A stretch of DNA of 64,000 nt from positions 1-64,000 of IMG/VR virus record IMGVR_UViG_3300032236_000656. One strand, written 5' to 3'. Positions 1 through 64,000 of the stretch are shown in pieces. Under the pieces are notes generated by a model that was given only the letters and a program-made list of their open reading frames with translations, was not told the DNA's origin and ran no database searches. The position numbers and the translations under genes are program-made. The stretch's first letter is position 1. Each line of letters opens with the position of its first letter. This DNA is from a virus.

Positions 1-1
1 A

Positions 2-1720
2 GGAGCAGTTAACGGTCCATTTAATGGAACTATCGGTGTAACTGTTCCAAACTCAATTGTTGCTACATCGTTAATAACAATTAGCGGCGGCAATATCTAT
101 GGTTATCTAAATGGTATTATTGGTGCTAATAGTGCTAATGCTGGAACATTCACAACAATTACTGCAACTGCACTTAATGCAACTTCTGTTAATGCAGGAA
201 CAATTGGCAATACTGGCGCAACATTAATAGGAAATGTCAATGGTGTAGTATGGGGTCCAATAAATGGAACTATAGGTGCTACCATTGCCAACACTGGCAC
301 ATTTACAACATTGACAGCAACTAGCGGGTACCAAGGTGCAGCAAGCGGACCACTTAATGGAACATTAGGTGCAACAACTCCTAATACAGGTGCATTTACA
401 ACAATTACTGCATCGGGACTCACTACGTTAAATGGCGCTAATGCTGCTACCGTATATGCAGGTACTATTGGTAATACAGGTGCAGTGCTTAGTGGTGCAT
501 CAATTAGTGTAACTGGTACTGCAACTTCTGACAAAGTACTTGCTGGAAATGTTTATGTCGGCGACATGGTTATGTGGGGCGGCAATAACGCAATTACAGG
601 TGCTGCAATATCTGCTTCTTCAGCAACTTATATAACTGGCTTAACTGCTGCTAACGTACAAGGCGTAATCGGTTCTGTTTCTTCAGGTAGTTTCCCAACA
701 CTTAACCAAAACACAACTGGTTCTGCATCGGGAGGAGCAAGTGGACCTTTAAGTGGACCATTTAACGGTACTGTAGGTGCAACAACTCCAAATACTGGCA
801 AATTTACTTCTGTAACAACAACTAGTGGTGGGCAAGTAATTGGTTATATATCTGGGCCAATTGGTGCCAATACTGCTAATACAGGCGTGTTTACTACACT
901 AACAGCAACCAGCGGATATCAAGGTACAACTAGTGGAGCACATAATGGTACAGTTGGTGCAACTAATGCTAACACTGGTGTGTTTACTACACTAACAGCA
1001 ACTAGCGGATATCAAGGCGCAGCAAGTGGACCTCTTAATGGAACACTAGGTGCAACAACTCCTAACTCAGTAGTTGCTACTTCAGTAACAACTACAAGCG
1101 GCGGACAACTAATTGGGTATCATACAGGTCCTGTAGGTGCTAATACAGCAAATACTGGTGTATTCACAACTTTGACGGCAACCAGTGGGTATCAGGGTGC
1201 AACAAGTGGCGATCACAATGGTACAGTTGGTGCAACAACTCCTAACACAGGTGCATTTACTACAGTAACAGCATCTACTAGTATTGTAGCAGGTACTATT
1301 GGTATATGGGCAGGCAATGCAACTATTACAGGTGTTACACTATCTGGTGTATCTGCTGGTGCGACAGGACCTTTAACAGGTCCGTTGAACGGAACAGTTG
1401 GAGCAACAACTCCTAACACTGGTGTGTTTACTACGCTAACAGCAACTAGTGGTTATCAAGGCGCAGCAAGTGGGCCAATAAATGGAACAGTTGGAGCAAC
1501 AACTCCTAATACAGGTGCGTTTACTACATTAACTGCAACTAGTGGCTATCAAGGTGCAACTAGTGGAGCACATAATGGTACTGTTGGTGCAACTACTCCT
1601 AACTCAGTAGTTGCTACTTCAGTTATCACTACTAGTGGTGGTCAACTTACTGGATACCATACAGGACCAATTGGTGCTAATACTGCTAATACTGGCGCAT
1701 TTACAACTATATCAGTGAAC
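2..1720 (+). repeat. ~90-bp coding repeat array within the tail fibre gene
   Basis: Recurrent ggtgcaacaactcctaa(c/t)acagg...tttactac..taac.gcaactag.gg.tatcaagg units. Confidence 0.85.
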
Positions 1721-2197
1721 AGCGCATCTGCTGGAATTACAAATGCAGGTACTAATGGTGTAGGTGATATCGGAGCCAGTGGTGCTACTTTTGGTACAGT
1801 GTGGGCGAAAGCAACCTCTGCACAGTACGCTGACTTAGCAGAATGTTATGCTGCTGATGCTGATTATGAACCAGGTACTGTTGTTGAATTTGGCGGTGTA
1901 TATGAATTAACTGTTGCAGAAGAAAACAGTGCAAGCATTGCAGGCATTGTTTCAACAAATCCTGCTTATCTAATGAACAGTGCAATAGAAGCAGATTTTC
2001 CTGTTGCAGTTGCATTAACAGGTCGTACTCAATGTAAAGTCCACGGACCAGTAAAGAAAGGCCAAATGATGGTAAGTGCAGGTAATGGTTATGCCCGTGC
2101 ATCTGCAAATCCAACAATTGGAACAGTGATTGGCAAATCCTTAGAAAATTTTGATGAGGATATTGGCATTATTGAAGTTGCAGTTGGAAGATTTTAA
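2..2197 (+). CDS. Repetitive tail fibre protein with C-terminal intramolecular chaperone/autocleavage-like domain (5' truncated by window)
   Basis: Frame is open from position 2. About 14 G/T-rich repeats (GPLNGTVGATTPNTGAFTTLTATSGYQG). The C-terminus AQYADLAECY..YEPGTVV..VALTGR..IGKSLE is typical of phage fibre chaperone domains. Confidence 0.8.
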   Translation, partial: GAVNGPFNGTIGVTVPNSIVATSLITISGGNIYGYLNGIIGANSANAGTFTTITATALNATSVNAGTIGNTGATLIGNVNGVVWGPINGTIGATIANTGTFTTLTATSGYQGAASGPLNGTLGATTPNTGAFTTITASGLTTLNGANAATVYAGTIGNTGAVLSGASISVTGTATSDKVLAGNVYVGDMVMWGGNNAITGAAISASSATYITGLTAANVQGVIGSVSSGSFPTLNQNTTGSASGGASGPLSGPFNGTVGATTPNTGKFTSVTTTSGGQVIGYISGPIGANTANTGVFTTLTATSGYQGTTSGAHNGTVGATNANTGVFTTLTATSGYQGAASGPLNGTLGATTPNSVVATSVTTTSGGQLIGYHTGPVGANTANTGVFTTLTATSGYQGATSGDHNGTVGATTPNTGAFTTVTASTSIVAGTIGIWAGNATITGVTLSGVSAGATGPLTGPLNGTVGATTPNTGVFTTLTATSGYQGAASGPINGTVGATTPNTGAFTTLTATSGYQGATSGAHNGTVGATTPNSVVATSVITTSGGQLTGYHTGPIGANTANTGAFTTISVNSASAGITNAGTNGVGDIGASGATFGTVWAKATSAQYADLAECYAADADYEPGTVVEFGGVYELTVAEENSASIAGIVSTNPAYLMNSAIEADFPVAVALTGRTQCKVHGPVKKGQMMVSAGNGYARASANPTIGTVIGKSLENFDEDIGIIEVAVGRF

Positions 2198-2212
2198 TTC
2201 CTGTTGTGTCAA

Positions 2213-2218
2213 TAAATA
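2213..2218 (+). promoter_or_regulatory. T4-like late promoter TAAATA
   Basis: aaTAAATAattAAGGAGacactATG upstream of a structural gene. Confidence 0.7.
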
Positions 2219-2232
2219 ATTAAGGAGACACT

Positions 2233-5200
2233 ATGGGAAACCCAATTTGGATTACTGAACAAGGCGATTTTGGTAAAATCGCAGCACAGCAGTATTTTGA
2301 CTTAGGACTAAAAGCAATTGATCCAGATGGCGGAGTTGTAAATTATAAACTTACTGCTGGGCAGTTACCACGCGGTGTACAAATTGATCCAACAGGATAT
2401 GTAAGTGGCAATCCTGAAAGAACATATACTGTTACTGGTGTTCCTTTTAATGTCAATCAGGATATTACAAGTACATTCACTATTAGAGCAACTTCAATTT
2501 ATAATGGTGAAGTGACTGGTATCACTGACAGAACTTTTTATATTACAGTAACAGGTAATTATCCACCTGTCATTACAAGTTTAGAAGAACCACTTGGCAC
2601 ATATGTAGATGGCACTGATATAACACTTCAGTTAAATGCATATGATTTGAACAACGATACACTAACTTGGAAACTAGTAACAGGTAAATTGCCACCCGGA
2701 TTAAGTTTAAGTGAAACGGGACTAATTAGTGGAGTTATCAATCCTATATTCAATGAAGTTTCAAATTTAGTAGGATTCAATGATTCTTTTTGGAACACTG
2801 ATGGGTTTGAAAGAGTTACAGAAAGTAATGTTATTAACTATAATTTTTCTGCGTCAGTAACTGATGGCAAAGCAATAGTTTTTAAAAATTTTAAGATAAC
2901 TGTATATAATTTCTCAGGGTTAACTGCTGACTCGTCGTTTGTTAAAGATGACACATTAAAGTTAACTGCTGATATCAATGCCAATCGTCCACCTATTCTA
3001 CTAACAAGAACATTAGGTACTAGTGCAATAACAAATAGCGGTGGCTATTATGCATTTAAGTTTGATGGCATCGATTACGACAATACTGAAATTTCATATA
3101 TTCTTTCTAGTGGAATAGATACAGGATTTGATCCTCCTACTTCTGGGTTTGACGACACATACTGGGATCAAAGTGGAAATTATGAATTACCACCTGGATT
3201 AACTTTAGACAGCGCAACTGGTTGGCTGACTGGTTATATTCCAACACAGGTCGAAACATCAAAAGTTTATAAGTTTGGTATATCAGTAATAACACCTGAG
3301 AATAACGGTGCAAGTGATATTAAAACTTTCACCATTACAGTATTAGGTAATTTAGATCTTGCAGTTACTTGGGATAGTCCAGAAGATCTTGGATATATTC
3401 GCAATGGAGATATTAGCAGTCTATATGTTAAGGCACAAGCAAAAAGCAACAGAGAACTTTATTATTCATTGAAGATTGGCAGTAGATTGCCACAAGGTAT
3501 TAAGTTGTTGGAAGACGGTACTATTAGTGGTAGAGTAAGTTTTCAAACTATGGGATTTGACAAAGGCAAAACTACCTTTGATAAAGATTTGGCTTCAAAG
3601 TTCGTTTACCTAAGAAACACAAATTTTGATAATGTATATACATTTACTGTAATAGCAAAAGATTATTTTAATCAACTTGAAAGTGAAAAGACATTTAAGT
3701 TAAGTGTATTACAATCTACTTACGAGCCATATGAAGATTTGTTTATCAAATGCTTGCCATCTATTAAACAACGTCAAGAAATTTATAGTATTATACATAA
3801 TACAGATATATTCGATCCAAATGATATTTATAGACCATTAGATCCATATTATGGGCTACAGGAAGATATTAAGTTTATTGTAAGTTATGGAATTAAGGCA
3901 AGTAAATTAAGTAATTACATTGCTGCAATGGGCAATAGACATTTCAATAAGAAATTTTATTTTGGTGACTATAAGTTAGCACAAGGTAAAGATGAAAATG
4001 GTAATCTGTTATATGATGTAATTTATGTTGATCTAATAGAAGATACTAAAGCATATGAAAATAAGAATGGCGTTACAATAACAAAGAGTCCTGCTGCATT
4101 TACATCAATGACAAAAACTAAACCAAATTGGAGAAATCCAAGAGCAGCAGGATCTAAAATTATTGCACCTAATGATTTAACATTAATGCAAAAAGACATA
4201 GCAAATAATTTAGAAAACAGTTATCTAAATAGTTTGCCCGAATGGATGGTCAGTATCCAAAATAATAATCGAGTTTTAGGTTACACAACAGGTGCTGTAT
4301 TGGCATATCTAAAACCAGGCACAGGCGAAAAAGCATTATTCAATATTAAGAAATATGCACCTTACAATATTAAAGATGTTGCCTTTGTTGCTGATAGATA
4401 TATTCTAAATAACAGTTACTCTGCTAACTTTGATTTAGTTAAGAGAAAATTCGTCGATCAAAAATATACGTCATTTGATAAGTCAGCACTTGGAAAAACT
4501 GCTGTTATTACTCCAGTTGCCACTGTTGATTATGCTGTTGATCGCCCATTTGATAGTATTCACGGTAAAACTTTAGAATATATCATTGAATCAGGTGGAC
4601 TTGATGGAACAGGATATAATCTTCAAGGAAAGTATATTATATTTGCAACTCAAGAAAGATTTTCAAGTTGGAATGTTACTGCAAATGATGGCTGGGTGAA
4701 AAGCGAAATTATACCAAATAACTATGGGTTTGACGAGTTTTATGGTTGGGCAGATAATACATGGGATCGAGGCATAGAAACAAATTACGTTAATGTTCCT
4801 GGATACAAAGATCGACTGGCTATTTCTTCTGTTGTAAATCAACAGGGTGGCGTTTGGAAGATTGATGTTGATGGTGAAGAACGAGTAAGTTTAGAATTTG
4901 TTAGATCAATCAGCCCAGGAGAAACACTGACTGTTAGATCCTTTGCTAGAAATAATGATGTTGCAACAATAGAAACAACTACTGTACATAGTTTGAATGT
5001 AGGCGATCCCATTGAAATTTCTATTGGCAGTGGTGAAATTCAATCAGTGACTGTAAAATCTGTTATTAACAGTATTACTTTCACTTATGACAATTACGGA
5101 GAAAATGTAGCCAAGTATATTACATTTGGACAAGTTCTTGTTTCTCCACAATATGTATATGTACAATATGGCGATAAGCATGGTAACAGTTATCAACTGT

Positions 5201-5403
5201 ATGATGTATCAGTTGTTGGTATATCTAATACAGTACCATTATATTCGCAGACAAATACTCAAGTGTTAAAACCAACATTACCAACATTGTTTGACGGAAA
5301 TAGTACACAATTCGTTAACAATATCGATAGTTACACATTGCCTCTAGAAGGCGATAAATATTTGAAGTTCCCAAAGATTGGAGTTTTTTACAATGGCCAG
5401 TAA
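2233..5403 (+). CDS. Virion structural/baseplate protein with putative Ig-like (LPxGL) repeats
   Basis: Repeated GQLPRGVQID / GKLPPGLSLSETGLISG / LPPGLTLDSATGWLTG / LPQGIKLLEDGTISG motifs; SD and late promoter present. Confidence 0.75.
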   Translation: MGNPIWITEQGDFGKIAAQQYFDLGLKAIDPDGGVVNYKLTAGQLPRGVQIDPTGYVSGNPERTYTVTGVPFNVNQDITSTFTIRATSIYNGEVTGITDRTFYITVTGNYPPVITSLEEPLGTYVDGTDITLQLNAYDLNNDTLTWKLVTGKLPPGLSLSETGLISGVINPIFNEVSNLVGFNDSFWNTDGFERVTESNVINYNFSASVTDGKAIVFKNFKITVYNFSGLTADSSFVKDDTLKLTADINANRPPILLTRTLGTSAITNSGGYYAFKFDGIDYDNTEISYILSSGIDTGFDPPTSGFDDTYWDQSGNYELPPGLTLDSATGWLTGYIPTQVETSKVYKFGISVITPENNGASDIKTFTITVLGNLDLAVTWDSPEDLGYIRNGDISSLYVKAQAKSNRELYYSLKIGSRLPQGIKLLEDGTISGRVSFQTMGFDKGKTTFDKDLASKFVYLRNTNFDNVYTFTVIAKDYFNQLESEKTFKLSVLQSTYEPYEDLFIKCLPSIKQRQEIYSIIHNTDIFDPNDIYRPLDPYYGLQEDIKFIVSYGIKASKLSNYIAAMGNRHFNKKFYFGDYKLAQGKDENGNLLYDVIYVDLIEDTKAYENKNGVTITKSPAAFTSMTKTKPNWRNPRAAGSKIIAPNDLTLMQKDIANNLENSYLNSLPEWMVSIQNNNRVLGYTTGAVLAYLKPGTGEKALFNIKKYAPYNIKDVAFVADRYILNNSYSANFDLVKRKFVDQKYTSFDKSALGKTAVITPVATVDYAVDRPFDSIHGKTLEYIIESGGLDGTGYNLQGKYIIFATQERFSSWNVTANDGWVKSEIIPNNYGFDEFYGWADNTWDRGIETNYVNVPGYKDRLAISSVVNQQGGVWKIDVDGEERVSLEFVRSISPGETLTVRSFARNNDVATIETTTVHSLNVGDPIEISIGSGEIQSVTVKSVINSITFTYDNYGENVAKYITFGQVLVSPQYVYVQYGDKHGNSYQLYDVSVVGISNTVPLYSQTNTQVLKPTLPTLFDGNSTQFVNNIDSYTLPLEGDKYLKFPKIGVFYNGQ

Positions 5404-6313
5404 TATTAATAGCCTAAATATAGATCCTACGTTCCCCATCGCTGGCGTTGACAATGATAGCCAAGGGTTTCGTACTAATTTTAAAAATATACAAACTAAC
5501 CTAGCATACGCAAAAACTGAAATTGAAGATTTACAGAACAAGACAATCTTAAAAGGCGCTTTGTCAGGCGGTGGTTCTGTTAACAATGATATGAATGGCA
5601 CCTTAATTAGCGGTGCAGAAATTTATAACTTTAAAGAAACAATTGCAGATCTTGGTAGTACATCAGGTACTGTTGCAATTATTCATACTTCTGCACATTA
5701 TTGGTCAGTTAATACTTCAGGATCAATCGTACTAACATTTTCAGGATTTCCTGTAAGTGGTAAACTAGGTCGTGTTAAACTTAAAGTTATATTGACTAAT
5801 GCAGCACATACTGTAACTTTACCAACACAAGTTTCAATTGGTACAGATTCAATTGAAGGATTTAGTGCAAGCACTCGCGCAATATCATTTTCTGCGGCTG
5901 GTACTTATATCTTTGAATTCTTTACTGATGATCAAGGTGCAAGTATTGCAATTATTGACTTAACTCGTCCACGTCGTCAAACTGCTACTAACTTTGACTG
6001 GAGCAGTTCAGCAAGCACATTCGATCGTTATGAGTATGCACTAGTAACAACAGGATTTGCTAAACAAGTTAATAATAGATTGTTTATTGACAGTGTTACA
6101 ACATTGGCTACAGGAAGCATTTATTTGCCGAATCCAGCATATGATGGACAGACTGCTATTATTAGTTCTAACAATGCAATTACAACATTAAAGATTTCAT
6201 CAAATGCAGGCACGTTGATACTTGGTAATGTGACAACATTAGCTGCTAACAGTACTGTAAAATATCAGTATGTTGGTTCATCATCACCTGCTAAGTGGTT
6301 TAAGACTACTTAA
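5393..6313 (+). CDS. Virion structural protein
   Basis: N-terminus MASNINSLNIDPTFPIAGVDNDSQGFRTNF, then a coiled coil and a beta-rich C-terminus; lies in the structural operon. Confidence 0.65.
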   Translation: MASNINSLNIDPTFPIAGVDNDSQGFRTNFKNIQTNLAYAKTEIEDLQNKTILKGALSGGGSVNNDMNGTLISGAEIYNFKETIADLGSTSGTVAIIHTSAHYWSVNTSGSIVLTFSGFPVSGKLGRVKLKVILTNAAHTVTLPTQVSIGTDSIEGFSASTRAISFSAAGTYIFEFFTDDQGASIAIIDLTRPRRQTATNFDWSSSASTFDRYEYALVTTGFAKQVNNRLFIDSVTTLATGSIYLPNPAYDGQTAIISSNNAITTLKISSNAGTLILGNVTTLAANSTVKYQYVGSSSPAKWFKTT

Positions 6314-6321
6314 TAATTTAA

Positions 6322-6369
6322 TTGACTCCTACTATGCATTACGTTACTATGCATAGTAGGAGTATTTTT
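6322..6369 (+). promoter_or_regulatory. sigma70-type promoter (TTGACT-17-TACTAT) nested in a 15-bp perfect inverted repeat/terminator that covers the mazG SD
   Basis: actcctactatgcat (6325-6339) pairs with atgcatagtaggagt (6349-6363), followed by attttt and ATG. Confidence 0.7.
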
Positions 6370-6816
6370 ATGACTATTGACCTTAATCGTTACACAAAAT
6401 TTGTTGCAGCAGTTACCAGCGAAGAATCAAATGATCTCGTTGCTTTTATGAATAGACTAGATAGATTAGATACAAATTATGAACTTAATGCACCAACTGG
6501 CATTTCTGAATATGGACCTCAGATTAATGTACCGCTGCTCATTACAAGTGGTATTGGACTTAGCAGTGAGTGCGGTGAATACAATGAAATTATCAAGAAA
6601 ATGTTGTTTCAAGGCAAGCCTCTCACTGAAGAGAATGTTTTTCATATGAAGCGTGAACTTGGCGATATTATGTGGTATTGGGCTAATGCTTGTCGTGCAT
6701 TAGATTTAGATCCGAATGATGTAATTGAAGAGAATGTGCGTAAGTTAGAAGCACGTTATCCTGGTGGTAAGTTTGATGCTCATTACAGCGAAAATCGTAA
6801 AGAAGGCGATCTGTAA
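6370..6816 (+). CDS. mazG: MazG-like NTP pyrophosphohydrolase
   Basis: GLSSECGEYNEIIKK...KRELGDIMWY...ENVRKLEARYP all-alpha NTP-PPase motifs. Confidence 0.85.
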   Translation: MTIDLNRYTKFVAAVTSEESNDLVAFMNRLDRLDTNYELNAPTGISEYGPQINVPLLITSGIGLSSECGEYNEIIKKMLFQGKPLTEENVFHMKRELGDIMWYWANACRALDLDPNDVIEENVRKLEARYPGGKFDAHYSENRKEGDL

Positions 6817-7055
6817 TGTTTCATCCTTTGCTTGGTAGTTTAGCAGAAAAATCACTTGATGAAATTATCAAAGAAAGCACTGATTTAAGTACAAAATTAA
6901 ATCAGGCATATCGTTTTGGAAATGCAAATTTAGCAAAACAAATTAGAATGGTTTTAAACAGTTACCAAGCAGAGTATCAAAAACGAATGAACGAAATAGC
7001 AGAAAAAGCAGCCAATGATAAAATGCTAAAGGATAAGGTGAAAATTAAAAAATGA
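6816..7055 (+). CDS. Hypothetical coiled-coil protein
   Basis: ORF translationally coupled to its neighbours. Confidence 0.65.
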   Translation: MFHPLLGSLAEKSLDEIIKESTDLSTKLNQAYRFGNANLAKQIRMVLNSYQAEYQKRMNEIAEKAANDKMLKDKVKIKK

Positions 7056-7690
7056 CCGATTTAAGTTATGATACTAAATGGCCATCAGTAGTAGCACTCG
7101 ATGAATGGTTAGGTCCTAATAATTATGAATGTAAAATTTACTTCGACATAGAAACTGATGATGGCGATCAACAAAATACTGCATTTGAAAGATGTAAAGT
7201 TTTATTGGAAGTAATGTTTGATCACGGTCTTTTTATGAATATCAATAATCCTTTGATGCAGGTACTACAGAAGAAAACAAAGCAGAAAATTATTAGTTTA
7301 CCTACAGAACCTCTTGATATTATACTTGCGGCTGTTATATTCAGTAAATTAAATGCAATTGTTGAAGGAAGATTGGCTGTTAGAAAAGTCAAAATTAAAA
7401 GTTCCCAAGGAGATAACATATGGGTTCATTATGATGAGGACTTTGCAGAAGATTTTGGCAGTTTAGATTGTGAAATGTACAAGACTGTAAATGGCGAAAA
7501 GCCATGGTGGCAAAGATCGGATCCTTCTGTTAGTGATTGGTTTGAAATTGGCAAGAAAGAAATTAAGTTTCATAAACACACTGCAATTTGGGATAAGACA
7601 CTACAGTGGGAAAAGACAGCCAAAGAAAATAAACCCGAACCAAAGTGGAAGCCAAAGATTATAGATGGTGGCAAAGATACTAAACATTGA
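7052..7690 (+). CDS. Hypothetical protein, possible degenerate QueD/T-fold paralog
   Basis: KVLLEVMFDHGLFMNINNP resembles KEWADAMFDHTLVIAADDP of the QueD at 44673. Confidence 0.55.
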   Translation: MTDLSYDTKWPSVVALDEWLGPNNYECKIYFDIETDDGDQQNTAFERCKVLLEVMFDHGLFMNINNPLMQVLQKKTKQKIISLPTEPLDIILAAVIFSKLNAIVEGRLAVRKVKIKSSQGDNIWVHYDEDFAEDFGSLDCEMYKTVNGEKPWWQRSDPSVSDWFEIGKKEIKFHKHTAIWDKTLQWEKTAKENKPEPKWKPKIIDGGKDTKH

Positions 7691-8192
7691 TGAATATGGA
7701 CGTACAATAATTACGGAACAAGATATCTGTAATCATTTGTATCAAAATCCAAAGTTTGATTATAGTGCTGCTGAACTAAAATCAGCAGCCAAATATAATC
7801 AAGCAATAGATAGTCTGTATCTAAATTGGTCTCATCTTAAAGAACTTGAGAAAATTACTGTTGATCCAATTGAATGGCATCAAGTAAATCAAAATACTTG
7901 GTTCATGCCTAATGAATATAAAGATCTCGACATTGCAAAGTGGCTCTTGGATCAGTGTAGAAATGAAACTGAACTCCAGCGCACTGGAGCAGAACTGTTA
8001 ATGTATGCAGAACGTGATTTGCTAGACTTATTACGTTATCTCAAATATTTTGTTGACACGCTAAGAGCCAACAATATTGTATGGGGAGTGGGCAGAGGCA
8101 GTAGTGTAGCCAGTTTCGTTCTTTATCTATTAGGAATTCACAAGATCAACAGTATAACCTATAATTTAGATATTGAAGAATTCATACGTTAA
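7665..8192 (+). CDS. Stand-alone DNA polymerase III alpha (DnaE) NTPase-domain fragment
   Basis: IVWGVGRGSSVASFVLYLLGIHKINSITYNLDIEEF matches the DnaE GPGRGS..GSLVAY.LGIT.IDP motif; the protein ends before the catalytic PDID motif. Confidence 0.75.
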   Translation: MVAKILNIDEYGRTIITEQDICNHLYQNPKFDYSAAELKSAAKYNQAIDSLYLNWSHLKELEKITVDPIEWHQVNQNTWFMPNEYKDLDIAKWLLDQCRNETELQRTGAELLMYAERDLLDLLRYLKYFVDTLRANNIVWGVGRGSSVASFVLYLLGIHKINSITYNLDIEEFIR

Positions 8193-8214
8193 ATAAAATA
8201 AAAGGAATAAACAA

Positions 8215-8637
8215 ATGGCAGTTTACAAAACAGCACGTGGCAATAACATCGATTTAGAAAAGTTAAAATTATACAACGAAACAGTAATCGCAGTTGGCAA
8301 TACACAGACAAATGTCAGAGGTGATATTGTTCAAGGTGGAAGAATTATTAAGACTAGAGAACAGGTAATGCAAGAACATTATAACCTAAGTGGCAATAAT
8401 ATTCCAAAGCATCCAAAACATGAAGTCGTTCAGCAGATTGAAGAAGACGACATTGCAATGGGTTTTGAACCACCACCAGCAGACCCCATTCCTGTTTCTA
8501 CTGCACCAACACCTGCATCAGTTGAAGTTGAAGATCCAGTGTCCGAAGATGATCGACCACGCGGCGGATTAGCAGATGCAGTTGCACGTAGTCAAGAATT
8601 AAATGAAAAACTTGCCGCATCAAGAAAGAGAATCTAA
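8215..8637 (+). CDS. Hypothetical protein (late promoter TAAATA at 8190)
   Basis: SD AAGGA; ORF. Confidence 0.7.
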   Translation: MAVYKTARGNNIDLEKLKLYNETVIAVGNTQTNVRGDIVQGGRIIKTREQVMQEHYNLSGNNIPKHPKHEVVQQIEEDDIAMGFEPPPADPIPVSTAPTPASVEVEDPVSEDDRPRGGLADAVARSQELNEKLAASRKRI

Positions 8638-9017
8638 TGGCATTTACAGCACGTATTCATATTAAAGCAGATTGGAGGAAGATCACTCCAACACATAGTA
8701 ATATTTTAGTTACTGATATGGAATTTGGCGAACGAGTAACTTCAGGGGGAGTAATTCTTCCTGGAGACGATAAGGAAGAACGTGGCATTCGACCTCGTTG
8801 GTGTCGAGTTTTGGCAGTAGGACATAAAAACAAAGATGTTAATAAGGACGAATGGATCTATGTTGCTCATGGTCGTTGGACTCGCGGAATTGATTTAACT
8901 AACGATGACGGCGAATCAATTACAGTAAGAATGGTTGATCCCAAAGATGTACTACTGGTATCGCAAGATTTACCAGTTGATGATTATGTCGCTCCCATGT
9001 ATCATAAGCGTGATTAA
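8637..9017 (+). CDS. groES: GroES-like co-chaperonin
   Basis: ITPTHSNILV...ERVTSGGVILPG...CRVLAVG...DVLLV pattern. Confidence 0.75.
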   Translation: MAFTARIHIKADWRKITPTHSNILVTDMEFGERVTSGGVILPGDDKEERGIRPRWCRVLAVGHKNKDVNKDEWIYVAHGRWTRGIDLTNDDGESITVRMVDPKDVLLVSQDLPVDDYVAPMYHKRD

Positions 9018-9046
9018 TTGACTTTATTAAAATTTTGTTGTATTCT
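9018..9046 (+). promoter_or_regulatory. sigma70-type promoter TTGACT-17-TATTCT
   Basis: Consensus match in the intergenic region upstream of the clamp loader. Confidence 0.6.
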
Positions 9047-9063
9047 AATGCTAGAGGTTGAAA

Positions 9064-9996
9064 ATGGCAATTGATAAGTTATGGGTTGAAAAGTATAGGC
9101 CCGCAAGCATTAATGATTACGTATGGCGAGATGAGGCACAACGTCTCCAAGTAATGGAATGGATCAAAAATAAGTCCATTCCTCATATCATTTTAAGTGG
9201 AAGTCCAGGAACAGGCAAAACTACGTTGGCTAAGGTACTAGTCAATGAACTAAATGTTGACGATTATGACTTCATGCAGATCAATGCCAGTCGTGATAAT
9301 GGTGTGGATTTTCTTAAAGATAAAATCGAAGGCTTTGTTAGAACAATGCCATTTGGTGATTTCAAAGTAGTTCTACTGGATGAAGCAGATTACTTAACAC
9401 ACAATGCACAAGCAATTATGCGTGGATTGTTAGAAACGTATGCTTCATCTGCTAGATTCATTCTAACTTGTAATTCTCCAAACAAAATTATTGCTGCATT
9501 ACACAGTAGATGCCAAGGATTTCATATTGAAAAACTAGACAGAGTTGAATTTACTGCAAGAGTTGCAACAGTTCTAGTAGAAGAGAATGTTGTCTTTGAT
9601 CTTGATGTATTAGACAATTATGTCAGTGCAACTTATCCAGACTTACGTAAGTGTTTGAATAGCCTACAGATGGCTTGTGTAAATGGTGAACTACAAAATC
9701 CATCCTCAGATAGTAATTCAGTTGACGACTATAGAATCAAAGCAGTTGAATTGTTTAAAACAGGCAAAGTTAGAGATGCAAGAAAATTAATTTGCAGTCA
9801 AATTCGTGCAGATGATGTGGACGAACTATTTCGTTGGATGTATGATAACATTGAACTGTGGGGTAAAACTGAGGAACAACAAGACAAAGCAATTACTATT
9901 ATTCGTAATGGTCTTGTAAATCACAGCATGGTAGCAGATGTTGAGATTAATCTTTCTGCTACATTTATTGAATTATCGGAAATTACAAATGTCTAA
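9064..9996 (+). CDS. Clamp loader ATPase subunit (T4 gp44 / RFC-small like)
   Basis: LWVEKYRP, GSPGTGKTT, INAS, LLDEAD, FILTCN and LHSRC motifs. Confidence 0.92.
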   Translation: MAIDKLWVEKYRPASINDYVWRDEAQRLQVMEWIKNKSIPHIILSGSPGTGKTTLAKVLVNELNVDDYDFMQINASRDNGVDFLKDKIEGFVRTMPFGDFKVVLLDEADYLTHNAQAIMRGLLETYASSARFILTCNSPNKIIAALHSRCQGFHIEKLDRVEFTARVATVLVEENVVFDLDVLDNYVSATYPDLRKCLNSLQMACVNGELQNPSSDSNSVDDYRIKAVELFKTGKVRDARKLICSQIRADDVDELFRWMYDNIELWGKTEEQQDKAITIIRNGLVNHSMVADVEINLSATFIELSEITNV

Positions 9997-10267
9997 TAGA
10001 ATGTTTATGGTTGTAAAGCATATTAAGGTCTTGCGTAATTCTAGCAGACCACAAGAAGGATTTATTGATAATGAATCATTCCACATCACTAAGAACATAA
10101 AGAAGAAAGATTTGACTGAAGCAAGTATTATTCTTGATATTCCAAATCAAAAGATTGTTAAGAATAGATTCAGTGAACGTACTTTTGACGATCTTTTCAA
10201 GTATATGTCTGAACATTATAGCGACTACATTAATAAGTGGTTACGTTCTAATACTAATGTCAGTTAA
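9989..10267 (+). CDS. Hypothetical protein
   Basis: Coupled ORF starting MSNRMF. Confidence 0.6.
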   Translation: MSNRMFMVVKHIKVLRNSSRPQEGFIDNESFHITKNIKKKDLTEASIILDIPNQKIVKNRFSERTFDDLFKYMSEHYSDYINKWLRSNTNVS

Positions 10268-10616
10268 AGGTAATCGATTGGCGAGTTTTAGTGAATATTT
10301 TGCAGACAATTTTCCTAAACCTCGCAAGCATAAGTTCACAGATAAACAAAAGAAACTGTTACGTCCAATTGCAGAAGTAATTGCACTTATGGATGGCAAT
10401 GGTTTCTTTGGTATTAGTAGCGATGAGAATGGAGAAGATATTTGGTATGAACAGTATCTTCCCGAAGCATATGTAATCTATAAAGAAAATGGAGGCGACA
10501 AGGGGTGGGCTAGTGCTGTCAGTTGGATACAAGAATCCAAGCATGAAAATGCCTCAGTGCGTGATGCGTATCAGCACTGGCAACTTCTTAAAATATTAGC
10601 AAGAAAAACACTGTAG
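10257..10616 (+). CDS. Hypothetical protein
   Basis: Coupled ORF starting MSVKGN. Confidence 0.6.
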   Translation: MSVKGNRLASFSEYFADNFPKPRKHKFTDKQKKLLRPIAEVIALMDGNGFFGISSDENGEDIWYEQYLPEAYVIYKENGGDKGWASAVSWIQESKHENASVRDAYQHWQLLKILARKTL

Positions 10617-10636
10617 GGCGCCCTACAGTTAATTTT
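10610..10636. terminator. Bidirectional terminator (20-bp perfect palindrome) between convergent genes
   Basis: actgtagggcgccctacagt flanked by an A-run and a T-run. Confidence 0.75.
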
Positions 10637-11361
10637 TATTCGCCGTAAATGTTTAGAATTTCTTCAACAGCAGGATGACGTTCAATGTCTTTGTTATTAA
10701 ACAAGATTGAACTTACATATTTGCTGTTTTCAAATTCTGCTAACAATTTTCTAAAATCTAATAGACCGTTTTCACCTTCCTTTCTATCAGTTTGACGAAC
10801 ATCGCCTGTTACTAAGATACGACTATTCTCACCTATACGAGTCAGTAGCATCTTCATTTGATTGGGTGTTGCGTTCTGCATTTCATCTGCAATTATGTAG
10901 CAGTTTTTGAATGTACGACCACGCATGAATGCCAATGGGCAAATTTCAATTATGTCATTTTCTAACATAGATTGAGTATCACGCGGTGTGTAATATTCAT
11001 GCAACACATCGAAGAGCGGCTTAGTCCATGGTTCCATCTTTTGTTGAAGAGTACCTGGCAAGAAACCGTGCTTCTCATCTTCTACGCCTACTGCTGGGCG
11101 AGTAAGTATTATTTTTGTTATCTGGCGTTCTTTCAGTGCTTTAATAGCTGCCATCATGGCCAGCAGAGTTTTGCCTGTTCCAGCGGGTCCAGTTGCTATA
11201 ATAATACTTTTCTTAGAGTCTAGTAGTAGGCTTAGATAATGTTCTTGATTTAAGTTTCGAGGAATAATTTCAACTCGATTCTTTTTTTGAGGATTTTGTA
11301 AGTAGGGTTCAATATGTGTGACGTTGCTGATAAACTTTTCCTTGTGTTTACGCTTTTGCAT
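10636..11361 (-). CDS. phoH: PhoH-like ATPase
   Basis: GPAGTGKT, LTRPAV, GFLPG, PLAFMRGRTF, IIADEMQN, TGDVRQTD and RHP motifs; TAAATA on the minus strand at 11408-11413. Confidence 0.95.
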   Translation of the reverse strand: MQKRKHKEKFISNVTHIEPYLQNPQKKNRVEIIPRNLNQEHYLSLLLDSKKSIIIATGPAGTGKTLLAMMAAIKALKERQITKIILTRPAVGVEDEKHGFLPGTLQQKMEPWTKPLFDVLHEYYTPRDTQSMLENDIIEICPLAFMRGRTFKNCYIIADEMQNATPNQMKMLLTRIGENSRILVTGDVRQTDRKEGENGLLDFRKLLAEFENSKYVSSILFNNKDIERHPAVEEILNIYGE

Positions 11362-11515
11362 ATATTTGTGTTCTCCCGGAGCGTTGTTGAATGTTGTTGC
11401 TCAAAATTATTTAAGTACTTGTTCAAAAGAGTTATCAATACACATATCTTTTGACTCGAACGGCATAATTTATATTACTTGATTGTTATCGTGCTACATG
11501 GATAAATATTATACC

Positions 11516-12118
11516 ATGGCAGATATCATTGACAACGTAAAAAATATTAAGAAGATTTATATGAGCGATTCCAGTCTTGGGATGCTTATGGATTTCGAGC
11601 GTGTACTCGATAGCATGGATCTTTATGCTTTTCCAAATTGGATTTATGGAGAATTAGTTGAAGGTCCTACCGTTAACAAATATTGGGTAAAATGCAAATT
11701 TATGTGGCCTGAGAATCTTATGCCCGATCCCAGTGGTGCGAAACGATTATTGCCATATGGCGCAAAGATTACCTATCAGAGAGACACTGTCAGAATTCCC
11801 ATAAAAATTAATAGTCCCAACGATTATCGTGATGGCAGTAAAAAAGGTAAACTTGTAGAAGCCAAAGTTTGGTACGTTGATATTATGATGCCAAAGAATT
11901 TGATGGCTGATATTAAGCAGGGTTCAGTTGAAATTGCAGGTGAAGATATTGATCTAAGTGATCTACAGAGTGCTTACGAAAAAGACCTAGATCAGAAGTC
12001 AATAACTCAACAAGATTCTGAAGCAGCAATTAATTCAGCGACTGCACAGGCAACTCCTGGCGGAGCACAACAGCAAACAGCACCTGCAGGAGGAGCACCC
12101 AATGCGCCAACTTTCTGA
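11516..12118 (+). CDS. Conserved hypothetical phage protein (late promoter at 11503)
   Basis: ORF with TAAATA 7 nt upstream of the ATG. Confidence 0.7.
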   Translation: MADIIDNVKNIKKIYMSDSSLGMLMDFERVLDSMDLYAFPNWIYGELVEGPTVNKYWVKCKFMWPENLMPDPSGAKRLLPYGAKITYQRDTVRIPIKINSPNDYRDGSKKGKLVEAKVWYVDIMMPKNLMADIKQGSVEIAGEDIDLSDLQSAYEKDLDQKSITQQDSEAAINSATAQATPGGAQQQTAPAGGAPNAPTF

Positions 12119-12620
12119 AGGTCTTAATAAAGAAGATTTAATCTACCTTGTTGGCGATAAAATTCACTTTGATGAATATGAAAGCAAGATGGGTGAGAAT
12201 CAAGATGTTATAACTGCTAGTTTTAAGATTAAGCAGCGTATGCCTGCACAGGATTTAGTCAGTTTCATTGAAAATGGATACGAATGGGTACTTGATGCTG
12301 ATGTTAGCAGTGGTGAAGTTCACGATGGTGAATTTTTAGTGTTTGTTGAAATGCCTCGTCAAGAAGGTATATTTGAAAATATGATGGAGTTGCTGTCTGA
12401 TTTACAACATTTAACTGATATTAAATTAACTGAATGGAAGTTTAAATGGTACAAGCAAAAAGATTATCATCCATTAGATGAAGAAACTATTTCGCAGTTT
12501 GTGCCGACTAGTCCTGAAAAATACAAAGAGTTTACCGAACAGTTTAAGCCTTTTGTTAAAAATCAAGAAGCACTTAGCGATGAATTAGCACAAATTAAAA
12601 AATTAAGTGGAATAGGATAA
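12102..12620 (+). CDS. Hypothetical protein with N-terminal MRQLSE tag
   Basis: SD GGAG; ORF. Confidence 0.7.
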   Translation: MRQLSEGLNKEDLIYLVGDKIHFDEYESKMGENQDVITASFKIKQRMPAQDLVSFIENGYEWVLDADVSSGEVHDGEFLVFVEMPRQEGIFENMMELLSDLQHLTDIKLTEWKFKWYKQKDYHPLDEETISQFVPTSPEKYKEFTEQFKPFVKNQEALSDELAQIKKLSGIG

Positions 12621-12624
12621 TCAA

Positions 12625-13023
12625 ATGTTTGGAGGCGGTATGTACAAAATTATAGCAATAATACTTGTAGTACTTGCTGCTGTTGGGTATTTTAAATATA
12701 CTCAAGATAAAATAGCAGAACTTAATCAAACAGTAGCCACTAAGGAATTTGCATTGCAAACTGCTACTGCAACTATTGCTCAACAACAAGAAGATTTAAA
12801 ACGCCAAGGCGAAATATTACAAAAAACAAGTAAAGATTTTGAAGATGCTCGTGCTGCCGTTAACGAACTTGAAGATAAGTTTCGCAAGGACGGCAGAGAT
12901 TTAGATAAGTTTGCCACAGCAAAACCTGGAGAAGTTCAAACTAGAGCCAATGCAGCAACTAAAAAAGTATTCCGTTGCATTGAGAACCAAATCAATAAAG
13001 GAAAGCAGGATGAAAGTTGCTAA
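12625..13023 (+). CDS. Inner-membrane spanin (Rz-like)
   Basis: N-terminal TM helix, long coiled coil and C-terminal Cys; overlaps the lipoprotein gene. Confidence 0.7.
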   Translation: MFGGGMYKIIAIILVVLAAVGYFKYTQDKIAELNQTVATKEFALQTATATIAQQQEDLKRQGEILQKTSKDFEDARAAVNELEDKFRKDGRDLDKFATAKPGEVQTRANAATKKVFRCIENQINKGKQDESC

Positions 13024-13402
13024 ATTATTTGCCAGTTTTATTCTGGTAACAGCATTAGCAGGGTGTGCAGGAACACCCGCTCCAACTACTGCAATCGTAC
13101 AAGTTGATAAGCCTGCTATGATGTTACCTAATGTAGATCAAGTGCGTCTTAAAGATGTAGAATGGCATGTCATAACACGAGATGCAAAACTAGGAACTGA
13201 TGGTCATATCGATAATGTATGGAAAAAAGCAACTAAAGATAGTTTATTTGCTGTTACAAGTACAGGATATGAAAATATGAGTTTGAATATGGCTGAAATG
13301 ACAAGAGTCATTAGGCAAATGCAGGCACAAGTGCAGGCATACAAAGATTACTATCAAAAAGAACCAGCACCTAAGGAAGACCCAAATGGCCAAAAAAAGT
13401 AA
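13010..13402 (+). CDS. Outer-membrane spanin lipoprotein (Rz1-like)
   Basis: Signal peptide with lipobox LAGC followed by a Pro-rich stretch. Confidence 0.72.
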   Translation: MKVAKLFASFILVTALAGCAGTPAPTTAIVQVDKPAMMLPNVDQVRLKDVEWHVITRDAKLGTDGHIDNVWKKATKDSLFAVTSTGYENMSLNMAEMTRVIRQMQAQVQAYKDYYQKEPAPKEDPNGQKK

Positions 13403-13991
13403 TAAAGGTGTAGAGGATATTGATCCAGATCTCGTAGCCCCAAAGATGGCTATGGACGAAGTTGATGCGCTGCATAGCAACGATCCTCTACCACCACCTC
13501 CTCCTCCCCCACCACCAATGCCTGATATGGCTCCACCACCTCCCCCTATGCCAATGATGGCAGCGCCTACTCCTTTACCAGTTGCGCCTCCTCCGCCGCC
13601 CCCGTCATTTGGCAGCACACCATCATTTGGTGCTGCGCCATCTGGACCTGCTCAACCACAAAGCAGTTATCAGCAACAAGTAAATGCAGATATTGATAAA
13701 GCAATTATTACTCAGCAATTAGAAAAAGAAAATGAGCACTGGGCAAAGGCATTTTGGCGTCCTGCAATGGGATGGCTATATATGGTCATTTGTTTCATGG
13801 ACTTTGTTGGATTTCCATTACTAACTATTTTCCTACCTGTAATTTTTAAACCATTTGGATTCACTGTTCCATATCAGACATGGACCAGTTTAACTCTTTC
13901 AAATGGCGGCCTAATACATTTAGCATTTGGTGCTATATTAGGCGTAAGCGCATTTACAAGAGGACAAGAAAAAATGTCAGGGAAAGTATAA
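13386..13991 (+). CDS. Holin (GTA 3TM-type) with long Pro-rich N-terminal extension
   Basis: WRPAMGWLYMVIC...LIHLAFGAILGVSAFTRGQEK; adjacent to the spanins. Confidence 0.7.
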   Translation: MAKKSNKGVEDIDPDLVAPKMAMDEVDALHSNDPLPPPPPPPPPMPDMAPPPPPMPMMAAPTPLPVAPPPPPPSFGSTPSFGAAPSGPAQPQSSYQQQVNADIDKAIITQQLEKENEHWAKAFWRPAMGWLYMVICFMDFVGFPLLTIFLPVIFKPFGFTVPYQTWTSLTLSNGGLIHLAFGAILGVSAFTRGQEKMSGKV

Positions 13992-14006
13992 GTCATAAAT
14001 TAGTGT

Positions 14007-14834
14007 ATGACACATTATGCAACACTGGGAGTAGCAGATTCTGCTACTCCTGAAGAAATCAAATCTGCTTATAGAAAATTAGCAAAACAACATCATCCCG
14101 ATTTAGGAGGAGATGTTACAAAATTTCAACAAATCAGTGAAGCATATGAAACACTGAATGATGCTGATAAACGTGCTCACTATGATCACCAATTAAGAAA
14201 TCCGCAACCTCAGTTTCATCATAATCCTCATGATATATTCAATGATATCAATGACCATTTTAGTCAAATGTTTGGATTTAATTTTCGTCATGCACAACAG
14301 GTTCCACGCAATCGTAATATAAGAATTCAGTTAACTTTAGATTTCTTAGAAACATTAGATGTATGTCAAAAGACTATCGAATTTAATTTAAGTAATGGCA
14401 CGGAAAGAATTACATTAGATTTGCCTGCAGGCATAAGCGATCAAACAGTATTGCAAATGGCTGGTAGAGGCGACAATGCTATTCAATCAGTTCCAAGAGG
14501 TACATTAGAAATAGTAGTTAAGGTAACACCCCATCCTAAGTTTACTAGAATAGAAGATCATATTATTACTGATGTCACAATAGATTGTTTTCAAGCAATT
14601 GTTGGAACTGAAGTTGATATTACAACACCAAGAAATAGAAGAATAAGATTGAATATTCCTACCGGAACTCAAAACGGAACACAATTTGGAATAACTGATG
14701 AAGGTTTTGCTCGGTTCAATAAAACTATGGGAAAACTTATTGTAAAGGTAAGTGTATTGATTCCCACTGCATTAACATCTGATCAAATTAATTTAGTACA
14801 ACAGATTCAGTCGCTGCGGCCGGTAAATACTTGA
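14007..14834 (+). CDS. dnaJ: DnaJ/CbpA-type co-chaperone (no Zn finger)
   Basis: J-domain YATLGV..IKSAYRKLAKQHHPD plus DnaJ C-terminal domain. Confidence 0.92.
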   Translation: MTHYATLGVADSATPEEIKSAYRKLAKQHHPDLGGDVTKFQQISEAYETLNDADKRAHYDHQLRNPQPQFHHNPHDIFNDINDHFSQMFGFNFRHAQQVPRNRNIRIQLTLDFLETLDVCQKTIEFNLSNGTERITLDLPAGISDQTVLQMAGRGDNAIQSVPRGTLEIVVKVTPHPKFTRIEDHIITDVTIDCFQAIVGTEVDITTPRNRRIRLNIPTGTQNGTQFGITDEGFARFNKTMGKLIVKVSVLIPTALTSDQINLVQQIQSLRPVNT

Positions 14835-14859
14835 CACAATGCTTATGCATTGCTATATT
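14831..14859 (+). promoter_or_regulatory. sigma70-type promoter TTGACA-17-TATATT (TAAATA also at 14824)
   Basis: Consensus match directly upstream of clpA. Confidence 0.65.
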
Positions 14860-14867
14860 TGTAAGTG

Positions 14868-17108
14868 ATGAAACAGATTTATAGTTCAAACGGCGATATA
14901 GATAAAATTGTAAAAGCTGCTCGCGAGTATGCTAAAGAATTCAATCATGAATATTTCATGGTTGAGCACCTACTACTCAGTTTAGTACATGAACGTCATT
15001 TTAATAGTTTGTTAGATGAACTGGGTGTACAAACTAGTCTCTTAATTGAAGAAATCGAAGCATATCTATTAACAATTAATGTATATGCTAACGAAGATGT
15101 GCAGGACGATTTAAAGAAAACCGCCAGTTTAGAACGTGTTTTCAATCGTGCTTTTACTCAAGTAATTTTTAGTGGCAGAAAACAAATCAATTTGATTGAT
15201 CTGTATCTAAGTATTACTAACGAAACACACAGCCATGCTGCTCATTTCCTACAGAAATATGGTGTAGAGAAGGAAGAGGTTGTAAAGAGTTGGACTAAGC
15301 AGCGTAAGGGCAAAACTAATAAGAGTTATGCCGAAAAAGTTCTCGAAAATTATTGTACGAATATGATGACTCTTGCTGGTGAAGGACGTATAGATCCTGT
15401 TATCGGCAGAGATATGGAAATTCATGATCTTGTACAGATTCTAGCAAGGAAGAATAAGAGCAATGTTCTATTGGTCGGCGACGCTGGCGTTGGTAAGACT
15501 GCTATCGCAGAGGGCTTAGTATTAAAAATTGTTGATGACGATGTACCAGAATTCTTAAAGGGTTGGAAGGTATACAGTCTTAATATTGGGCAGTTACTTG
15601 CTGGCACAAAGTATCGTGGTGAATTTGAAGAAAGATTACAAGAAATTCTAACTGCTGCTCAAGACATGAAGAATGTTATTCTCTTCATTGATGAAGCACA
15701 TCAGATGCGTGGTGCCGGCGGCGGCAATAATAGTGCTGTTGATTTGGCCAATATGATTAAGCCTGCACTTGCTCGTGGCGAGATCAAAGTAATTGCATCC
15801 ACAACTTGGGAAGAATACACTCAGAATTTCGAAAAAGATCGTGCATTAATGCGTCGATTTAATAGAATTTCAGTTGACGAACCTAGTGCTGCTGTTGCCA
15901 TTCAAATTTTAGAAGGTATTCGTGACAATTACGAAGGCTTTCATAATGTTGAAATTACTGATGCAGCAATTAAAGCCGCAGTTGAATTAAGTATTCGTTT
16001 CCAAAACGACAAGAAGTTGCCAGATAAGGCAATTGACTTAATCGACAGTGCGGCTGCGTTGAAGCGCAGTACTGATGCAGTTGATCGTCTAATCGATGTT
16101 GTACAGATTCAACGTGAGATTAGTCGTATGACAGGTATTCCTGTTAACCAAATGGAAGAACAAAAGAACAGTGTTGATATTTCAACAGTTGAGACTGATA
16201 TTAAGCATCGTGTTTATGGTCAGGATACTGCTGTTGATCAAATATTAGATCGAGTATGGGTCAACCGTGCCGGTCTTAAGAGTAATAATCGCCCAGTTGG
16301 TGCTTTCCTCCTACTTGGTCCAACTGGCACAGGTAAAACAGAACTTGCTAAGACACTAAGCGAAAGACTTAGTATGAAGTTTATTCGCTTTGATATGAGT
16401 GAATACGGCGAGCGACATAGTGTTAGCCGTTTGATTGGTGCACCTCCTGGCTACGTTGGCTATGAGGATGCTAACTTGGCTGGTGGTCTGCTCATAAGTG
16501 AGGTTGCTAAGAATCCTCATGCCGTTATCTTGTTTGATGAGATAGAAAAAGCACATCCGGAAGTGGTCCAGATTCTGCTACAGATTATGGACGAGGGGTT
16601 TGTAACGGGCTCTAACGGCAAGCGAGCAGACTGCCGCCAAGCAATTATTCTATTAACAAGTAATTTAGGTGCTGCTGATAACGAACGTAATCGTATTGGA
16701 TTTAGTTCGCTTGAACGTACAGGAGAAGATGATGCTGCTGTTAAGGAATTCTTCCGTCCTGAATTTAGAAATCGTTTAGATGCAGTTATTAAATTCAATA
16801 AACTTAATAAAGAAACTATTAAGAAAGTTGCAGGCAAATTCATTGCTGAAATGCAAACTCAACTAATTGACAAGGATATGTCAGTTGAGTTAGATGAAAC
16901 TGCTTGGGAGTATCTTATTAAGAATGGCTATGATCCACAAATGGGTGCAAGGCCAATGGCAAGACTGATACATGAGAAAATTAAAGTTCCTCTGGCTAAG
17001 AAAATACTGTTTGACAACTTGTCTAACGGTGTTATAATTAAGGTCAGCGCCGTTGGCGACGAAGTGGAGCTGTCAGTTGGACAAGAATCAATACCTACAG
17101 AAGTTTAA
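14868..17108 (+). CDS. clpA: ClpA-like AAA+ unfoldase
   Basis: Clp N-domain, two Walker A motifs (GDAGVGKT, GPTGTGKT), RLIGAPPGYVG, IGF ClpP-docking loop. Confidence 0.93.
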   Translation: MKQIYSSNGDIDKIVKAAREYAKEFNHEYFMVEHLLLSLVHERHFNSLLDELGVQTSLLIEEIEAYLLTINVYANEDVQDDLKKTASLERVFNRAFTQVIFSGRKQINLIDLYLSITNETHSHAAHFLQKYGVEKEEVVKSWTKQRKGKTNKSYAEKVLENYCTNMMTLAGEGRIDPVIGRDMEIHDLVQILARKNKSNVLLVGDAGVGKTAIAEGLVLKIVDDDVPEFLKGWKVYSLNIGQLLAGTKYRGEFEERLQEILTAAQDMKNVILFIDEAHQMRGAGGGNNSAVDLANMIKPALARGEIKVIASTTWEEYTQNFEKDRALMRRFNRISVDEPSAAVAIQILEGIRDNYEGFHNVEITDAAIKAAVELSIRFQNDKKLPDKAIDLIDSAAALKRSTDAVDRLIDVVQIQREISRMTGIPVNQMEEQKNSVDISTVETDIKHRVYGQDTAVDQILDRVWVNRAGLKSNNRPVGAFLLLGPTGTGKTELAKTLSERLSMKFIRFDMSEYGERHSVSRLIGAPPGYVGYEDANLAGGLLISEVAKNPHAVILFDEIEKAHPEVVQILLQIMDEGFVTGSNGKRADCRQAIILLTSNLGAADNERNRIGFSSLERTGEDDAAVKEFFRPEFRNRLDAVIKFNKLNKETIKKVAGKFIAEMQTQLIDKDMSVELDETAWEYLIKNGYDPQMGARPMARLIHEKIKVPLAKKILFDNLSNGVIIKVSAVGDEVELSVGQESIPTEV

Positions 17109-17775
17109 AGACTTAGGTCTCCAAACTTGGCGTATTAGGCAAGTTGATCAAACTTGGTATAAGCAGCGTTTTGAGTGGAAGATTGAGTTTAACTTTTCTA
17201 CCCAAGATAAAAGTTATGGTAGATATATGGTTGATCACCGTTGGGTACAATTGTTGCGTGAATGCGAAGTACTTAATTTTGAATTTCGCAAACGTCGTGA
17301 AGTGTGGACTACTATCTATACAAGCGACAGCAATTTGATCAATCATATTTTGGATAGAGAAGAATATAGAACTGCGATTGTTAGTTTGGAATATACTAAT
17401 GATCTTTATATAAAAGAGCGCGGCAATCAAACTCAATTGGAAGCCGTCACTGATATCAAGTACGTTAAGCATCCAACTGAATTTTGTTATCATGTTTATC
17501 TTGGTAATTTTGAATGGGAAGATAATTCTGTTAAACAACCGTTAACAGAATATCTTGCTGCAAATAGTAATGATTTTTTGTTTAAGGGGTATTACCAAGA
17601 GGTAATAGACCGATGTAAAAAACATGTTGATCTTAGAGACTACTCTGGTAGATATCGTGGGGTATATGATGGTTTTAACTTCTTTGCTAAAAACACAGAT
17701 GATATTCTAATGTTACATATGATCGCCCCCGGCAAGATTCGTAAAATTATTAAACTTATGGAGAAGGTAAATTGA
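17077..17775 (+). CDS. Hypothetical protein
   Basis: TTG start after GGAG (start uncertain); TTGACA-16-TATAAT promoter at 17011-17038 inside clpA. Confidence 0.6.
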   Translation: MDKNQYLQKFKDLGLQTWRIRQVDQTWYKQRFEWKIEFNFSTQDKSYGRYMVDHRWVQLLRECEVLNFEFRKRREVWTTIYTSDSNLINHILDREEYRTAIVSLEYTNDLYIKERGNQTQLEAVTDIKYVKHPTEFCYHVYLGNFEWEDNSVKQPLTEYLAANSNDFLFKGYYQEVIDRCKKHVDLRDYSGRYRGVYDGFNFFAKNTDDILMLHMIAPGKIRKIIKLMEKVN

Positions 17776-18110
17776 AAGTAACGCTCGCACAGGCATTAAT
17801 CGAACGTGGTATCCTAGCCAATAATAGCCGTATTTGGGCTACTTGCCCAATCTTAGCAATGGGCAATGCACCAACTGAAGCATATATTCCTTTAACAGTT
17901 GATCGCATTGTACACGAAGATGGCACAATTAAGTTTCAAGCAGTTCATACATCCGGGCGTAAGTATAGTATTCCCTGCGAAGAAGTTGATAAGATTGACG
18001 GGATGGCACCAGAACGACTAGCAGCAGCATATGATATTAAACCAAATGGCAATACTAAGACAGCAGGTAAGAAGCGAGGCCGTAAGCCAAAAGCATTGCT
18101 AGAAGTGTGA
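17772..18110 (+). CDS. Hypothetical protein with basic AT-hook-like C-terminus (KKRGRKPK)
   Basis: Coupled ORF. Confidence 0.6.
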   Translation: MKVTLAQALIERGILANNSRIWATCPILAMGNAPTEAYIPLTVDRIVHEDGTIKFQAVHTSGRKYSIPCEEVDKIDGMAPERLAAAYDIKPNGNTKTAGKKRGRKPKALLEV

Positions 18111-18131
18111 TAAATACTTCAGGAGCACAAT

Positions 18132-18296
18132 ATGGCCAAACTTAATTCAGAAACTATAGAAATCAAAATTAGCGAACTGCTGAAGGACAATGCCGAAGCA
18201 GAAATGATGTTAGACAATACTCTAATTGCTCAATTGATTGAGGTTATTGAAACATTGGTTGGTGATAAAAGACTTGTGGAAGTAACACGAAAATGA
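18132..18296 (+). CDS. Small hypothetical protein (54 aa, not in ORF track)
   Basis: TAAATA at 18111, SD AGGAG, MAKLNSETIEIKISELLKD...; ATGA overlap with the next gene. Confidence 0.7.
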   Translation: MAKLNSETIEIKISELLKDNAEAEMMLDNTLIAQLIEVIETLVGDKRLVEVTRK

Positions 18297-18703
18297 GTAT
18301 TGTACCAACAGTGATACTTAATCAAACATCATTTGGAGCAGCAAATGGATCAGGTAGTGGTGGTAATCCTCCTACTATTGGCGGGGGCGGCAGTTATAAT
18401 GGCACGGACTTAGATTGGTATACTACAGGATATCATGCTAACGGCTATTATGGTTATTCAGACGGTCTACAAACAGTAAGTTATAAATTAACAAATTTTG
18501 TTGGAACTATTGGTGTGCAAGCAACACTTGCCACTAATCCTACATCAGACGATTGGTTTGATGTTCCCAACACACAGATTGGAGATGGTGAAACTCCAGT
18601 TACAACTTCAACTTATTCTAACTTCATCGGAAGTTTTGTATGGATTAGAATTGCTGTTACCAATTTCACTGCTGGTACTATTAATAAAGTACTATATAAT
18701 TAA
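18293..18703 (+). CDS. Probable virion structural beta-protein
   Basis: Late operon; GVQATLATNP..DWF..FVWIR pattern. Confidence 0.55.
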   Translation: MSIVPTVILNQTSFGAANGSGSGGNPPTIGGGGSYNGTDLDWYTTGYHANGYYGYSDGLQTVSYKLTNFVGTIGVQATLATNPTSDDWFDVPNTQIGDGETPVTTSTYSNFIGSFVWIRIAVTNFTAGTINKVLYN

Positions 18704-18728
18704 AATCAACTAGAAAGAGTTTCAATCA

Positions 18729-19583
18729 ATGTCAGAAGAAATTATCGAACCAAATACACATGGCTTACCTCCTGAGGTACTAGAATACCTTCGCAACACA
18801 CATATTCATTTTTGTTTACCGATGTATAATGGTGTTTGTAATGAAGCAACTTTTATTAGTATGATTAAGTTCAGTATCATTGCTGCTAAGTTAGGCATTA
18901 ACTACAGTATCGATACAATGGTTAATGAAAGTCTAATTACACGAGGTCGCAACAATCTAGTTGCAAAGTTCTTGTTTAATCAAGCAGCAACACACTTAAT
19001 GTTTATCGACGTCGATCTTGGATTTGATGCAGAGTCAATTCTAAGACTATTGGTTTCCAACAGAGATGTTGTTGGCGGTGTATATCCAATGAAGCGTATT
19101 CCAATTCGGTATGTCATCAATACAGTACCAAACCCTGTTGTAGATGGCGACTTAGTAGAAGTAAGCACATTGGGCACAGGTTTTATGTGCATTAAGCGTC
19201 AAGTAATTGAGCAGATGATTGCTGCACATCCTGAACTAAAGTATCGCGACAACATTGGTATTGGCGCACAGTATGAGCCACTTATGTATGGCCTATTTGA
19301 TACTATGATTGATCCTGACGGAAACTATCTATCAGAAGATTGGACATTCTGTTATCTATGGCGTTTGATGGGTGGTAAGGTATTTGCTGATACTGGCATT
19401 AAGTTAGATCATACTGGATATCACAAGTATGCAGGCGATCTTGAAGAACTTAAGAAAGTTTTAACTAATCAAATTTCTAATGGTGTCGGTGTTGGTGCTG
19501 ATAATAATGTCCCAAAGATTCAACTTAATCTAAATGATACAAGTGAAGTGGAAATTATCAGTAAGGAGAATTCATCCCAATGA
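18729..19583 (+). CDS. GT-A fold glycosyltransferase
   Basis: ESLITRGRNNLV..THLMFIDVD..GTGFMCIKR..YLSEDWTFC. Confidence 0.8.
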   Translation: MSEEIIEPNTHGLPPEVLEYLRNTHIHFCLPMYNGVCNEATFISMIKFSIIAAKLGINYSIDTMVNESLITRGRNNLVAKFLFNQAATHLMFIDVDLGFDAESILRLLVSNRDVVGGVYPMKRIPIRYVINTVPNPVVDGDLVEVSTLGTGFMCIKRQVIEQMIAAHPELKYRDNIGIGAQYEPLMYGLFDTMIDPDGNYLSEDWTFCYLWRLMGGKVFADTGIKLDHTGYHKYAGDLEELKKVLTNQISNGVGVGADNNVPKIQLNLNDTSEVEIISKENSSQ

Positions 19584-20047
19584 GCGACAATGTAGAATTT
19601 GAAATTTCTATGGCAGCACAATGGTGGCGCGATCCTCCAAAGGTTAACATTTACATAGATAATACCTTAGTGGATTTTGAAGTGTTCGTCGATGCATCAA
19701 AGGATAAAGATGAAACTAAAGTATTCAAATTCAACAAAGAATTAGAAGAAGGCGAACATTCTATCGTAGTTGAATATCTTAATAAGACAAATGCAGATAC
19801 TGTAATTGACGAAGAGGGAAACATCCTTAAGGATCAATTACTCTTTATTGAAAATGTAAGTATTGATGATATTGAACTAGGAAATGTAGTACGCAAATGC
19901 TCTGCATTTTATCCAACTGCTGAAAGATTGGCTTCATTAGATTGGTTAAATCCTGAACTTAAAGGTCAGATTGTTTCAGGTCATCCAGGCAAATGGATTT
20001 TGAAATTTTCTACTCCAACATATTTGTGGCTATTAGAGAACCTCTAA
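19580..20047 (+). CDS. Hypothetical protein
   Basis: SD and coupled ORF. Confidence 0.65.
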   Translation: MSDNVEFEISMAAQWWRDPPKVNIYIDNTLVDFEVFVDASKDKDETKVFKFNKELEEGEHSIVVEYLNKTNADTVIDEEGNILKDQLLFIENVSIDDIELGNVVRKCSAFYPTAERLASLDWLNPELKGQIVSGHPGKWILKFSTPTYLWLLENL

Positions 20048-20062
20048 TAGCATAAATATAAA

Positions 20063-21202
20063 ATGCGAGCAACAGAATTTCTTACTGAAGAATATGATCC
20101 AACCAAAGCAAGAGTACCTCACCCTGAAGATGAGGTACTTATTGGTGGTTCAGTAGGTGCTAAATCAGCCATTGCTGCAATTAAGCAGATGGCAACAAAT
20201 CCTGAAACAATTAGTATTAAGCCAGACGGTAAACCTGCTTTAATTTGGGGAAGAGACGAAAAAGGATTTTCTCTTGTTGACAAACATATGTTCAAAGCAG
20301 GAACATTACCACGTAATCCTAATGAACTAGCACAAGTTTATTCTGCTCGTAAAGGTGGCGGCAGAGAAGATTTAATTGCAATGATGACTGCACTTTGGCC
20401 TCAGTTTGAAGCAAGTGTACCAAATAGTTTTCGTGGGTGGCTATTTGGTGACCTACTATACAGTCAAACCCCTCCAATTCAAAACAACAATTTTGTGTTC
20501 AAACCTAATACCGTTGTATATACAGTTGCTACTAATAGCGAATTAGGGCAGCAGATGGCAAAAAGTACATCTGGTATTGTTGTACATACATTCTTTTCAA
20601 AAGCACCAGGAATGGATCCACAAGGTCAATTTGTTGCTCCTCCAGGAAGACATATTAGTAAATTACCCGCAGCCATTAATAATAAAGGTCCATTATTAAT
20701 GATAACTGATCAATTCACAACTCCTCCTAGAGTTAAACTTCCGCCTGATCTAAAGTCTATTGAAAACTTTATTACTTCTAATGGTGCTGTAATGGATAAG
20801 TTCTTAGACGAAGCAACATTGACATCATTGAAGATAAAAGATCTTCCTTCATTGCTACAAGCATACGGCAATTATAGAGTTAAGCAACGTAATTTTGATA
20901 ATTTTGGTAGCGATTTTATTACTGATTTCTTAGCAAGCAAAAAAGTAAGTCCGCAAAAGATGAATAATATTCAAAAATATATCGAAGCAAATAGAGCAGG
21001 ATATAAAGTATTGTGTCAGGCATTTATTGGTATAATGCGTGTTAAGGATCATATTGTTAATAATCTAGACGCACACCCTGCTCAAATGCAAGCACATATT
21101 AATGATGTACCAGGGCAGGAAGGATATCTTGTTCATACTAAAACTGGTCTATTCAAAACAGTTGACCGCGCAAAGTTCAGTGCTGCTAACTTTGAACATT
21201 AA
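20063..21202 (+). CDS. Ligase/covalent nucleotidyltransferase-like protein, probable internal head protein
   Basis: KPDG (motif I), GDLLY, EGYLV and FKTVDR motifs; N-terminal MRATEFLTE tag; late promoter at 20053. Confidence 0.65.
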   Translation: MRATEFLTEEYDPTKARVPHPEDEVLIGGSVGAKSAIAAIKQMATNPETISIKPDGKPALIWGRDEKGFSLVDKHMFKAGTLPRNPNELAQVYSARKGGGREDLIAMMTALWPQFEASVPNSFRGWLFGDLLYSQTPPIQNNNFVFKPNTVVYTVATNSELGQQMAKSTSGIVVHTFFSKAPGMDPQGQFVAPPGRHISKLPAAINNKGPLLMITDQFTTPPRVKLPPDLKSIENFITSNGAVMDKFLDEATLTSLKIKDLPSLLQAYGNYRVKQRNFDNFGSDFITDFLASKKVSPQKMNNIQKYIEANRAGYKVLCQAFIGIMRVKDHIVNNLDAHPAQMQAHINDVPGQEGYLVHTKTGLFKTVDRAKFSAANFEH

Positions 21203-21229
21203 TAAATATATCATCAATCGGGCTTAATC

Positions 21230-24013
21230 ATGCGTGTAGAAGAACTTCATGAAGAAAATATTAAGAAAGTAGTTTTTACTTTTGGCCGATTGAACCCTCC
21301 ACATTTTGGACATCATGCATTAATCCAAACATTACAAAAAGAAGCACAGAAGCAAGGTGCCGATTGGTTCTTATTTGTCAGTGCTAAAACTGGCGATGAG
21401 AAGAATCCTCTTACATATGAACAAAAGATTTGGTGGATACAGGCATTATTTCCTGAGACTAAAGGACATATTGTCAATGATGCCAGTATCAAAACTCCAT
21501 TGATTGCTGCTACTTGGTTATACAAGCAAGGTTATCGTGCTGCTACCTTTGTTGCAGGCGAAGACGATATGTCCAGTTATGGAGAGATGATTAAAGGTGG
21601 CAATGCACATGGACAAAATAATCCAGATGCAGTTAAACAAGGTAAAGGATTTATTTTCAATCCATTAGACTTTGCTATTAGTCCACGTTTAGCCAGTGCT
21701 ACTAATGCTCGTAGAAATGTCACAGATGGTGATCCAGAAGCATTTGTTCGCAGTATACTTGGTCCTAAGATTAATCCGCGATTAGAAAAATTAGTGCATG
21801 ATCAATTGTATCCAACATTGCGTAAGGCAATGGGATTAAGTGAAAGCGTTGACGAAAGCGCAGAACTTAATAAGACTACTCCTAGTGTAAGAGATCTTGC
21901 TAAGAAGTATGCAACAGATCCTTCTACCATACATCATCAAGTCAACAGAGGTGTTAAGGTAGAATTTGAACATACAAACGACATCGAAGTTGCTACTGAA
22001 ATAGCAATGGATCATCTTGGTGAAAGATTGGATTACTACGATCTATTAGACAAGTTAGAGAAAACTCCAAAAAAAAAGTTTGGTGAAAACTTTGCTGATG
22101 GTAAAGGTCCGGGTAGACCAGGCGATAGTCAAAGACACAGTATCCCAAAAACAGTAGATGAAGCAATGTGGCCTTTCAAAAAGAAGAAAGCGCCAGAAAT
22201 GTCGGCGCCTAAGCGTTGGCCAGATCGTGATGATGATCTAGAACAATGGATGCGTGATAAGATTACACATTATAAGAGCAAAGGTTGGGATCCTGCTGTA
22301 TTCTTTAGTCCAGCTACTGGTGATTACTTCCCCATCTATTTCGCAACTGGCTTCAGATATAATGATGCTGCTAAACAAGCATACCGTAACATCAAGCGAG
22401 AGTTCCCAGATCTGGTCAAACGTGCTAGGGAAGAGATCAGCACTCCAATGGCAATGCGTATAAATCAAAGTAGAGTTGGTGATCACGAAGATTGGCCAGA
22501 AAATTCCCCTAGTGTATATGAGAACTTCGCTGATGGTAAAGGACCCGGACATCCTGGGGACAGTCAGCGTCATGGCATCCCAAAGAAAGCAACAATAGCA
22601 CAGTTAGAGAAAGCAAGTCATGCTAAAGGTCGTAAAGGACAATTAGCACGTTGGCAACTGAACATGCGTCGTGGTAAGAAGAAAGCCAATGAAGAAATAA
22701 CTAACGAAGTTGCAGATCAGCCATATCGTTTTATTTCACCAGTAAGTACTTCAACCACACAAAAATCTATATTCCAAACTGATGGCGGCGCAAGAATGCA
22801 GGTCGCCATTATGATACCTCAAAATTCTGATACTGCACATATTGGCTTTTATGATGCCACTGATCAAGATAATCCTACAATAGCAGTAACAGGCAAGGGA
22901 GATGCTTTCCGTGTGTTTGCTACTGTAGGTGCTATCGTAAAGCAGTTTGTTGACAAGCGTAAGCCACCCTACATTAATTTTGCTGGTAAGTCATCTGAAT
23001 CAGGTCGTATTAAATTATATGATATGATTGCCAAGAACATTGGTCGTTATCTACCAGATTATAAGTTGGTTGATACTGGCATGGTCTCAGGCGGTGATAA
23101 AGGATATGTGTTTCAGAGAGTAGCACAAGAAAGTGTAGTTGAAGAAAAGAAACCTAAAAAGCCAAAAACTATTATTGACGGTGCGTTAAAGACATTGATT
23201 GCTAAAGGCCGTAGCGAAGATGAAGCAATTGCTGATCTAAAGAAAGAAATCGACAGCAAGTTTTATGATTTGGATGAATGGTCTCCTATGGAGATAGCAA
23301 TTATGGAAGGTGGTCATCTATTGGATGATTACGATGAGAATTTAGAAGAAACACTTAAAAAAGTTAAAGGCAAGTGGGCTTTGGTCAGTAGACAAAATCC
23401 TAAAAAGGTGTTACAATACTATCATGGTAGTCAACATCCTAGCAAGGAATGGGTGAACAAAGTGGAACGCAGAGTTCATAGTTTTGAAAGTGTAATGGAA
23501 GATGATTCGGTTAAGCCTCGTGTTTACCTAGACATGGATGGCGTGCTTGCTGACTTCTTTGGAGAATGGTCAAGATTAGCAGGAGTTGATCATTATAAAG
23601 ATATTAACAATGCAGAGGAATCATTACAGTTAGTGAGAGATCATCCAACATTTTGGGTTGATCTTCCTATGCTGCCTCATGCAAAAGCATTAGTAAAAAC
23701 AGTTATCGAAAAGTATGGTGAATATAGAATTTGCAGTAAACCACTAGAAGGTGATGATCGCAGTAAACCCGGCAAGATGGCATGGATTAAGAAACACTTA
23801 AGTGACATGCCTCCTGTTGAAGTTGTATTAACTGCGGACAAAGCAAAGTATGCAATGCACGAAGGCGTGCCAAGTATACTTGTTGATGACTTTGGCGTTA
23901 ACATTAACGCTTGGAAGACATCTGGTGGTATTGGCATCAAGTATGATGACTCGGCATTTCCGCAAGTTGAAAAGATACTGGAAAAGATTGCCAAGTCTGG
24001 AGTTCTAAAATGA
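21230..24013 (+). CDS. Multi-module internal head polyprotein (HxGH nucleotidyltransferase, several small modules, HAD 5'-nucleotidase-like domain)
   Basis: FTFGRLNPPHFGH; GVKVEFEHT..EIAMDHL.E..DYY; VYLDMDGVLADF..LVDD; linkers such as LSESVDES and SFESVMED; late promoter at 21203. Confidence 0.75.
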   Translation: MRVEELHEENIKKVVFTFGRLNPPHFGHHALIQTLQKEAQKQGADWFLFVSAKTGDEKNPLTYEQKIWWIQALFPETKGHIVNDASIKTPLIAATWLYKQGYRAATFVAGEDDMSSYGEMIKGGNAHGQNNPDAVKQGKGFIFNPLDFAISPRLASATNARRNVTDGDPEAFVRSILGPKINPRLEKLVHDQLYPTLRKAMGLSESVDESAELNKTTPSVRDLAKKYATDPSTIHHQVNRGVKVEFEHTNDIEVATEIAMDHLGERLDYYDLLDKLEKTPKKKFGENFADGKGPGRPGDSQRHSIPKTVDEAMWPFKKKKAPEMSAPKRWPDRDDDLEQWMRDKITHYKSKGWDPAVFFSPATGDYFPIYFATGFRYNDAAKQAYRNIKREFPDLVKRAREEISTPMAMRINQSRVGDHEDWPENSPSVYENFADGKGPGHPGDSQRHGIPKKATIAQLEKASHAKGRKGQLARWQLNMRRGKKKANEEITNEVADQPYRFISPVSTSTTQKSIFQTDGGARMQVAIMIPQNSDTAHIGFYDATDQDNPTIAVTGKGDAFRVFATVGAIVKQFVDKRKPPYINFAGKSSESGRIKLYDMIAKNIGRYLPDYKLVDTGMVSGGDKGYVFQRVAQESVVEEKKPKKPKTIIDGALKTLIAKGRSEDEAIADLKKEIDSKFYDLDEWSPMEIAIMEGGHLLDDYDENLEETLKKVKGKWALVSRQNPKKVLQYYHGSQHPSKEWVNKVERRVHSFESVMEDDSVKPRVYLDMDGVLADFFGEWSRLAGVDHYKDINNAEESLQLVRDHPTFWVDLPMLPHAKALVKTVIEKYGEYRICSKPLEGDDRSKPGKMAWIKKHLSDMPPVEVVLTADKAKYAMHEGVPSILVDDFGVNINAWKTSGGIGIKYDDSAFPQVEKILEKIAKSGVLK

Positions 24014-24023
24014 GGAGCGTAAC

Positions 24024-24290
24024 ATGCGTTGCACCAATGATAGAGACTGGGATCAGATCCTTACAATATGGGAGAATTTCTCTCTAATAGAACCTATCAA
24101 TATAAAGACTGTGGAAATAAAACGCCAAGCAGTTGAATACTTGGGCATCGATAATCATCACAAATTAAACAAACACGAATTAAGATCCTTGTTAAGCAAG
24201 GCACATAAAATGAAAAACAGCACGAAAAAAGAAGAACGTGCTAGAGGGAACGAATTAGAAAAACAACTTCTAAGCGTTTTTAACTACTAA
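24024..24290 (+). CDS. Hypothetical protein
   Basis: SD GAGGAG; ORF. Confidence 0.55.
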   Translation: MRCTNDRDWDQILTIWENFSLIEPINIKTVEIKRQAVEYLGIDNHHKLNKHELRSLLSKAHKMKNSTKKEERARGNELEKQLLSVFNY

Positions 24291-24297
24291 GTAATTG

Positions 24298-24588
24298 ATG
24301 GAATCATTACTAAGAGTTAGAATTAAAGTACCCGAATCATCAACTAAAAATGGTAGATATAGACTTTGGCTTGATAAATTTATGTTGATCGAGCGTATAT
24401 ATCCTATTGAAATTGGCAGTTATCTTCAATTAGAAGAAATTGTTCATGTTAAATTATCCCCTGGCATACACCATATAAAGATTGAAAATTTAGAGTTGGA
24501 AACGCAAGCAATTATAAATGCTGTGGCAATTAATGATACAATATATCTCAATTTATCCACTTTAGTTCAATCTTTCGAATTACGATAA
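24298..24588 (+). CDS. Hypothetical protein
   Basis: ORF; TAAGTA late-promoter variant upstream. Confidence 0.55.
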   Translation: MESLLRVRIKVPESSTKNGRYRLWLDKFMLIERIYPIEIGSYLQLEEIVHVKLSPGIHHIKIENLELETQAIINAVAINDTIYLNLSTLVQSFELR

Positions 24589-24613
24589 ATATTTTCAACA
24601 CAGGATTTTCCAG

Positions 24614-25663
24614 ATGAACGAACGACACGTTAAACTCCTTACCCAGCGTTATGCCGTTGAACAGCGCATTCGTGAATTACAAAATACAACAATATCAGAG
24701 TCAAATAGATCAGCAGCAGATGCATTGCTTGCTAAACTTCATGCTACACTTGCTAGAATTAATGAAAGTTCTGAAGTTGTTGAACTCAGTATTCCTTCAA
24801 GAGATAATAGCAATGATCACGAAATGGGACATCACCATCAAGAACTAGATCATGAAGTAGATATGGCACGTGCAGAATTACATCGTGCTGCACATTCTGC
24901 TATTGCACTTGGAAAAATTCTTGAAAGAATTAGCGAAGAACAAGGGTTAGAAGGTTGGGTCCAGGCTAAGATTACCAAGGCTGCTGATTATCTAGACAGC
25001 GTATATCATTATTTAGAATATGAGATGAATGCCAGTCATGATGTTGATGAAGGTGTTGCAGCATATGGCCCCGGCGAAGATCCAAATGATCCACAGTCTG
25101 CAAAGCCTCAGGCTCCTGGTGCACCACAACAAAATCCAAATGCACAGCAGCCTGGACAACAGAGTACAACTCCTCCTGCAGGTGGCTCAACTCCTGGATC
25201 CACAAGTCCAGGTATGGTAAAGATGGCTAAGTTGGACGCACAAAAGAAACCAATTGGCACACCACTAATGGTCAAGAGTGCAGAAATTGCAGCAAAGCAA
25301 AAGCAAGGTTTCTTCGTTATTGGTGAAAGCAAAGAAGAAAAGAAAGTTGCACACTGTTCACAGTGCGGTAAAGGATTTAGTGCATCGGGTGTAGATGCAA
25401 AGTATAAGACTGGATTTAGTCATTGTAAAGATCATAAGGGTATGAAAGTAATTGCAGAAGATGCAAGTGCTGGTGCGAGTAGTGCAGGTTCAATGGGAGG
25501 AAGTCCGACTGGATTTGCAAGCGGTGGCATTGGGATGCAGAAGCGTAAGAAAAAGAAGATTGGTGAAGAGACTGTAGAAAATGATGAACCAACTTTTACA
25601 GGCTACTGGAAAGGCAAGGACAAAGGTAAGCCTGGCAAGAAGATGGTAGGAAGTAGTACATAA
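24614..25663 (+). CDS. Modular probable internal head protein (helical module, CxxC..HCxxH Zn-finger-like module)
   Basis: Late promoter at 24586; ISES/INES/VDEG/IGES/IAED linkers. Confidence 0.65.
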   Translation: MNERHVKLLTQRYAVEQRIRELQNTTISESNRSAADALLAKLHATLARINESSEVVELSIPSRDNSNDHEMGHHHQELDHEVDMARAELHRAAHSAIALGKILERISEEQGLEGWVQAKITKAADYLDSVYHYLEYEMNASHDVDEGVAAYGPGEDPNDPQSAKPQAPGAPQQNPNAQQPGQQSTTPPAGGSTPGSTSPGMVKMAKLDAQKKPIGTPLMVKSAEIAAKQKQGFFVIGESKEEKKVAHCSQCGKGFSASGVDAKYKTGFSHCKDHKGMKVIAEDASAGASSAGSMGGSPTGFASGGIGMQKRKKKKIGEETVENDEPTFTGYWKGKDKGKPGKKMVGSST

Positions 25664-26856
25664 TGCGAATTAACGAAGTAGCAACTTATTCATATATTGA
25701 AGAAACAAGCCAACTATTTCAGGCTCTTGCTCTTCGTCATACTATGCTAGTAGAGGGTCAACTAGACGAAGCAGGTGTGTGGGATATTGTTAAAGGAACA
25801 GTTGGCGGCGTAATGAAAGGCATTAAAACTGCCGATGATGCCATTAACAAACTTGGTCGTCTTGTTCAGCAAACTAAACCTGTTGAAGAATTTGATACTA
25901 AAGTTGATGCTGTTGTTGCTGATCTTAAACAAAAATTAGGTGCTAAATCTCCTAAAGCCGTTGCAACTGCTGAGAAGTATGCTGCTTGGGCTAAAGAACA
26001 TCCCATTAAACAAGGTCTTATCATTGGTGCATTAACTGCTATTGCTGCTCTTGCTGTTGGTCCTGGTGCCGCAGCGGCCGCTGGATTTATTCTTCGTGCA
26101 ACAAATGAATATATGAAAGGTGAAAAGGCATCAACTGCGATTGGCAAAGGTGTAAAGTCTGCGGCAGTTGGTGCTGCATTAGGTGCTCTTGCAAATGCTG
26201 CTATTCCTGAAATTGGAGAGATGTTTAAGTTAGCCAAACCTATATTAAAAGATGTACCTGGCTATAATGCATTAACAACATTTAATGCAACATATATATT
26301 TAACGGAAATCCGTTAGTTAACATTTCAAGAATGATGGATGATGATTCTATTAAAAAATATTATGCTCTTACTAAAGAATTAGATGCAGCATTAACTGAA
26401 ATGACTGCTTGGCATCAAGATGGAACTAAAGTTGGTCCTGAAAAAGCTCAACAAGCCTTGGCTAAAATTAAAAATTTCTTGAACAGCAAAGAATTAAACG
26501 AAAAAGTAGCAGACATACTAGCAAACAATGCTTCTGTAGTTGATAAACAGGCAGCGGCTCAAAAAGCTTACAATGCTGCCTTAGCAACTGCCACAACAAC
26601 TAATACTCAAATTGATAATGTAATAAAAATATTAAAACAAGTATCTACTGCTGGCGCTGCTGGTACAGCCGCTAGCGGATTAGCAGGAAAAGCAGCAGGA
26701 GCAGTTAAAGGTGCCGCTGGTGCTGCAAGAGATAAATTTAGAGACTTTGTTCCAAGTAAAACATTTAAAACTGTATCACAGCAAATTAAAGATCTACAGC
26801 CTGCTGACAAGCAGAAGTTAGTATCAATATTAAAGCAAGAACTCGCAACAGCATAA
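25663..26856 (+). CDS. Probable internal/ejected protein with hydrophobic helical hairpin
   Basis: MRINEV tag; LVEGQLDEA linker; GLIIGALTAIAALAVGPGAAAAAGFIL. Confidence 0.65.
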   Translation: MRINEVATYSYIEETSQLFQALALRHTMLVEGQLDEAGVWDIVKGTVGGVMKGIKTADDAINKLGRLVQQTKPVEEFDTKVDAVVADLKQKLGAKSPKAVATAEKYAAWAKEHPIKQGLIIGALTAIAALAVGPGAAAAAGFILRATNEYMKGEKASTAIGKGVKSAAVGAALGALANAAIPEIGEMFKLAKPILKDVPGYNALTTFNATYIFNGNPLVNISRMMDDDSIKKYYALTKELDAALTEMTAWHQDGTKVGPEKAQQALAKIKNFLNSKELNEKVADILANNASVVDKQAAAQKAYNAALATATTTNTQIDNVIKILKQVSTAGAAGTAASGLAGKAAGAVKGAAGAARDKFRDFVPSKTFKTVSQQIKDLQPADKQKLVSILKQELATA

Positions 26857-26869
26857 GGGAGTATCAATC

Positions 26870-27016
26870 ATGGCAAAGGCAATCAAAGAAGTAAAGTTAG
26901 AAAGAGTTAAGAATAATAAAGGCACAAGCCAAGGTATTGGCAACCTTAAGATGAGTTCAATGAATAAACATACAAAGCGCAGTTTTAAGAAATATAGAGG
27001 CCAGGGTAAACCATGA
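26870..27016 (+). CDS. Small basic protein (48 aa, not in ORF track)
   Basis: SD GGGAG; MAKAIK...SSMNKHTKRSFKKYRGQGKP resembles small basic proteins of T4-like phages. Confidence 0.7.
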   Translation: MAKAIKEVKLERVKNNKGTSQGIGNLKMSSMNKHTKRSFKKYRGQGKP

Positions 27017-28188
27017 GAATAAGTGAGATATTAGAAGCAAATTATTGGAAGGCAGACAAAACTTTTAGACAAAAGCGTTTGCCAACATTAGAGCCTGATC
27101 CAGTAGATAATGCTGAAAGATTTGATGCTGCTAAACATGATCAAGCAGATGATCACGGTCCAGAGATCGATGTTAACAATGCTCAAATGAGAGCAGCAAT
27201 AACTCAATTGTTATTGAAGTTACCACCAAGACTCGAACGTATTCTTAGAGAAAGATTCTTCTTAGATAAAACATTAGAAGAAATTGGTGCAAAATATAAT
27301 ATATCTCCAGGTAGAATTAGACAACTGGAAGCAAAGGCATTGAGACTGTTAAAGCATCCTAGTCGTTCTAAACAACTAAAGTCAATGCTACAAACCAGTA
27401 CTCAAGAAGCAGCCAACCCTGCACAACAAGCAGCCATTGCTATCAATATGAAAAAGCATGGTAAGAAGCCTAAAGATGACATGGACGAAGCCAAGCAACG
27501 CCTAGATCCAAAATGCTGGACTGGTTATCATAAAGCCGGTACTAAGATGAAGGGTGGCATCAGAGTTAATAACTGTGTCAAGGATGAAAGCATCAATGAA
27601 TTTGCCCCAGACGAAGGTCCAGAACGTGATGATGGCGGCAAGCCAGAATTCATGTCATGGGAAGACTTTGTTGCCGCAGTTGCTAATCTGACTAAGTCTG
27701 CTTTTGATGTTAAGATTGGTTTCAAAAATAAGAAACTAAACAAGACACAAGCAGCAGCAAAGTTTATTCCACACGATCCATTTGAATTTGGACCTGTATC
27801 CTTGTATGCTTTTAAGGATCGCAGACCTCCTTACCGTGTAGGTGTTAGGGCACATATGCAGATTGGTGCATACAGCAAACACGGAGAACAACTTCTTAGT
27901 CAGTATAAGATCCCGCAGAACAATCTACGCGAAGTCTTGATGACCCCTGCAAATGCAACCAGGATTGCTCATGCTATCATGCAGAATACTAATGGAGCAT
28001 TGAAGGAAAGTGTTGAAGAATCAAGCGGTCACATTCCTAAAAACGAAAAAGAAGCACATGATCCACGTTGGTCCAATGCTTTAACTGTTGATATTGGTCC
28101 TGGTGAAGATAAGAAACAAGCTGCTAAGTTTGGTTTTAAGGTAAGTAATAGTGGTCCACCCAAACTACGAGCAAATGGAAAATTCTAA
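27013..28188 (+). CDS. Modular internal head protein containing an RpoD-like sigma70 region 4 domain
   Basis: LPPRLERILRERF..KTLEEIGAKYNISPGRIRQLEAKALRLLKHPSRSKQLKSML; MRISEILE tag. Confidence 0.75.
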   Translation: MRISEILEANYWKADKTFRQKRLPTLEPDPVDNAERFDAAKHDQADDHGPEIDVNNAQMRAAITQLLLKLPPRLERILRERFFLDKTLEEIGAKYNISPGRIRQLEAKALRLLKHPSRSKQLKSMLQTSTQEAANPAQQAAIAINMKKHGKKPKDDMDEAKQRLDPKCWTGYHKAGTKMKGGIRVNNCVKDESINEFAPDEGPERDDGGKPEFMSWEDFVAAVANLTKSAFDVKIGFKNKKLNKTQAAAKFIPHDPFEFGPVSLYAFKDRRPPYRVGVRAHMQIGAYSKHGEQLLSQYKIPQNNLREVLMTPANATRIAHAIMQNTNGALKESVEESSGHIPKNEKEAHDPRWSNALTVDIGPGEDKKQAAKFGFKVSNSGPPKLRANGKF

Positions 28189-28541
28189 TGCGTGTTAAAG
28201 AAATTATGGAAGCAGTGATGTCGGTTGGTGTACAGTCTAAACATCCTATCAGCGCAGGTGCTCGTGGATTAATGGGCGCACGTTTTCGTTATGATCTTGC
28301 AGTTGAAAATAATGCAAACGACAGCGATAAAAATGCAGTTGATCAACTTGAACATAATTTAAAGTATATTCCAAAAACTGACTACGATCACATTGATATG
28401 CTAATGCAGACTATCTGCGAAAAATTTAGAATTGAACCTAAAAAATTGCATGATATGTTTATTCAAAAATTTAATTGCACTCCTGACGCTTATGCTATAA
28501 ACTATAAGAAGTCAAGAGAAGGTCAGCCAAGAAAGATCTAA
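28188..28541 (+). CDS. Probable internal head protein
   Basis: MRVKEIMEA tag; coupled ORF. Confidence 0.6.
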   Translation: MRVKEIMEAVMSVGVQSKHPISAGARGLMGARFRYDLAVENNANDSDKNAVDQLEHNLKYIPKTDYDHIDMLMQTICEKFRIEPKKLHDMFIQKFNCTPDAYAINYKKSREGQPRKI

Positions 28542-28560
28542 CCCTTGACATAAAGGGTTA
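28539..28560 (+). terminator. Hairpin at the end of the internal-protein operon
   Basis: taaccctt-gacata-aagggtta 8-bp stem. Confidence 0.4.
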
Positions 28561-28564
28561 ATAT

Positions 28565-29101
28565 ATGTTTTGGTCTACTAAAAATTCAACAGTTTATAGT
28601 TATCCTAGCCCCAATATAGCATCACCTTCTACTGTTACTGTTACAGGAGGGGGCGGTGGCGGTTCATCCGGAATAGTTGCTATCCCAGCATCCAGTATAG
28701 TCAACACTGCTACTGGCAGTACAGGACTTTCAGGACAATATTTAGGTACAAGTGGATGGACTTCAGTCGTTTCTTCATCATCTAATCTTTCACAAGGCAG
28801 TATTACAATATCAGGTAATATTGTTTTAGATAATGATGTTGCAATAATTAATACCAAAAAGCATAAAATTGACATCGATAAGGTATACGAAAATTTACAG
28901 ATCATAAACGAAATGTTTCATGTCATTGTACCAGATTTCAATAAATTCGAAAAGCATCCTACATTAATGGATGCATTTGTGCAATATGATAGTGCAAAAC
29001 ATATAGAACCACGCTATAATAGCGAAGAATTCAAAGCAGCATATCATCAATTTAAGTTGCTAGAAGCATTACTAACAGAGGAAAAAAATGACAACTCGTA
29101 A
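28565..29101 (+). CDS. Hypothetical protein with Ser/Gly-rich N-terminus
   Basis: ORF. Confidence 0.6.
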   Translation: MFWSTKNSTVYSYPSPNIASPSTVTVTGGGGGGSSGIVAIPASSIVNTATGSTGLSGQYLGTSGWTSVVSSSSNLSQGSITISGNIVLDNDVAIINTKKHKIDIDKVYENLQIINEMFHVIVPDFNKFEKHPTLMDAFVQYDSAKHIEPRYNSEEFKAAYHQFKLLEALLTEEKNDNS

Positions 29102-29360
29102 TTTTAACGCAGAAGAAAAGGCCAAGTTGAAGAATCTCATCAGCGAGAGTTCAACAGTTATGACCGAAGTTGAAACATTAACTGAGGGCCTAAATGATAC
29201 CATTAAGCACATTGCTGAAGAAATGGAAATTAAGCCAAGTTTGCTTAAGCGAGCAATTAAGATGGCACAGAAGCGCGATTATGATCGTGTGCGTGATGAT
29301 CTTGATATGATTGAAAGCATCTTAAACAGCACAGATAATCTACGTCACGAGGACGAATAA
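29088..29360 (+). CDS. dsDNA-binding protein (T4 DsbA-like)
   Basis: 90-aa helical protein, LNDTIKHIAEEMEIKPSLLKRAIKMA; located just before the polymerase. Confidence 0.65.
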   Translation: MTTRNFNAEEKAKLKNLISESSTVMTEVETLTEGLNDTIKHIAEEMEIKPSLLKRAIKMAQKRDYDRVRDDLDMIESILNSTDNLRHEDE

Positions 29361-29369
29361 GTACACACA

Positions 29370-29424
29370 GGTCGCCGACCTTATTCGGCATGTAGCGGCA
29401 ATGCTGGCCCTAAGCAGCGAAGGA
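29370..29424 (+). promoter_or_regulatory. Structured 5' leader upstream of the DNA polymerase gene
   Basis: GC-rich intergenic segment with several stems and a GCAA tetraloop, abutting SD AAGGA. Confidence 0.45.
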
Positions 29425-29430
29425 ATGTAA

Positions 29431-32079
29431 ATGTACGTAGATGCTATCATTGATAGAGAGAAAGAGCGTATCCATGTTGTGGAACGTCGAGATGGTAAAA
29501 GAGTTTATCATGATTATCCAGCAAACTATGTGTTCTATTACCCCGACGAGCGCGGCAAGTTCCGCACTCTTTGGGGAGAACCATGCCAGCGAGTAAGCAC
29601 TCGTAGTAGCAAAGAATTCCGTAAGGAAATGTCTGCTTTTAAAGGAAAGCAAATATACGAAAGTGATATTAATCCAATCTTTCGTTGTTTAGCAGACAAT
29701 TATCTTGGACAAGATGCTCCAGAACTAAACACTGCATTTTTCGATATCGAGACGGACTTTGATAAGGTCCGTGGATACAGCAGTCCCGAAGATCCTTTTA
29801 CAAAAGTTACCGCAGTAACAGTATATCTCAATTGGCTAGATCAGTTGATTACACTGTGTATGCGTCCGCCTACACTTTCAATTGAAGAAGCACAAGCAAT
29901 TTGTAACAGTATCCCAAATTGTTTTCTATTTGAAAATGAAGCAGACTTATTGACAACATTTATGGATTTAATTGAAGATGCTGATATACTAAGCGGTTGG
30001 AACAGCGAAGGCTTTGATATTCCTTACATGATCAATCGTACTTCTAGGGTATTAAGCAAAGATGATACACGTCGCTATTGTCTTTGGGGACAGATGCCAA
30101 AAGATAGGACATACGAGAAGTTTGGACTAGAACGTCAAACTTTTGATCTTGTTGGCAGAGTTCACATGGATTATATGAACCTCTATCGCAAATATACCTA
30201 TGAAGAACGTCATAGTTATGCACTGGATGCCATTGGCGAATACGAACTAAATGAACGTAAGATTCCATATGAAGGTTCACTGGATCAGTTATACAACGAT
30301 GACTTTAAAAAGTTTCTCGAATATAACAGACAGGATACTGCACTGTTGGATAAGTTGGATAAGAAGTTAAAGTTTCTTGATCTTGCAAACGAACTTGCTC
30401 ATGCCAATACTGTGTTGCTACAAACAACAATGGGTGCTGTGGCTGTGACTGAGCAAGCAATTATCAATGCTGCTCATGCTCGTGGAATGGTTGTGCCAAC
30501 ACGTAAAGGATATAGCGATGATAATCAAGCAGCAGGCGCTTATGTTGCATATCCTAAGAAAGGTATTCATGAGTGGATCGGTGCAATTGATATTAATTCA
30601 CTTTATCCCTCAGCCATTCGTGCATTGAATATGAGTGTTGAAACTATCATTGGACAGTTACGTCCTGTGATGACTGATCAATATATCAAAGACAAGATGG
30701 CACGTGGTAAGACGTTTGCTGATGCATGGGAAGGTATGTTTGGTACACTTGAATATACCGCAGTTATGAATCAAGAAATTGGTACTGAGATTACAATTGA
30801 TTGGGAGGATGGCGACAGTGAAACGTATAGCGCAGCGCAGATATACAGGATGGTCTTTGATTCGAACCAAACATGGAGTCTTAGCGCCAACGGGACGCTG
30901 TTCACTCTTGACAGACAGGGTGTCGTTCCAGGCCTGCTTGAACAATGGTACAAAGAGCGTCAGGAACTCCAGGCCAAAAAGAAAGAATCCAAAGATGCTA
31001 AAGAAGCAGCCTTTTGGGACAAACGACAGTTAGTCAAGAAGATTAATCTAAATAGTCTATATGGAGCAATTTTGAATCCAGGCTGTAGATTCTTCGATAA
31101 ACGTATTGGACAAAGCACTACACTAAGTGGTCGTGTTATTGCTCGTCATATGGACGCTACTGTTAATGAATGTCTAACAGGTGAATATGATTATATTGGT
31201 AAGGCTGTAATATATGGCGATACTGATTCTGTTTATTTCAGTGCGTGGCCAGTTGTTAAGGATGATGTTGCTGCTGGACTTATGGAATGGAACAGTGATA
31301 TCTGTATTAATCTATATGATCAGATTGCCGAACAAGTTAACATTAGTTTCCCTCCATTCATGGAAAAAGCATTTCATGTACCAACTGAAAATGGTAAGAT
31401 CATTAAAGGTGGCAGAGAACTTGTTGCCAGTAAGAGTTTGTTTATTACTAAGAAGCGTTATGCTGCATTGATTATTGATCTTGAAGGCAAGCGTTTGGAT
31501 CGTGAAGGCAAGACTGGCAAGATCAAAGCAATGGGTCTCGATCTTAAACGCAGTGATACCCCAAAAGTAGTTCAAGACTTCTTAAGCAGTATTTTACAGC
31601 AAGTACTAGAAGGCGGCACAAGAGACGATGTTATTGTTTCAATTAAGAAGTTTAAAGAAGAATTTAAACTACGTCCAGCATGGGAGAAAGGTACTCCAAA
31701 GCGTGTTAATAAACTAACATATTATGGTGATCTTGAAACTAAGAATGGCAAAGCAAATATGCCAGGGCATGTTCGTGCTGCAATTAACTGGAATAATATG
31801 CTTCGTATGCATGGCGATAATCGTAGTATGAAGATCACCGATGGAATGAAAGCAATTGTATGTAAGTTACGTTCAAATCCATTAGGTATGACTAGTATTG
31901 CATATCCAACTGATGAGCAGCGTTTACCACAGTGGTTTAAAGATATGCCATTTGATAACGGATTAATGGAAGAAACTATTATAACGCAAAAAGTAGAAAA
32001 TCTACTGGGAGTGTTAGAATGGGATCTTGCAAGTAATACTAACATTAACAATACTTTTGAATCATTATTCACTTTTTAA
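29431..32079 (+). CDS. Family B DNA polymerase (T4 gp43-like)
   Basis: FFDIET, GWNSEGFDIPY, DINSLYPS, KINLNSLYG, YGDTDS and KKRYA motifs. Confidence 0.97.
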   Translation: MYVDAIIDREKERIHVVERRDGKRVYHDYPANYVFYYPDERGKFRTLWGEPCQRVSTRSSKEFRKEMSAFKGKQIYESDINPIFRCLADNYLGQDAPELNTAFFDIETDFDKVRGYSSPEDPFTKVTAVTVYLNWLDQLITLCMRPPTLSIEEAQAICNSIPNCFLFENEADLLTTFMDLIEDADILSGWNSEGFDIPYMINRTSRVLSKDDTRRYCLWGQMPKDRTYEKFGLERQTFDLVGRVHMDYMNLYRKYTYEERHSYALDAIGEYELNERKIPYEGSLDQLYNDDFKKFLEYNRQDTALLDKLDKKLKFLDLANELAHANTVLLQTTMGAVAVTEQAIINAAHARGMVVPTRKGYSDDNQAAGAYVAYPKKGIHEWIGAIDINSLYPSAIRALNMSVETIIGQLRPVMTDQYIKDKMARGKTFADAWEGMFGTLEYTAVMNQEIGTEITIDWEDGDSETYSAAQIYRMVFDSNQTWSLSANGTLFTLDRQGVVPGLLEQWYKERQELQAKKKESKDAKEAAFWDKRQLVKKINLNSLYGAILNPGCRFFDKRIGQSTTLSGRVIARHMDATVNECLTGEYDYIGKAVIYGDTDSVYFSAWPVVKDDVAAGLMEWNSDICINLYDQIAEQVNISFPPFMEKAFHVPTENGKIIKGGRELVASKSLFITKKRYAALIIDLEGKRLDREGKTGKIKAMGLDLKRSDTPKVVQDFLSSILQQVLEGGTRDDVIVSIKKFKEEFKLRPAWEKGTPKRVNKLTYYGDLETKNGKANMPGHVRAAINWNNMLRMHGDNRSMKITDGMKAIVCKLRSNPLGMTSIAYPTDEQRLPQWFKDMPFDNGLMEETIITQKVENLLGVLEWDLASNTNINNTFESLFTF

Positions 32080-32090
32080 AAGGAACAATT

Positions 32091-32930
32091 ATGGACGTAG
32101 TTGAATTAGCAAAATTAAAGGATTATATAGAAAACTCTATTATCCTAACTAAGGATACAGAGAATAGTAAAATTGCAAATATGCTATTGCCTATATTGTC
32201 TGAAGTTAAAAGTAAAGTACAGGTAAAATTAGATGAAATTAATATTGCTGCTGAAAGTTTAAAACAACGTAGAATTAGATTGCCGGGTCCAAATCGACTA
32301 CAATTCTTTAAGAGTCATGATTACAATCCAGCAGAAGTTGAATTTTTCAATAATATCTTATCTGGATTTTCGGGTTGGAATTATCCTGGATTAGTTTTAT
32401 TTCCTGGTGTTGGGCACGTTCTAAATAGTATGGTAAGTTCCGAACCACTGTACATTGCAGATACTTGTGATGAGGTTTTGCAGCATTGTGCAGGAACATT
32501 CAACGAACATTATAGTACTAAAAGATTGATGCAATATAGAATATCTAAGTATGATTTATCTCCGCTCCCACAAGAAGCATTTGGATTAGTAACCAGTGTC
32601 AATTGGACAGTGTTTGAAAGTTTAGATGGTCTGAGTGAAATTGCCGATAGTGTTTACGAGTTGTTATTGCCAGGAGGCATTTATCTCTTTAACTATAATC
32701 CTTTGGACAAGTATTGGGGAGTGGAACAGAATACAAAACAACTTGGATACGGTGCATTGACTGAAGATTTAATTGAGAATTTAATATCAATTGGATTTGA
32801 AATTGAAAAAGTAAACAAGCAACCTCATAAAATGGCTTATGTTATCTGTAAGAAAGCAGGTACGTTGGATTCACCAAAATTAACAAGCATACTTGCGAAA
32901 ATTATTGCAACCGATGAAGAATTACTATAA
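32091..32930 (+). CDS. SAM-dependent methyltransferase-like protein
   Basis: VLFPGVGH (degenerate motif I), VYELLLPGGIYLFNY, GFEI. Confidence 0.5.
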   Translation: MDVVELAKLKDYIENSIILTKDTENSKIANMLLPILSEVKSKVQVKLDEINIAAESLKQRRIRLPGPNRLQFFKSHDYNPAEVEFFNNILSGFSGWNYPGLVLFPGVGHVLNSMVSSEPLYIADTCDEVLQHCAGTFNEHYSTKRLMQYRISKYDLSPLPQEAFGLVTSVNWTVFESLDGLSEIADSVYELLLPGGIYLFNYNPLDKYWGVEQNTKQLGYGALTEDLIENLISIGFEIEKVNKQPHKMAYVICKKAGTLDSPKLTSILAKIIATDEELL

Positions 32931-32956
32931 AATATAACAATATAAAAGGACAAAAT

Positions 32957-33685
32957 ATGAAAGATTTTCTATTAGACATAGTGTCGCATACATTACCATT
33001 GAATATTTCCCTTGTTAAGATCACAGGAGATGATAATAGCACTGTTGTTGAAGCAGCAGCAGATGATAAGAGTGTTATTCTAAAGGGTACGTTTAAGACT
33101 GCTAATCCTGCGTTCAAGGGAGTTTTTGGTATGCCAAATATTCCAAAGTTGAATACTATTCTAAATATTCCAGAATATAACGAAAATGCACAGATCAAGT
33201 TAGAGACTCAAGATCGTAATGGAGAAATTATTCCTAGCGGACTTGAATTTGAAAATGCTTCTGGAGATTTTAAGAACTATTATCGTTTCATGGGCACTGA
33301 AATGGTAAATGAAAAGTTAAAGAGCATGAAGTTTAAGGGTGTAAATTGGCAGACAGAGTTTGAACCTTCAGTTGCCAGCATACAGCGTTTTAAGTTTCAA
33401 GCAAACGCAAACAACGGCGAAACAGTATTCATTGCAAAGATTGAGAACAATCAACTAAAGTTCTACTTTGGAGATCATAGCACAAACACTGGTAGTTTTG
33501 TCTTTCATTCGAATGTAAGCGGAAATATTACTAAGACATGGTACTGGCCAATTGCACAGTTTCAAAGCATACTAAATCTGTATGGCGATAAGACTGTATA
33601 CTTCAGTGACGAAGGCGCAACTCAAATTACAGTTGATAGCGGTCTTGTTGTATACGAATATATTTTGCCAGCACAGAGCAAGTAA
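32957..33685 (+). CDS. Sliding clamp (gp45/PCNA-like)
   Basis: 242 aa, beta-rich, C-terminal YEYILPA; adjacent to the polymerase. Confidence 0.65.
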   Translation: MKDFLLDIVSHTLPLNISLVKITGDDNSTVVEAAADDKSVILKGTFKTANPAFKGVFGMPNIPKLNTILNIPEYNENAQIKLETQDRNGEIIPSGLEFENASGDFKNYYRFMGTEMVNEKLKSMKFKGVNWQTEFEPSVASIQRFKFQANANNGETVFIAKIENNQLKFYFGDHSTNTGSFVFHSNVSGNITKTWYWPIAQFQSILNLYGDKTVYFSDEGATQITVDSGLVVYEYILPAQSK

Positions 33686-33693
33686 GGAAGAAA

Positions 33694-35250
33694 ATGATAC
33701 CTCAGGATAATATGGCATTACGGCAAAAAGATTATGCAGTCTTTTTGCCAGCATTGAGTAGTTTCTATACTTTTCAAATTTGTAAGTATGGGAAGAAGAT
33801 GCAAGCAAGTCGCATACCACAATCAATGCAAAATGGTATTAGGGGATTAGATTTTTTAGATCCTAATATCAGTTATTTCTATTATCCTTGGTGTCTATAT
33901 TCTGCAGGACATGCTATTCTAGATGTGCGGCCAGAAGAAAAAGAAGAAATGGTTCGCAATCGTGATCCAAATAGTTTTGTCTTAGGAGATAGTGGTGGTT
34001 TCCAAATTGGTAAGGGAGTGTGGGAAGGTGATTGGCGTGATCCTAACTGTCCCAAAGCACATGCTAAACGTGATGGTGTTCTTCGTTGGATGGATGCTTA
34101 CATGGATTATGGCATGGTGCTTGATATTCCTGCTTGGGTCGCTCGCAGTCCTGCAGGGGCTAAAGCAACAGGTATTAGCACTTATGCGGAAGCAGTAAAA
34201 GGTACTCGTATTAATAATGAATACTGGATGAAGCATCGCACAGGTCGTTGTAAGTTCCTAAACGTACTACAGGGCGAGAATCATACTGAAGCAGATGATT
34301 GGTACAATCAGATGAAGGACTTTAATGATCCTAAACTGTATCCAGGCACACACTTTAATGGGTGGGCAATGGGTGGGCAGAATATGTGTGATATTCATCT
34401 TGTTCTTCGCCGTATTGTACAGATGATTCGTGATGGCTTACTTGAAAAGGGCACACATGATTGGATGCATTTTCTTGGCACAAGTAAGTTAGAATGGGCT
34501 ACCTTATTAACAGATGTTCAACGTGCTGTTCGTAAATACCATAATGAGAACTTTACTATTAGTTTTGATTGTGCAAGTCCATTCATGGCTAATGCTAAAG
34601 GTCTCGTTTACGATCACTTAAGGATAGAGCATGAGTCAAAATGGACGTATAGCATGGCTGCTGGGATCGACAACAAAAAGTATGCAACAGACACTAGGTT
34701 ATATGGAGATGTGGCTCGCAGTGATGGTATTATCCCTTCCTTTATGGATAGCCATATATCTAAGCATATCACAGTAAACGACGTTTGTTGCTATAAGCCT
34801 GGCGATCTTAATATGATTGGCAAGGAAGGAAAGACATCTTGGGATAGTTTCAGTTATGCTATCCAGATGGCGCATAATGCTTGGATGCATATAAATGCAG
34901 TACTAACAGCCAATGAGCAATATGATTTGGGTGTCGTTCCTGGAATGTTGATCAGCAAGAACACTGGCATTAGATTCCGTGAACTAGTGGATGAGGTCAT
35001 CAAAAATGCTGCCAATCAACGTAGTTTAGACCTCATTGAAGAACATAACAAGTTTTGGCTTGATATTATTGGACAAAGAGGCTATACTGGTAAAAAGACT
35101 ATCAATGCCAGTACAATGCATAAAAAACATTTCGAAGAAATTGAAAATGCAAATAAAGATGCTATACTTTTAAGTAAGCCTGAAAAGAAAGCAGTAGTCA
35201 AAGTTGATGATGAGCATTTTAATGCTTTGTTTGAACCTGGAGATGTTTAG
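33694..35250 (+). CDS. TGT/DpdA-like transglycosylase
   Basis: LGDSGGFQ, MVLDIP, NVLQG, GWAMGG, MHFLG and ISFDCASP TGT-barrel motifs; folE/queD/queE nearby. Confidence 0.75.
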   Translation: MIPQDNMALRQKDYAVFLPALSSFYTFQICKYGKKMQASRIPQSMQNGIRGLDFLDPNISYFYYPWCLYSAGHAILDVRPEEKEEMVRNRDPNSFVLGDSGGFQIGKGVWEGDWRDPNCPKAHAKRDGVLRWMDAYMDYGMVLDIPAWVARSPAGAKATGISTYAEAVKGTRINNEYWMKHRTGRCKFLNVLQGENHTEADDWYNQMKDFNDPKLYPGTHFNGWAMGGQNMCDIHLVLRRIVQMIRDGLLEKGTHDWMHFLGTSKLEWATLLTDVQRAVRKYHNENFTISFDCASPFMANAKGLVYDHLRIEHESKWTYSMAAGIDNKKYATDTRLYGDVARSDGIIPSFMDSHISKHITVNDVCCYKPGDLNMIGKEGKTSWDSFSYAIQMAHNAWMHINAVLTANEQYDLGVVPGMLISKNTGIRFRELVDEVIKNAANQRSLDLIEEHNKFWLDIIGQRGYTGKKTINASTMHKKHFEEIENANKDAILLSKPEKKAVVKVDDEHFNALFEPGDV

Positions 35251-36138
35251 TTGAAAAGTTTAATTATTGGTATGGGAATTGGAGAACTTTATAAAGAAGT
35301 TCTCACAGATTTGAAGCATGAAGTTGTTACAGTAGATACTTTTCGTCCTGCTGATTTTAAAAGTGTTGGTTTAGCATTAGACATTCATCCTCGTTTCGAT
35401 GCTGCATTTATCTGCACTCCAAATCATACACATGAACAAATGGCCTACTTTGTTGCAGAACATAGTAAAATTGTCTTTGTTGAAAAGCCAGGTGTTAAGA
35501 CAGCACACGATTGGCAGATCATGGTTGATTCCTGTCCTGAAACAAAGTTCATTATGGTAAAGAATAATCAATATCGTGAAGAATTACATTTTTTTAAAGA
35601 ATTGAATAAACTTAGTACTAATGTAAAAATTAACTGGATCAATTATAATCGTGTCCCAAATCCAGGCAGTTGGTTTACCAATAGTCATTATAGTTTTGGA
35701 GGTGTCAGTAAAGATTTAATGCCGCACTTGCTCAGTTGGGTAGCAGTATTAAACCCTACAGCATATCAAGACTCTAATGTTCTAAAATTTAATAGAGAAC
35801 GTCGTTGGACTTTAGATGATTTAAAGAATACAACATATGGTACTGTTAATGCAGATGGGCTATATGATGTAGATGATTATGCCAATATTGATTTAAAAGT
35901 TGGTAAGGTACATTATAGTCTGACTGCTAATTGGCGCAGTTTAGAACAAGATGATCAGAGTATTAGTTTTATTGGTGATCGTGAGCGACGATTTGAACTT
36001 GGACTGTGCCCGGTTTCAGCATATAAAAAGATGATTGAAACAGCATTTGAAAATATTGGTAACAGTGAATGGTGGAAGGATCAACTTGAACAGGATCTTT
36101 GGATACACAATATGTTAGGACCATATGATGAGAAGTAG
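35251..36138 (+). CDS. Gfo/Idh/MocA NAD-dependent oxidoreductase
   Basis: LIIGMGIG, ICTPNHTH, VFVEKP, GGVSKDLMPH. Confidence 0.85.
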   Translation: MKSLIIGMGIGELYKEVLTDLKHEVVTVDTFRPADFKSVGLALDIHPRFDAAFICTPNHTHEQMAYFVAEHSKIVFVEKPGVKTAHDWQIMVDSCPETKFIMVKNNQYREELHFFKELNKLSTNVKINWINYNRVPNPGSWFTNSHYSFGGVSKDLMPHLLSWVAVLNPTAYQDSNVLKFNRERRWTLDDLKNTTYGTVNADGLYDVDDYANIDLKVGKVHYSLTANWRSLEQDDQSISFIGDRERRFELGLCPVSAYKKMIETAFENIGNSEWWKDQLEQDLWIHNMLGPYDEK

Positions 36139-37042
36139 AATCCTATATACAGCAGGCGATGAAAAGTTCATCGAAACCCTATGGGATAAACCCGAGCCTG
36201 ATGAAAATGAGATTGAAGTTAAGGCTGTTATGACAGGCATCTGTCGTAGTGATATTGACATGATGCAGGGTAACTTTGGTCCGCTGCCTATTCATATGCA
36301 AGGGCACGAAGGCTTAGGCATTGTTACTAAGGTTGGCTCAAAAGTTAACCGTCCAGGGTTAGAAAATGTAGCAGTGGGAGACTTTGTAGCAACTCGTGGT
36401 GAGCCAGCATATAGTGATTACTATAATGTTCGTAGATATGAATTTGTAGTTGTGCCAGAACTTGATCCCAAGTGGATTATTGAACCTATTGCTTGTGGAA
36501 TTAATGTTGCCACGGAAGGGTTCCCTACATATAATACAGAGAACAAGCGTCTGTTGATTTTAGGTTCAGGTTTTCTATCTTGGATTGTTTTTCAAACCAT
36601 GCTGATACATTCATATGATGGTGCCATCACTGTAGTTGGCAACAGCAATCGTCATCTTTGGCAAGATCATATTGAATTATCTAAAGAGCCTACAGGACAG
36701 TATGATGTTGTCATTGATCTCAAGCAGGATGATACAGTATTCACAAAAGATGTACTGAAGAATAATGCCACAGTTGTGCTGGCAGCAGAGAAGCATCCTG
36801 CTGTAACTACTTCATTTGCCAATCTACTTTGGAAGAATTGCACAATAATATGCCCAAGTCCTCGTAATGATGAGTTCTATACTTCAATGACTATGGCAGT
36901 ATCTTACATTCAAAATTGCGGATTGAAGGTTGACGGGCTATGGACTAGGGGTTATAATCGTAATACAGAATGGCAACAGGCGTTTGAAGATGGTCGAACA
37001 CGCCCAGCAGGATACAGCAGAGGATATTTGATATGGGATTAG
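36125..37042 (+). CDS. Zn-dependent alcohol/polyol dehydrogenase (MDR family)
   Basis: GICRSD, GHEGLG, EPIAC, ILGSGF. Confidence 0.85.
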   Translation: MMRSRILYTAGDEKFIETLWDKPEPDENEIEVKAVMTGICRSDIDMMQGNFGPLPIHMQGHEGLGIVTKVGSKVNRPGLENVAVGDFVATRGEPAYSDYYNVRRYEFVVVPELDPKWIIEPIACGINVATEGFPTYNTENKRLLILGSGFLSWIVFQTMLIHSYDGAITVVGNSNRHLWQDHIELSKEPTGQYDVVIDLKQDDTVFTKDVLKNNATVVLAAEKHPAVTTSFANLLWKNCTIICPSPRNDEFYTSMTMAVSYIQNCGLKVDGLWTRGYNRNTEWQQAFEDGRTRPAGYSRGYLIWD

Positions 37043-37554
37043 ACACACTACAACGTCAAAATGTGACGTATTTTACCGGCTATGAAGTAGAGCATACTAT
37101 TTGCTATGGTAAGTTTACACTATTTGTTGTAGGCACTCCTCTTGTTGAAGAGATATTGGCTAAGGCAAAAGAGGCAGGAGTAGATCATATCTATTTTGGC
37201 ACAAGTCAAAGTTTCCCTGACATTGGCGTAAATGATGCTGAGGAATGGAATAAGTGGGAGCGGACTATTAAGGCTTGTTTAGATGAAGATTTTTGGTGTA
37301 CATTGGATCTTGATGTTAAGCAAGCAGAAGGTTTAATTGAATCTGGATTATGCGAGCATGATCGCTTTGTTCCTATGCTCAGTGTCAAGTTGCCATATAT
37401 CAAACAGTTCAACTATAATGCTACGTTGAAGATCGATGATCTAACTTGGGGCAAGACCAATTCAGGTGTTTGGACACATCAACTACATGATCTTATGGCC
37501 AAAGACAATTATACATATTGGGATCAATATACTAAAGATACAGTAATTAAGTAG
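37033..37554 (+). CDS. Hypothetical protein in the modification cluster
   Basis: Coupled ORF. Confidence 0.7.
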   Translation: MGLDTLQRQNVTYFTGYEVEHTICYGKFTLFVVGTPLVEEILAKAKEAGVDHIYFGTSQSFPDIGVNDAEEWNKWERTIKACLDEDFWCTLDLDVKQAEGLIESGLCEHDRFVPMLSVKLPYIKQFNYNATLKIDDLTWGKTNSGVWTHQLHDLMAKDNYTYWDQYTKDTVIK

Positions 37555-37656
37555 ATATATTCCCACAAACCGTTATACGCAAAGCAATAAATAGTAACAG
37601 TAGCGTTTCAATTAATCATAGTATTTCGACGAATTTAATCAATTTGGAGAGATATA

Positions 37657-39582
37657 GTGATTAAAACATTTTTAAAAGCCTGTGCTTTGATCACAGGCTT
37701 AATAATAACACCTGTGACAGCACAACAGTTGCCTGCAGGTTCAGTTGGTGTCGTAACAAATAATGCACCAAATACTTGGCAGACATTTACATATACATTT
37801 AGAGCAACTACTACTGGTGCTAACTTTATCGGATTTGCTTTTAGACAGGATCCAGCATTTTGGACTTTTGATAATGTTAGACTCACTGCTGCTGGATCAA
37901 CTACTAATTTACTAACAAATGGTGGATTTGATAACGGCGGTGCATTTAGTGTAACAACTAATAATGGCCCAAGTCAAATACAAGCCCCAACTAACTGGGG
38001 TGTATGGTATCAAAATGGCACATATCCTGCTGCTGCTGGACAATGGCAGGATGGCGGAGCACCTCACGGTGGTGTTTGGTATGATGGTGCCGTTGGATCT
38101 TTTGATGGTATCTATCAAGGTGTCAATTTAACTGCTGGTACAACATATACTATTGCATTTGAAGTATCAGGTAATCATACATCAGATGGCGGTGCTGTAC
38201 AACTTGGTGCATATAGTGGTGCTTGCGCCAGCGTAAGTGTTGCTCCAAATCAATGTACAATTCCAAGTTCAGTCGGCTTTACTACACTTGCTACACCTGC
38301 TCAAGGTGCTGCTGCTGGCGGACCTGCTGTAACTGTTGTAAGTACTGCTCCCGGGACACCAAGAGTTACTACATCTTCTGCAAATGGCGCATCTAGTGTA
38401 ACAAATACTTCAACACGCGGTTTAACCATTACTGTATCAACAAATACAGCAGGAGTAACTACATATACATCAAGTTATAGAGATGCTGCTGTTAGAAATA
38501 CTAGAGTAATTGAAGTAACAAGAACAACTACTGTAATTGGATCAACTCCAATGACTAGAGTTGATACACTAACAACTCCAATCACAACAGTAACAACTAC
38601 TACTGTTCCAAGAACAACAACTACAACTACTATCCTTGTAACTGTTACAACTTACTCAGATGGTACAACAACTACTAGTGATGGAACACCAGTGGTAACA
38701 ACATCAACAACTAATGTTGTAACTAGCAGTTCATCAACTACAAATGAAGTAATCACACAGACAACTAGAAGTACTAATATTACTTCAAATAGTTCAAACC
38801 AGTCTGCAAGTGCTAGTTCAAATGGGTTTAGTGATGCAGTTGCAGTTCGTAGATTTAATCCATTCCTAGTTGATGCATTAAGTAAAAATGATGGTGCATG
38901 GGTTAGCCCAACTGCAAGTTACTATAAGACTGTAGGCAGCATTTCAACTGGTGGTACAGGTGCTGGTTATCAATGGACTGCTGATAATAACATTTTTGGA
39001 GTTGCTGTTAATTATGGCAGTTCAAAGAGTAATGGTCTTGTTAATAGCAAAGTACAAAGTGAAAACTATGATGCCAATGCTTATGCTTTGATCAAAGACA
39101 AGGATGTTTGGGTTAAAACTGCTGTAGGGTTTGGCTATAGTAAATTTAACGGAACTACTGCTTTGCCAATCTTTGCATTAGCAAACAATACCAAGTTCAA
39201 TCAAAAGTTAATTTATGGTGATCTAACTGTTTATAGTGCAGATACATATTTTGATTTTAGACCATTAGTTGGTGTAACTGTAACTAACAGTTCAATCAAC
39301 GGCATTGTTGAAAATGGCAGTGCGTTACTTTCAACTACTCCTGAATCAAAATCAAGTACCAGTTTCAATCCATATGTTGGTTTGAGATATGACTTTGATA
39401 AGAATTTTGGTGTTGAAGGTCGTGTTACACAGAGTAAAGATTTCAAAACTGTTGGCAGCATCCGTGCTACAGCAAACACTGAAATCGACAAAGGCATATT
39501 CCTAAATGCTTCAGTTGGTGTAGATAAGAGTTCTAACCTAACTGGCATCGCAGGAACTATAGGTCTAAGAATAGATTTTTAA
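37657..39582 (+). CDS. Autotransporter-like outer-membrane protein
   Basis: Signal peptide, CBM-like beta domain, Thr-rich stalk, C-terminal beta-barrel ending IGLRIDF; TAAATA at 37588. Confidence 0.7.
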   Translation: MIKTFLKACALITGLIITPVTAQQLPAGSVGVVTNNAPNTWQTFTYTFRATTTGANFIGFAFRQDPAFWTFDNVRLTAAGSTTNLLTNGGFDNGGAFSVTTNNGPSQIQAPTNWGVWYQNGTYPAAAGQWQDGGAPHGGVWYDGAVGSFDGIYQGVNLTAGTTYTIAFEVSGNHTSDGGAVQLGAYSGACASVSVAPNQCTIPSSVGFTTLATPAQGAAAGGPAVTVVSTAPGTPRVTTSSANGASSVTNTSTRGLTITVSTNTAGVTTYTSSYRDAAVRNTRVIEVTRTTTVIGSTPMTRVDTLTTPITTVTTTTVPRTTTTTTILVTVTTYSDGTTTTSDGTPVVTTSTTNVVTSSSSTTNEVITQTTRSTNITSNSSNQSASASSNGFSDAVAVRRFNPFLVDALSKNDGAWVSPTASYYKTVGSISTGGTGAGYQWTADNNIFGVAVNYGSSKSNGLVNSKVQSENYDANAYALIKDKDVWVKTAVGFGYSKFNGTTALPIFALANNTKFNQKLIYGDLTVYSADTYFDFRPLVGVTVTNSSINGIVENGSALLSTTPESKSSTSFNPYVGLRYDFDKNFGVEGRVTQSKDFKTVGSIRATANTEIDKGIFLNASVGVDKSSNLTGIAGTIGLRIDF

Positions 39583-39611
39583 TTGACAAACCAGTGTGCT
39601 CATAGTAATAT
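39583..39611 (+). promoter_or_regulatory. sigma70-type promoter TTGACA-17-TAATAT, probably leaderless
   Basis: -10 element ends 6 nt before the ATG at 39618; no SD. Confidence 0.7.
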
Positions 39612-39617
39612 AACACT

Positions 39618-39941
39618 ATGAGCACACACAATGACAAGAGCGAAACAATCTACATTGGCTGTCAATGCCATGCCCCAGAGCATCTCATCCGTGTTAGTTA
39701 TTATGAATGGGTAGGAAAGGATGAGCCAGAACTTTACTTCATGCTACAGTCTGATAAAGGTCATCTCAATTTTTGGGAACGTCTAAAGATGGCTGCTAAA
39801 TTCCTTATTGGTCGTGCTGATGTTGAATGGCATGATGTGATCCCCGATCACAATGATATTGTTGAACTCAAACGAGTACTTGACACATATACAGAAGACT
39901 ATAAACTATACGAAGAGACTCAAACAAATGGTCGTAATTAA
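39618..39941 (+). CDS. Hypothetical protein
   Basis: ORF with CQCH motif. Confidence 0.65.
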   Translation: MSTHNDKSETIYIGCQCHAPEHLIRVSYYEWVGKDEPELYFMLQSDKGHLNFWERLKMAAKFLIGRADVEWHDVIPDHNDIVELKRVLDTYTEDYKLYEETQTNGRN

Positions 39942-39942
39942 T

Positions 39943-40368
39943 ATGAATCCTTTCAAAAAGAAGAAGATGGTAACTGATCGTCAGCCTGAAACTATGCGTC
40001 GTAGCATGATTTGGGTGAAGTTTGAACGTGAAGGCATCCACAAGTATCCTGCTGCTTTGGATGATCCAAAGTTGGCTACAGGCGATGAGTATGATGTTAG
40101 TTTTCTTGGATATCCTCATCGTCACATTTTCCATTTCCGTGTTTCTATCGAAGTATTCCACGATGATAGGGACATCGAATTCATCCAGTTTAAACGCTGG
40201 TTGACAAGTTTATACAATACTGCTACACTACAACTTGACTACAAGAGTTGCGAAATGATAGCAGAAGACTTGTATAAGGTAATTTCAACTCGATATCCTG
40301 GCAGGGCAGTAGAGATTGAAGTAAGCGAAGATAATGAAAATGGTTGTAACATCAAATGGGAAGTCTAA
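39943..40368 (+). CDS. dpdL: QueD-like T-fold protein with LxxxHRHxF signature (DpdL-type CDG decarboxylase)
   Basis: FLGYPHRHIFHF..DRDIEF..SCEMIAEDL..VSED; start uncertain (39928/39943/39967). Confidence 0.7.
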   Translation: MNPFKKKKMVTDRQPETMRRSMIWVKFEREGIHKYPAALDDPKLATGDEYDVSFLGYPHRHIFHFRVSIEVFHDDRDIEFIQFKRWLTSLYNTATLQLDYKSCEMIAEDLYKVISTRYPGRAVEIEVSEDNENGCNIKWEV

Positions 40369-40369
40369 T

Positions 40370-40591
40370 ATGATTAAGAATCGTAATGTTGCTCGTGTGT
40401 TTGACGAACTTGATGCATATCGTGAATTTTGTGTAGAATATGGTTATGTCTTTAACGAGTCTGACCTTTACAAGCGTAACACCGCATACGGACAGTTTGA
40501 ACGTGTCCGTCGTGGGGATCGTGTAATCAATAACTGGGCGGAGGATGCTAACTATGCAACAGTTGCTCCTCGTCGAGTAAGCCGTCACTAA
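40370..40591 (+). CDS. Hypothetical protein
   Basis: ORF. Confidence 0.65.
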   Translation: MIKNRNVARVFDELDAYREFCVEYGYVFNESDLYKRNTAYGQFERVRRGDRVINNWAEDANYATVAPRRVSRH

Positions 40592-40619
40592 TTCTACATA
40601 CTGCCAGGTGAGAGTTGTG

Positions 40620-40646
40620 GGGCTAGTTGTATGACTAGCCCTTTTT
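40620..40646 (+). terminator. Rho-independent terminator
   Basis: gggctagt-tgtatg-actagccc-ttttt. Confidence 0.75.
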
Positions 40647-40660
40647 ATTTAGGAGATAAA

Positions 40661-41449
40661 ATGCAAAAGATTTTGATTATGGGACTGCCTGGTGCTGGCA
40701 AGACTACTTTAGCACAGGAATTAAAGAAGCGTATTGAAACTGAATTTCAAACTGTCGATTGGTTTAACGCCGATGCTGTTCGACAGCAGTATAATGATTG
40801 GGATTTTAGTGAAAGCGGACGTATTCGACAGAGTATTCGTATGCGTGAACTAGCAGACAAAAGTACAATGGATTTTGTCATTGCCGACTTTGTTGCTCCA
40901 CTAGTTGAGATGCGTAACAATTTTAAAGCAGATTGGATCATTTGGGTTGATACTATTGATCGCGGACGTTATGAAGATACTAACAAAGCATTCGTAGAAC
41001 CCAATCTATACGATTTTCGTGTACCTGAGCAAAATGCTATTAAGTGGGCTGCTTTTATTTGGGATCACATTAAGGATAAGCGCCGTCGTCCAATATTTGA
41101 TTGGCGGAAAGAAACTGTACAGATGCTAGGTCGTTGGCAACCTTGGCATGAAGGGCATCGTGCATTGTTTAAGCGTCTATTAGAGCGCACCGGGCAAGTT
41201 ATTATACAAGTACGTGATGTACAGGGTTGGCAGGGATCTAATCCATTTGAAATTGAACAAGTAAAGCGTTTTATTCGTAGAGACCTTGACCCACTATATC
41301 AAGGTCAGTATGAGATCCAAGTTGTTCCTAATATTGTGCATATTGGGTGGGGGCGTGGTGTTGGCTATACAAGTGGTGAAGAAACATTTGATGAGTCTGT
41401 GACTACTATCAGTGCTACCAATATCCGTAAAGAAATGGGACTCAAATGA
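40661..41449 (+). CDS. Adenylylsulfate kinase-like domain fused to an HxGH nucleotidyltransferase
   Basis: GLPGAGKTT, NADAVR, DWDFSESGRIRQ, ADFVAP; C-terminal QMLGRWQPWHEGH..ISATNIR. Confidence 0.8.
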   Translation: MQKILIMGLPGAGKTTLAQELKKRIETEFQTVDWFNADAVRQQYNDWDFSESGRIRQSIRMRELADKSTMDFVIADFVAPLVEMRNNFKADWIIWVDTIDRGRYEDTNKAFVEPNLYDFRVPEQNAIKWAAFIWDHIKDKRRRPIFDWRKETVQMLGRWQPWHEGHRALFKRLLERTGQVIIQVRDVQGWQGSNPFEIEQVKRFIRRDLDPLYQGQYEIQVVPNIVHIGWGRGVGYTSGEETFDESVTTISATNIRKEMGLK

Positions 41450-42069
41450 GTTTGGATTTTATCAAAGATATTGATAAATCAGTTGTAATATTGTCAACAC
41501 CAAGAACTGGTTCTACTGCATTATGTAGAGTATTGTCAGATAAATGCAATTTACTTTACTGCAATGAAGTATTTCATCTTGATGTAAATCCTGCACATAT
41601 TAAATCTTTTTGGCATTATTTTAATAATAATGTAAAAACTGCTATTAAGATATTTCCCAATCATCATAGTCAATTTACCGAAGATGAATTTGATAAAATT
41701 ATCAACAATAGTTTTGTTATCTTTTTAGAACGTCTTGATATCGCACAACAGATAACCAGTTATCATATTCTATCTAGAACTAACAAAGCCTCGTATGGAA
41801 AAAATGAAAAAACAAAAGATTATCTGGTAGATGAAGATGAGATATCTGTAAGTGTTTCTAACATTTTAAAACTGAGAGAAGATGCAGAAAAATATCGTAA
41901 ATTAGCAAATATTACATTATGCTATGAAGATATTATAAATGACATAGTAAACGATCATATTAAAGAATACCATAAGCCCGTCAATTACTCAAGTTTAAAA
42001 CTTAAGGTTGATGAAGTTCTTTCAAATTTTTTAAAGTTAAAGCAAAAACATGAACGCAGCACTTGTTGA
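41446..42069 (+). CDS. Sulfotransferase-like protein (Stf0-type)
   Basis: ILSTPRTGSTALC (PAPS-binding loop), NEVFH, LERLDIAQQITS, LCYEDI. Confidence 0.65.
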   Translation: MSLDFIKDIDKSVVILSTPRTGSTALCRVLSDKCNLLYCNEVFHLDVNPAHIKSFWHYFNNNVKTAIKIFPNHHSQFTEDEFDKIINNSFVIFLERLDIAQQITSYHILSRTNKASYGKNEKTKDYLVDEDEISVSVSNILKLREDAEKYRKLANITLCYEDIINDIVNDHIKEYHKPVNYSSLKLKVDEVLSNFLKLKQKHERSTC

Positions 42070-42337
42070 CCCTTGGTTAACTGAAAACTGGGAATCAGTT
42101 GATTTTCCATTGATAGGACATAAAGCGGGAAGTTGGCATAATCGTAATGCTACTTTAACAGGATTGAAAGCATTACTTCAAAGAGAAAATTTGAAGATGT
42201 ACGAAGATTATGTTATTATTATTAATCCTGAATACAAGGATTATCGAACAATAACAGTTAAATTTAAACAAGAAGGTCAAGGGCTTATTTGTTTAATACA
42301 ATGGATGGCTAGTAACTATTATAAGGAACGAACATGA
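42050..42337 (+). CDS. Hypothetical protein
   Basis: ORF. Confidence 0.55.
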   Translation: MNAALVDPWLTENWESVDFPLIGHKAGSWHNRNATLTGLKALLQRENLKMYEDYVIIINPEYKDYRTITVKFKQEGQGLICLIQWMASNYYKERT

Positions 42338-43416
42338 CAGTTTATCTTGTTGATTTGGAAGCAGTTGAAACACGTTATACAGCACAATGGAAGCAATACC
42401 TACCAGAGCAGATGAAGACTGCTGGAATGGAAGTTGTTGTTATTAGTGGAGGAGAAGTTCCACAAGCAACTACGCCAGGCGCATTTCTAAATTTTGCAGG
42501 AACTAATAGTTATAAGAGTCAGCAACTACTGCAAATTGCTGAATTGTTTGCTTCAGGCACAGTTAAGGAAGGTGATTATTTTCTCTATACCGATGCTTGG
42601 AACCCAACTGTTATTCAAGTAAAGTACATGAGCGAACTACTGGGCATACCTGTTAAATTAGGCGGCATGTGGCATGCAGGATCATATGACCCGCAAGATT
42701 TTCTAGGTCGATTGATTGGCGATACTCCTTGGGTTCGCAATGCTGAATCTAGTATGTTTTACTGTTACGATCACAATTTTTTTGCTACTAAATTTCATCT
42801 TGATATGTTTTGTTTAAACTTGTTTGACGAACCATCTAGCGAATCATTTATGGAATGGCACCCTGACAAGATACACATTGTTGGCTGGCCAATGGAATAC
42901 CTAAATGATATTCTTAAGCCCTATGTTAACACTGCAAAGAAAGATAAGATTATTTTCCCCCATCGTCTTGCTCCTGAAAAGCAGTTAGAGATCTTTCGAG
43001 ATCTTGCTAAGTCTATGCCTGAATATGAATGGTTTATTGCACAAGATCATCAGTTGAGCAAGCACGAATATCATACACATTTAGCAGAAAGTAAAATTGT
43101 GTTTAGTGCTAACTTGCAAGAAACACTAGGTATTAGTGTATACGAAGGTGCTATTGTTGGTACATATCCGCTAGTTCCTAATCGATTAAGTTATGACGAA
43201 ATGTGGGACACATTCTTTAAATATCCTAGTGATTGGACTAGAGATTGGAATCAATATCTACGAAATAAGAACAGATTAATGGAACGAATTCGAAATATTA
43301 TGGGCAGTAACAACGCTGATTTACCAGGAACTGTTAAGAATCTAAATAATGCATCAACAGGAAACTTTTTTAATGGATCAAAATTGTATGAAACAATTAT
43401 TGACTCACAGGCCTAA
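42334..43416 (+). CDS. GT-B (family 4-like) glycosyltransferase
   Basis: IIFPHRLAPEKQ, SANLQETLGISVYEG, PNRLSY. Confidence 0.8.
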   Translation: MTVYLVDLEAVETRYTAQWKQYLPEQMKTAGMEVVVISGGEVPQATTPGAFLNFAGTNSYKSQQLLQIAELFASGTVKEGDYFLYTDAWNPTVIQVKYMSELLGIPVKLGGMWHAGSYDPQDFLGRLIGDTPWVRNAESSMFYCYDHNFFATKFHLDMFCLNLFDEPSSESFMEWHPDKIHIVGWPMEYLNDILKPYVNTAKKDKIIFPHRLAPEKQLEIFRDLAKSMPEYEWFIAQDHQLSKHEYHTHLAESKIVFSANLQETLGISVYEGAIVGTYPLVPNRLSYDEMWDTFFKYPSDWTRDWNQYLRNKNRLMERIRNIMGSNNADLPGTVKNLNNASTGNFFNGSKLYETIIDSQA

Positions 43417-43428
43417 ATAATCTATATT
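43400..43428 (+). promoter_or_regulatory. Overlapping sigma70 (TTGACT-17-TATATT) and late (TAAATA 43414) promoters for folE
   Basis: Consensus matches. Confidence 0.55.
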
Positions 43429-43472
43429 ATAACTATATCGCAATACCTACTGCGTTATCATAAGGAAATTAA

Positions 43473-44156
43473 ATGAGCGTTTCAGAAACTATTCGTAATC
43501 GTATTAAGGCTGATGGCGGCCGCTATTGGGCTGGAGATAATATCTCAAAGTATATCTATTTTGATGAATATGACAGACTAATTGAAGAAACAACAAGTGC
43601 ATTTGAACAAGTTTTGGATGCACTTGTAATTGACAGAGAAACTGACCCAAATAGTCAAGGTACTGCTAAACGTCTTGCCAAAATGTATTTCAATGAAGTA
43701 ATGAGTGGCAGATACAATCCAGCACCCGATGCAACAAGTTTCCCAAATGATGGGACTGATGCATACACTGGTATGCTAGTTGTTCGAAGTGAATTAAAGT
43801 CAATGTGTAGTCATCATCACCAGCCAGTAACTGGAGTTGCTTATATTGGTATTATTGCTGCACAAAAGTTGATTGGACTTAGCAAGTATACCCGTATTGC
43901 ACAATGGTGTGCTCGTCGCGGCACATTGCAGGAAGAACTTTGTAACGACATTGCTCGTGAGATTCAAAAGGCTACTGGCAGTGAAAATGTTGCTGTTTAT
44001 ATACAGGCAACGCATGGATGTTGCGAGAATAGGGGCATTATGGCTCATAGTAGTCTAACACAGACTACTGTACTTAAAGGTGCGTTCAATGAAGATGCTG
44101 GCACAAAGAAGGAATTCTTTGATAATATTAAGTTACAGCAAGAGTATGCTCGATGA
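43473..44156 (+). CDS. folE: GTP cyclohydrolase I
   Basis: SMCSHHH, IGLSK, RRGTLQE, ATHGCCENRG. Confidence 0.95.
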   Translation: MSVSETIRNRIKADGGRYWAGDNISKYIYFDEYDRLIEETTSAFEQVLDALVIDRETDPNSQGTAKRLAKMYFNEVMSGRYNPAPDATSFPNDGTDAYTGMLVVRSELKSMCSHHHQPVTGVAYIGIIAAQKLIGLSKYTRIAQWCARRGTLQEELCNDIAREIQKATGSENVAVYIQATHGCCENRGIMAHSSLTQTTVLKGAFNEDAGTKKEFFDNIKLQQEYAR

Positions 44157-44359
44157 CAAGGCTTGACCCCCCAATTCCAATAATGACTCCAAAAGGTCGT
44201 GCATTAGCACACTTCATCATTGACTACGGGCCAGAGCATGATCTCATGTGGGTCTGCTTCCAGGATGATACTGGGGAATGTTGGACTTGGGAGAACGCAC
44301 AAATTCGTGCAAGAGTAAATCATACTATGGGAAGAAAGACAATATCGGAGATTGAATAA
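44153..44359 (+). CDS. Hypothetical protein
   Basis: Coupled ORF. Confidence 0.65.
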   Translation: MTRLDPPIPIMTPKGRALAHFIIDYGPEHDLMWVCFQDDTGECWTWENAQIRARVNHTMGRKTISEIE

Positions 44360-44673
44360 TGAAGTGGTTTGATAATTGGTTTAGAAAGAAGTGTAAGGAA
44401 GCGTGGGAGACTCGTGATGCTGAGCCAGCAAACCCCAGCACATATACTGTTGGTTTAAAAGCAGTATCAGCAAATCATGGATTAGACAGTCATGGGCTAA
44501 GTCTAACTATCTACGGTGCAGATGGCGGTACTGTAATGGAATTTAGACACTATGATTCCGCAAGAGATAGACACGATCATTCTCTGCATGTCATTAGCCA
44601 ACACGAGAATTTTGAAGAGCGTGTAGCAGGGGCGATTACTATGGAAATGATGCGTAGAGGATTAACAAGATAA
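44359..44673 (+). CDS. Hypothetical protein
   Basis: Coupled ORF. Confidence 0.65.
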   Translation: MKWFDNWFRKKCKEAWETRDAEPANPSTYTVGLKAVSANHGLDSHGLSLTIYGADGGTVMEFRHYDSARDRHDHSLHVISQHENFEERVAGAITMEMMRRGLTR

Positions 44674-45188
44674 TGGCAAAGTATTATTCGACAAAGACTT
44701 ATGGAACTGATCGTGGATTAAGTTGCTGCTTTAGACAGTGGCGTGCTACTCATAGTCATTGCAGTACACTACATGGATACAGCATTGGTATTAAACTTAC
44801 TTTTGAAAGCGAAACACTAGATGATCGTAACTGGGTTATGGACTTTGGTGGACTAAAGCAGTTTAAAGAATGGGCAGATGCAATGTTCGATCATACACTT
44901 GTAATTGCTGCTGATGATCCGCATCTTGAGTTCTTTCAGAAGATGTCTCTAATTGGTTATGAAGGAATGTCAAGTGGTAAACCACACGAGAGAGGAGCCT
45001 TATGCGATCTTCGTATTGTTCCAGGTGTTGGCTGCGAGTTATTTGCTAAGATGTGTTACGATGCCATGGCAAGACTACTAGATCAGTATAAAGTTGCGGG
45101 CGGACGTTATCCCGTAGGCGAGACTGTTAGACTTAAGAGTGCTGAAGTATTTGAACATGCTGGTAATTCAGCAATCTATGAGGGCTAA
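44673..45188 (+). CDS. queD: 6-carboxytetrahydropterin synthase
   Basis: HCSTLHGY, WVMDFG, FDH, GCELFA, EVFE. Confidence 0.9.
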   Translation: MAKYYSTKTYGTDRGLSCCFRQWRATHSHCSTLHGYSIGIKLTFESETLDDRNWVMDFGGLKQFKEWADAMFDHTLVIAADDPHLEFFQKMSLIGYEGMSSGKPHERGALCDLRIVPGVGCELFAKMCYDAMARLLDQYKVAGGRYPVGETVRLKSAEVFEHAGNSAIYEG

Positions 45189-45189
45189 A

Positions 45190-45777
45190 ATGGCTAAGAT
45201 TAAGAGTGCTCGTCCTAAAAATATTATAGGAAGCGTAATTGATCCAATTGGCAACGGTGACGGACGATTTGGTAGAGCAATCCAAGAAGAGTATGATAAA
45301 GCGGGTATTAGAACAAATCGAGGTTCAGGTCCTGATTTACCGCAGTACAATACTGAAATCAAATCAAGGAAGAAGAATACTTGGGCACCTGCTACTATTG
45401 GAACTGCACCAATTAAGCAAATTATTGCTACTAATGGGGAAGTCTTTCTAACTAAATTAGACCAGTGGGACTTACATGTTTTAGATGATGAGCCTCTTGA
45501 ATTAATCGAAACAGTTGTTTGTAAAATAGAAATCTTAGATTGGAAACCAATACATTCTTTTCTGAAGGATGAACTAAAAGATCTTGCTAATCAATTGGCT
45601 AATAATCCGCCGTTAACTAATTGGGTTCTTGCACAAACACAATTTTTTAGAATTGAACGTGTTAAAGAATTTGATGATAAAAGTGGTAAGTTGCGTGTTA
45701 ACGGAAACAAATGGAATAATATTCTAGCAATGCTAAAGTCTGCGCAGCAGTACAATAATCTATTTGAGGAAATTTAA
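45190..45777 (+). CDS. Putative PD-(D/E)xK nuclease
   Basis: GRAIQEE...GPDLPQYNTEIKSR. Confidence 0.45.
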   Translation: MAKIKSARPKNIIGSVIDPIGNGDGRFGRAIQEEYDKAGIRTNRGSGPDLPQYNTEIKSRKKNTWAPATIGTAPIKQIIATNGEVFLTKLDQWDLHVLDDEPLELIETVVCKIEILDWKPIHSFLKDELKDLANQLANNPPLTNWVLAQTQFFRIERVKEFDDKSGKLRVNGNKWNNILAMLKSAQQYNNLFEEI

Positions 45778-46604
45778 TGTTTGGTAAAAACGAAATTGTA
45801 GGACAGAAGTATTTCGATGCTGCTGGTGATAAATTGTTTGTCACCAGTATCTTTTATACACTACAGGGGGAAGGACCATATCGTGGAGAGCCCGCAGTAT
45901 TTGTGCGTCTTGCTAAGTGCAATTTGGCTTGTAGTTTTTGTGATACTTATTTCGATGGAGGAGACTGGTTAACTTTCGACGAGATCGATTTTCGTATTGG
46001 CAATGTTCTTCGTGAGTATTTTGATGGTGGTGTTCCGGACTGGGCTGAACAGAAGATTGGTCTAGTAGTAACTGGTGGCGAGCCTATGCTACAGAAGAAT
46101 CTTGGTGCATTCCTTGAACGGATGGAAGGACACTTTGCTTTCGTACAGATTGAAAGTAACGGCACTATTGTACAAAACATTCCAGATTACGTTACATTGG
46201 TTGTCAGTCCAAAATGTCTAGAGAAGAATGGTAAGCCAGTAAAGTATCTAGAACCTAATCGCAATATGCTAGAACGTGCTGATTGTCTAAAATTTGTTAT
46301 GAATGCTGATGAGGATAGTCCATATAGTAGCATCCCCAAGTGGGCAAAAGATTTTAAGCAAGTATTCATTAGTCCTATGAATATCTATAATAGCGAGCCC
46401 CAGAAAAGTAAACAATTGCGTACTACTAAGAATGATATTACTTTAGAAGAGCGCAGTGCTGTCGACGAAGTTATCAGTTTCTGGGAAGAAGGTTTGCTGG
46501 ATATGAAGGCCAACCAAAAGAATCATGAATATGCTGCTAGATATTGTGCTCAAAATGGTTATATTTTGAATCTTCAAATTCATTTATATGCAAGTTTGGC
46601 ATAA
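45777..46604 (+). CDS. queE: 7-carboxy-7-deazaguanine synthase (radical SAM)
   Basis: FYTLQGEG, FVRLAKCNLACSFCDT, TGGEP, IESNG, VSPK, LQIH. Confidence 0.92.
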   Translation: MFGKNEIVGQKYFDAAGDKLFVTSIFYTLQGEGPYRGEPAVFVRLAKCNLACSFCDTYFDGGDWLTFDEIDFRIGNVLREYFDGGVPDWAEQKIGLVVTGGEPMLQKNLGAFLERMEGHFAFVQIESNGTIVQNIPDYVTLVVSPKCLEKNGKPVKYLEPNRNMLERADCLKFVMNADEDSPYSSIPKWAKDFKQVFISPMNIYNSEPQKSKQLRTTKNDITLEERSAVDEVISFWEEGLLDMKANQKNHEYAARYCAQNGYILNLQIHLYASLA

Positions 46605-46658
46605 CGGTTGACAGCGTGGGTAAATACTGTATACTAAAAATAGTCCAAAAGGAGGGCT

Positions 46659-46964
46659 ATGATGCGTAAGATTGCTATTGCTATGCTTGGAATTGGTGCT
46701 ACTTTACTTTCAGTATTGCCCGCTGAAGCCCAGTATTATCAGCGTCGTATGGAACGAAATCGTCCAGCGCCTAGATATTATGCTCCCCGTCCCCATTATG
46801 CTCCCCAGAGAAATTGGGTTCCATATGCTGTTGGAGCACTGGGTGCAATCGTTGCAGGGTCCTATTTTTATAATCGTTATGGCGAAACTTGCCAGAGAAT
46901 TGTTGTTGGGCATGAGTGGAATGGTTACAATTATGCCCCCGTTACAGAAGTGGTGTGTAATTAA
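46659..46964 (+). CDS. Small secreted/membrane protein
   Basis: Signal peptide ending AEA; promoter TTGACA-16-TATACT at 46608-46635 with nested TAAATA. Confidence 0.65.
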   Translation: MMRKIAIAMLGIGATLLSVLPAEAQYYQRRMERNRPAPRYYAPRPHYAPQRNWVPYAVGALGAIVAGSYFYNRYGETCQRIVVGHEWNGYNYAPVTEVVCN

Positions 46965-47365
46965 TGTTTGGTTGGTTTAATAAAAAGAAAGAAGAGACTA
47001 AGGTAGAGGAAACGCCTATTCAGCAGGCAGATCCACAAAAGGTTAAAAAGCCTCGTAAGCCCAAAGCCAAGAAAGAAAAAGCAGTTCCGCCTCCAAAAGC
47101 AGAACCTAAAGTAGATATTCTAAAGTTTGATTTCGATCCATCCAATCCTAAACTTGGATCTATTGAACTTGATTGGAATAGTGAATTCGTTGAATTGCTG
47201 ACTAAGCATGGGTATTTTGGTAATAGTGAAGAAGAAATCGTCGACAAATGGTTAAACGACGTTTGTAGAACTATTATAACAAATCAATATCCAGGTATGC
47301 CCATTAGTCCAGCAGCCATTGTTAATAAGAAAGATATTGGTAAAGGTAAGACTGAAATATCATGA
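46964..47365 (+). CDS. Hypothetical protein
   Basis: Coupled ORF. Confidence 0.65.
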   Translation: MFGWFNKKKEETKVEETPIQQADPQKVKKPRKPKAKKEKAVPPPKAEPKVDILKFDFDPSNPKLGSIELDWNSEFVELLTKHGYFGNSEEEIVDKWLNDVCRTIITNQYPGMPISPAAIVNKKDIGKGKTEIS

Positions 47366-48024
47366 TATATGTAAACGGGGATGGTTTTGCTGCTGCAAGT
47401 TATAGTGCATCAAATTATAGTTGGGCAAGCCAAGATCCTGCTTACAAAGTAAAAGGGTATAGTTTACATCCTAATAATCATGATGTCAGTTTTGCAAAAC
47501 ATTTAAATCTAATCTTTCATGAAGATTTACGCAATGATGCCAGTGAACAAAATAACTGGCGTAAAATAATAAGAGACACATTAGAAGTAATAGAAACCAA
47601 TGATGTAAATTATCTTGTTATTACATGGCCTAATTTTTTCAAAGGTGAAATTACATTTAACGATAGACTTATTTCATTTAATTTTAAAGAATCTGATAAT
47701 GTTGATTTACCAATTGAATTACGCAATGCCATGCACGAATATTTCAAAACATTTGACTTAAAAAATGAACAAATTGATTTCATTAATGAAGTTAACAAAC
47801 TAACAGATCGCTTAAATGAACGGAAAATAAAACATTCGTTCATTATGGGAAATGTTCTTCTCACCAATCCAAACTTAAAGAAAGATAAATGGATGTTTGA
47901 TCCATATACCCAAAATATCAAAGAGTGGGCCAGAAATAAATTCTTAAATAACTTTGAATACATTACAGCCAATGGCCATGCTGAATTGGCCAAATTAATA
48001 ACTTCACACTTGACAAACCAGTAA
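47362..48024 (+). CDS. Degenerate SGNH/GDSL-like protein
   Basis: IYVNGDGF (GDS changed to GDG); C-terminal ITANGHAELAKLI. Confidence 0.45.
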   Translation: MIYVNGDGFAAASYSASNYSWASQDPAYKVKGYSLHPNNHDVSFAKHLNLIFHEDLRNDASEQNNWRKIIRDTLEVIETNDVNYLVITWPNFFKGEITFNDRLISFNFKESDNVDLPIELRNAMHEYFKTFDLKNEQIDFINEVNKLTDRLNERKIKHSFIMGNVLLTNPNLKKDKWMFDPYTQNIKEWARNKFLNNFEYITANGHAELAKLITSHLTNQ

Positions 48025-48044
48025 TAGTAGCATATATTAACAAT

Positions 48045-49040
48045 ATGAAATACTTGCTAGTTGACACATCAAACATGTTCTTTCGTGCCCGTCACGTTGC
48101 TGCTCGCGGAGCAGATTCGTGGAGTAAGGTAGGAATGAGTCTTCACATCACATTCAATGCACTGTTGAAAACATGGCGGCAAGTTAAGCCAGACCATGTT
48201 ATCTTCTGTCTTGAAGCAAGGAGTTGGCGCAAGAGCCATACTGAAACTTATAAGCGTAATAGACAAGATCTTAAAGATGCCATGAGCAAGACTCAAGCAG
48301 AAGAGGATAAACTTTTTTGGGAGACATATGATGAGCTCGTTCGATGGCTTGATAGTAACACTAACTCTAGTGTTATTCGTTGTGACAATGCTGAGGCTGA
48401 TGACCTCATTGCTAGATGGATTAGTCTCCATCCTAACGATGAGCATATTATTTGCAGTACTGATTCGGATTTTTATCAACTTCTAGCACCAAACGTAACT
48501 ATTGAAAATGGTGTAACTAATCAAACTATTAGACTGGATGGCTTTTATGATGATAAGGGCAAGCCAGTAATTGATAAGAAGACTAAGGAACATAAAGTTC
48601 CTGGTGATCCTAAGTGGATCTTGTTTGAAAAGATCATGCGCGGCGACGCAACTGATAACGTATTCAGCGCATATCCAGGCGTGCGCACCAAGGGCACTGC
48701 AAAGAAAGTAGGGCTCTTGGAGGCTTTTGAAGATCGTGATAAGAAGGGCTTTGCTTGGAATAACATGATGCTCCAGCGTTGGACTGACCATGATGGAGTT
48801 GAACATCGTGTGTTAGACAAGTATGAACAGAATAAGACATTGATTGATCTTACTTGCCAGCCTGTAGATATTAAGCAAGCCATTGATGATTATCTTATGA
48901 GCATCACACCAAAGAATGTTAGTATGGTTGGTGCTAAGTTTATCAAGTTCTGCGGCAAGTATGATCTCGAACGTATGAGTCAAAATGCACAGGGCATAGG
49001 TGAAATACTAAGTCAAAAACTTCCTAAGGAGATAGCATGA
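48045..49040 (+). CDS. rnh: RNase H / 5'-3' exonuclease (T4 Rnh-like)
   Basis: LLVDTSN, SWRK..YKRNR, EADDLIA, STDSDFYQL, GDATDNV; promoter TTGACA-17-TATATT at 48010-48038. Confidence 0.9.
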   Translation: MKYLLVDTSNMFFRARHVAARGADSWSKVGMSLHITFNALLKTWRQVKPDHVIFCLEARSWRKSHTETYKRNRQDLKDAMSKTQAEEDKLFWETYDELVRWLDSNTNSSVIRCDNAEADDLIARWISLHPNDEHIICSTDSDFYQLLAPNVTIENGVTNQTIRLDGFYDDKGKPVIDKKTKEHKVPGDPKWILFEKIMRGDATDNVFSAYPGVRTKGTAKKVGLLEAFEDRDKKGFAWNNMMLQRWTDHDGVEHRVLDKYEQNKTLIDLTCQPVDIKQAIDDYLMSITPKNVSMVGAKFIKFCGKYDLERMSQNAQGIGEILSQKLPKEIA

Positions 49041-49249
49041 ACGATCAACCATATTCGTGGACAGTTGAACTTGTAACGGATCCTGACACAGGAGCACTTA
49101 TGCTTCCATTTCCTCCAGACTTGCTAAGTCAAATGGGGTGGAGTGAAGGCACTGATCTGTCATGGATTGATAATGAGAATGGTTCTTTTACTCTTAAGAA
49201 GAAGGAAGAACTTACTGTAGTAGACACAGATCAGGACGTGGGATGTTGA
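49037..49249 (+). CDS. AbrB/SpoVT-like small protein
   Basis: LMLPFPPDLLSQMGWSEGTDLSW. Confidence 0.6.
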   Translation: MNDQPYSWTVELVTDPDTGALMLPFPPDLLSQMGWSEGTDLSWIDNENGSFTLKKKEELTVVDTDQDVGC

Positions 49250-49250
49250 T

Positions 49251-49718
49251 ATGAAAGCCAAAACAATTGTAGAAAATAAATTTTGGATTCTTGAAGAAGA
49301 AGACGGTAAGAAGATTGGAACTGTAAGTTTTAAAAATAATGCAGTCACTGCAATTATTAATGATAAGCAGCAATCTTTTAAAAATTTAGAAGAACTTACT
49401 GCTAGATATAATATATCCTTTAATAAGAAGACTAAGCAGGCTAAGTCAACTCCTGAGATGGAAGTATACGATTTCCCAACTGCTCATACTCCATACAATG
49501 CATTATGGCATGTTGAACGCAAGTTGCCAATCTATACCAAAACTAACAAAAGCAACAGTTATCATTGTGCTGGATACTATATCATTAAGTTTGAACATGG
49601 GTGGGTTAAGAGTTTTAGTCCAAAGTTGATTACATTGCAGCGATACGAATATCGCGGACCTTACAAGACTAAGTTTGAAATGATGGAACAATTAAGGTTG
49701 CACAATGACACAGTTTAA
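49251..49718 (+). CDS. Conserved hypothetical phage protein
   Basis: ORF. Confidence 0.7.
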   Translation: MKAKTIVENKFWILEEEDGKKIGTVSFKNNAVTAIINDKQQSFKNLEELTARYNISFNKKTKQAKSTPEMEVYDFPTAHTPYNALWHVERKLPIYTKTNKSNSYHCAGYYIIKFEHGWVKSFSPKLITLQRYEYRGPYKTKFEMMEQLRLHNDTV

Positions 49719-49923
49719 TGGATTTCATATTAAAAATTTCAATCAACGTGTTAAGTCCTTAATTGGTGACGGAAAAGTTGTTTTTACTCACAAAGAATGT
49801 AGAGATTTACAAGGTGAAATATTAGATTTATTAGTTCATTTACAGTCTCTTGAATCTGAAAATTCAAACTTAAAGTCACAAGCAAGCGAAATTGTAATTG
49901 AATTAGATGGGAAATCGTTTTAG
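49705..49923 (+). CDS. Hypothetical protein
   Basis: Coupled ORF. Confidence 0.6.
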   Translation: MTQFNGFHIKNFNQRVKSLIGDGKVVFTHKECRDLQGEILDLLVHLQSLESENSNLKSQASEIVIELDGKSF

Positions 49924-49978
49924 CAAAGCATCATTTTCTTATGATAAATAACTATAGTAAATCAAAGTAGCCGAGTAA

Positions 49979-50275
49979 ATGTCAAGACCTAAACCCAATG
50001 TTCTTCTGGAACAAGCAAATAAGTTAACTTATAAGTCAGATCAAATACTGGCAAGTGAAGGCATTTGGGCTGTGTACTACGATTCAAAACCTATCAACTT
50101 AAAGACACAAAATCTATTACAGCAATATCCAGGACCTAAGTACAAAAAAGTAAGTTTCAGTAATCCAGGTCATGCTATTAATTTGTGTAAAAAACTTAAT
50201 GCTAAGTTCAAAACAGGTAAGTTTTCTGTAGTCCTATTAAATCAAGGATCTCAGATATTTCCAACGAAACCATAA
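49979..50275 (+). CDS. Hypothetical protein (late promoter at 49945)
   Basis: ORF starting MSRPKP. Confidence 0.7.
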   Translation: MSRPKPNVLLEQANKLTYKSDQILASEGIWAVYYDSKPINLKTQNLLQQYPGPKYKKVSFSNPGHAINLCKKLNAKFKTGKFSVVLLNQGSQIFPTKP

Positions 50276-50295
50276 GAACCAAACTTAGTTGGACT

Positions 50296-50628
50296 ATGGA
50301 ACTGGCGCAGTATGCTAGGGATGTCATCCCTCATCTTAAACAACTAGACCGAGGTTATCCTTTATTTTGGTGTAACCCAGATAAAGTAAATGGTTTTAGA
50401 CTTACACAACGTGGGTTTGATATTATGGTTGAACGTGGTTATAAGCATTATAATTTCCGTGTTGACAGACTTACTTCTCCAGACATCATTCTAATGGATC
50501 AAAAAATTATGCATCCTTGGTTTTTATCTGGAATGGGTTCTCTTAATTTCTTTTATGAACCAATGGCAATTGCAATGGGATTATCAAATAATAATGTTGA
50601 CAGTGCTGTTAATTTAGTGTATTGTTAA
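50296..50628 (+). CDS. Hypothetical protein
   Basis: ORF. Confidence 0.6.
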   Translation: MELAQYARDVIPHLKQLDRGYPLFWCNPDKVNGFRLTQRGFDIMVERGYKHYNFRVDRLTSPDIILMDQKIMHPWFLSGMGSLNFFYEPMAIAMGLSNNNVDSAVNLVYC

Positions 50629-50713
50629 ATAGTTAGCGTAAAGAAAATAATGCTTAACGGGGTTGAACGCCATAAATAGTTTCGTGTGCGGTCATGGTTA
50701 ACTGCACAAATAA

Positions 50714-50788
50714 GCGGGTGTAGCTCAGCGGTAGAGCTTCTGCCTTCCAAGCAGAATGTCGAGAGTTCGATCCTCTTCGCCCGCTCCA
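50714..50788 (+). tRNA. tRNA-Gly (TCC)
   Basis: Acceptor stem GCGGGTG/CGCCCGC, D-arm GCTC-AGCGGTA-GAGC, anticodon arm TCTGC-CTTCCAA-GCAGA, GTTCGA T-loop, encoded CCA. Confidence 0.95.
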
Positions 50789-50819
50789 ATTTATTCGACC
50801 AACATAAGGAACAGTGAAA

Positions 50820-51083
50820 ATGTCAAGCAAAACTACTCCAAATTGGTCGCAACGTCTTGAAGAGCGTCGTCCAACTTCAGTTGTCTATACTAGGAAGAAT
50901 ACTTCATTGGAAGATTGGACACGTATGGTCATTGAAGAACTAGAAAAGCGATCTTTGGTTGATTTCAAACTGAATACACTGTCGACCAAACATGCATGGG
51001 AAGGGGATGCTACACCTTCAAGTTATGCTTACACCCTGTGGCAACGCGAAGTTCGTGCTGAAGACAAGCGCCGTAATCCGTAA
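50820..51083 (+). CDS. Hypothetical protein
   Basis: SD AAGGA; ORF. Confidence 0.6.
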   Translation: MSSKTTPNWSQRLEERRPTSVVYTRKNTSLEDWTRMVIEELEKRSLVDFKLNTLSTKHAWEGDATPSSYAYTLWQREVRAEDKRRNP

Positions 51084-51195
51084 CATATATGTAACAATTG
51101 TAATAGTATTTGTTACAGTTGGGCTGCTTTTTTGGGCAAGATTTGGACAAGAAATCTACTGGGATCTGCTAGTTCTTGCTCAAATGTGCTTCTAA
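50992..51195 (+). CDS. Small membrane protein (true start probably downstream)
   Basis: Hydrophobic segment IYVTIVIVFVTVGLLFW. Confidence 0.35.
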   Translation: MHGKGMLHLQVMLTPCGNAKFVLKTSAVIRNIYVTIVIVFVTVGLLFWARFGQEIYWDLLVLAQMCF

Positions 51196-51258
51196 TTCAA
51201 TGACTTAGCACAAAATCTTTTTGGTTGACGTATCCCCTATTGGTGCTATTATAAGTGT

Positions 51259-51585
51259 ATGATACAGAGAAAGAAGCGCACTGACCGTAACCACATTGTG
51301 TACCAAATTACCGTAAAAGGTAAGTTGTACATCGGTGTCACTGCTAAGACTCAAAGCACTGTGGACAAGAGCGTCCGTAGCCGTGTTGCCAAGCACTTCT
51401 ATCGTGCTCAAAAGGAAGGACTCAACTGGCTGCTTTGCAAAGCACTTCGCACCTTAGAGTGCAAAGAAGACATCGAATACGCTGTACTTGCTGTCATCCG
51501 CGGTAAGACGGCAGCACATGACTATGAACGCGAACTCATTCGTAAGATGAAGCCGGCGCTCAATTCTGACAAGCGAGGAGCATAA
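51259..51585 (+). CDS. Small GIY-YIG-like nuclease
   Basis: HIVYQIT..LYIGVT..R..KH..E..LI...PALN; promoter TTGACG-16-TATTAT at 51225-51252. Confidence 0.7.
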   Translation: MIQRKKRTDRNHIVYQITVKGKLYIGVTAKTQSTVDKSVRSRVAKHFYRAQKEGLNWLLCKALRTLECKEDIEYAVLAVIRGKTAAHDYERELIRKMKPALNSDKRGA

Positions 51586-51586
51586 T

Positions 51587-52279
51587 ATGGCTAAACGTAA
51601 ACGCATCACTGAAACCGTTGTTAATTACCTCATCGAGGATGTTTTTGCTGCGGCAGTTGCTGCCCAAAGAGCAAACGAATGTTATGTTAGTAATAGCACA
51701 GGTGCTAATACCCCTAATAAAATGCACAATCGTTCTATTATGAACATCATTCTTAATAAGAGCAATCTAGAGGATTTTGATACTTGCGAAGCAGACTATG
51801 TCCGCGCTCGTGAGATTATCGAATATTATAAGAGTAAGACATTGGAAATTATGAGTGGCAAAGCCAATGCTTATACTATGAGTGCTGCTAATGCTGCTTA
51901 TAAAGAATCAGTTGCATCTAATGATCAATTGACCATGGGTCTAATTGCTTCCCTGCCAAATGCGTGGGAGCGTTCTACTGCTTATGATAAGACATGGGAT
52001 CGAGTTGACGAACTTAAGCGTAAGTCAACTCATTTCGATTCGGTTGGAGATAAGTTTGAAGGAACAGTCGAAATTCTTTCTTGTATCTACAGCAAGAATT
52101 GGTTCAAGTACTATACAACAGCATTGACATCTGCAGGAAATGTAGTAAACTTTGCCGGTGATCACGAATTTAAGCAGGGGCAAATAGTTGAAATTACCAC
52201 TGCTAAAATTAAGCAACATGCTGCGGAAAATATCACCCGCTTGCATTATGTGAGAACAAAGGTTGACAAAGAAGCGTAA
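51587..52279 (+). CDS. Hypothetical protein with possible C-terminal OB fold
   Basis: ORF with SD GAGGAG. Confidence 0.65.
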   Translation: MAKRKRITETVVNYLIEDVFAAAVAAQRANECYVSNSTGANTPNKMHNRSIMNIILNKSNLEDFDTCEADYVRAREIIEYYKSKTLEIMSGKANAYTMSAANAAYKESVASNDQLTMGLIASLPNAWERSTAYDKTWDRVDELKRKSTHFDSVGDKFEGTVEILSCIYSKNWFKYYTTALTSAGNVVNFAGDHEFKQGQIVEITTAKIKQHAAENITRLHYVRTKVDKEA

Positions 52280-52324
52280 GAGTATATAGTAACAATATAG
52301 ACATTAACAACTTGGAGGTGCCAA

Positions 52325-53455
52325 ATGTCGAAGAATAAGATGAGTGATTCCCTTACTGAAACCCGCAGTGTTACACTTGATGCTGCAAAGCGTGAACTTA
52401 AAGTTGCAATGCGTCGTAAGCGTCCTGTGTTCCTTTGGGGACCTCCAGGTATTGGCAAGTCAGAACTAGTTGCTGATATTTGTCAGGAACTGAAAGGCAA
52501 GTTGTATGATCTGCGTCTTGCACTCATGGATCCATCAGATCTTAAGGGTGTGCTGTATTACAACACCGAGCAGCATACTGCTACTTGGAGTGCCCCGCCT
52601 GATCTGCCTACTATGGAGGAAGCCGCTAAGTATCCAGTTGTTGTCTTGTTCCTCGATGAGATGAATAGTGCTCCGCCCGCAACGCAGGCCGCTGCTTATC
52701 AGTTGATTCTCAATCGTCGTGTTGGTACTTATGTACTGCCTGATAATGTTGTAGTAGTTGCTGCTGGTAACCGTGATACTGATCGTGGTGTTACATATCG
52801 TATGCCAGCCCCGCTTGCTAACCGCTTTATCCATCTCACACTTCGTCCAGATTTTGAGACTTGGCAGACTTGGGCTATTGAGCATAAGATCCATCCCGAT
52901 GTTGTTGGTTACATTACTGCCAACAAGGTTGATCTGTTTAACTTCGATGCTAAGATGAGTGGTCAGAGTTTTGCTACTCCGCGTTCGTGGTCGTTTGTTA
53001 GCGAACTGCTTACTGAAGATAGCATCAATGAGATTGAACTTACTGATCTTGTCTCAGGTACTGTTGGTGAGGGTATTGCTCTTAAGTTTAACGCACACCG
53101 TAAGGTCAGTGCTAACATGCCTAACCCTACCCACATTCTTGAGGGCAAGGTTAAGGAACTTAAGAACAAGGACATTGCGGCTTGCTACTCGCTGACAGTT
53201 GCTCTGTGCTACGAACTTAAGGAATGCTGGGACAGGAATCATAATACCGATAAGGGCAATGATTTCTTCCACGCACAGTTTGATAATGTGCTCAGGTTCA
53301 TTATGGATAACCTCGGTGTTGAGTTGCAGGTTATGCTCGTACATGCTGCACTAACTACTTACAAGATGACCTTTAAGGCATCGAAGTTGAAGAACTTCCA
53401 GGAGTTCAATAAGGGTGCGGGCAAGCACGTTGTTGCTGCGGTGCAGGACCGCTAG
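52325..53455 (+). CDS. MoxR/dynein-related AAA+ ATPase
   Basis: LWGPPGIGKS, LFLDEMNSA, AAGNR, PLANRF, TPRSW; promoter TTGACA-16-TATAGT at 52263. Confidence 0.88.
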   Translation: MSKNKMSDSLTETRSVTLDAAKRELKVAMRRKRPVFLWGPPGIGKSELVADICQELKGKLYDLRLALMDPSDLKGVLYYNTEQHTATWSAPPDLPTMEEAAKYPVVVLFLDEMNSAPPATQAAAYQLILNRRVGTYVLPDNVVVVAAGNRDTDRGVTYRMPAPLANRFIHLTLRPDFETWQTWAIEHKIHPDVVGYITANKVDLFNFDAKMSGQSFATPRSWSFVSELLTEDSINEIELTDLVSGTVGEGIALKFNAHRKVSANMPNPTHILEGKVKELKNKDIAACYSLTVALCYELKECWDRNHNTDKGNDFFHAQFDNVLRFIMDNLGVELQVMLVHAALTTYKMTFKASKLKNFQEFNKGAGKHVVAAVQDR

Positions 53456-53502
53456 TAGAATTTACTGGGGGCGGCACCTCCAGTAACTGCCCTCAGTAAT
53501 GG

Positions 53503-53532
53503 AAAAGCCCTGCATAATAGCAGGGCTTTTTT
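53503..53532. terminator. Bidirectional rho-independent terminator
   Basis: aaaagccctgc-ataata-gcagggctttttt between convergent genes. Confidence 0.85.
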
Positions 53533-53554
53533 GTCTGTTTAGCAGTGCCTAAAA

Positions 53555-53812
53555 TTACTTAGTATCAATAACTGTAATATCAGCATCAATCACATCTGGA
53601 TTGGGATCTGCTATCTCGGTTAACCAAGGATTATCATTTCCTAAACTATGCTGTACTGCCATTACAATCATACCATTGTATGTGAATACATGGCCTAGAT
53701 CGCCTGTCATTCTAGCACATCTATCCAATGCTTCATTCATAGTTGGTAAGTTTACTTGATAAAAGTGAGTATGAGACGGAAACATATTGTCTAACTCGTC
53801 GAATAGTGCCAT
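53555..53812 (-). CDS. Small hypothetical protein (late promoter, SD AGGAG)
   Basis: MALFDELD...; TAAATA on the minus strand at 53829-53834. Confidence 0.65.
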   Translation of the reverse strand: MALFDELDNMFPSHTHFYQVNLPTMNEALDRCARMTGDLGHVFTYNGMIVMAVQHSLGNDNPWLTEIADPNPDVIDADITVIDTK

Positions 53813-53835
53813 TTTAATTCTCCTGTTGTATTTAT

Positions 53836-56800
53836 TTAATTCCAAAACTGAATTGGTGCAACAGTTTTGGCAGCAACATCAATCACGCCTTTGCCTAATG
53901 CCGCAGTTTGAAATTTAGTTACTATTCCTTGTGTAGCATCAAAGTATAACGGTTCGTTAGTAGACCCTATAAGAGAACTTCCATTTAGTAATGTAGCATA
54001 GTATAAGTTCTCTCTAGTATTAGTTGGCGGCATATTAGTTCTTATCAATGATTGAGGAATTACTTCTGGATCCCAAAGAGTTGCAGTCCAAATATTATTG
54101 ATGTTTAAGTTCGTAAGATAAGTTGAAGCCAGCGATACAATGAAACTGGTTGTAGTAGATACTATAGTTGAATTGATAGGTGCAAGTGCCTGATTGTTTG
54201 TGATACTGTCTGTCAGTAATAGATAATCATTGACCTTTGGCGGTACATTTCCAGCGACACTTGTGCTTGCTGTTGTTGTTACAGTACCAACATTCGTAAT
54301 AATATTATTTGGGGTATTATATGTTGTTGTCACTGAAGTTGTATTAGTAATAGGGAAGGTATTAATACTTTTATCAATGATTGTAGCATCTTGTAATGTT
54401 AATAATGATACATTAGATGCTGATGCGCCTTGGCTGGTTGTTGTTAAAGGACCACTCGGTGTAAAGTTTTGAGTATATAATGCTTGGCCCTTCACAATAC
54501 GGAAGTTTGAAATATAACCTGGAAAATTCCAAACAGGACTTGCAGAATCACCATTTGCACCAATGATAATGTTTTCAGTACTAGCAGGCGGTGTTCCATT
54601 TGCGGCAGGATTACTCTGTTGATAACCATTGATATAAAGATACCAAGTTGAGCCACTTCTGACCCAAGCAACATGGGTCCAAGTATTAAGAGAAGCAGCA
54701 CCAGCATAACTTCCTGATGCTAATATACTGTTACTTACTTGAATATACCCATCTGCCCCAACTGTTATTAACCAAGATCTACCATTAGCTAATCTATATT
54801 GTCCAGTTAATCCAAATGGAGCACCTGTAAAAGATGTTGGATACATCCAAAATTCAAGAGTAAAATCATTAGCATAACCAGCAACACCAGCAGCATTGGG
54901 TGCATAAAGATATTGACTAGAACCATTAAATGAACCGTAATATGTCGGTGATGATGGATTCATATATGTTATTAAATAATAAAAGGCATTATCAATAAAG
55001 GTTGAATTCTGTAAAGTTAGTAGGCTAGTTTCAGAACCAGTTAATGCTAAAACATTAGTTCTAGTATTCTGTGTGATACTTAATGGACCTTGAGGAGTAA
55101 AGTTACCAGTATATGCTGCTACACCTTTAACTATGCGAAGGTTTGAGACGTAACCATTAAGTTGGTAATTCACGTTAGCTGCGGTATCATAACCAATAGC
55201 AAGTGTAACAGCACTAGCAGTTGGTAGTGTAATGGCCGTTGGCCCTCCACTTAGAGTACCGTTAATATATATACTTGCAGTTCCAGCAGTACAAACTACA
55301 GCAACATGGTACCAAATATTTGTTGTAATAGCTGAGGTAGCACTAGTAACACCAGGCGGCGAACCGTTTGGAACATATGCACTAATTGTTCCACCTGGGT
55401 TAAGAGCAACATAAAATGAGTTAGCAGTACCATTAGTGCCAAATAGTAGAATACGACATTGATTTCCTGCTGTAACATTAGTTAAAGTGTAAAACCAAAA
55501 TTCTATAGTCCAAGTACCACTAGAAAGATCAAATGCCAAAGAAGATGGAATAGTTAATCTATTAGCATTAAAAACACCGTAATAAGTAGGACCCAGCGTC
55601 ATATAATTAACATTACTAACGGCATTATTAAATGATAATAAAGTATTGGTTCCGCTTGTAATTTGAGAAACTGGTGTTGGATAAAGTATAGCAGGTTTTG
55701 GACTTGCTTGTCCTACAATAATATCATATACAGTTTTATTAGTATTGTCATACCAATATGTTCCATCAATAATTGAAAGTTTATCAGCAGCAGGAGTATC
55801 AAATGTTTGATTTTTTGTTGCTGGTTCTTTAAATTTAGTAATCGAAGTGACTGCTCTATTATCATTTATAGTTACTGGAGATTCAAATGGAAATCTTCTG
55901 CCATATCTACCTCTTGCTAAAGTAGTATAATATAAATTCTCACGAGCATTTTGTGGACTTAAGTTTGTTAACACATTTGACTGTGCATACAAATCAGGTT
56001 CCCAAATTTGATATGTCCAACTATTCGCAGTATTTAAATTTGAAATATCAGATGATGCTAAGGTGATTGAAATTTGTGTAGAAGTTACTATTGTTTGATC
56101 AGTTGCTAATGTACTTGGGAAACTTCTGCCAGTTCCCCACATAATTCTAACTGCACCAACACCCGCTGTTCCTGGAGATCCAGCGCCGCCTTGGTTATCA
56201 GTTGATCCAGCGCCACCACCGTATGTCCCGCCACTACCGCCGCTGTGTGTTCCATTAGGTACAGTTACCGAAGCCGTGCCACCAGAGCCGCCAACACCGC
56301 CGCCGCCATTAGCTGGATAAGTTGTACCTGTTGCAACTGCACCTCCTGTACCATTTGTGATACTTGCTGGCGCGACTCCAACACCACCACCACCACCACC
56401 ACTGCCGTAAGGAGCAGCGCCTGCGGGATTAGTGCCACCGCCTGCGCCGCCACCGCCACCGCCTCCAGTACTTGCTGCGCCCGCTGTAACAGTACCCGTA
56501 GAGTATGCACCATTGCCGCCGTTGCCGCCTGCGCCATTGTAGCCGCCAGCGCCGCCGCCGCCGCCACTACCAATGCCACCCGATGCAGTACCACCAGTAC
56601 CACCGCTTCCGCCGCCAAATGTTCCATAGGCATTAGAGGCTGTGAACGTTCCTCCTGCCGCAGTACCTGTGTTAAGAATACCGCCACCACCACCACCACC
56701 AAATACAGTAGTATTGTTAATGAAATAACTGTCCCCGCCGGGAGAAGCATTTGCGGCGCCGTTTTGTACAGGTCCTCCACCACCAACAACAACTGTATAA

Positions 56801-59800
56801 GTGTTGCCAGGCACAACAGTAATATTATTAACCCACGCTAAACCACCGCCGCCGCCACCGCCAGTTACACTAGTACCACTACAAGAGCCGCCACCCCCAC
56901 CTACTGCAACAGCACTAACACTTGTAACACCCGCAGGTGCAGTAAAGGTATATGTATATTGATTATTGACTGGTGTTGGTGCTACTATAGATCCAAAAGA
57001 ACCCGATGCACCTGTAGGAGTATATAATTGTTGTCCTGTGGAAATGTAGTTTGTAGAAGTAGTTGATACAATAGATGCCAACGCTTGATTATTAGTTACC
57101 GTATCGGTTACTAGTACATAATCACCAACAATAGGAAATGTGCCCAATGTATTTGTTGTAATCGAACTAGATATTGTAGTATTTCCACTAACAGTTGTTT
57201 TATTAATGACTGAAGAAACACCCGATACTCTTGGACTAGAATTACCAACAGCAATTCTATTTGGATTATTAAAATAAGTCCAAGGTGTACTGATATTAGA
57301 AAGCCTGTAAGTATTAGGAATTTGAACAGGAGTTTTTACAACTTCTATTCTCTTTTGTAAATTGTTTATATCAAATTTATAGTCCTCGCCAGGGATACTT
57401 GTTGGCATTTCAAATGGGAACCTTCTACCATATCTACCTCTTGCTAAAGTAGCATAATATAAATTCTCACGAGCAGTTTTTGGACTTGTATTTGTTATTA
57501 AGTTTGATTGAGGGAGTAAGTCTGCTCCCCATAACTGATATGCCCAAGCGTTGTTAATATTTAAATTTGATACACTTGTTGTTGCAACTGTAATAGTTAT
57601 TAATGGAAAATCTGCAGAATCTGCTAACAAAGTAGAAGGATATGATCTACCTTGACCCCATACAATCCTAACTGCGCCGCCAACACCACTGCCAGTAGAG
57701 CCACCGGCTCCGCCGCCATATGAAGTTCCTGAACCACCCGATCCTGCAACACCAGCAACCCCTTGTGCTCCTCCAGTACCAGTTGTACCGATTCCAAGTA
57801 AGCCAACGCCGCCGCCTGCTCCCCCTTGCACACCGCCACCGCCACCTGCGCCTGAATTAGCATCTCCATTGTTACCACTTAACGCACCCGATGCACCATC
57901 TCCGCCGCCTTGGCCACCGTTTCCTGCATAGCCGCCAGCGCCACCACCGCCTCCAGCGCCATAAGTACCAGCGTAACCACCTCTGCCGCCATTACCGCCG
58001 CCATCACCAACATATGTGCCGCCGGAGTTACCACTATTAAGTGAAGAAGCAGTACCACCACCTCTACCTGCCACAGTAGTTGCATTAATAAAATAACTAG
58101 TTCCGGCACTGGCACTGCCAAATACACCTCCGCCGCCAGTTACTACACTATATGTTTGCCCAGGCACAACTGTAATGTTATTTTTCCAACCAAGGCCGCC
58201 GCCACCGCCAGCAGTACCTGATATACCTGCGCCGCCTGCGCCACCAATAGCAACAGCACTAACACTTGTAACACCTGTTGGTGCAGTCCAAGTAAAGGTA
58301 CCGGTACCAGTGTTTACTATGCTAGATCCAGTTGTTACGTTTGGATAAATTGCTACCGATTGTCCTGCGGGACTAACTGATGCACTTGAAATACTGACTA
58401 TCTGTGCCAATGCTTGATTGTTTGTTACTGTGTCTGTTATTAAAACATAATCATTCACAAAAGGTACAGTACCTAATGCAGCACCACTTAGTGTGGTTGT
58501 TACTGCACCTGTATTGGTTATAGTAAAACCACTTCCGCTATTGGCAGTACTATTATCAATTATAGTAGAATTTTGTAATGTTAATAAAACAGTTTCAGTG
58601 CCACCTAAAGCAGCAACATTTAGTCTAGCAGTCTGTTTAGTGCTCAATGGACCAAGTGGAGTAAAGTTACCTGTATAAACTGCTACGCCTTTAACTACAC
58701 GTAGATTAGAAATATATCCAGTTGTTAAAAAAGTTAACCCATTTATTCCATCAATTTGTAGAGCCTGCGAAGATACAGATATATTTTGTGCCAGTCCGCT
58801 AGAATAAACCTGACTTCCATTAGAATATAATCTTATTGTTCCGTTACTTCTTACAGCAGCAATATGATACCAAGTATTAGTGTTTCCTAACCCACCGTTA
58901 CTTTCAACAAACGTAGTTGTTGATCCATCTGATATGCCAAATCTTAGATTAGTTGCTGCTGTAGCACCTTGGGTAAATACCCATGCGCTAGTTGCTGCTG
59001 TTCCCGTCCATGGTCCAACAAATGCTGCTGATGTTGCGGCTGTTGTTATATAAACCCAACATTCTACAGTAAAATCACCAGTTCCAAATGCAAATCCTAT
59101 ATTAGCAGGAACTGTTAGATATTGACTACTACCATTAAATGTACCATAATAAGTTAGCCCATTTGTAATATAATTTATGTTTGAACTAGGATTAAAGATG
59201 TTTAATACAGTATTGGATCCACTTATTGTTTGATATGTTACTGCGGTATTATTAAAAAGTCTTGGACTATTAGTTCCAACAGCAACCAAATTTGTATTAG
59301 CAGGATATGTCCAATAACTTGAATTAAAATCCGACAGTCGATAATTAACATCGATGTTAACAGGCAACTTAACAATTTCAAATTGCTTCTGTAGATTACT
59401 CGATTTTACTGTTTCAAATATTTGTGTGTTAGTATAAGGAACTTTTAATTTTAGTATGTTATTAACATCTAATACAATATCATCTCTAGGTGTTGGATTT
59501 TTGACGATATGAAGTTGTTTTTGTAAATTGTTTACATCATATAGAATGTTATCTCGTGGAGTTGGGTTTTTAACAACATGAAGTTGTTTCTGTAAATTAG
59601 TTACGTTATATACAACATTATCACGAGGGGTTGGATTAATGCTGATCGTTTTGAATTTAGATGGATATGTTACATCGAATAAAATATTATCATTTGAATT
59701 TGGATTTTTAACAATAACAAGTTGTTTTTGTAAATTGTTTACGTCATATACAGTAGCATCTCTTGGAGTTGGGTTTTTAACAACATGAAGTTGTTTTTGG

Positions 59801-61020
59801 ATATTGCTCAATGAAACTGTGTCAAATACCTGAGTTCGCAATTTTGAAAGTTTGAAGTTAGTTGGATATGTTATTAAATCAAATACACTAGCATCAGCAG
59901 GCGTTGGGTTTTTGACTACTTCAATTTGTTTTTGTAAATTGAATACGTCAAATGTTACAGCATCGTTTCTATTTGGATTCTTAACAACTTCAATACGTTT
60001 TTGTATATTTGAAACAATGCTATTTGCTCTATTAGGTGCAATTGTTAAACCTAACGCAGCAGGAGATATATCAAAGTTTGGCTGATATGAAGTAGCAGTT
60101 GACCCCGATTCTAATTGTGGCGCTGATATTAATGTAGTCCCAAACCCACTTGCAATTGTCCACACAGGATATACCGTCACATTGGCAGTATTTGATGCTG
60201 TAGTAAATGTTCCAGTTATACGTTGCCATCTAAGATCAGCAAATGTAATGCTACCACTTACCGTGCCACTATTATTAGTACTTAACGCTATATTAGCAGT
60301 AGAAGGAGTTACACCAATAACTGTTGTTCCAGTTGTGACACCAGTAGCAGCAGTAACAGTCATGCCAACATAGATGCCGGCAGCATTGCCAACAGTAACA
60401 TAAGGTATACCACTTGTACCTGTTGCTGTAGTAATAACTGCAACATTAATATTCCCATAATAACTTGTTGGCGCAATTAAATTTGAACTATTAGTATTAT
60501 CATATACACCAAATGTAGCAGCAGTAGCAGTTCCAATTTTAGCATAAAAACTAAATGTATATTGTGTACTACGAGATACTGAAATTGATTGACCTAATGC
60601 TTGCGTGGCAGAACTACTAGTAACAGTATTATTACCAAAAGCATTATAGAAATTGTATGTACCAGACCCAGTTGATGTAAAATTTTTACTAACTGTTATA
60701 GTTGTACTATTAATAGCAGTAACATAAGTGCCTGCTGGCAATCCAGTGCCGCTTATAGGTTGATTAATTGCTATACCTGTAGTTGATGTAACAGTAAAGG
60801 TATTTGTTCCTGTTGTGCCGCCTGTTAATAATGATTGCGATGCCACAGGAGTAATAGTAACATTTGTTTTAGACCAAGCAGCGTTACTTAAGTCCTGCGT
60901 GAATGTCAGTAAGTTTTTATATGTAGCACCTTGCACTGCTGCTGAATCAAACCCGGCAAAGTTAGTCAAATACTGTGTACTTGTACTAGAACCTGGTGCG
61001 GGAAAGATAGTGCTTGGCAT
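53836..61020 (-). CDS. Giant (2394 aa) modular tail fibre/adhesin with three LamG/ConA-like and two Gly-rich domains
   Basis: DFTVECWVY..WYHIAAVR..GYISNLRVVKG (three copies), Gly-rich blocks, repeated scaffold; TAAATA at 61026-61031. Confidence 0.8.
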   Translation of the reverse strand: MPSTIFPAPGSSTSTQYLTNFAGFDSAAVQGATYKNLLTFTQDLSNAAWSKTNVTITPVASQSLLTGGTTGTNTFTVTSTTGIAINQPISGTGLPAGTYVTAINSTTITVSKNFTSTGSGTYNFYNAFGNNTVTSSSATQALGQSISVSRSTQYTFSFYAKIGTATAATFGVYDNTNSSNLIAPTSYYGNINVAVITTATGTSGIPYVTVGNAAGIYVGMTVTAATGVTTGTTVIGVTPSTANIALSTNNSGTVSGSITFADLRWQRITGTFTTASNTANVTVYPVWTIASGFGTTLISAPQLESGSTATSYQPNFDISPAALGLTIAPNRANSIVSNIQKRIEVVKNPNRNDAVTFDVFNLQKQIEVVKNPTPADASVFDLITYPTNFKLSKLRTQVFDTVSLSNIQKQLHVVKNPTPRDATVYDVNNLQKQLVIVKNPNSNDNILFDVTYPSKFKTISINPTPRDNVVYNVTNLQKQLHVVKNPTPRDNILYDVNNLQKQLHIVKNPTPRDDIVLDVNNILKLKVPYTNTQIFETVKSSNLQKQFEIVKLPVNIDVNYRLSDFNSSYWTYPANTNLVAVGTNSPRLFNNTAVTYQTISGSNTVLNIFNPSSNINYITNGLTYYGTFNGSSQYLTVPANIGFAFGTGDFTVECWVYITTAATSAAFVGPWTGTAATSAWVFTQGATAATNLRFGISDGSTTTFVESNGGLGNTNTWYHIAAVRSNGTIRLYSNGSQVYSSGLAQNISVSSQALQIDGINGLTFLTTGYISNLRVVKGVAVYTGNFTPLGPLSTKQTARLNVAALGGTETVLLTLQNSTIIDNSTANSGSGFTITNTGAVTTTLSGAALGTVPFVNDYVLITDTVTNNQALAQIVSISSASVSPAGQSVAIYPNVTTGSSIVNTGTGTFTWTAPTGVTSVSAVAIGGAGGAGISGTAGGGGGLGWKNNITVVPGQTYSVVTGGGGVFGSASAGTSYFINATTVAGRGGGTASSLNSGNSGGTYVGDGGGNGGRGGYAGTYGAGGGGGAGGYAGNGGQGGGDGASGALSGNNGDANSGAGGGGGVQGGAGGGVGLLGIGTTGTGGAQGVAGVAGSGGSGTSYGGGAGGSTGSGVGGAVRIVWGQGRSYPSTLLADSADFPLITITVATTSVSNLNINNAWAYQLWGADLLPQSNLITNTSPKTARENLYYATLARGRYGRRFPFEMPTSIPGEDYKFDINNLQKRIEVVKTPVQIPNTYRLSNISTPWTYFNNPNRIAVGNSSPRVSGVSSVINKTTVSGNTTISSSITTNTLGTFPIVGDYVLVTDTVTNNQALASIVSTTSTNYISTGQQLYTPTGASGSFGSIVAPTPVNNQYTYTFTAPAGVTSVSAVAVGGGGGSCSGTSVTGGGGGGGLAWVNNITVVPGNTYTVVVGGGGPVQNGAANASPGGDSYFINNTTVFGGGGGGGILNTGTAAGGTFTASNAYGTFGGGSGGTGGTASGGIGSGGGGGAGGYNGAGGNGGNGAYSTGTVTAGAASTGGGGGGGAGGGTNPAGAAPYGSGGGGGGVGVAPASITNGTGGAVATGTTYPANGGGGVGGSGGTASVTVPNGTHSGGSGGTYGGGAGSTDNQGGAGSPGTAGVGAVRIMWGTGRSFPSTLATDQTIVTSTQISITLASSDISNLNTANSWTYQIWEPDLYAQSNVLTNLSPQNARENLYYTTLARGRYGRRFPFESPVTINDNRAVTSITKFKEPATKNQTFDTPAADKLSIIDGTYWYDNTNKTVYDIIVGQASPKPAILYPTPVSQITSGTNTLLSFNNAVSNVNYMTLGPTYYGVFNANRLTIPSSLAFDLSSGTWTIEFWFYTLTNVTAGNQCRILLFGTNGTANSFYVALNPGGTISAYVPNGSPPGVTSATSAITTNIWYHVAVVCTAGTASIYINGTLSGGPTAITLPTASAVTLAIGYDTAANVNYQLNGYVSNLRIVKGVAAYTGNFTPQGPLSITQNTRTNVLALTGSETSLLTLQNSTFIDNAFYYLITYMNPSSPTYYGSFNGSSQYLYAPNAAGVAGYANDFTLEFWMYPTSFTGAPFGLTGQYRLANGRSWLITVGADGYIQVSNSILASGSYAGAASLNTWTHVAWVRSGSTWYLYINGYQQSNPAANGTPPASTENIIIGANGDSASPVWNFPGYISNFRIVKGQALYTQNFTPSGPLTTTSQGASASNVSLLTLQDATIIDKSINTFPITNTTSVTTTYNTPNNIITNVGTVTTTASTSVAGNVPPKVNDYLLLTDSITNNQALAPINSTIVSTTTSFIVSLASTYLTNLNINNIWTATLWDPEVIPQSLIRTNMPPTNTRENLYYATLLNGSSLIGSTNEPLYFDATQGIVTKFQTAALGKGVIDVAAKTVAPIQFWN
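59360..60010 (-). repeat. ~23-aa coding repeat (NLQKQLHVVKNPTPRDxxxYDV), about 8 copies
   Basis: Visible in the translation and in DNA (gggtttttaacaacatgaagttgttt recurs). Confidence 0.8.
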
Positions 61021-61034
61021 ATGAATATTTACCT

Positions 61035-61066
61035 AAAAAAATGGCTACTGGTTAAAGTAGCCATTT
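61035..61066 (-). terminator. Rho-independent terminator between the two large structural genes
   Basis: On the minus strand: aaatggctact-ttaacc-agtagccattt-tttt. Confidence 0.75.
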
Positions 61067-61084
61067 CATTAGTTTTCTTTTCAA

Positions 61085-64000
61085 TTAAGCAGGGAACGCA
61101 TAACGGAAGTTGTTAACAAATAGACCGTTGGTGCTAGATGCCTGAATAGTATTATCTTCTAAACTTCTCCAAGACTGAGTAATCTGACCAGTGTTTGTTG
61201 TTAGTGTAAAGCGTGTAGTCTGAACTGGTATCTGACCTGGGTTAGTAGTAGTTAAAGTAATTGCTGGAGGAGTAGTAGTTACCCAGTGATCAGCAGCAGC
61301 AGAAGCTGTGTTATAGAAGAAGTTGCTGTCAACAGTAATTGATACAGTATCCATTAATGTTCCTAAACCACTCGGAAGAACCTTCAATCCAAACAAACGT
61401 CCTCTAACGTCTGGATCGTATGCTGGACCAAGTACTACCACTGGGCTAAACATAAAGCGTTTTGCATTGTAGATGTTAGTGTACACTGGAACAATCTGAC
61501 CCATATGAATTTGAGGAAGGGCATTGATAACAGAAGTAAACAAGTTGGAAGTAGTAGTAATAGAACCACCAACTGATGCGTTGCTGTAAACACCATGTGA
61601 ACCAAATTCAACTACGTGACCCCAACGTCCTGTTGTAATTGTTAATGCTGAGTAAATGTGAGCATTGAAACCTACAAGATCTGAAACTGAGTTACGTACT
61701 CTTGGAACAGAAATAACACAACCATGCACTGGATAGTTAGCAACACCAGCCTGAGGAAGTGTTGGAATCTGTTGAGCACCAGTTGGTAGTCTGTTTCCGT
61801 TAAAATAACCATAACATGGCCAAGGAGCAACACCAGGAGTGCTCTGAATTACGTTCTGACCAAAACCTGGAGTTGAGACTGGTGGGAACGTACCTTGTGA
61901 TAACTGAGAACCACCATAAGTACCACCAAAAGTAATACCTGAAGCTGTACCAGTACCTGTGCCAAGATCTTCTGGCTGCGCACGTTCAAATTCTAAACAA
62001 CCTTGTAATTGTGTCTGAATGTTTGAAGAAGTTCTGCCTTGAATAGCAAGATAACGCTTATTGGCAAAAAGATATAAGAAGCCACCACTTACTTGTGACA
62101 TTGCTGTAATATCACTTACACCATATAGTGAAGCAACATATGGGAAAGGACCAGTAATAGTTGAGGAACCCATAGTATAAGTTGATGCTGCTAAACCAGC
62201 AGTACCTGATGCTAATGCAGTCAGTACGTTAGGATAACCAGTCGATAGACCTTGTATACCCATACCAACTTGTAGTGAACCTGCTACTGGCTGTGTAAGT
62301 GTCATTGTAGTTGTACCGTTACCAGTACCCCAAATCATTGTGCCGCCACTCAAATCTGCTTGGTTGATGCCAACACCATGTGTTTGTGCATAACTTGCTG
62401 ACCAACGCTCATATACTGGAGTAGCATATGCACCAAAAGCAGTACCGATAGTAGCAGTACCAGTTGGAGTTACGTTGGTGCTTTGGAATAGTGGCCAGAA
62501 GCGGAAAGCAACATACTTACGATCATTTGAAGTGTTTAATAATGTAGTTGAACCCTGTTCTGCGCTGTAGTTCGGAGCACTGTAAACATATTCAATGAAG
62601 TCAGCACCAGTTGACGGATAAGCAATCTGTGGAGGATTAGCAGCCTGAACAAACAGGTTGTTCTTAAGTGGAGTTGCTAATGTAATAGTAGTAGTACCTG
62701 CTGTAGTATATGTATAAAGAGGTACACTTCTATAAATTGGACTTGCAACAGAAACAGTGGCAGTCTGCGATACAGTAAGTGAAGTATCTGAAGCAATAGC
62801 AGTAACAGTTAGATACTGTCCTGCTAGAATAATTTCAGCACCGACGTGTAATGATGAAGTAAAGTTAGTACCAACACCAGTAACAGTAGAAGTAGCACAA
62901 GTTGCTTGTCCTGCTAGTACTAATGGAGGACCACCGCCGCCACTAATCTTAACAAACTGATAAGGACCAACAACAGAAGAAGCAGCAGTAACAGTAATTG
63001 AAGTAGTGCCAACTGGATAGTTAGTACCAGTACCACCTGCTAATGTTGTAGCCTGTGACCATTTAAATAGACCAGTAGTAGTTGATGTGCCGCCTTCACG
63101 AGTACCTTCAAGTACGTATCCATGTAACTTTAACTTCTTGTAAAAAACAGATCCATTATAGAAGTTATAAGTGCCGCTTGCCTGAATGATGAAAGCATTA
63201 CTTACAGTGATAGTAGTTGAACTTACTGCGGTAACATATGTTTCTGGACGTAGACCAACACCAGTAATTAACTGACCGACAGAAATATTAGAAGCACTGC
63301 TGACTACGAAAGTAGTAGCACCAGGAGCACCACCGCTTGAGTAAGTTGGACTTGCAGTAGCAGCAGCACCTGAGTTAGCAGCAGTTGTATGTGTAAAGTC
63401 ATAGTTAACTTTAAACTGAGAGTCTGATACAATTTGTGTCACAGTTACTTCAGTACCGTCAATTATTAGATCGTCGCCAATACGTAAATCACTTGTAAAC
63501 GCAGTAACAGCAGTAGAAGTACCTCTGTTCAATGTGCCGTTGATATATGAATCTTCACGTTTAAAGCTTGCCAAATATACTGGTTGACGTAATACACCAA
63601 CCGCAGTACCTAATGTACCAAGAGAGTTAACATAATCAGTTACATAAGCGTTTAATGTATTACCTATACCAGTAATAGTACCACCAAAGCTGTTAAAGTT
63701 AAAAGTTCTAACTTCGTCGTTTACCCATACTTGATCTAACAAACTTGTTTGATACATGTATGGAGTACTTGTTGCTGCGTTAGTATTGTAATAACCTAGA
63801 TCCCAGAAGAAGTTAGTGTTAGTTCCTTGAATACTACCAACAGTTAATGTAGCAGCAGATATTGAAGCAGTAGTGGCCTGGTTAAATGTATAACGACCAG
63901 CAGCGCCTGGAGTAGCAAAGTACACTGTGCCCGACACTGTACCAGTTAAGTTCTGACTTAGTGTAATTGTAAAGTTTGGTGATGTGCCAGTGATACCAAC
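61085..64000 (-). CDS. Large virion structural/tail-associated protein (5' truncated by window)
   Basis: Frame is open to position 64000; Thr/Gly/Ser-rich beta repeats shared with the N-terminus of the downstream giant gene. Confidence 0.75.
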   Translation of the reverse strand, partial: VGITGTSPNFTITLSQNLTGTVSGTVYFATPGAAGRYTFNQATTASISAATLTVGSIQGTNTNFFWDLGYYNTNAATSTPYMYQTSLLDQVWVNDEVRTFNFNSFGGTITGIGNTLNAYVTDYVNSLGTLGTAVGVLRQPVYLASFKREDSYINGTLNRGTSTAVTAFTSDLRIGDDLIIDGTEVTVTQIVSDSQFKVNYDFTHTTAANSGAAATASPTYSSGGAPGATTFVVSSASNISVGQLITGVGLRPETYVTAVSSTTITVSNAFIIQASGTYNFYNGSVFYKKLKLHGYVLEGTREGGTSTTTGLFKWSQATTLAGGTGTNYPVGTTSITVTAASSVVGPYQFVKISGGGGPPLVLAGQATCATSTVTGVGTNFTSSLHVGAEIILAGQYLTVTAIASDTSLTVSQTATVSVASPIYRSVPLYTYTTAGTTTITLATPLKNNLFVQAANPPQIAYPSTGADFIEYVYSAPNYSAEQGSTTLLNTSNDRKYVAFRFWPLFQSTNVTPTGTATIGTAFGAYATPVYERWSASYAQTHGVGINQADLSGGTMIWGTGNGTTTMTLTQPVAGSLQVGMGIQGLSTGYPNVLTALASGTAGLAASTYTMGSSTITGPFPYVASLYGVSDITAMSQVSGGFLYLFANKRYLAIQGRTSSNIQTQLQGCLEFERAQPEDLGTGTGTASGITFGGTYGGSQLSQGTFPPVSTPGFGQNVIQSTPGVAPWPCYGYFNGNRLPTGAQQIPTLPQAGVANYPVHGCVISVPRVRNSVSDLVGFNAHIYSALTITTGRWGHVVEFGSHGVYSNASVGGSITTTSNLFTSVINALPQIHMGQIVPVYTNIYNAKRFMFSPVVVLGPAYDPDVRGRLFGLKVLPSGLGTLMDTVSITVDSNFFYNTASAAADHWVTTTPPAITLTTTNPGQIPVQTTRFTLTTNTGQITQSWRSLEDNTIQASSTNGLFVNNFRYAFPA

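Follow-up and report, generated by a model that had tools for sequence, protein, structure and literature searches.

Why would a phage carry the promoter-reading end of a bacterial primary sigma factor as a cut-out module inside a larger protein? The question arises in a window of 64,000 nt (positions 1 to 64,000 of the 72.7-kb IMG/VR record IMGVR_UViG_3300032236_000656), derived from a giant, uncultured aquatic phage, where a 391-aa ORF (27013-28188, plus strand, with no in-frame start further upstream) contains such a module. The initial annotation had described it as a free-standing RpoD region 4, packaged in the virion and released into the next host. We favor a reading along these lines, with a probability that we would place a little short of even: the ORF encodes a beads-on-a-string cargo protein of a T4-related jumbo phage of ~350 kb, one fragment of which is injected and acts on host RNA polymerase (RNAP).

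The stretch 27013-27410 (plus strand) is open throughout and translates into 132 residues, from MRISEILE|ANYW... to ...QTSTQE. Residues 9-132 (27037-27408, plus strand; 14.3 kDa, pI 9.8) make up the sigma module, with a conserved, disordered N-terminal extension (residues 9-55) and a region 4 fold (residues 56-127). Pfam places Sigma70_r4 (PF04545) on residues 67-115 (E = 7.3e-14; 51.5 bits against a cut-off of 24.1), a hit recovered by a six-frame search of the record, and the PHROG family phrog_351, "RNA polymerase sigma factor," matches the ORF at E = 1.3e-18. Among solved structures, phmmer returned 64 distinct chains at E ≤ 0.01, the best of which are all group-1 sigmas; the top chain, 7ye1_F RpoD (2.2e-14), pairs residues 56-127 with its final 76 residues, KHPSRSKQLKSML included. 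This segment is the RpoD-type tail, (K/R)HPSRS...L..(F/M)L, that follows helix 4.2, and it aligns to RpoD C termini. A profile built from 16 phage copies of the module matched RpoD at 1e-30, SigB at 8e-17, and RpoS at 4e-12, and a region 3.2-like linker was retained in this family as well. In the AlphaFold model, residues 60-115 have a pLDDT of 74-88, helices are placed at 50-67, 72-82, 88-95, and 99-114, and a Foldseek search with the model found sigma70/SigA chains, 42 of them at E ≤ 0.001 (best, 1.2e-4). A Pfam scan of the ORF detected no region 2 or region 3 families, and region 2 (PF04542) was found neither in the whole 72.7-kb record nor in G001, a relative considered below, in a search whose controls were positive in 10 of 14 genomes. 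Residues 9-132 are confirmed as a genuine primary-sigma region 3.2/4 fragment that keeps the HPSRS tail and lacks region 2, as had been proposed. Compared with RpoD, the window copy has a 4-residue deletion in the turn between 4.1 and 4.2 and reads SPGRIRQ in place of TRERIRQ. The best solved matches to the fragment span 57.1 to 49.4 bits, less than 8 bits apart, and therefore the host cannot be inferred from it. The best-matching chain is identical in sequence to Caulobacter crescentus sigma73 entries.

"Free-standing" fits the domain and its lack of region 2; it does not fit the protein as encoded, where the domain is one module of the 391-aa ORF and would be free only if cut out. That ORF is a mosaic in which an 8-residue leader, the sigma module, and four more modules are joined at hydrophobic-x-Glu|Ala sites. 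The two sites reported to flank the domain, ILE|A (residues 6-8|9) and TQE|A (residues 130-132|133), both lie where they were claimed. The leader, MRISEILE (residues 1-8; 27013-27036, plus strand), is, on the pattern of its homologues, a candidate capsid-targeting sequence ending in I-L-E|A. Beyond the sigma module, all on the plus strand, come a short basic peptide beginning AANPAQQAAIAI (the AANPAQQ module, residues 133-159; 27409-27489) and a two-cysteine basic mini-module (KQRLDPKCW...NNCV, residues 160-196; 27490-27600), both of which recur among homologues. These are followed by a module whose fold was not recognized (residues 197-336; 27601-28020), found in P0004-P0012 at 56-85% identity in other architectures. 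The C-terminal module (SGHIPKN...GPPKLRANGKF, residues 337-391; 28021-28185) recurs as the C terminus of P0003, P0006, and P0014 and internally in P0047 and P0048. Over residues 193-391, the AlphaFold model has an unusable pLDDT of 39.6, and an atlas look-up with residues 193-341 gave no named match.

The leader and junctions are conserved well beyond this protein. A search found 3,210 related proteins, among them an identical one encoded on a contig of 353,857 bases, and the following counts use 120 listed homologues. The leader pattern M-[KR]-x-x-[DE]-hydrophobic begins 79 of the 120, and among 69 leader-bearing homologues scored at their first x-x-E site, 66 have I, L, or V at P3. Within the 72.7-kb record, the strict pattern marks four ORF starts, all inside 21230-28541, with a fifth at 20063. 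The AANPAQQ module occurs 86 times, always preceded by Glu and in 85 cases beginning with Ala; the KQRLDPKCW module occurs 107 times, straight after a leader or an x-x-E junction. Sigma modules are bounded by like junctions in 28 tabulated proteins. The leader MRISEILE|A also fits those of T4 IPII/IPIII (MKTYQEFIAE|A), gp24 (MAKINELLRE|S), and Alt (MELITELFDE|D) in T4 record NC_000866. The first 10 residues of T4 IPIII suffice for packaging, and T4 gp21 cuts after L/I-x-E, as first seen at a Glu-Ala bond (PMC9026906). The window's own TQE|A site counts against cleavage: its P3 is Thr, which is seen at 9 of the 86 AANPAQQ junctions, while V, I, or M is seen at 67. Two further sites, TLEE inside the sigma fold (with the cut after residue 89) and LREV in a later module, match a deliberately loose pattern, and a cut at TLEE would destroy the sigma domain unless folding protects it.

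Is the module a passenger that came along by accident? In P0004 (265 aa; 75% identity), the leader runs straight into the counterpart of residues 132-390 of the 391-aa ORF; what is missing is precisely the sigma module, which is thus a clean indel. Other genes consist of a leader and sigma4 only (P0123, 131 aa; P0124, 123 aa; P0139, 148 aa; P0141, 139 aa; P0266, 143 aa), and the module is found in at least five phage contigs, in differing fusions. There are also leaderless, region-4-only ORFs of 106-167 aa (L036, L044, L048, L051, L068, and L071). P0130 was considered as a full-length phage sigma ancestor and rejected, since Pfam detects region 4 alone. Purifying selection is indicated by the dN/dS relative to the copy in L001, which is 0.18 over 191 codons and 0.23 over residues 56-127 of the sigma module. 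Decay of a captured rpoD fragment into a functionless remnant would account for the two recognition-helix substitutions in the window copy; set against that dN/dS of 0.23, the recurrence in differing fusions, and 29 distinct modules in which Q589 and R596 are invariant, we find it scarcely credible.

Sigma4 modules are fused in two cases to homologues of a protein detected in virions. The N-terminal cytidylyltransferase of the sigma4-bearing ORF of L047 is 38% identical to S-SM1 SSM1_190 (E = 1e-39), and that of P0269, also sigma4 bearing, is 30.5% identical (E = 6e-22); the cytidylyltransferase of window ORF 21230 shows 29% identity to the same protein (E = 2e-20). SSM1_190, whose N terminus is MKKFSAFLNE|A, is T4-GC190, a protein that mass spectrometry detected in S-SM1 virions after their purification (PMC3037559, where the supplement lists "190 Cytitidyltransferase YES"). 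The passages of that paper on T4-GC190 discuss neither its leader nor its processing.

The 72.7-kb record that contains the window is 21% complete, and no prohead protease gene was found in it. G001, a relative that is 92% complete and whose DNA polymerase is 57% identical to that of the window, encodes a Peptidase_S77 protein (93 bits) that is 33.5% identical to T4 gp21, a gp21-type prohead protease; it also has three tandem leader genes next to its capsid gene. It contains no sigma4 copy, and its tblastn match, which we considered as a source of sigma4, turned out to be the AANPAQQ module. In Atu_ph07, the nearest cultured relative examined, the syntenic region from DnaJ and Clp to DNA polymerase holds no leader genes, and its published virion proteome is thus uninformative for leader proteins. 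A DNA search of the window against phage records gave no match. With the 391-aa ORF as the query, tblastn against 50,697 phage records found 22, all matching region 4.2 only save one longer match, H1, which was discarded as really a bacterial dnaG-rpoD-rpoB fragment; the 391-aa ORF is therefore absent from the cultured phages of that collection.

When might the protein be made? It is the fourth gene of a five-gene cargo operon (24614-28541, plus strand) of overlapping or near-abutting ORFs: 24614-25663, 25663-26856, 26870-27016, 27013-28188, and 28188-28541. Neighboring ORFs overlap by ATGA at 25663, 27013, and 28188. A leader begins three of the five, and ORF 24614 has two modules in common with the sigma4-bearing protein P0015. 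At the operon end, a consensus scan placed a terminator-like hairpin (28539-28560, plus strand; 8-pair stem, T-rich tail), which is a pattern match only. An ATAAATA late-type promoter motif (24585-24591, plus strand) precedes the first gene by 23 nt. The plus strand holds two more cargo genes with leaders, one of 379 aa (20063-21202) and one of 927 aa with cytidylyltransferase, DUF5661, DUF6934, and NT5C domains (21230-24013), each behind an ATAAATA motif of its own. ATAAATA is rarer than expected overall (12 versus 29). Of its 16 copies in the 72.7-kb record, 11 precede a gene start by 5-45 nt on the coding strand, including copies before virion genes on the minus strand (binomial p ~1e-8 for each strand). 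The exact T4 late promoter, TATAAATA, has 1 copy versus 7.4 expected and was dropped in favor of ATAAATA; in T4-like cyanophages, NATAAATA has been described as the late promoter (PMC2984593). In G001, ATAAATA stands ahead of nonstructural genes too, and it therefore marks non-early, not strictly late, expression. The motif that the operon has in common with virion genes suggests that it is expressed in time for head assembly.

The sigma4 gene sits outside the head module, among replication genes that run from a Clp-type ATPase to DNA polymerase, and the cluster is always directly downstream of DnaJ-like and Clp ATPase genes. That position, together with the non-early motif on the operon, would suit a protein that is not packaged at all and that serves as a middle or late transcription adaptor in the producing cell. 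It might bind the β-flap like T4 gp33, or act as one half of a split sigma with a gp55-type region-2 protein, giving upstream promoter contact; the leader would then have some other role, such as recognition by the phage Clp-type ATPase encoded next to it. Sigma-derived, single-HTH "minimal sigma factors" have been noted in group 2 jumbo phages that lack an RNAP of their own (Iyer et al. 2021, PMC7824862). We consider such an adaptor unlikely, if a serious competitor: the leader fits T4 capsid-targeting leaders, the junctions obey the gp21 cleavage rule, and sigma4 is fused to homologues of a virion-detected protein. Moreover, the absence of any sigma4 from G001 implies that the module is not a core part of the transcription machinery.

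What the fragment might contact can be judged from residue conservation, counted over 29 distinct sigma4 modules. Q589 and R596 are present in all 29 and R586 and L598 in 27 each, and the HPSRS tail is mostly retained; we take these to be the DNA- and flap-binding surfaces. L598/L607 and the RpoD-specific C-terminal tail, which bind the β-flap tip and not DNA, are kept in most modules. R584 is present in 14 and E585 in 20. The homologue P0003 is naturally of the RER type, and the window copy has P584 and G585; in RpoD, R584 and E585 are the residues that read the −35 element. Variation at 584/585 with retention of DNA-backbone and flap-side residues is what would be expected of a functional promoter-recognition domain, a further point for an adaptor in the producing cell. 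Given P and G at these positions, reading of TTGACA by the window copy is doubtful, and the earlier suggestion that it marks TTGACA promoters is unlikely to hold for this copy. Nor are there "many" such promoters to mark, in that TTGACA is not enriched (44 occurrences versus 59.4 expected). A sigma70-type scan of 18-33 kb gave 35 sites versus 49 expected, and some five sigma70-like promoters lie between genes of the phage.

T4 internal proteins bind DNA, and the fragment could be packaged simply as a basic DNA-binding internal protein that condenses or accompanies the DNA with no specific action on RNAP. We think this rather unlikely, since most of the 29 modules preserve the RpoD-specific tail and L598/L607, which serve in flap binding, and the region 3.2-like linker is retained. 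What speaks for it is that the domain is a helix-turn-helix, that the fragment, with a pI of 9.8, is basic like most of its sister modules, and that related basic proteins with capsid-targeting-like leaders occur in other T-even phages (PMC9026906).

Two other actions in the new host can be envisioned. In one, which we regard as decidedly improbable, a "sigma-4 swap" would take place: the injected fragment would displace host sigma region 4 from the β-flap, become the upstream reader, and direct RNAP, within seconds of the start of infection, to phage-specific upstream elements. Positions 584/585 vary between phages, and Q589, R586, and R596 are fixed to the extent counted above. If this idea were true, it would amount to a trans-acting, virion-delivered sigma half, with the modules defining phage-specific promoter codes. 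In the other, the packaged fragment would be a decoy for host region-4 binders (Rsd-type anti-sigmas, activators, or a defense sensor), freeing sigma70 for phage early promoters in slow-growing cells. K593 (in 22 of 29 modules, with Arg in 5 others) and the invariant R596, which we take to be anti-sigma and activator contacts, are as a decoy would require, and the phage's intergenic sigma70-type promoters need host sigma70; K597, however, is found in just 7 of 29, and we rate a decoy as highly improbable.

Our preferred reading, an injected cargo fragment that acts on host RNAP, would run as follows. A late-type (NATAAATA) promoter would drive the 391-aa protein within the five-gene operon, and the 8-residue leader would direct it to the prohead core. 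There, a gp21-type prohead protease would cut after Glu8, Glu132, and later junctions, leaving in the head a basic 124-residue fragment made up of the region 3.2 linker and region 4 with its RpoD tail. We imagine that this fragment leaves the head together with the DNA and, in the new cell, docks on the β-flap tip of host RNAP or on other sigma70 region 4 partners, competing with host sigma region 4, so that −35-dependent transcription would be weakened or retargeted before any phage gene expression. Packaging, cleavage, and ejection are probable by comparison, given the leader match and the junctions, the clean indel in P0004, the genes made of a leader and sigma4 alone, the cytidylyltransferase fusions, the ATAAATA motif, and the G001 protease; to that extent the proposal of a virion cargo module stands. 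Binding to RNAP and an effect on transcription may follow from the surfaces that the fragment keeps. Against them, injection would presumably deliver no more than a few hundred copies, which would have to contend with the cell's whole holoenzyme pool.

To our knowledge, phages take over host transcription by three routes: enzymes that modify RNAP, small sigma or core binders made after entry, and polymerases of their own. A virion-delivered promoter-reading domain of sigma would, if the reading is true, be a fourth route, by mimicry, acting before any phage gene is read. The initial annotation considered such a takeover mechanism undescribed, and we likewise found no description in the literature searched; Iyer et al. 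2021 (PMC7824862) do record, for this jumbo-phage group, the single-HTH minimal sigma factors. More broadly, the 3,210 related proteins point to a large, unstudied system in aquatic T4-related phages in which a head-loading leader and cut-here junctions go with cassette-like shuffling of cargo. It supplies a ready set of putative injected effectors, natural tools with which capsids could be loaded with proteins, and a direct test of what free region 4 does to bacterial RNAP.

How does this compare with known systems? The interface proposed here, formed by sigma70 region 4, the β-flap tip, and the −35 element, is that at which T4 appropriation by AsiA/MotA and T4 gp33 work. AsiA and gp33, whose folds are unrelated, are synthesized once infection has begun and attach to region 4 or to the flap, whereas here a copy of region 4 itself would be delivered; Pfam found no AsiA domain in the 391-aa ORF, only sigma region 4 families. 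AsiA is summarized in PMC7824862. The minimal sigma factors of jumbo phages and the stand-alone region 3.2/4 genes are likewise sigma-derived, single-HTH proteins, but they lack the leader and junction motifs and have a full-length 4.1-4.2 turn, and packaging has not been proposed for them. Polyvalent proteins, known from phages and conjugative elements (Iyer et al. 2017), are reportedly injected, very large, and built of many domains, enzymatic conflict domains among them; at 391 aa, the present ORF is small, and Pfam found no enzymatic domain in it. In phiKZ/SPN3US-type giant phages, transcription machinery is packed in the head, cut after x-x-Glu by a gp21-related protease, and ejected (PMC5694885). 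There, a whole multisubunit polymerase is packed, and propeptides of ~80 to >100 residues occur on several head proteins; here, it would be only a sigma fragment, dependent on the host enzyme. Cyanophage T4-GC190 (S-SM1 SSM1_190, Syn9 gp184) has a leader of the same type and is homologous to ORF 21230 and to the domain that carries sigma4 in L047 and P0269, while S-SM1 SSM1_190 and S-SM2 SSM2_161 themselves have no sigma module.

The T4 internal proteins offer several points of likeness. IPI, IPII, IPIII, and Alt have a short N-terminal leader ending in hydrophobic-x-Glu, followed by Ala or Ser; a conserved leader stands ahead of hypervariable cargo; a T4-type prohead protease is encoded in the relative G001; and Alt, according to the T4 record, is an injected protein that acts on host RNAP. 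Unlike them, the proteins described here have up to five putative cargo modules per polypeptide, with a cleavage-type junction at each joint, and what would be carried is part of a sigma factor like that of the host itself, not an enzyme or a nuclease inhibitor. We read the sigma4 protein as the T4 internal-protein system carrying a new kind of cargo.

The interval 27013-27410, which the initial annotation described as a free-standing primary-sigma region 4 lacking region 2, corresponds to codons 1-132 of a 391-codon ORF, 27013-28188 (+), here the sigma ORF. The domain assignment held up well. Pfam Sigma70_r4 matches residues 67-115 of the product (E 7.3e-14), and residues 56-127 align (2.2e-14) with the final 76 residues of RpoD and so cover its KHPSRS...L..ML tail. 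A profile built from 16 phage copies gave 1e-30 for RpoD and only 4e-12 for RpoS; within the extension that precedes the domain, it also aligned a part to sigma region 3.2. AlphaFold models the four helices of the sigma module (residues 9-132) with confidence (pLDDT 74-88) and its extension, residues 11-50, as disordered; Foldseek with this model returned sigma chains only. As the annotation had it, region 2 is missing from the sigma ORF; it is likewise absent from the entire 72.7-kb record. The product is thus not a complete sigma factor; nor is it an AsiA-type protein. The module is indeed bounded by junctions, hydrophobic-x-Glu|Ala sites presumed to be cut after Glu, but it is the first third of a longer gene rather than a gene of its own. 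Compared with E. coli sigma70, it misses four residues in the 4.1-4.2 turn, and SPGRIRQ stands in place of TRERIRQ, with changes at positions 584 and 585 (numbered from the alignment and from the C-terminal end of E. coli sigma70, which we take to be D613).

Residues 9-131 of the product matched 328 proteins in the full protein library at E <= 1e-10. Among the best matches are proteins consisting of the N-terminal leader and the sigma module alone (P0123, 131 aa; P0124, 123; P0139, 148; P0141, 139; P0266, 143), and in others the module is terminal or internal in unrelated carrier proteins. Judged by a region 2 motif, 49 of the top 80 IMG/VR loci carry an ordinary full-length rpoD; the 31 that do not, 5 of them truncated, include a syntenic copy (L031) and fusions to a cytidylyltransferase (L038/L039, L043, and L047). 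In these last three contig types, as in the window, a Clp-type ATPase is followed by the leader-gene cluster and then by the DNA polymerase. A second class of region 3.2/4 ORFs without region 2 has no leader and is 106-167 aa alone or 227-285 aa with extras; these loci (L036, L044, L048, L051, L068, L071, L073, L079, and L087) keep the full-length 4.1-4.2 turn.

All of the 29 distinct leader-class modules have Q589 and R596; R586 (27), L598 (27), E591 (27), R588 (25), and R562 (24) are nearly invariant, while R584 (14), E585 (20), and K597 (7) vary. That so conserved a module is a dead remnant, even in a copy that has lost R584 and E585, is hardly credible; dN/dS between the window copy and that of locus L001 was 0.18 over 191 codons in all and 0.23 for region 4, a rough value from one pair. 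We take the tail and L598/L607 to be the beta-flap side and Q589, R586, and R596 to contact DNA, so that the kept residues point to both partners. The loss of R584 and E585, however, argues against a simple reading of TTGACA by the window copy. The many TTGACA promoters suggested as its targets did not emerge either: as a word, TTGACA is not enriched in the window. By eye, we found about five intergenic sigma70-type candidates, with TTGAC(A/T/G), a spacing of ~17 nt and a TAnnnT-type -10 (9018-9063, 11362-11497, 39583-39617, 46605-46658, and 51084-51258), which probably drive early genes.

The ORF is a mosaic. A homologue search with it gave 3,210 relatives at E <= 0.001, and the best 120 of these carry its pieces in many different orders. 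Reading the junctions divides the protein into the leader (residues 1-8), the sigma module (9-132; 14.3 kDa, pI 9.8), a short basic AANPAQQAAIAI module (133-159), a two-cysteine KQRLDPKCW module (160-196), an unknown module (197-336), and a C-terminal module (337-391). Within the best 120 of the 3,210 relatives, 79 start with M-[KR]-x-x-[D/E]-hydrophobic; of the 69 leader-bearing relatives scored, 66 have I, L, or V at P3 of the first x-x-E, three positions before the cut, and the residue after this Glu is mostly Ala or Ser. Whatever module lies upstream, Glu comes immediately before the AANPAQQ module at every one of its 86 occurrences in this set, and the module begins with Ala in 85; P3 is V in 29, I in 28, M in 10, T in 9, Y in 5, and another residue in 5. 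The 86 are not independent, since many come from related proteins. In the 28 proteins tabulated, the sigma module has the same Glu|Ala-type bounds on both sides or the protein ends with it. In P0004 (265 aa) a leader is fused straight to the equivalent of residues 132-390 (75% identity), and the sigma module is therefore a clean cassette inserted at a Glu|Ala joint.

Other mosaics are also of note. P0011 (392 aa) joins an Ala/Lys-rich, sigma region 1.2-like N terminus (Pfam PF00140, precomputed) to modules of the residue 197-391 type; its contig has 1,246 bases, and unless the assembly is chimeric, P0011 is a further fusion to a piece of sigma. P0003 and P0012, both leader-bearing, have a twin-arginine export signal (MSRRNFLRGAGAAAATGAAG...; in P0003 a precomputed Pfam TAT_signal match) mid-protein. 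This makes sense only if the upstream part is cut off, and the host periplasm may be the destination of some cargo.

The viral record (72,693 bases, rated 21% complete; the window is its first 64 kb, G+C 38.5%) represents a piece of a ~350-kb T4-related jumbo phage, because the closest relatives of its family B DNA polymerase are from Sinorhizobium phage Phosso (50.7%), Agrobacterium phage Atu_ph07 (47.7%), a 349-kb Vibrio phage, and the RaK2/GAP32 group, and because a 353,857-base contig carries a protein identical to the sigma ORF product. The phage's own prohead protease and late factors lie outside these 72.7 kb. Jumbo phages of this kind are described as lacking their own RNA polymerase (Iyer et al. 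2021, PMC7824862). G001, a 92%-complete relative (DNA polymerase 57% identical), encodes a Peptidase_S77 protein (93 bits, 33.5% identical to T4 gp21) and a gp23-type capsid protein in which LLAE|S occurs three residues ahead of the conserved mature start. Three tandem leader paralogues of ~190 aa each adjoin its capsid gene (L019:14187-15903), and its Clp-to-polymerase interval holds about ten leader genes, one with a GH19 lysozyme-type domain (L013:3142-4437; E 3.5e-11).

Leaders in the family of the sigma ORF (MRISEILE|A, MKAKEFITE|A, MKINELLNE|S, and MFITELFE|A) resemble the starts of T4 IPII and IPIII (MKTYQEFIAE|A), gp24 (MAKINELLRE|S), and Alt (MELITELFDE|D). According to a review (PMC9026906), the ten N-terminal residues of IPIII are enough for packaging, and gp21 cleaves after L/I-x-E, as first observed at a Glu-Ala bond; the review adds that T4-like phages may load varied proteins by way of the leader. 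A neighbouring leader gene of the window, 21230-24013 (+), encodes an N-terminal cytidylyltransferase homologous to cyanophage T4-GC190 (S-SM1 SSM1_190, E 2e-20; N terminus MKKFSAFLNE|A), as do the sigma-bearing ORFs of L047 (38% identity, E 1e-39) and P0269 (30.5%, E 6e-22); T4-GC190 was detected in purified S-SM1 virions by Sullivan et al. 2010 (PMC3037559). This 927-aa mosaic also contains DUF5661, DUF6934, and NT5C deoxyribonucleotidase modules and a 20-residue linker, ENFADGKGPG(R/H)PGDSQRH(S/G)IPK, repeated twice. Judged by its sequence-level features, the sigma ORF product resembles T4-type capsid-targeted internal proteins, and its packaging and processing seem to us fairly probable.

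Its transcription may be of a late type. ATAAATA is rarer than expected in the window (12 versus 29 expected), yet of the record's 16 copies, 11 are found on the coding strand 5-45 nt ahead of a gene start (p ~1e-8 per strand). They head minus-strand virion genes, the leader genes 20063 and 21230, and 24614, which opens the tightly packed operon containing the sigma ORF. The motif NATAAATA is reported as the late promoter of T4-like cyanophages (PMC2984593). In G001, 59 of 120 ATAAATA copies precede ORF starts, non-structural genes among them, and so the motif appears to mark "not early" rather than "strictly late." A late adaptor that is never packaged seems rather unlikely for a protein that begins with a candidate capsid-targeting leader.

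Gene 24614-25663 (+) encodes a leaderless 349-aa protein. Its helical module at the N terminus (60% identity) and its C-terminal FTGYWKGKDKGKPGKKMVG end are shared with sigma4-bearing proteins such as P0015; thus the same carrier exists with and without the sigma cassette. The apparent gap before the sigma ORF is filled by a 48-codon ORF, 26870-27016 (+), for a very basic peptide (MAKAIKEVKLERVKNN...KKYRGQGKP), whose stop overlaps the sigma ATG (ATGA) and which may be a further small cargo or a coupling gene. About 3 kb upstream of the leader-gene cluster, 14007-17108 (+) encodes a DnaJ-like protein and a Clp-type ATPase of 746 aa (phrog_4871, E 4.5e-246). The ATPase also precedes the leader cluster in G001, L038, L043, and L047, and Atu_ph07 has DnaJ and Clp side by side without leader genes; a link of this pair to cargo handling is possible. 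Two very large minus-strand virion genes, 53836-61020 (-) and 61085 onward (-), encode 2,394 and 1,380 aa with repeated virion-structural and baseplate PHROG matches, each behind ATAAATA or a near copy.

As the most likely course, we propose that the 391-aa protein would be expressed from a late-type promoter, carried by its leader into the prohead core, and cut at its junctions, and that the 14.3-kDa, pI 9.8 fragment would be ejected along with the DNA to compete with region 4 of the host primary sigma for the beta-flap tip and other region 4 partners. This whole chain is nearly as probable as not; specific action on RNA polymerase, given packaging plus alternative targets, is somewhat less probable than not. 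So basic a fragment might be a plain DNA-binding internal protein, which is quite unlikely alongside a conserved flap-side tail, and the decoy reading, in which it would occupy host factors that bind region 4, is very unlikely.

The initial annotation regarded such a takeover as undescribed, and our searches of the literature on capsid-targeted proteins, jumbo phages, and phage region 4 likewise gave no description of a packaged sigma fragment. Compared with the T4 internal proteins, two things appear new here: the cargo, a fragment of a primary sigma factor, and a cassette layout in which each joint between modules is a junction.
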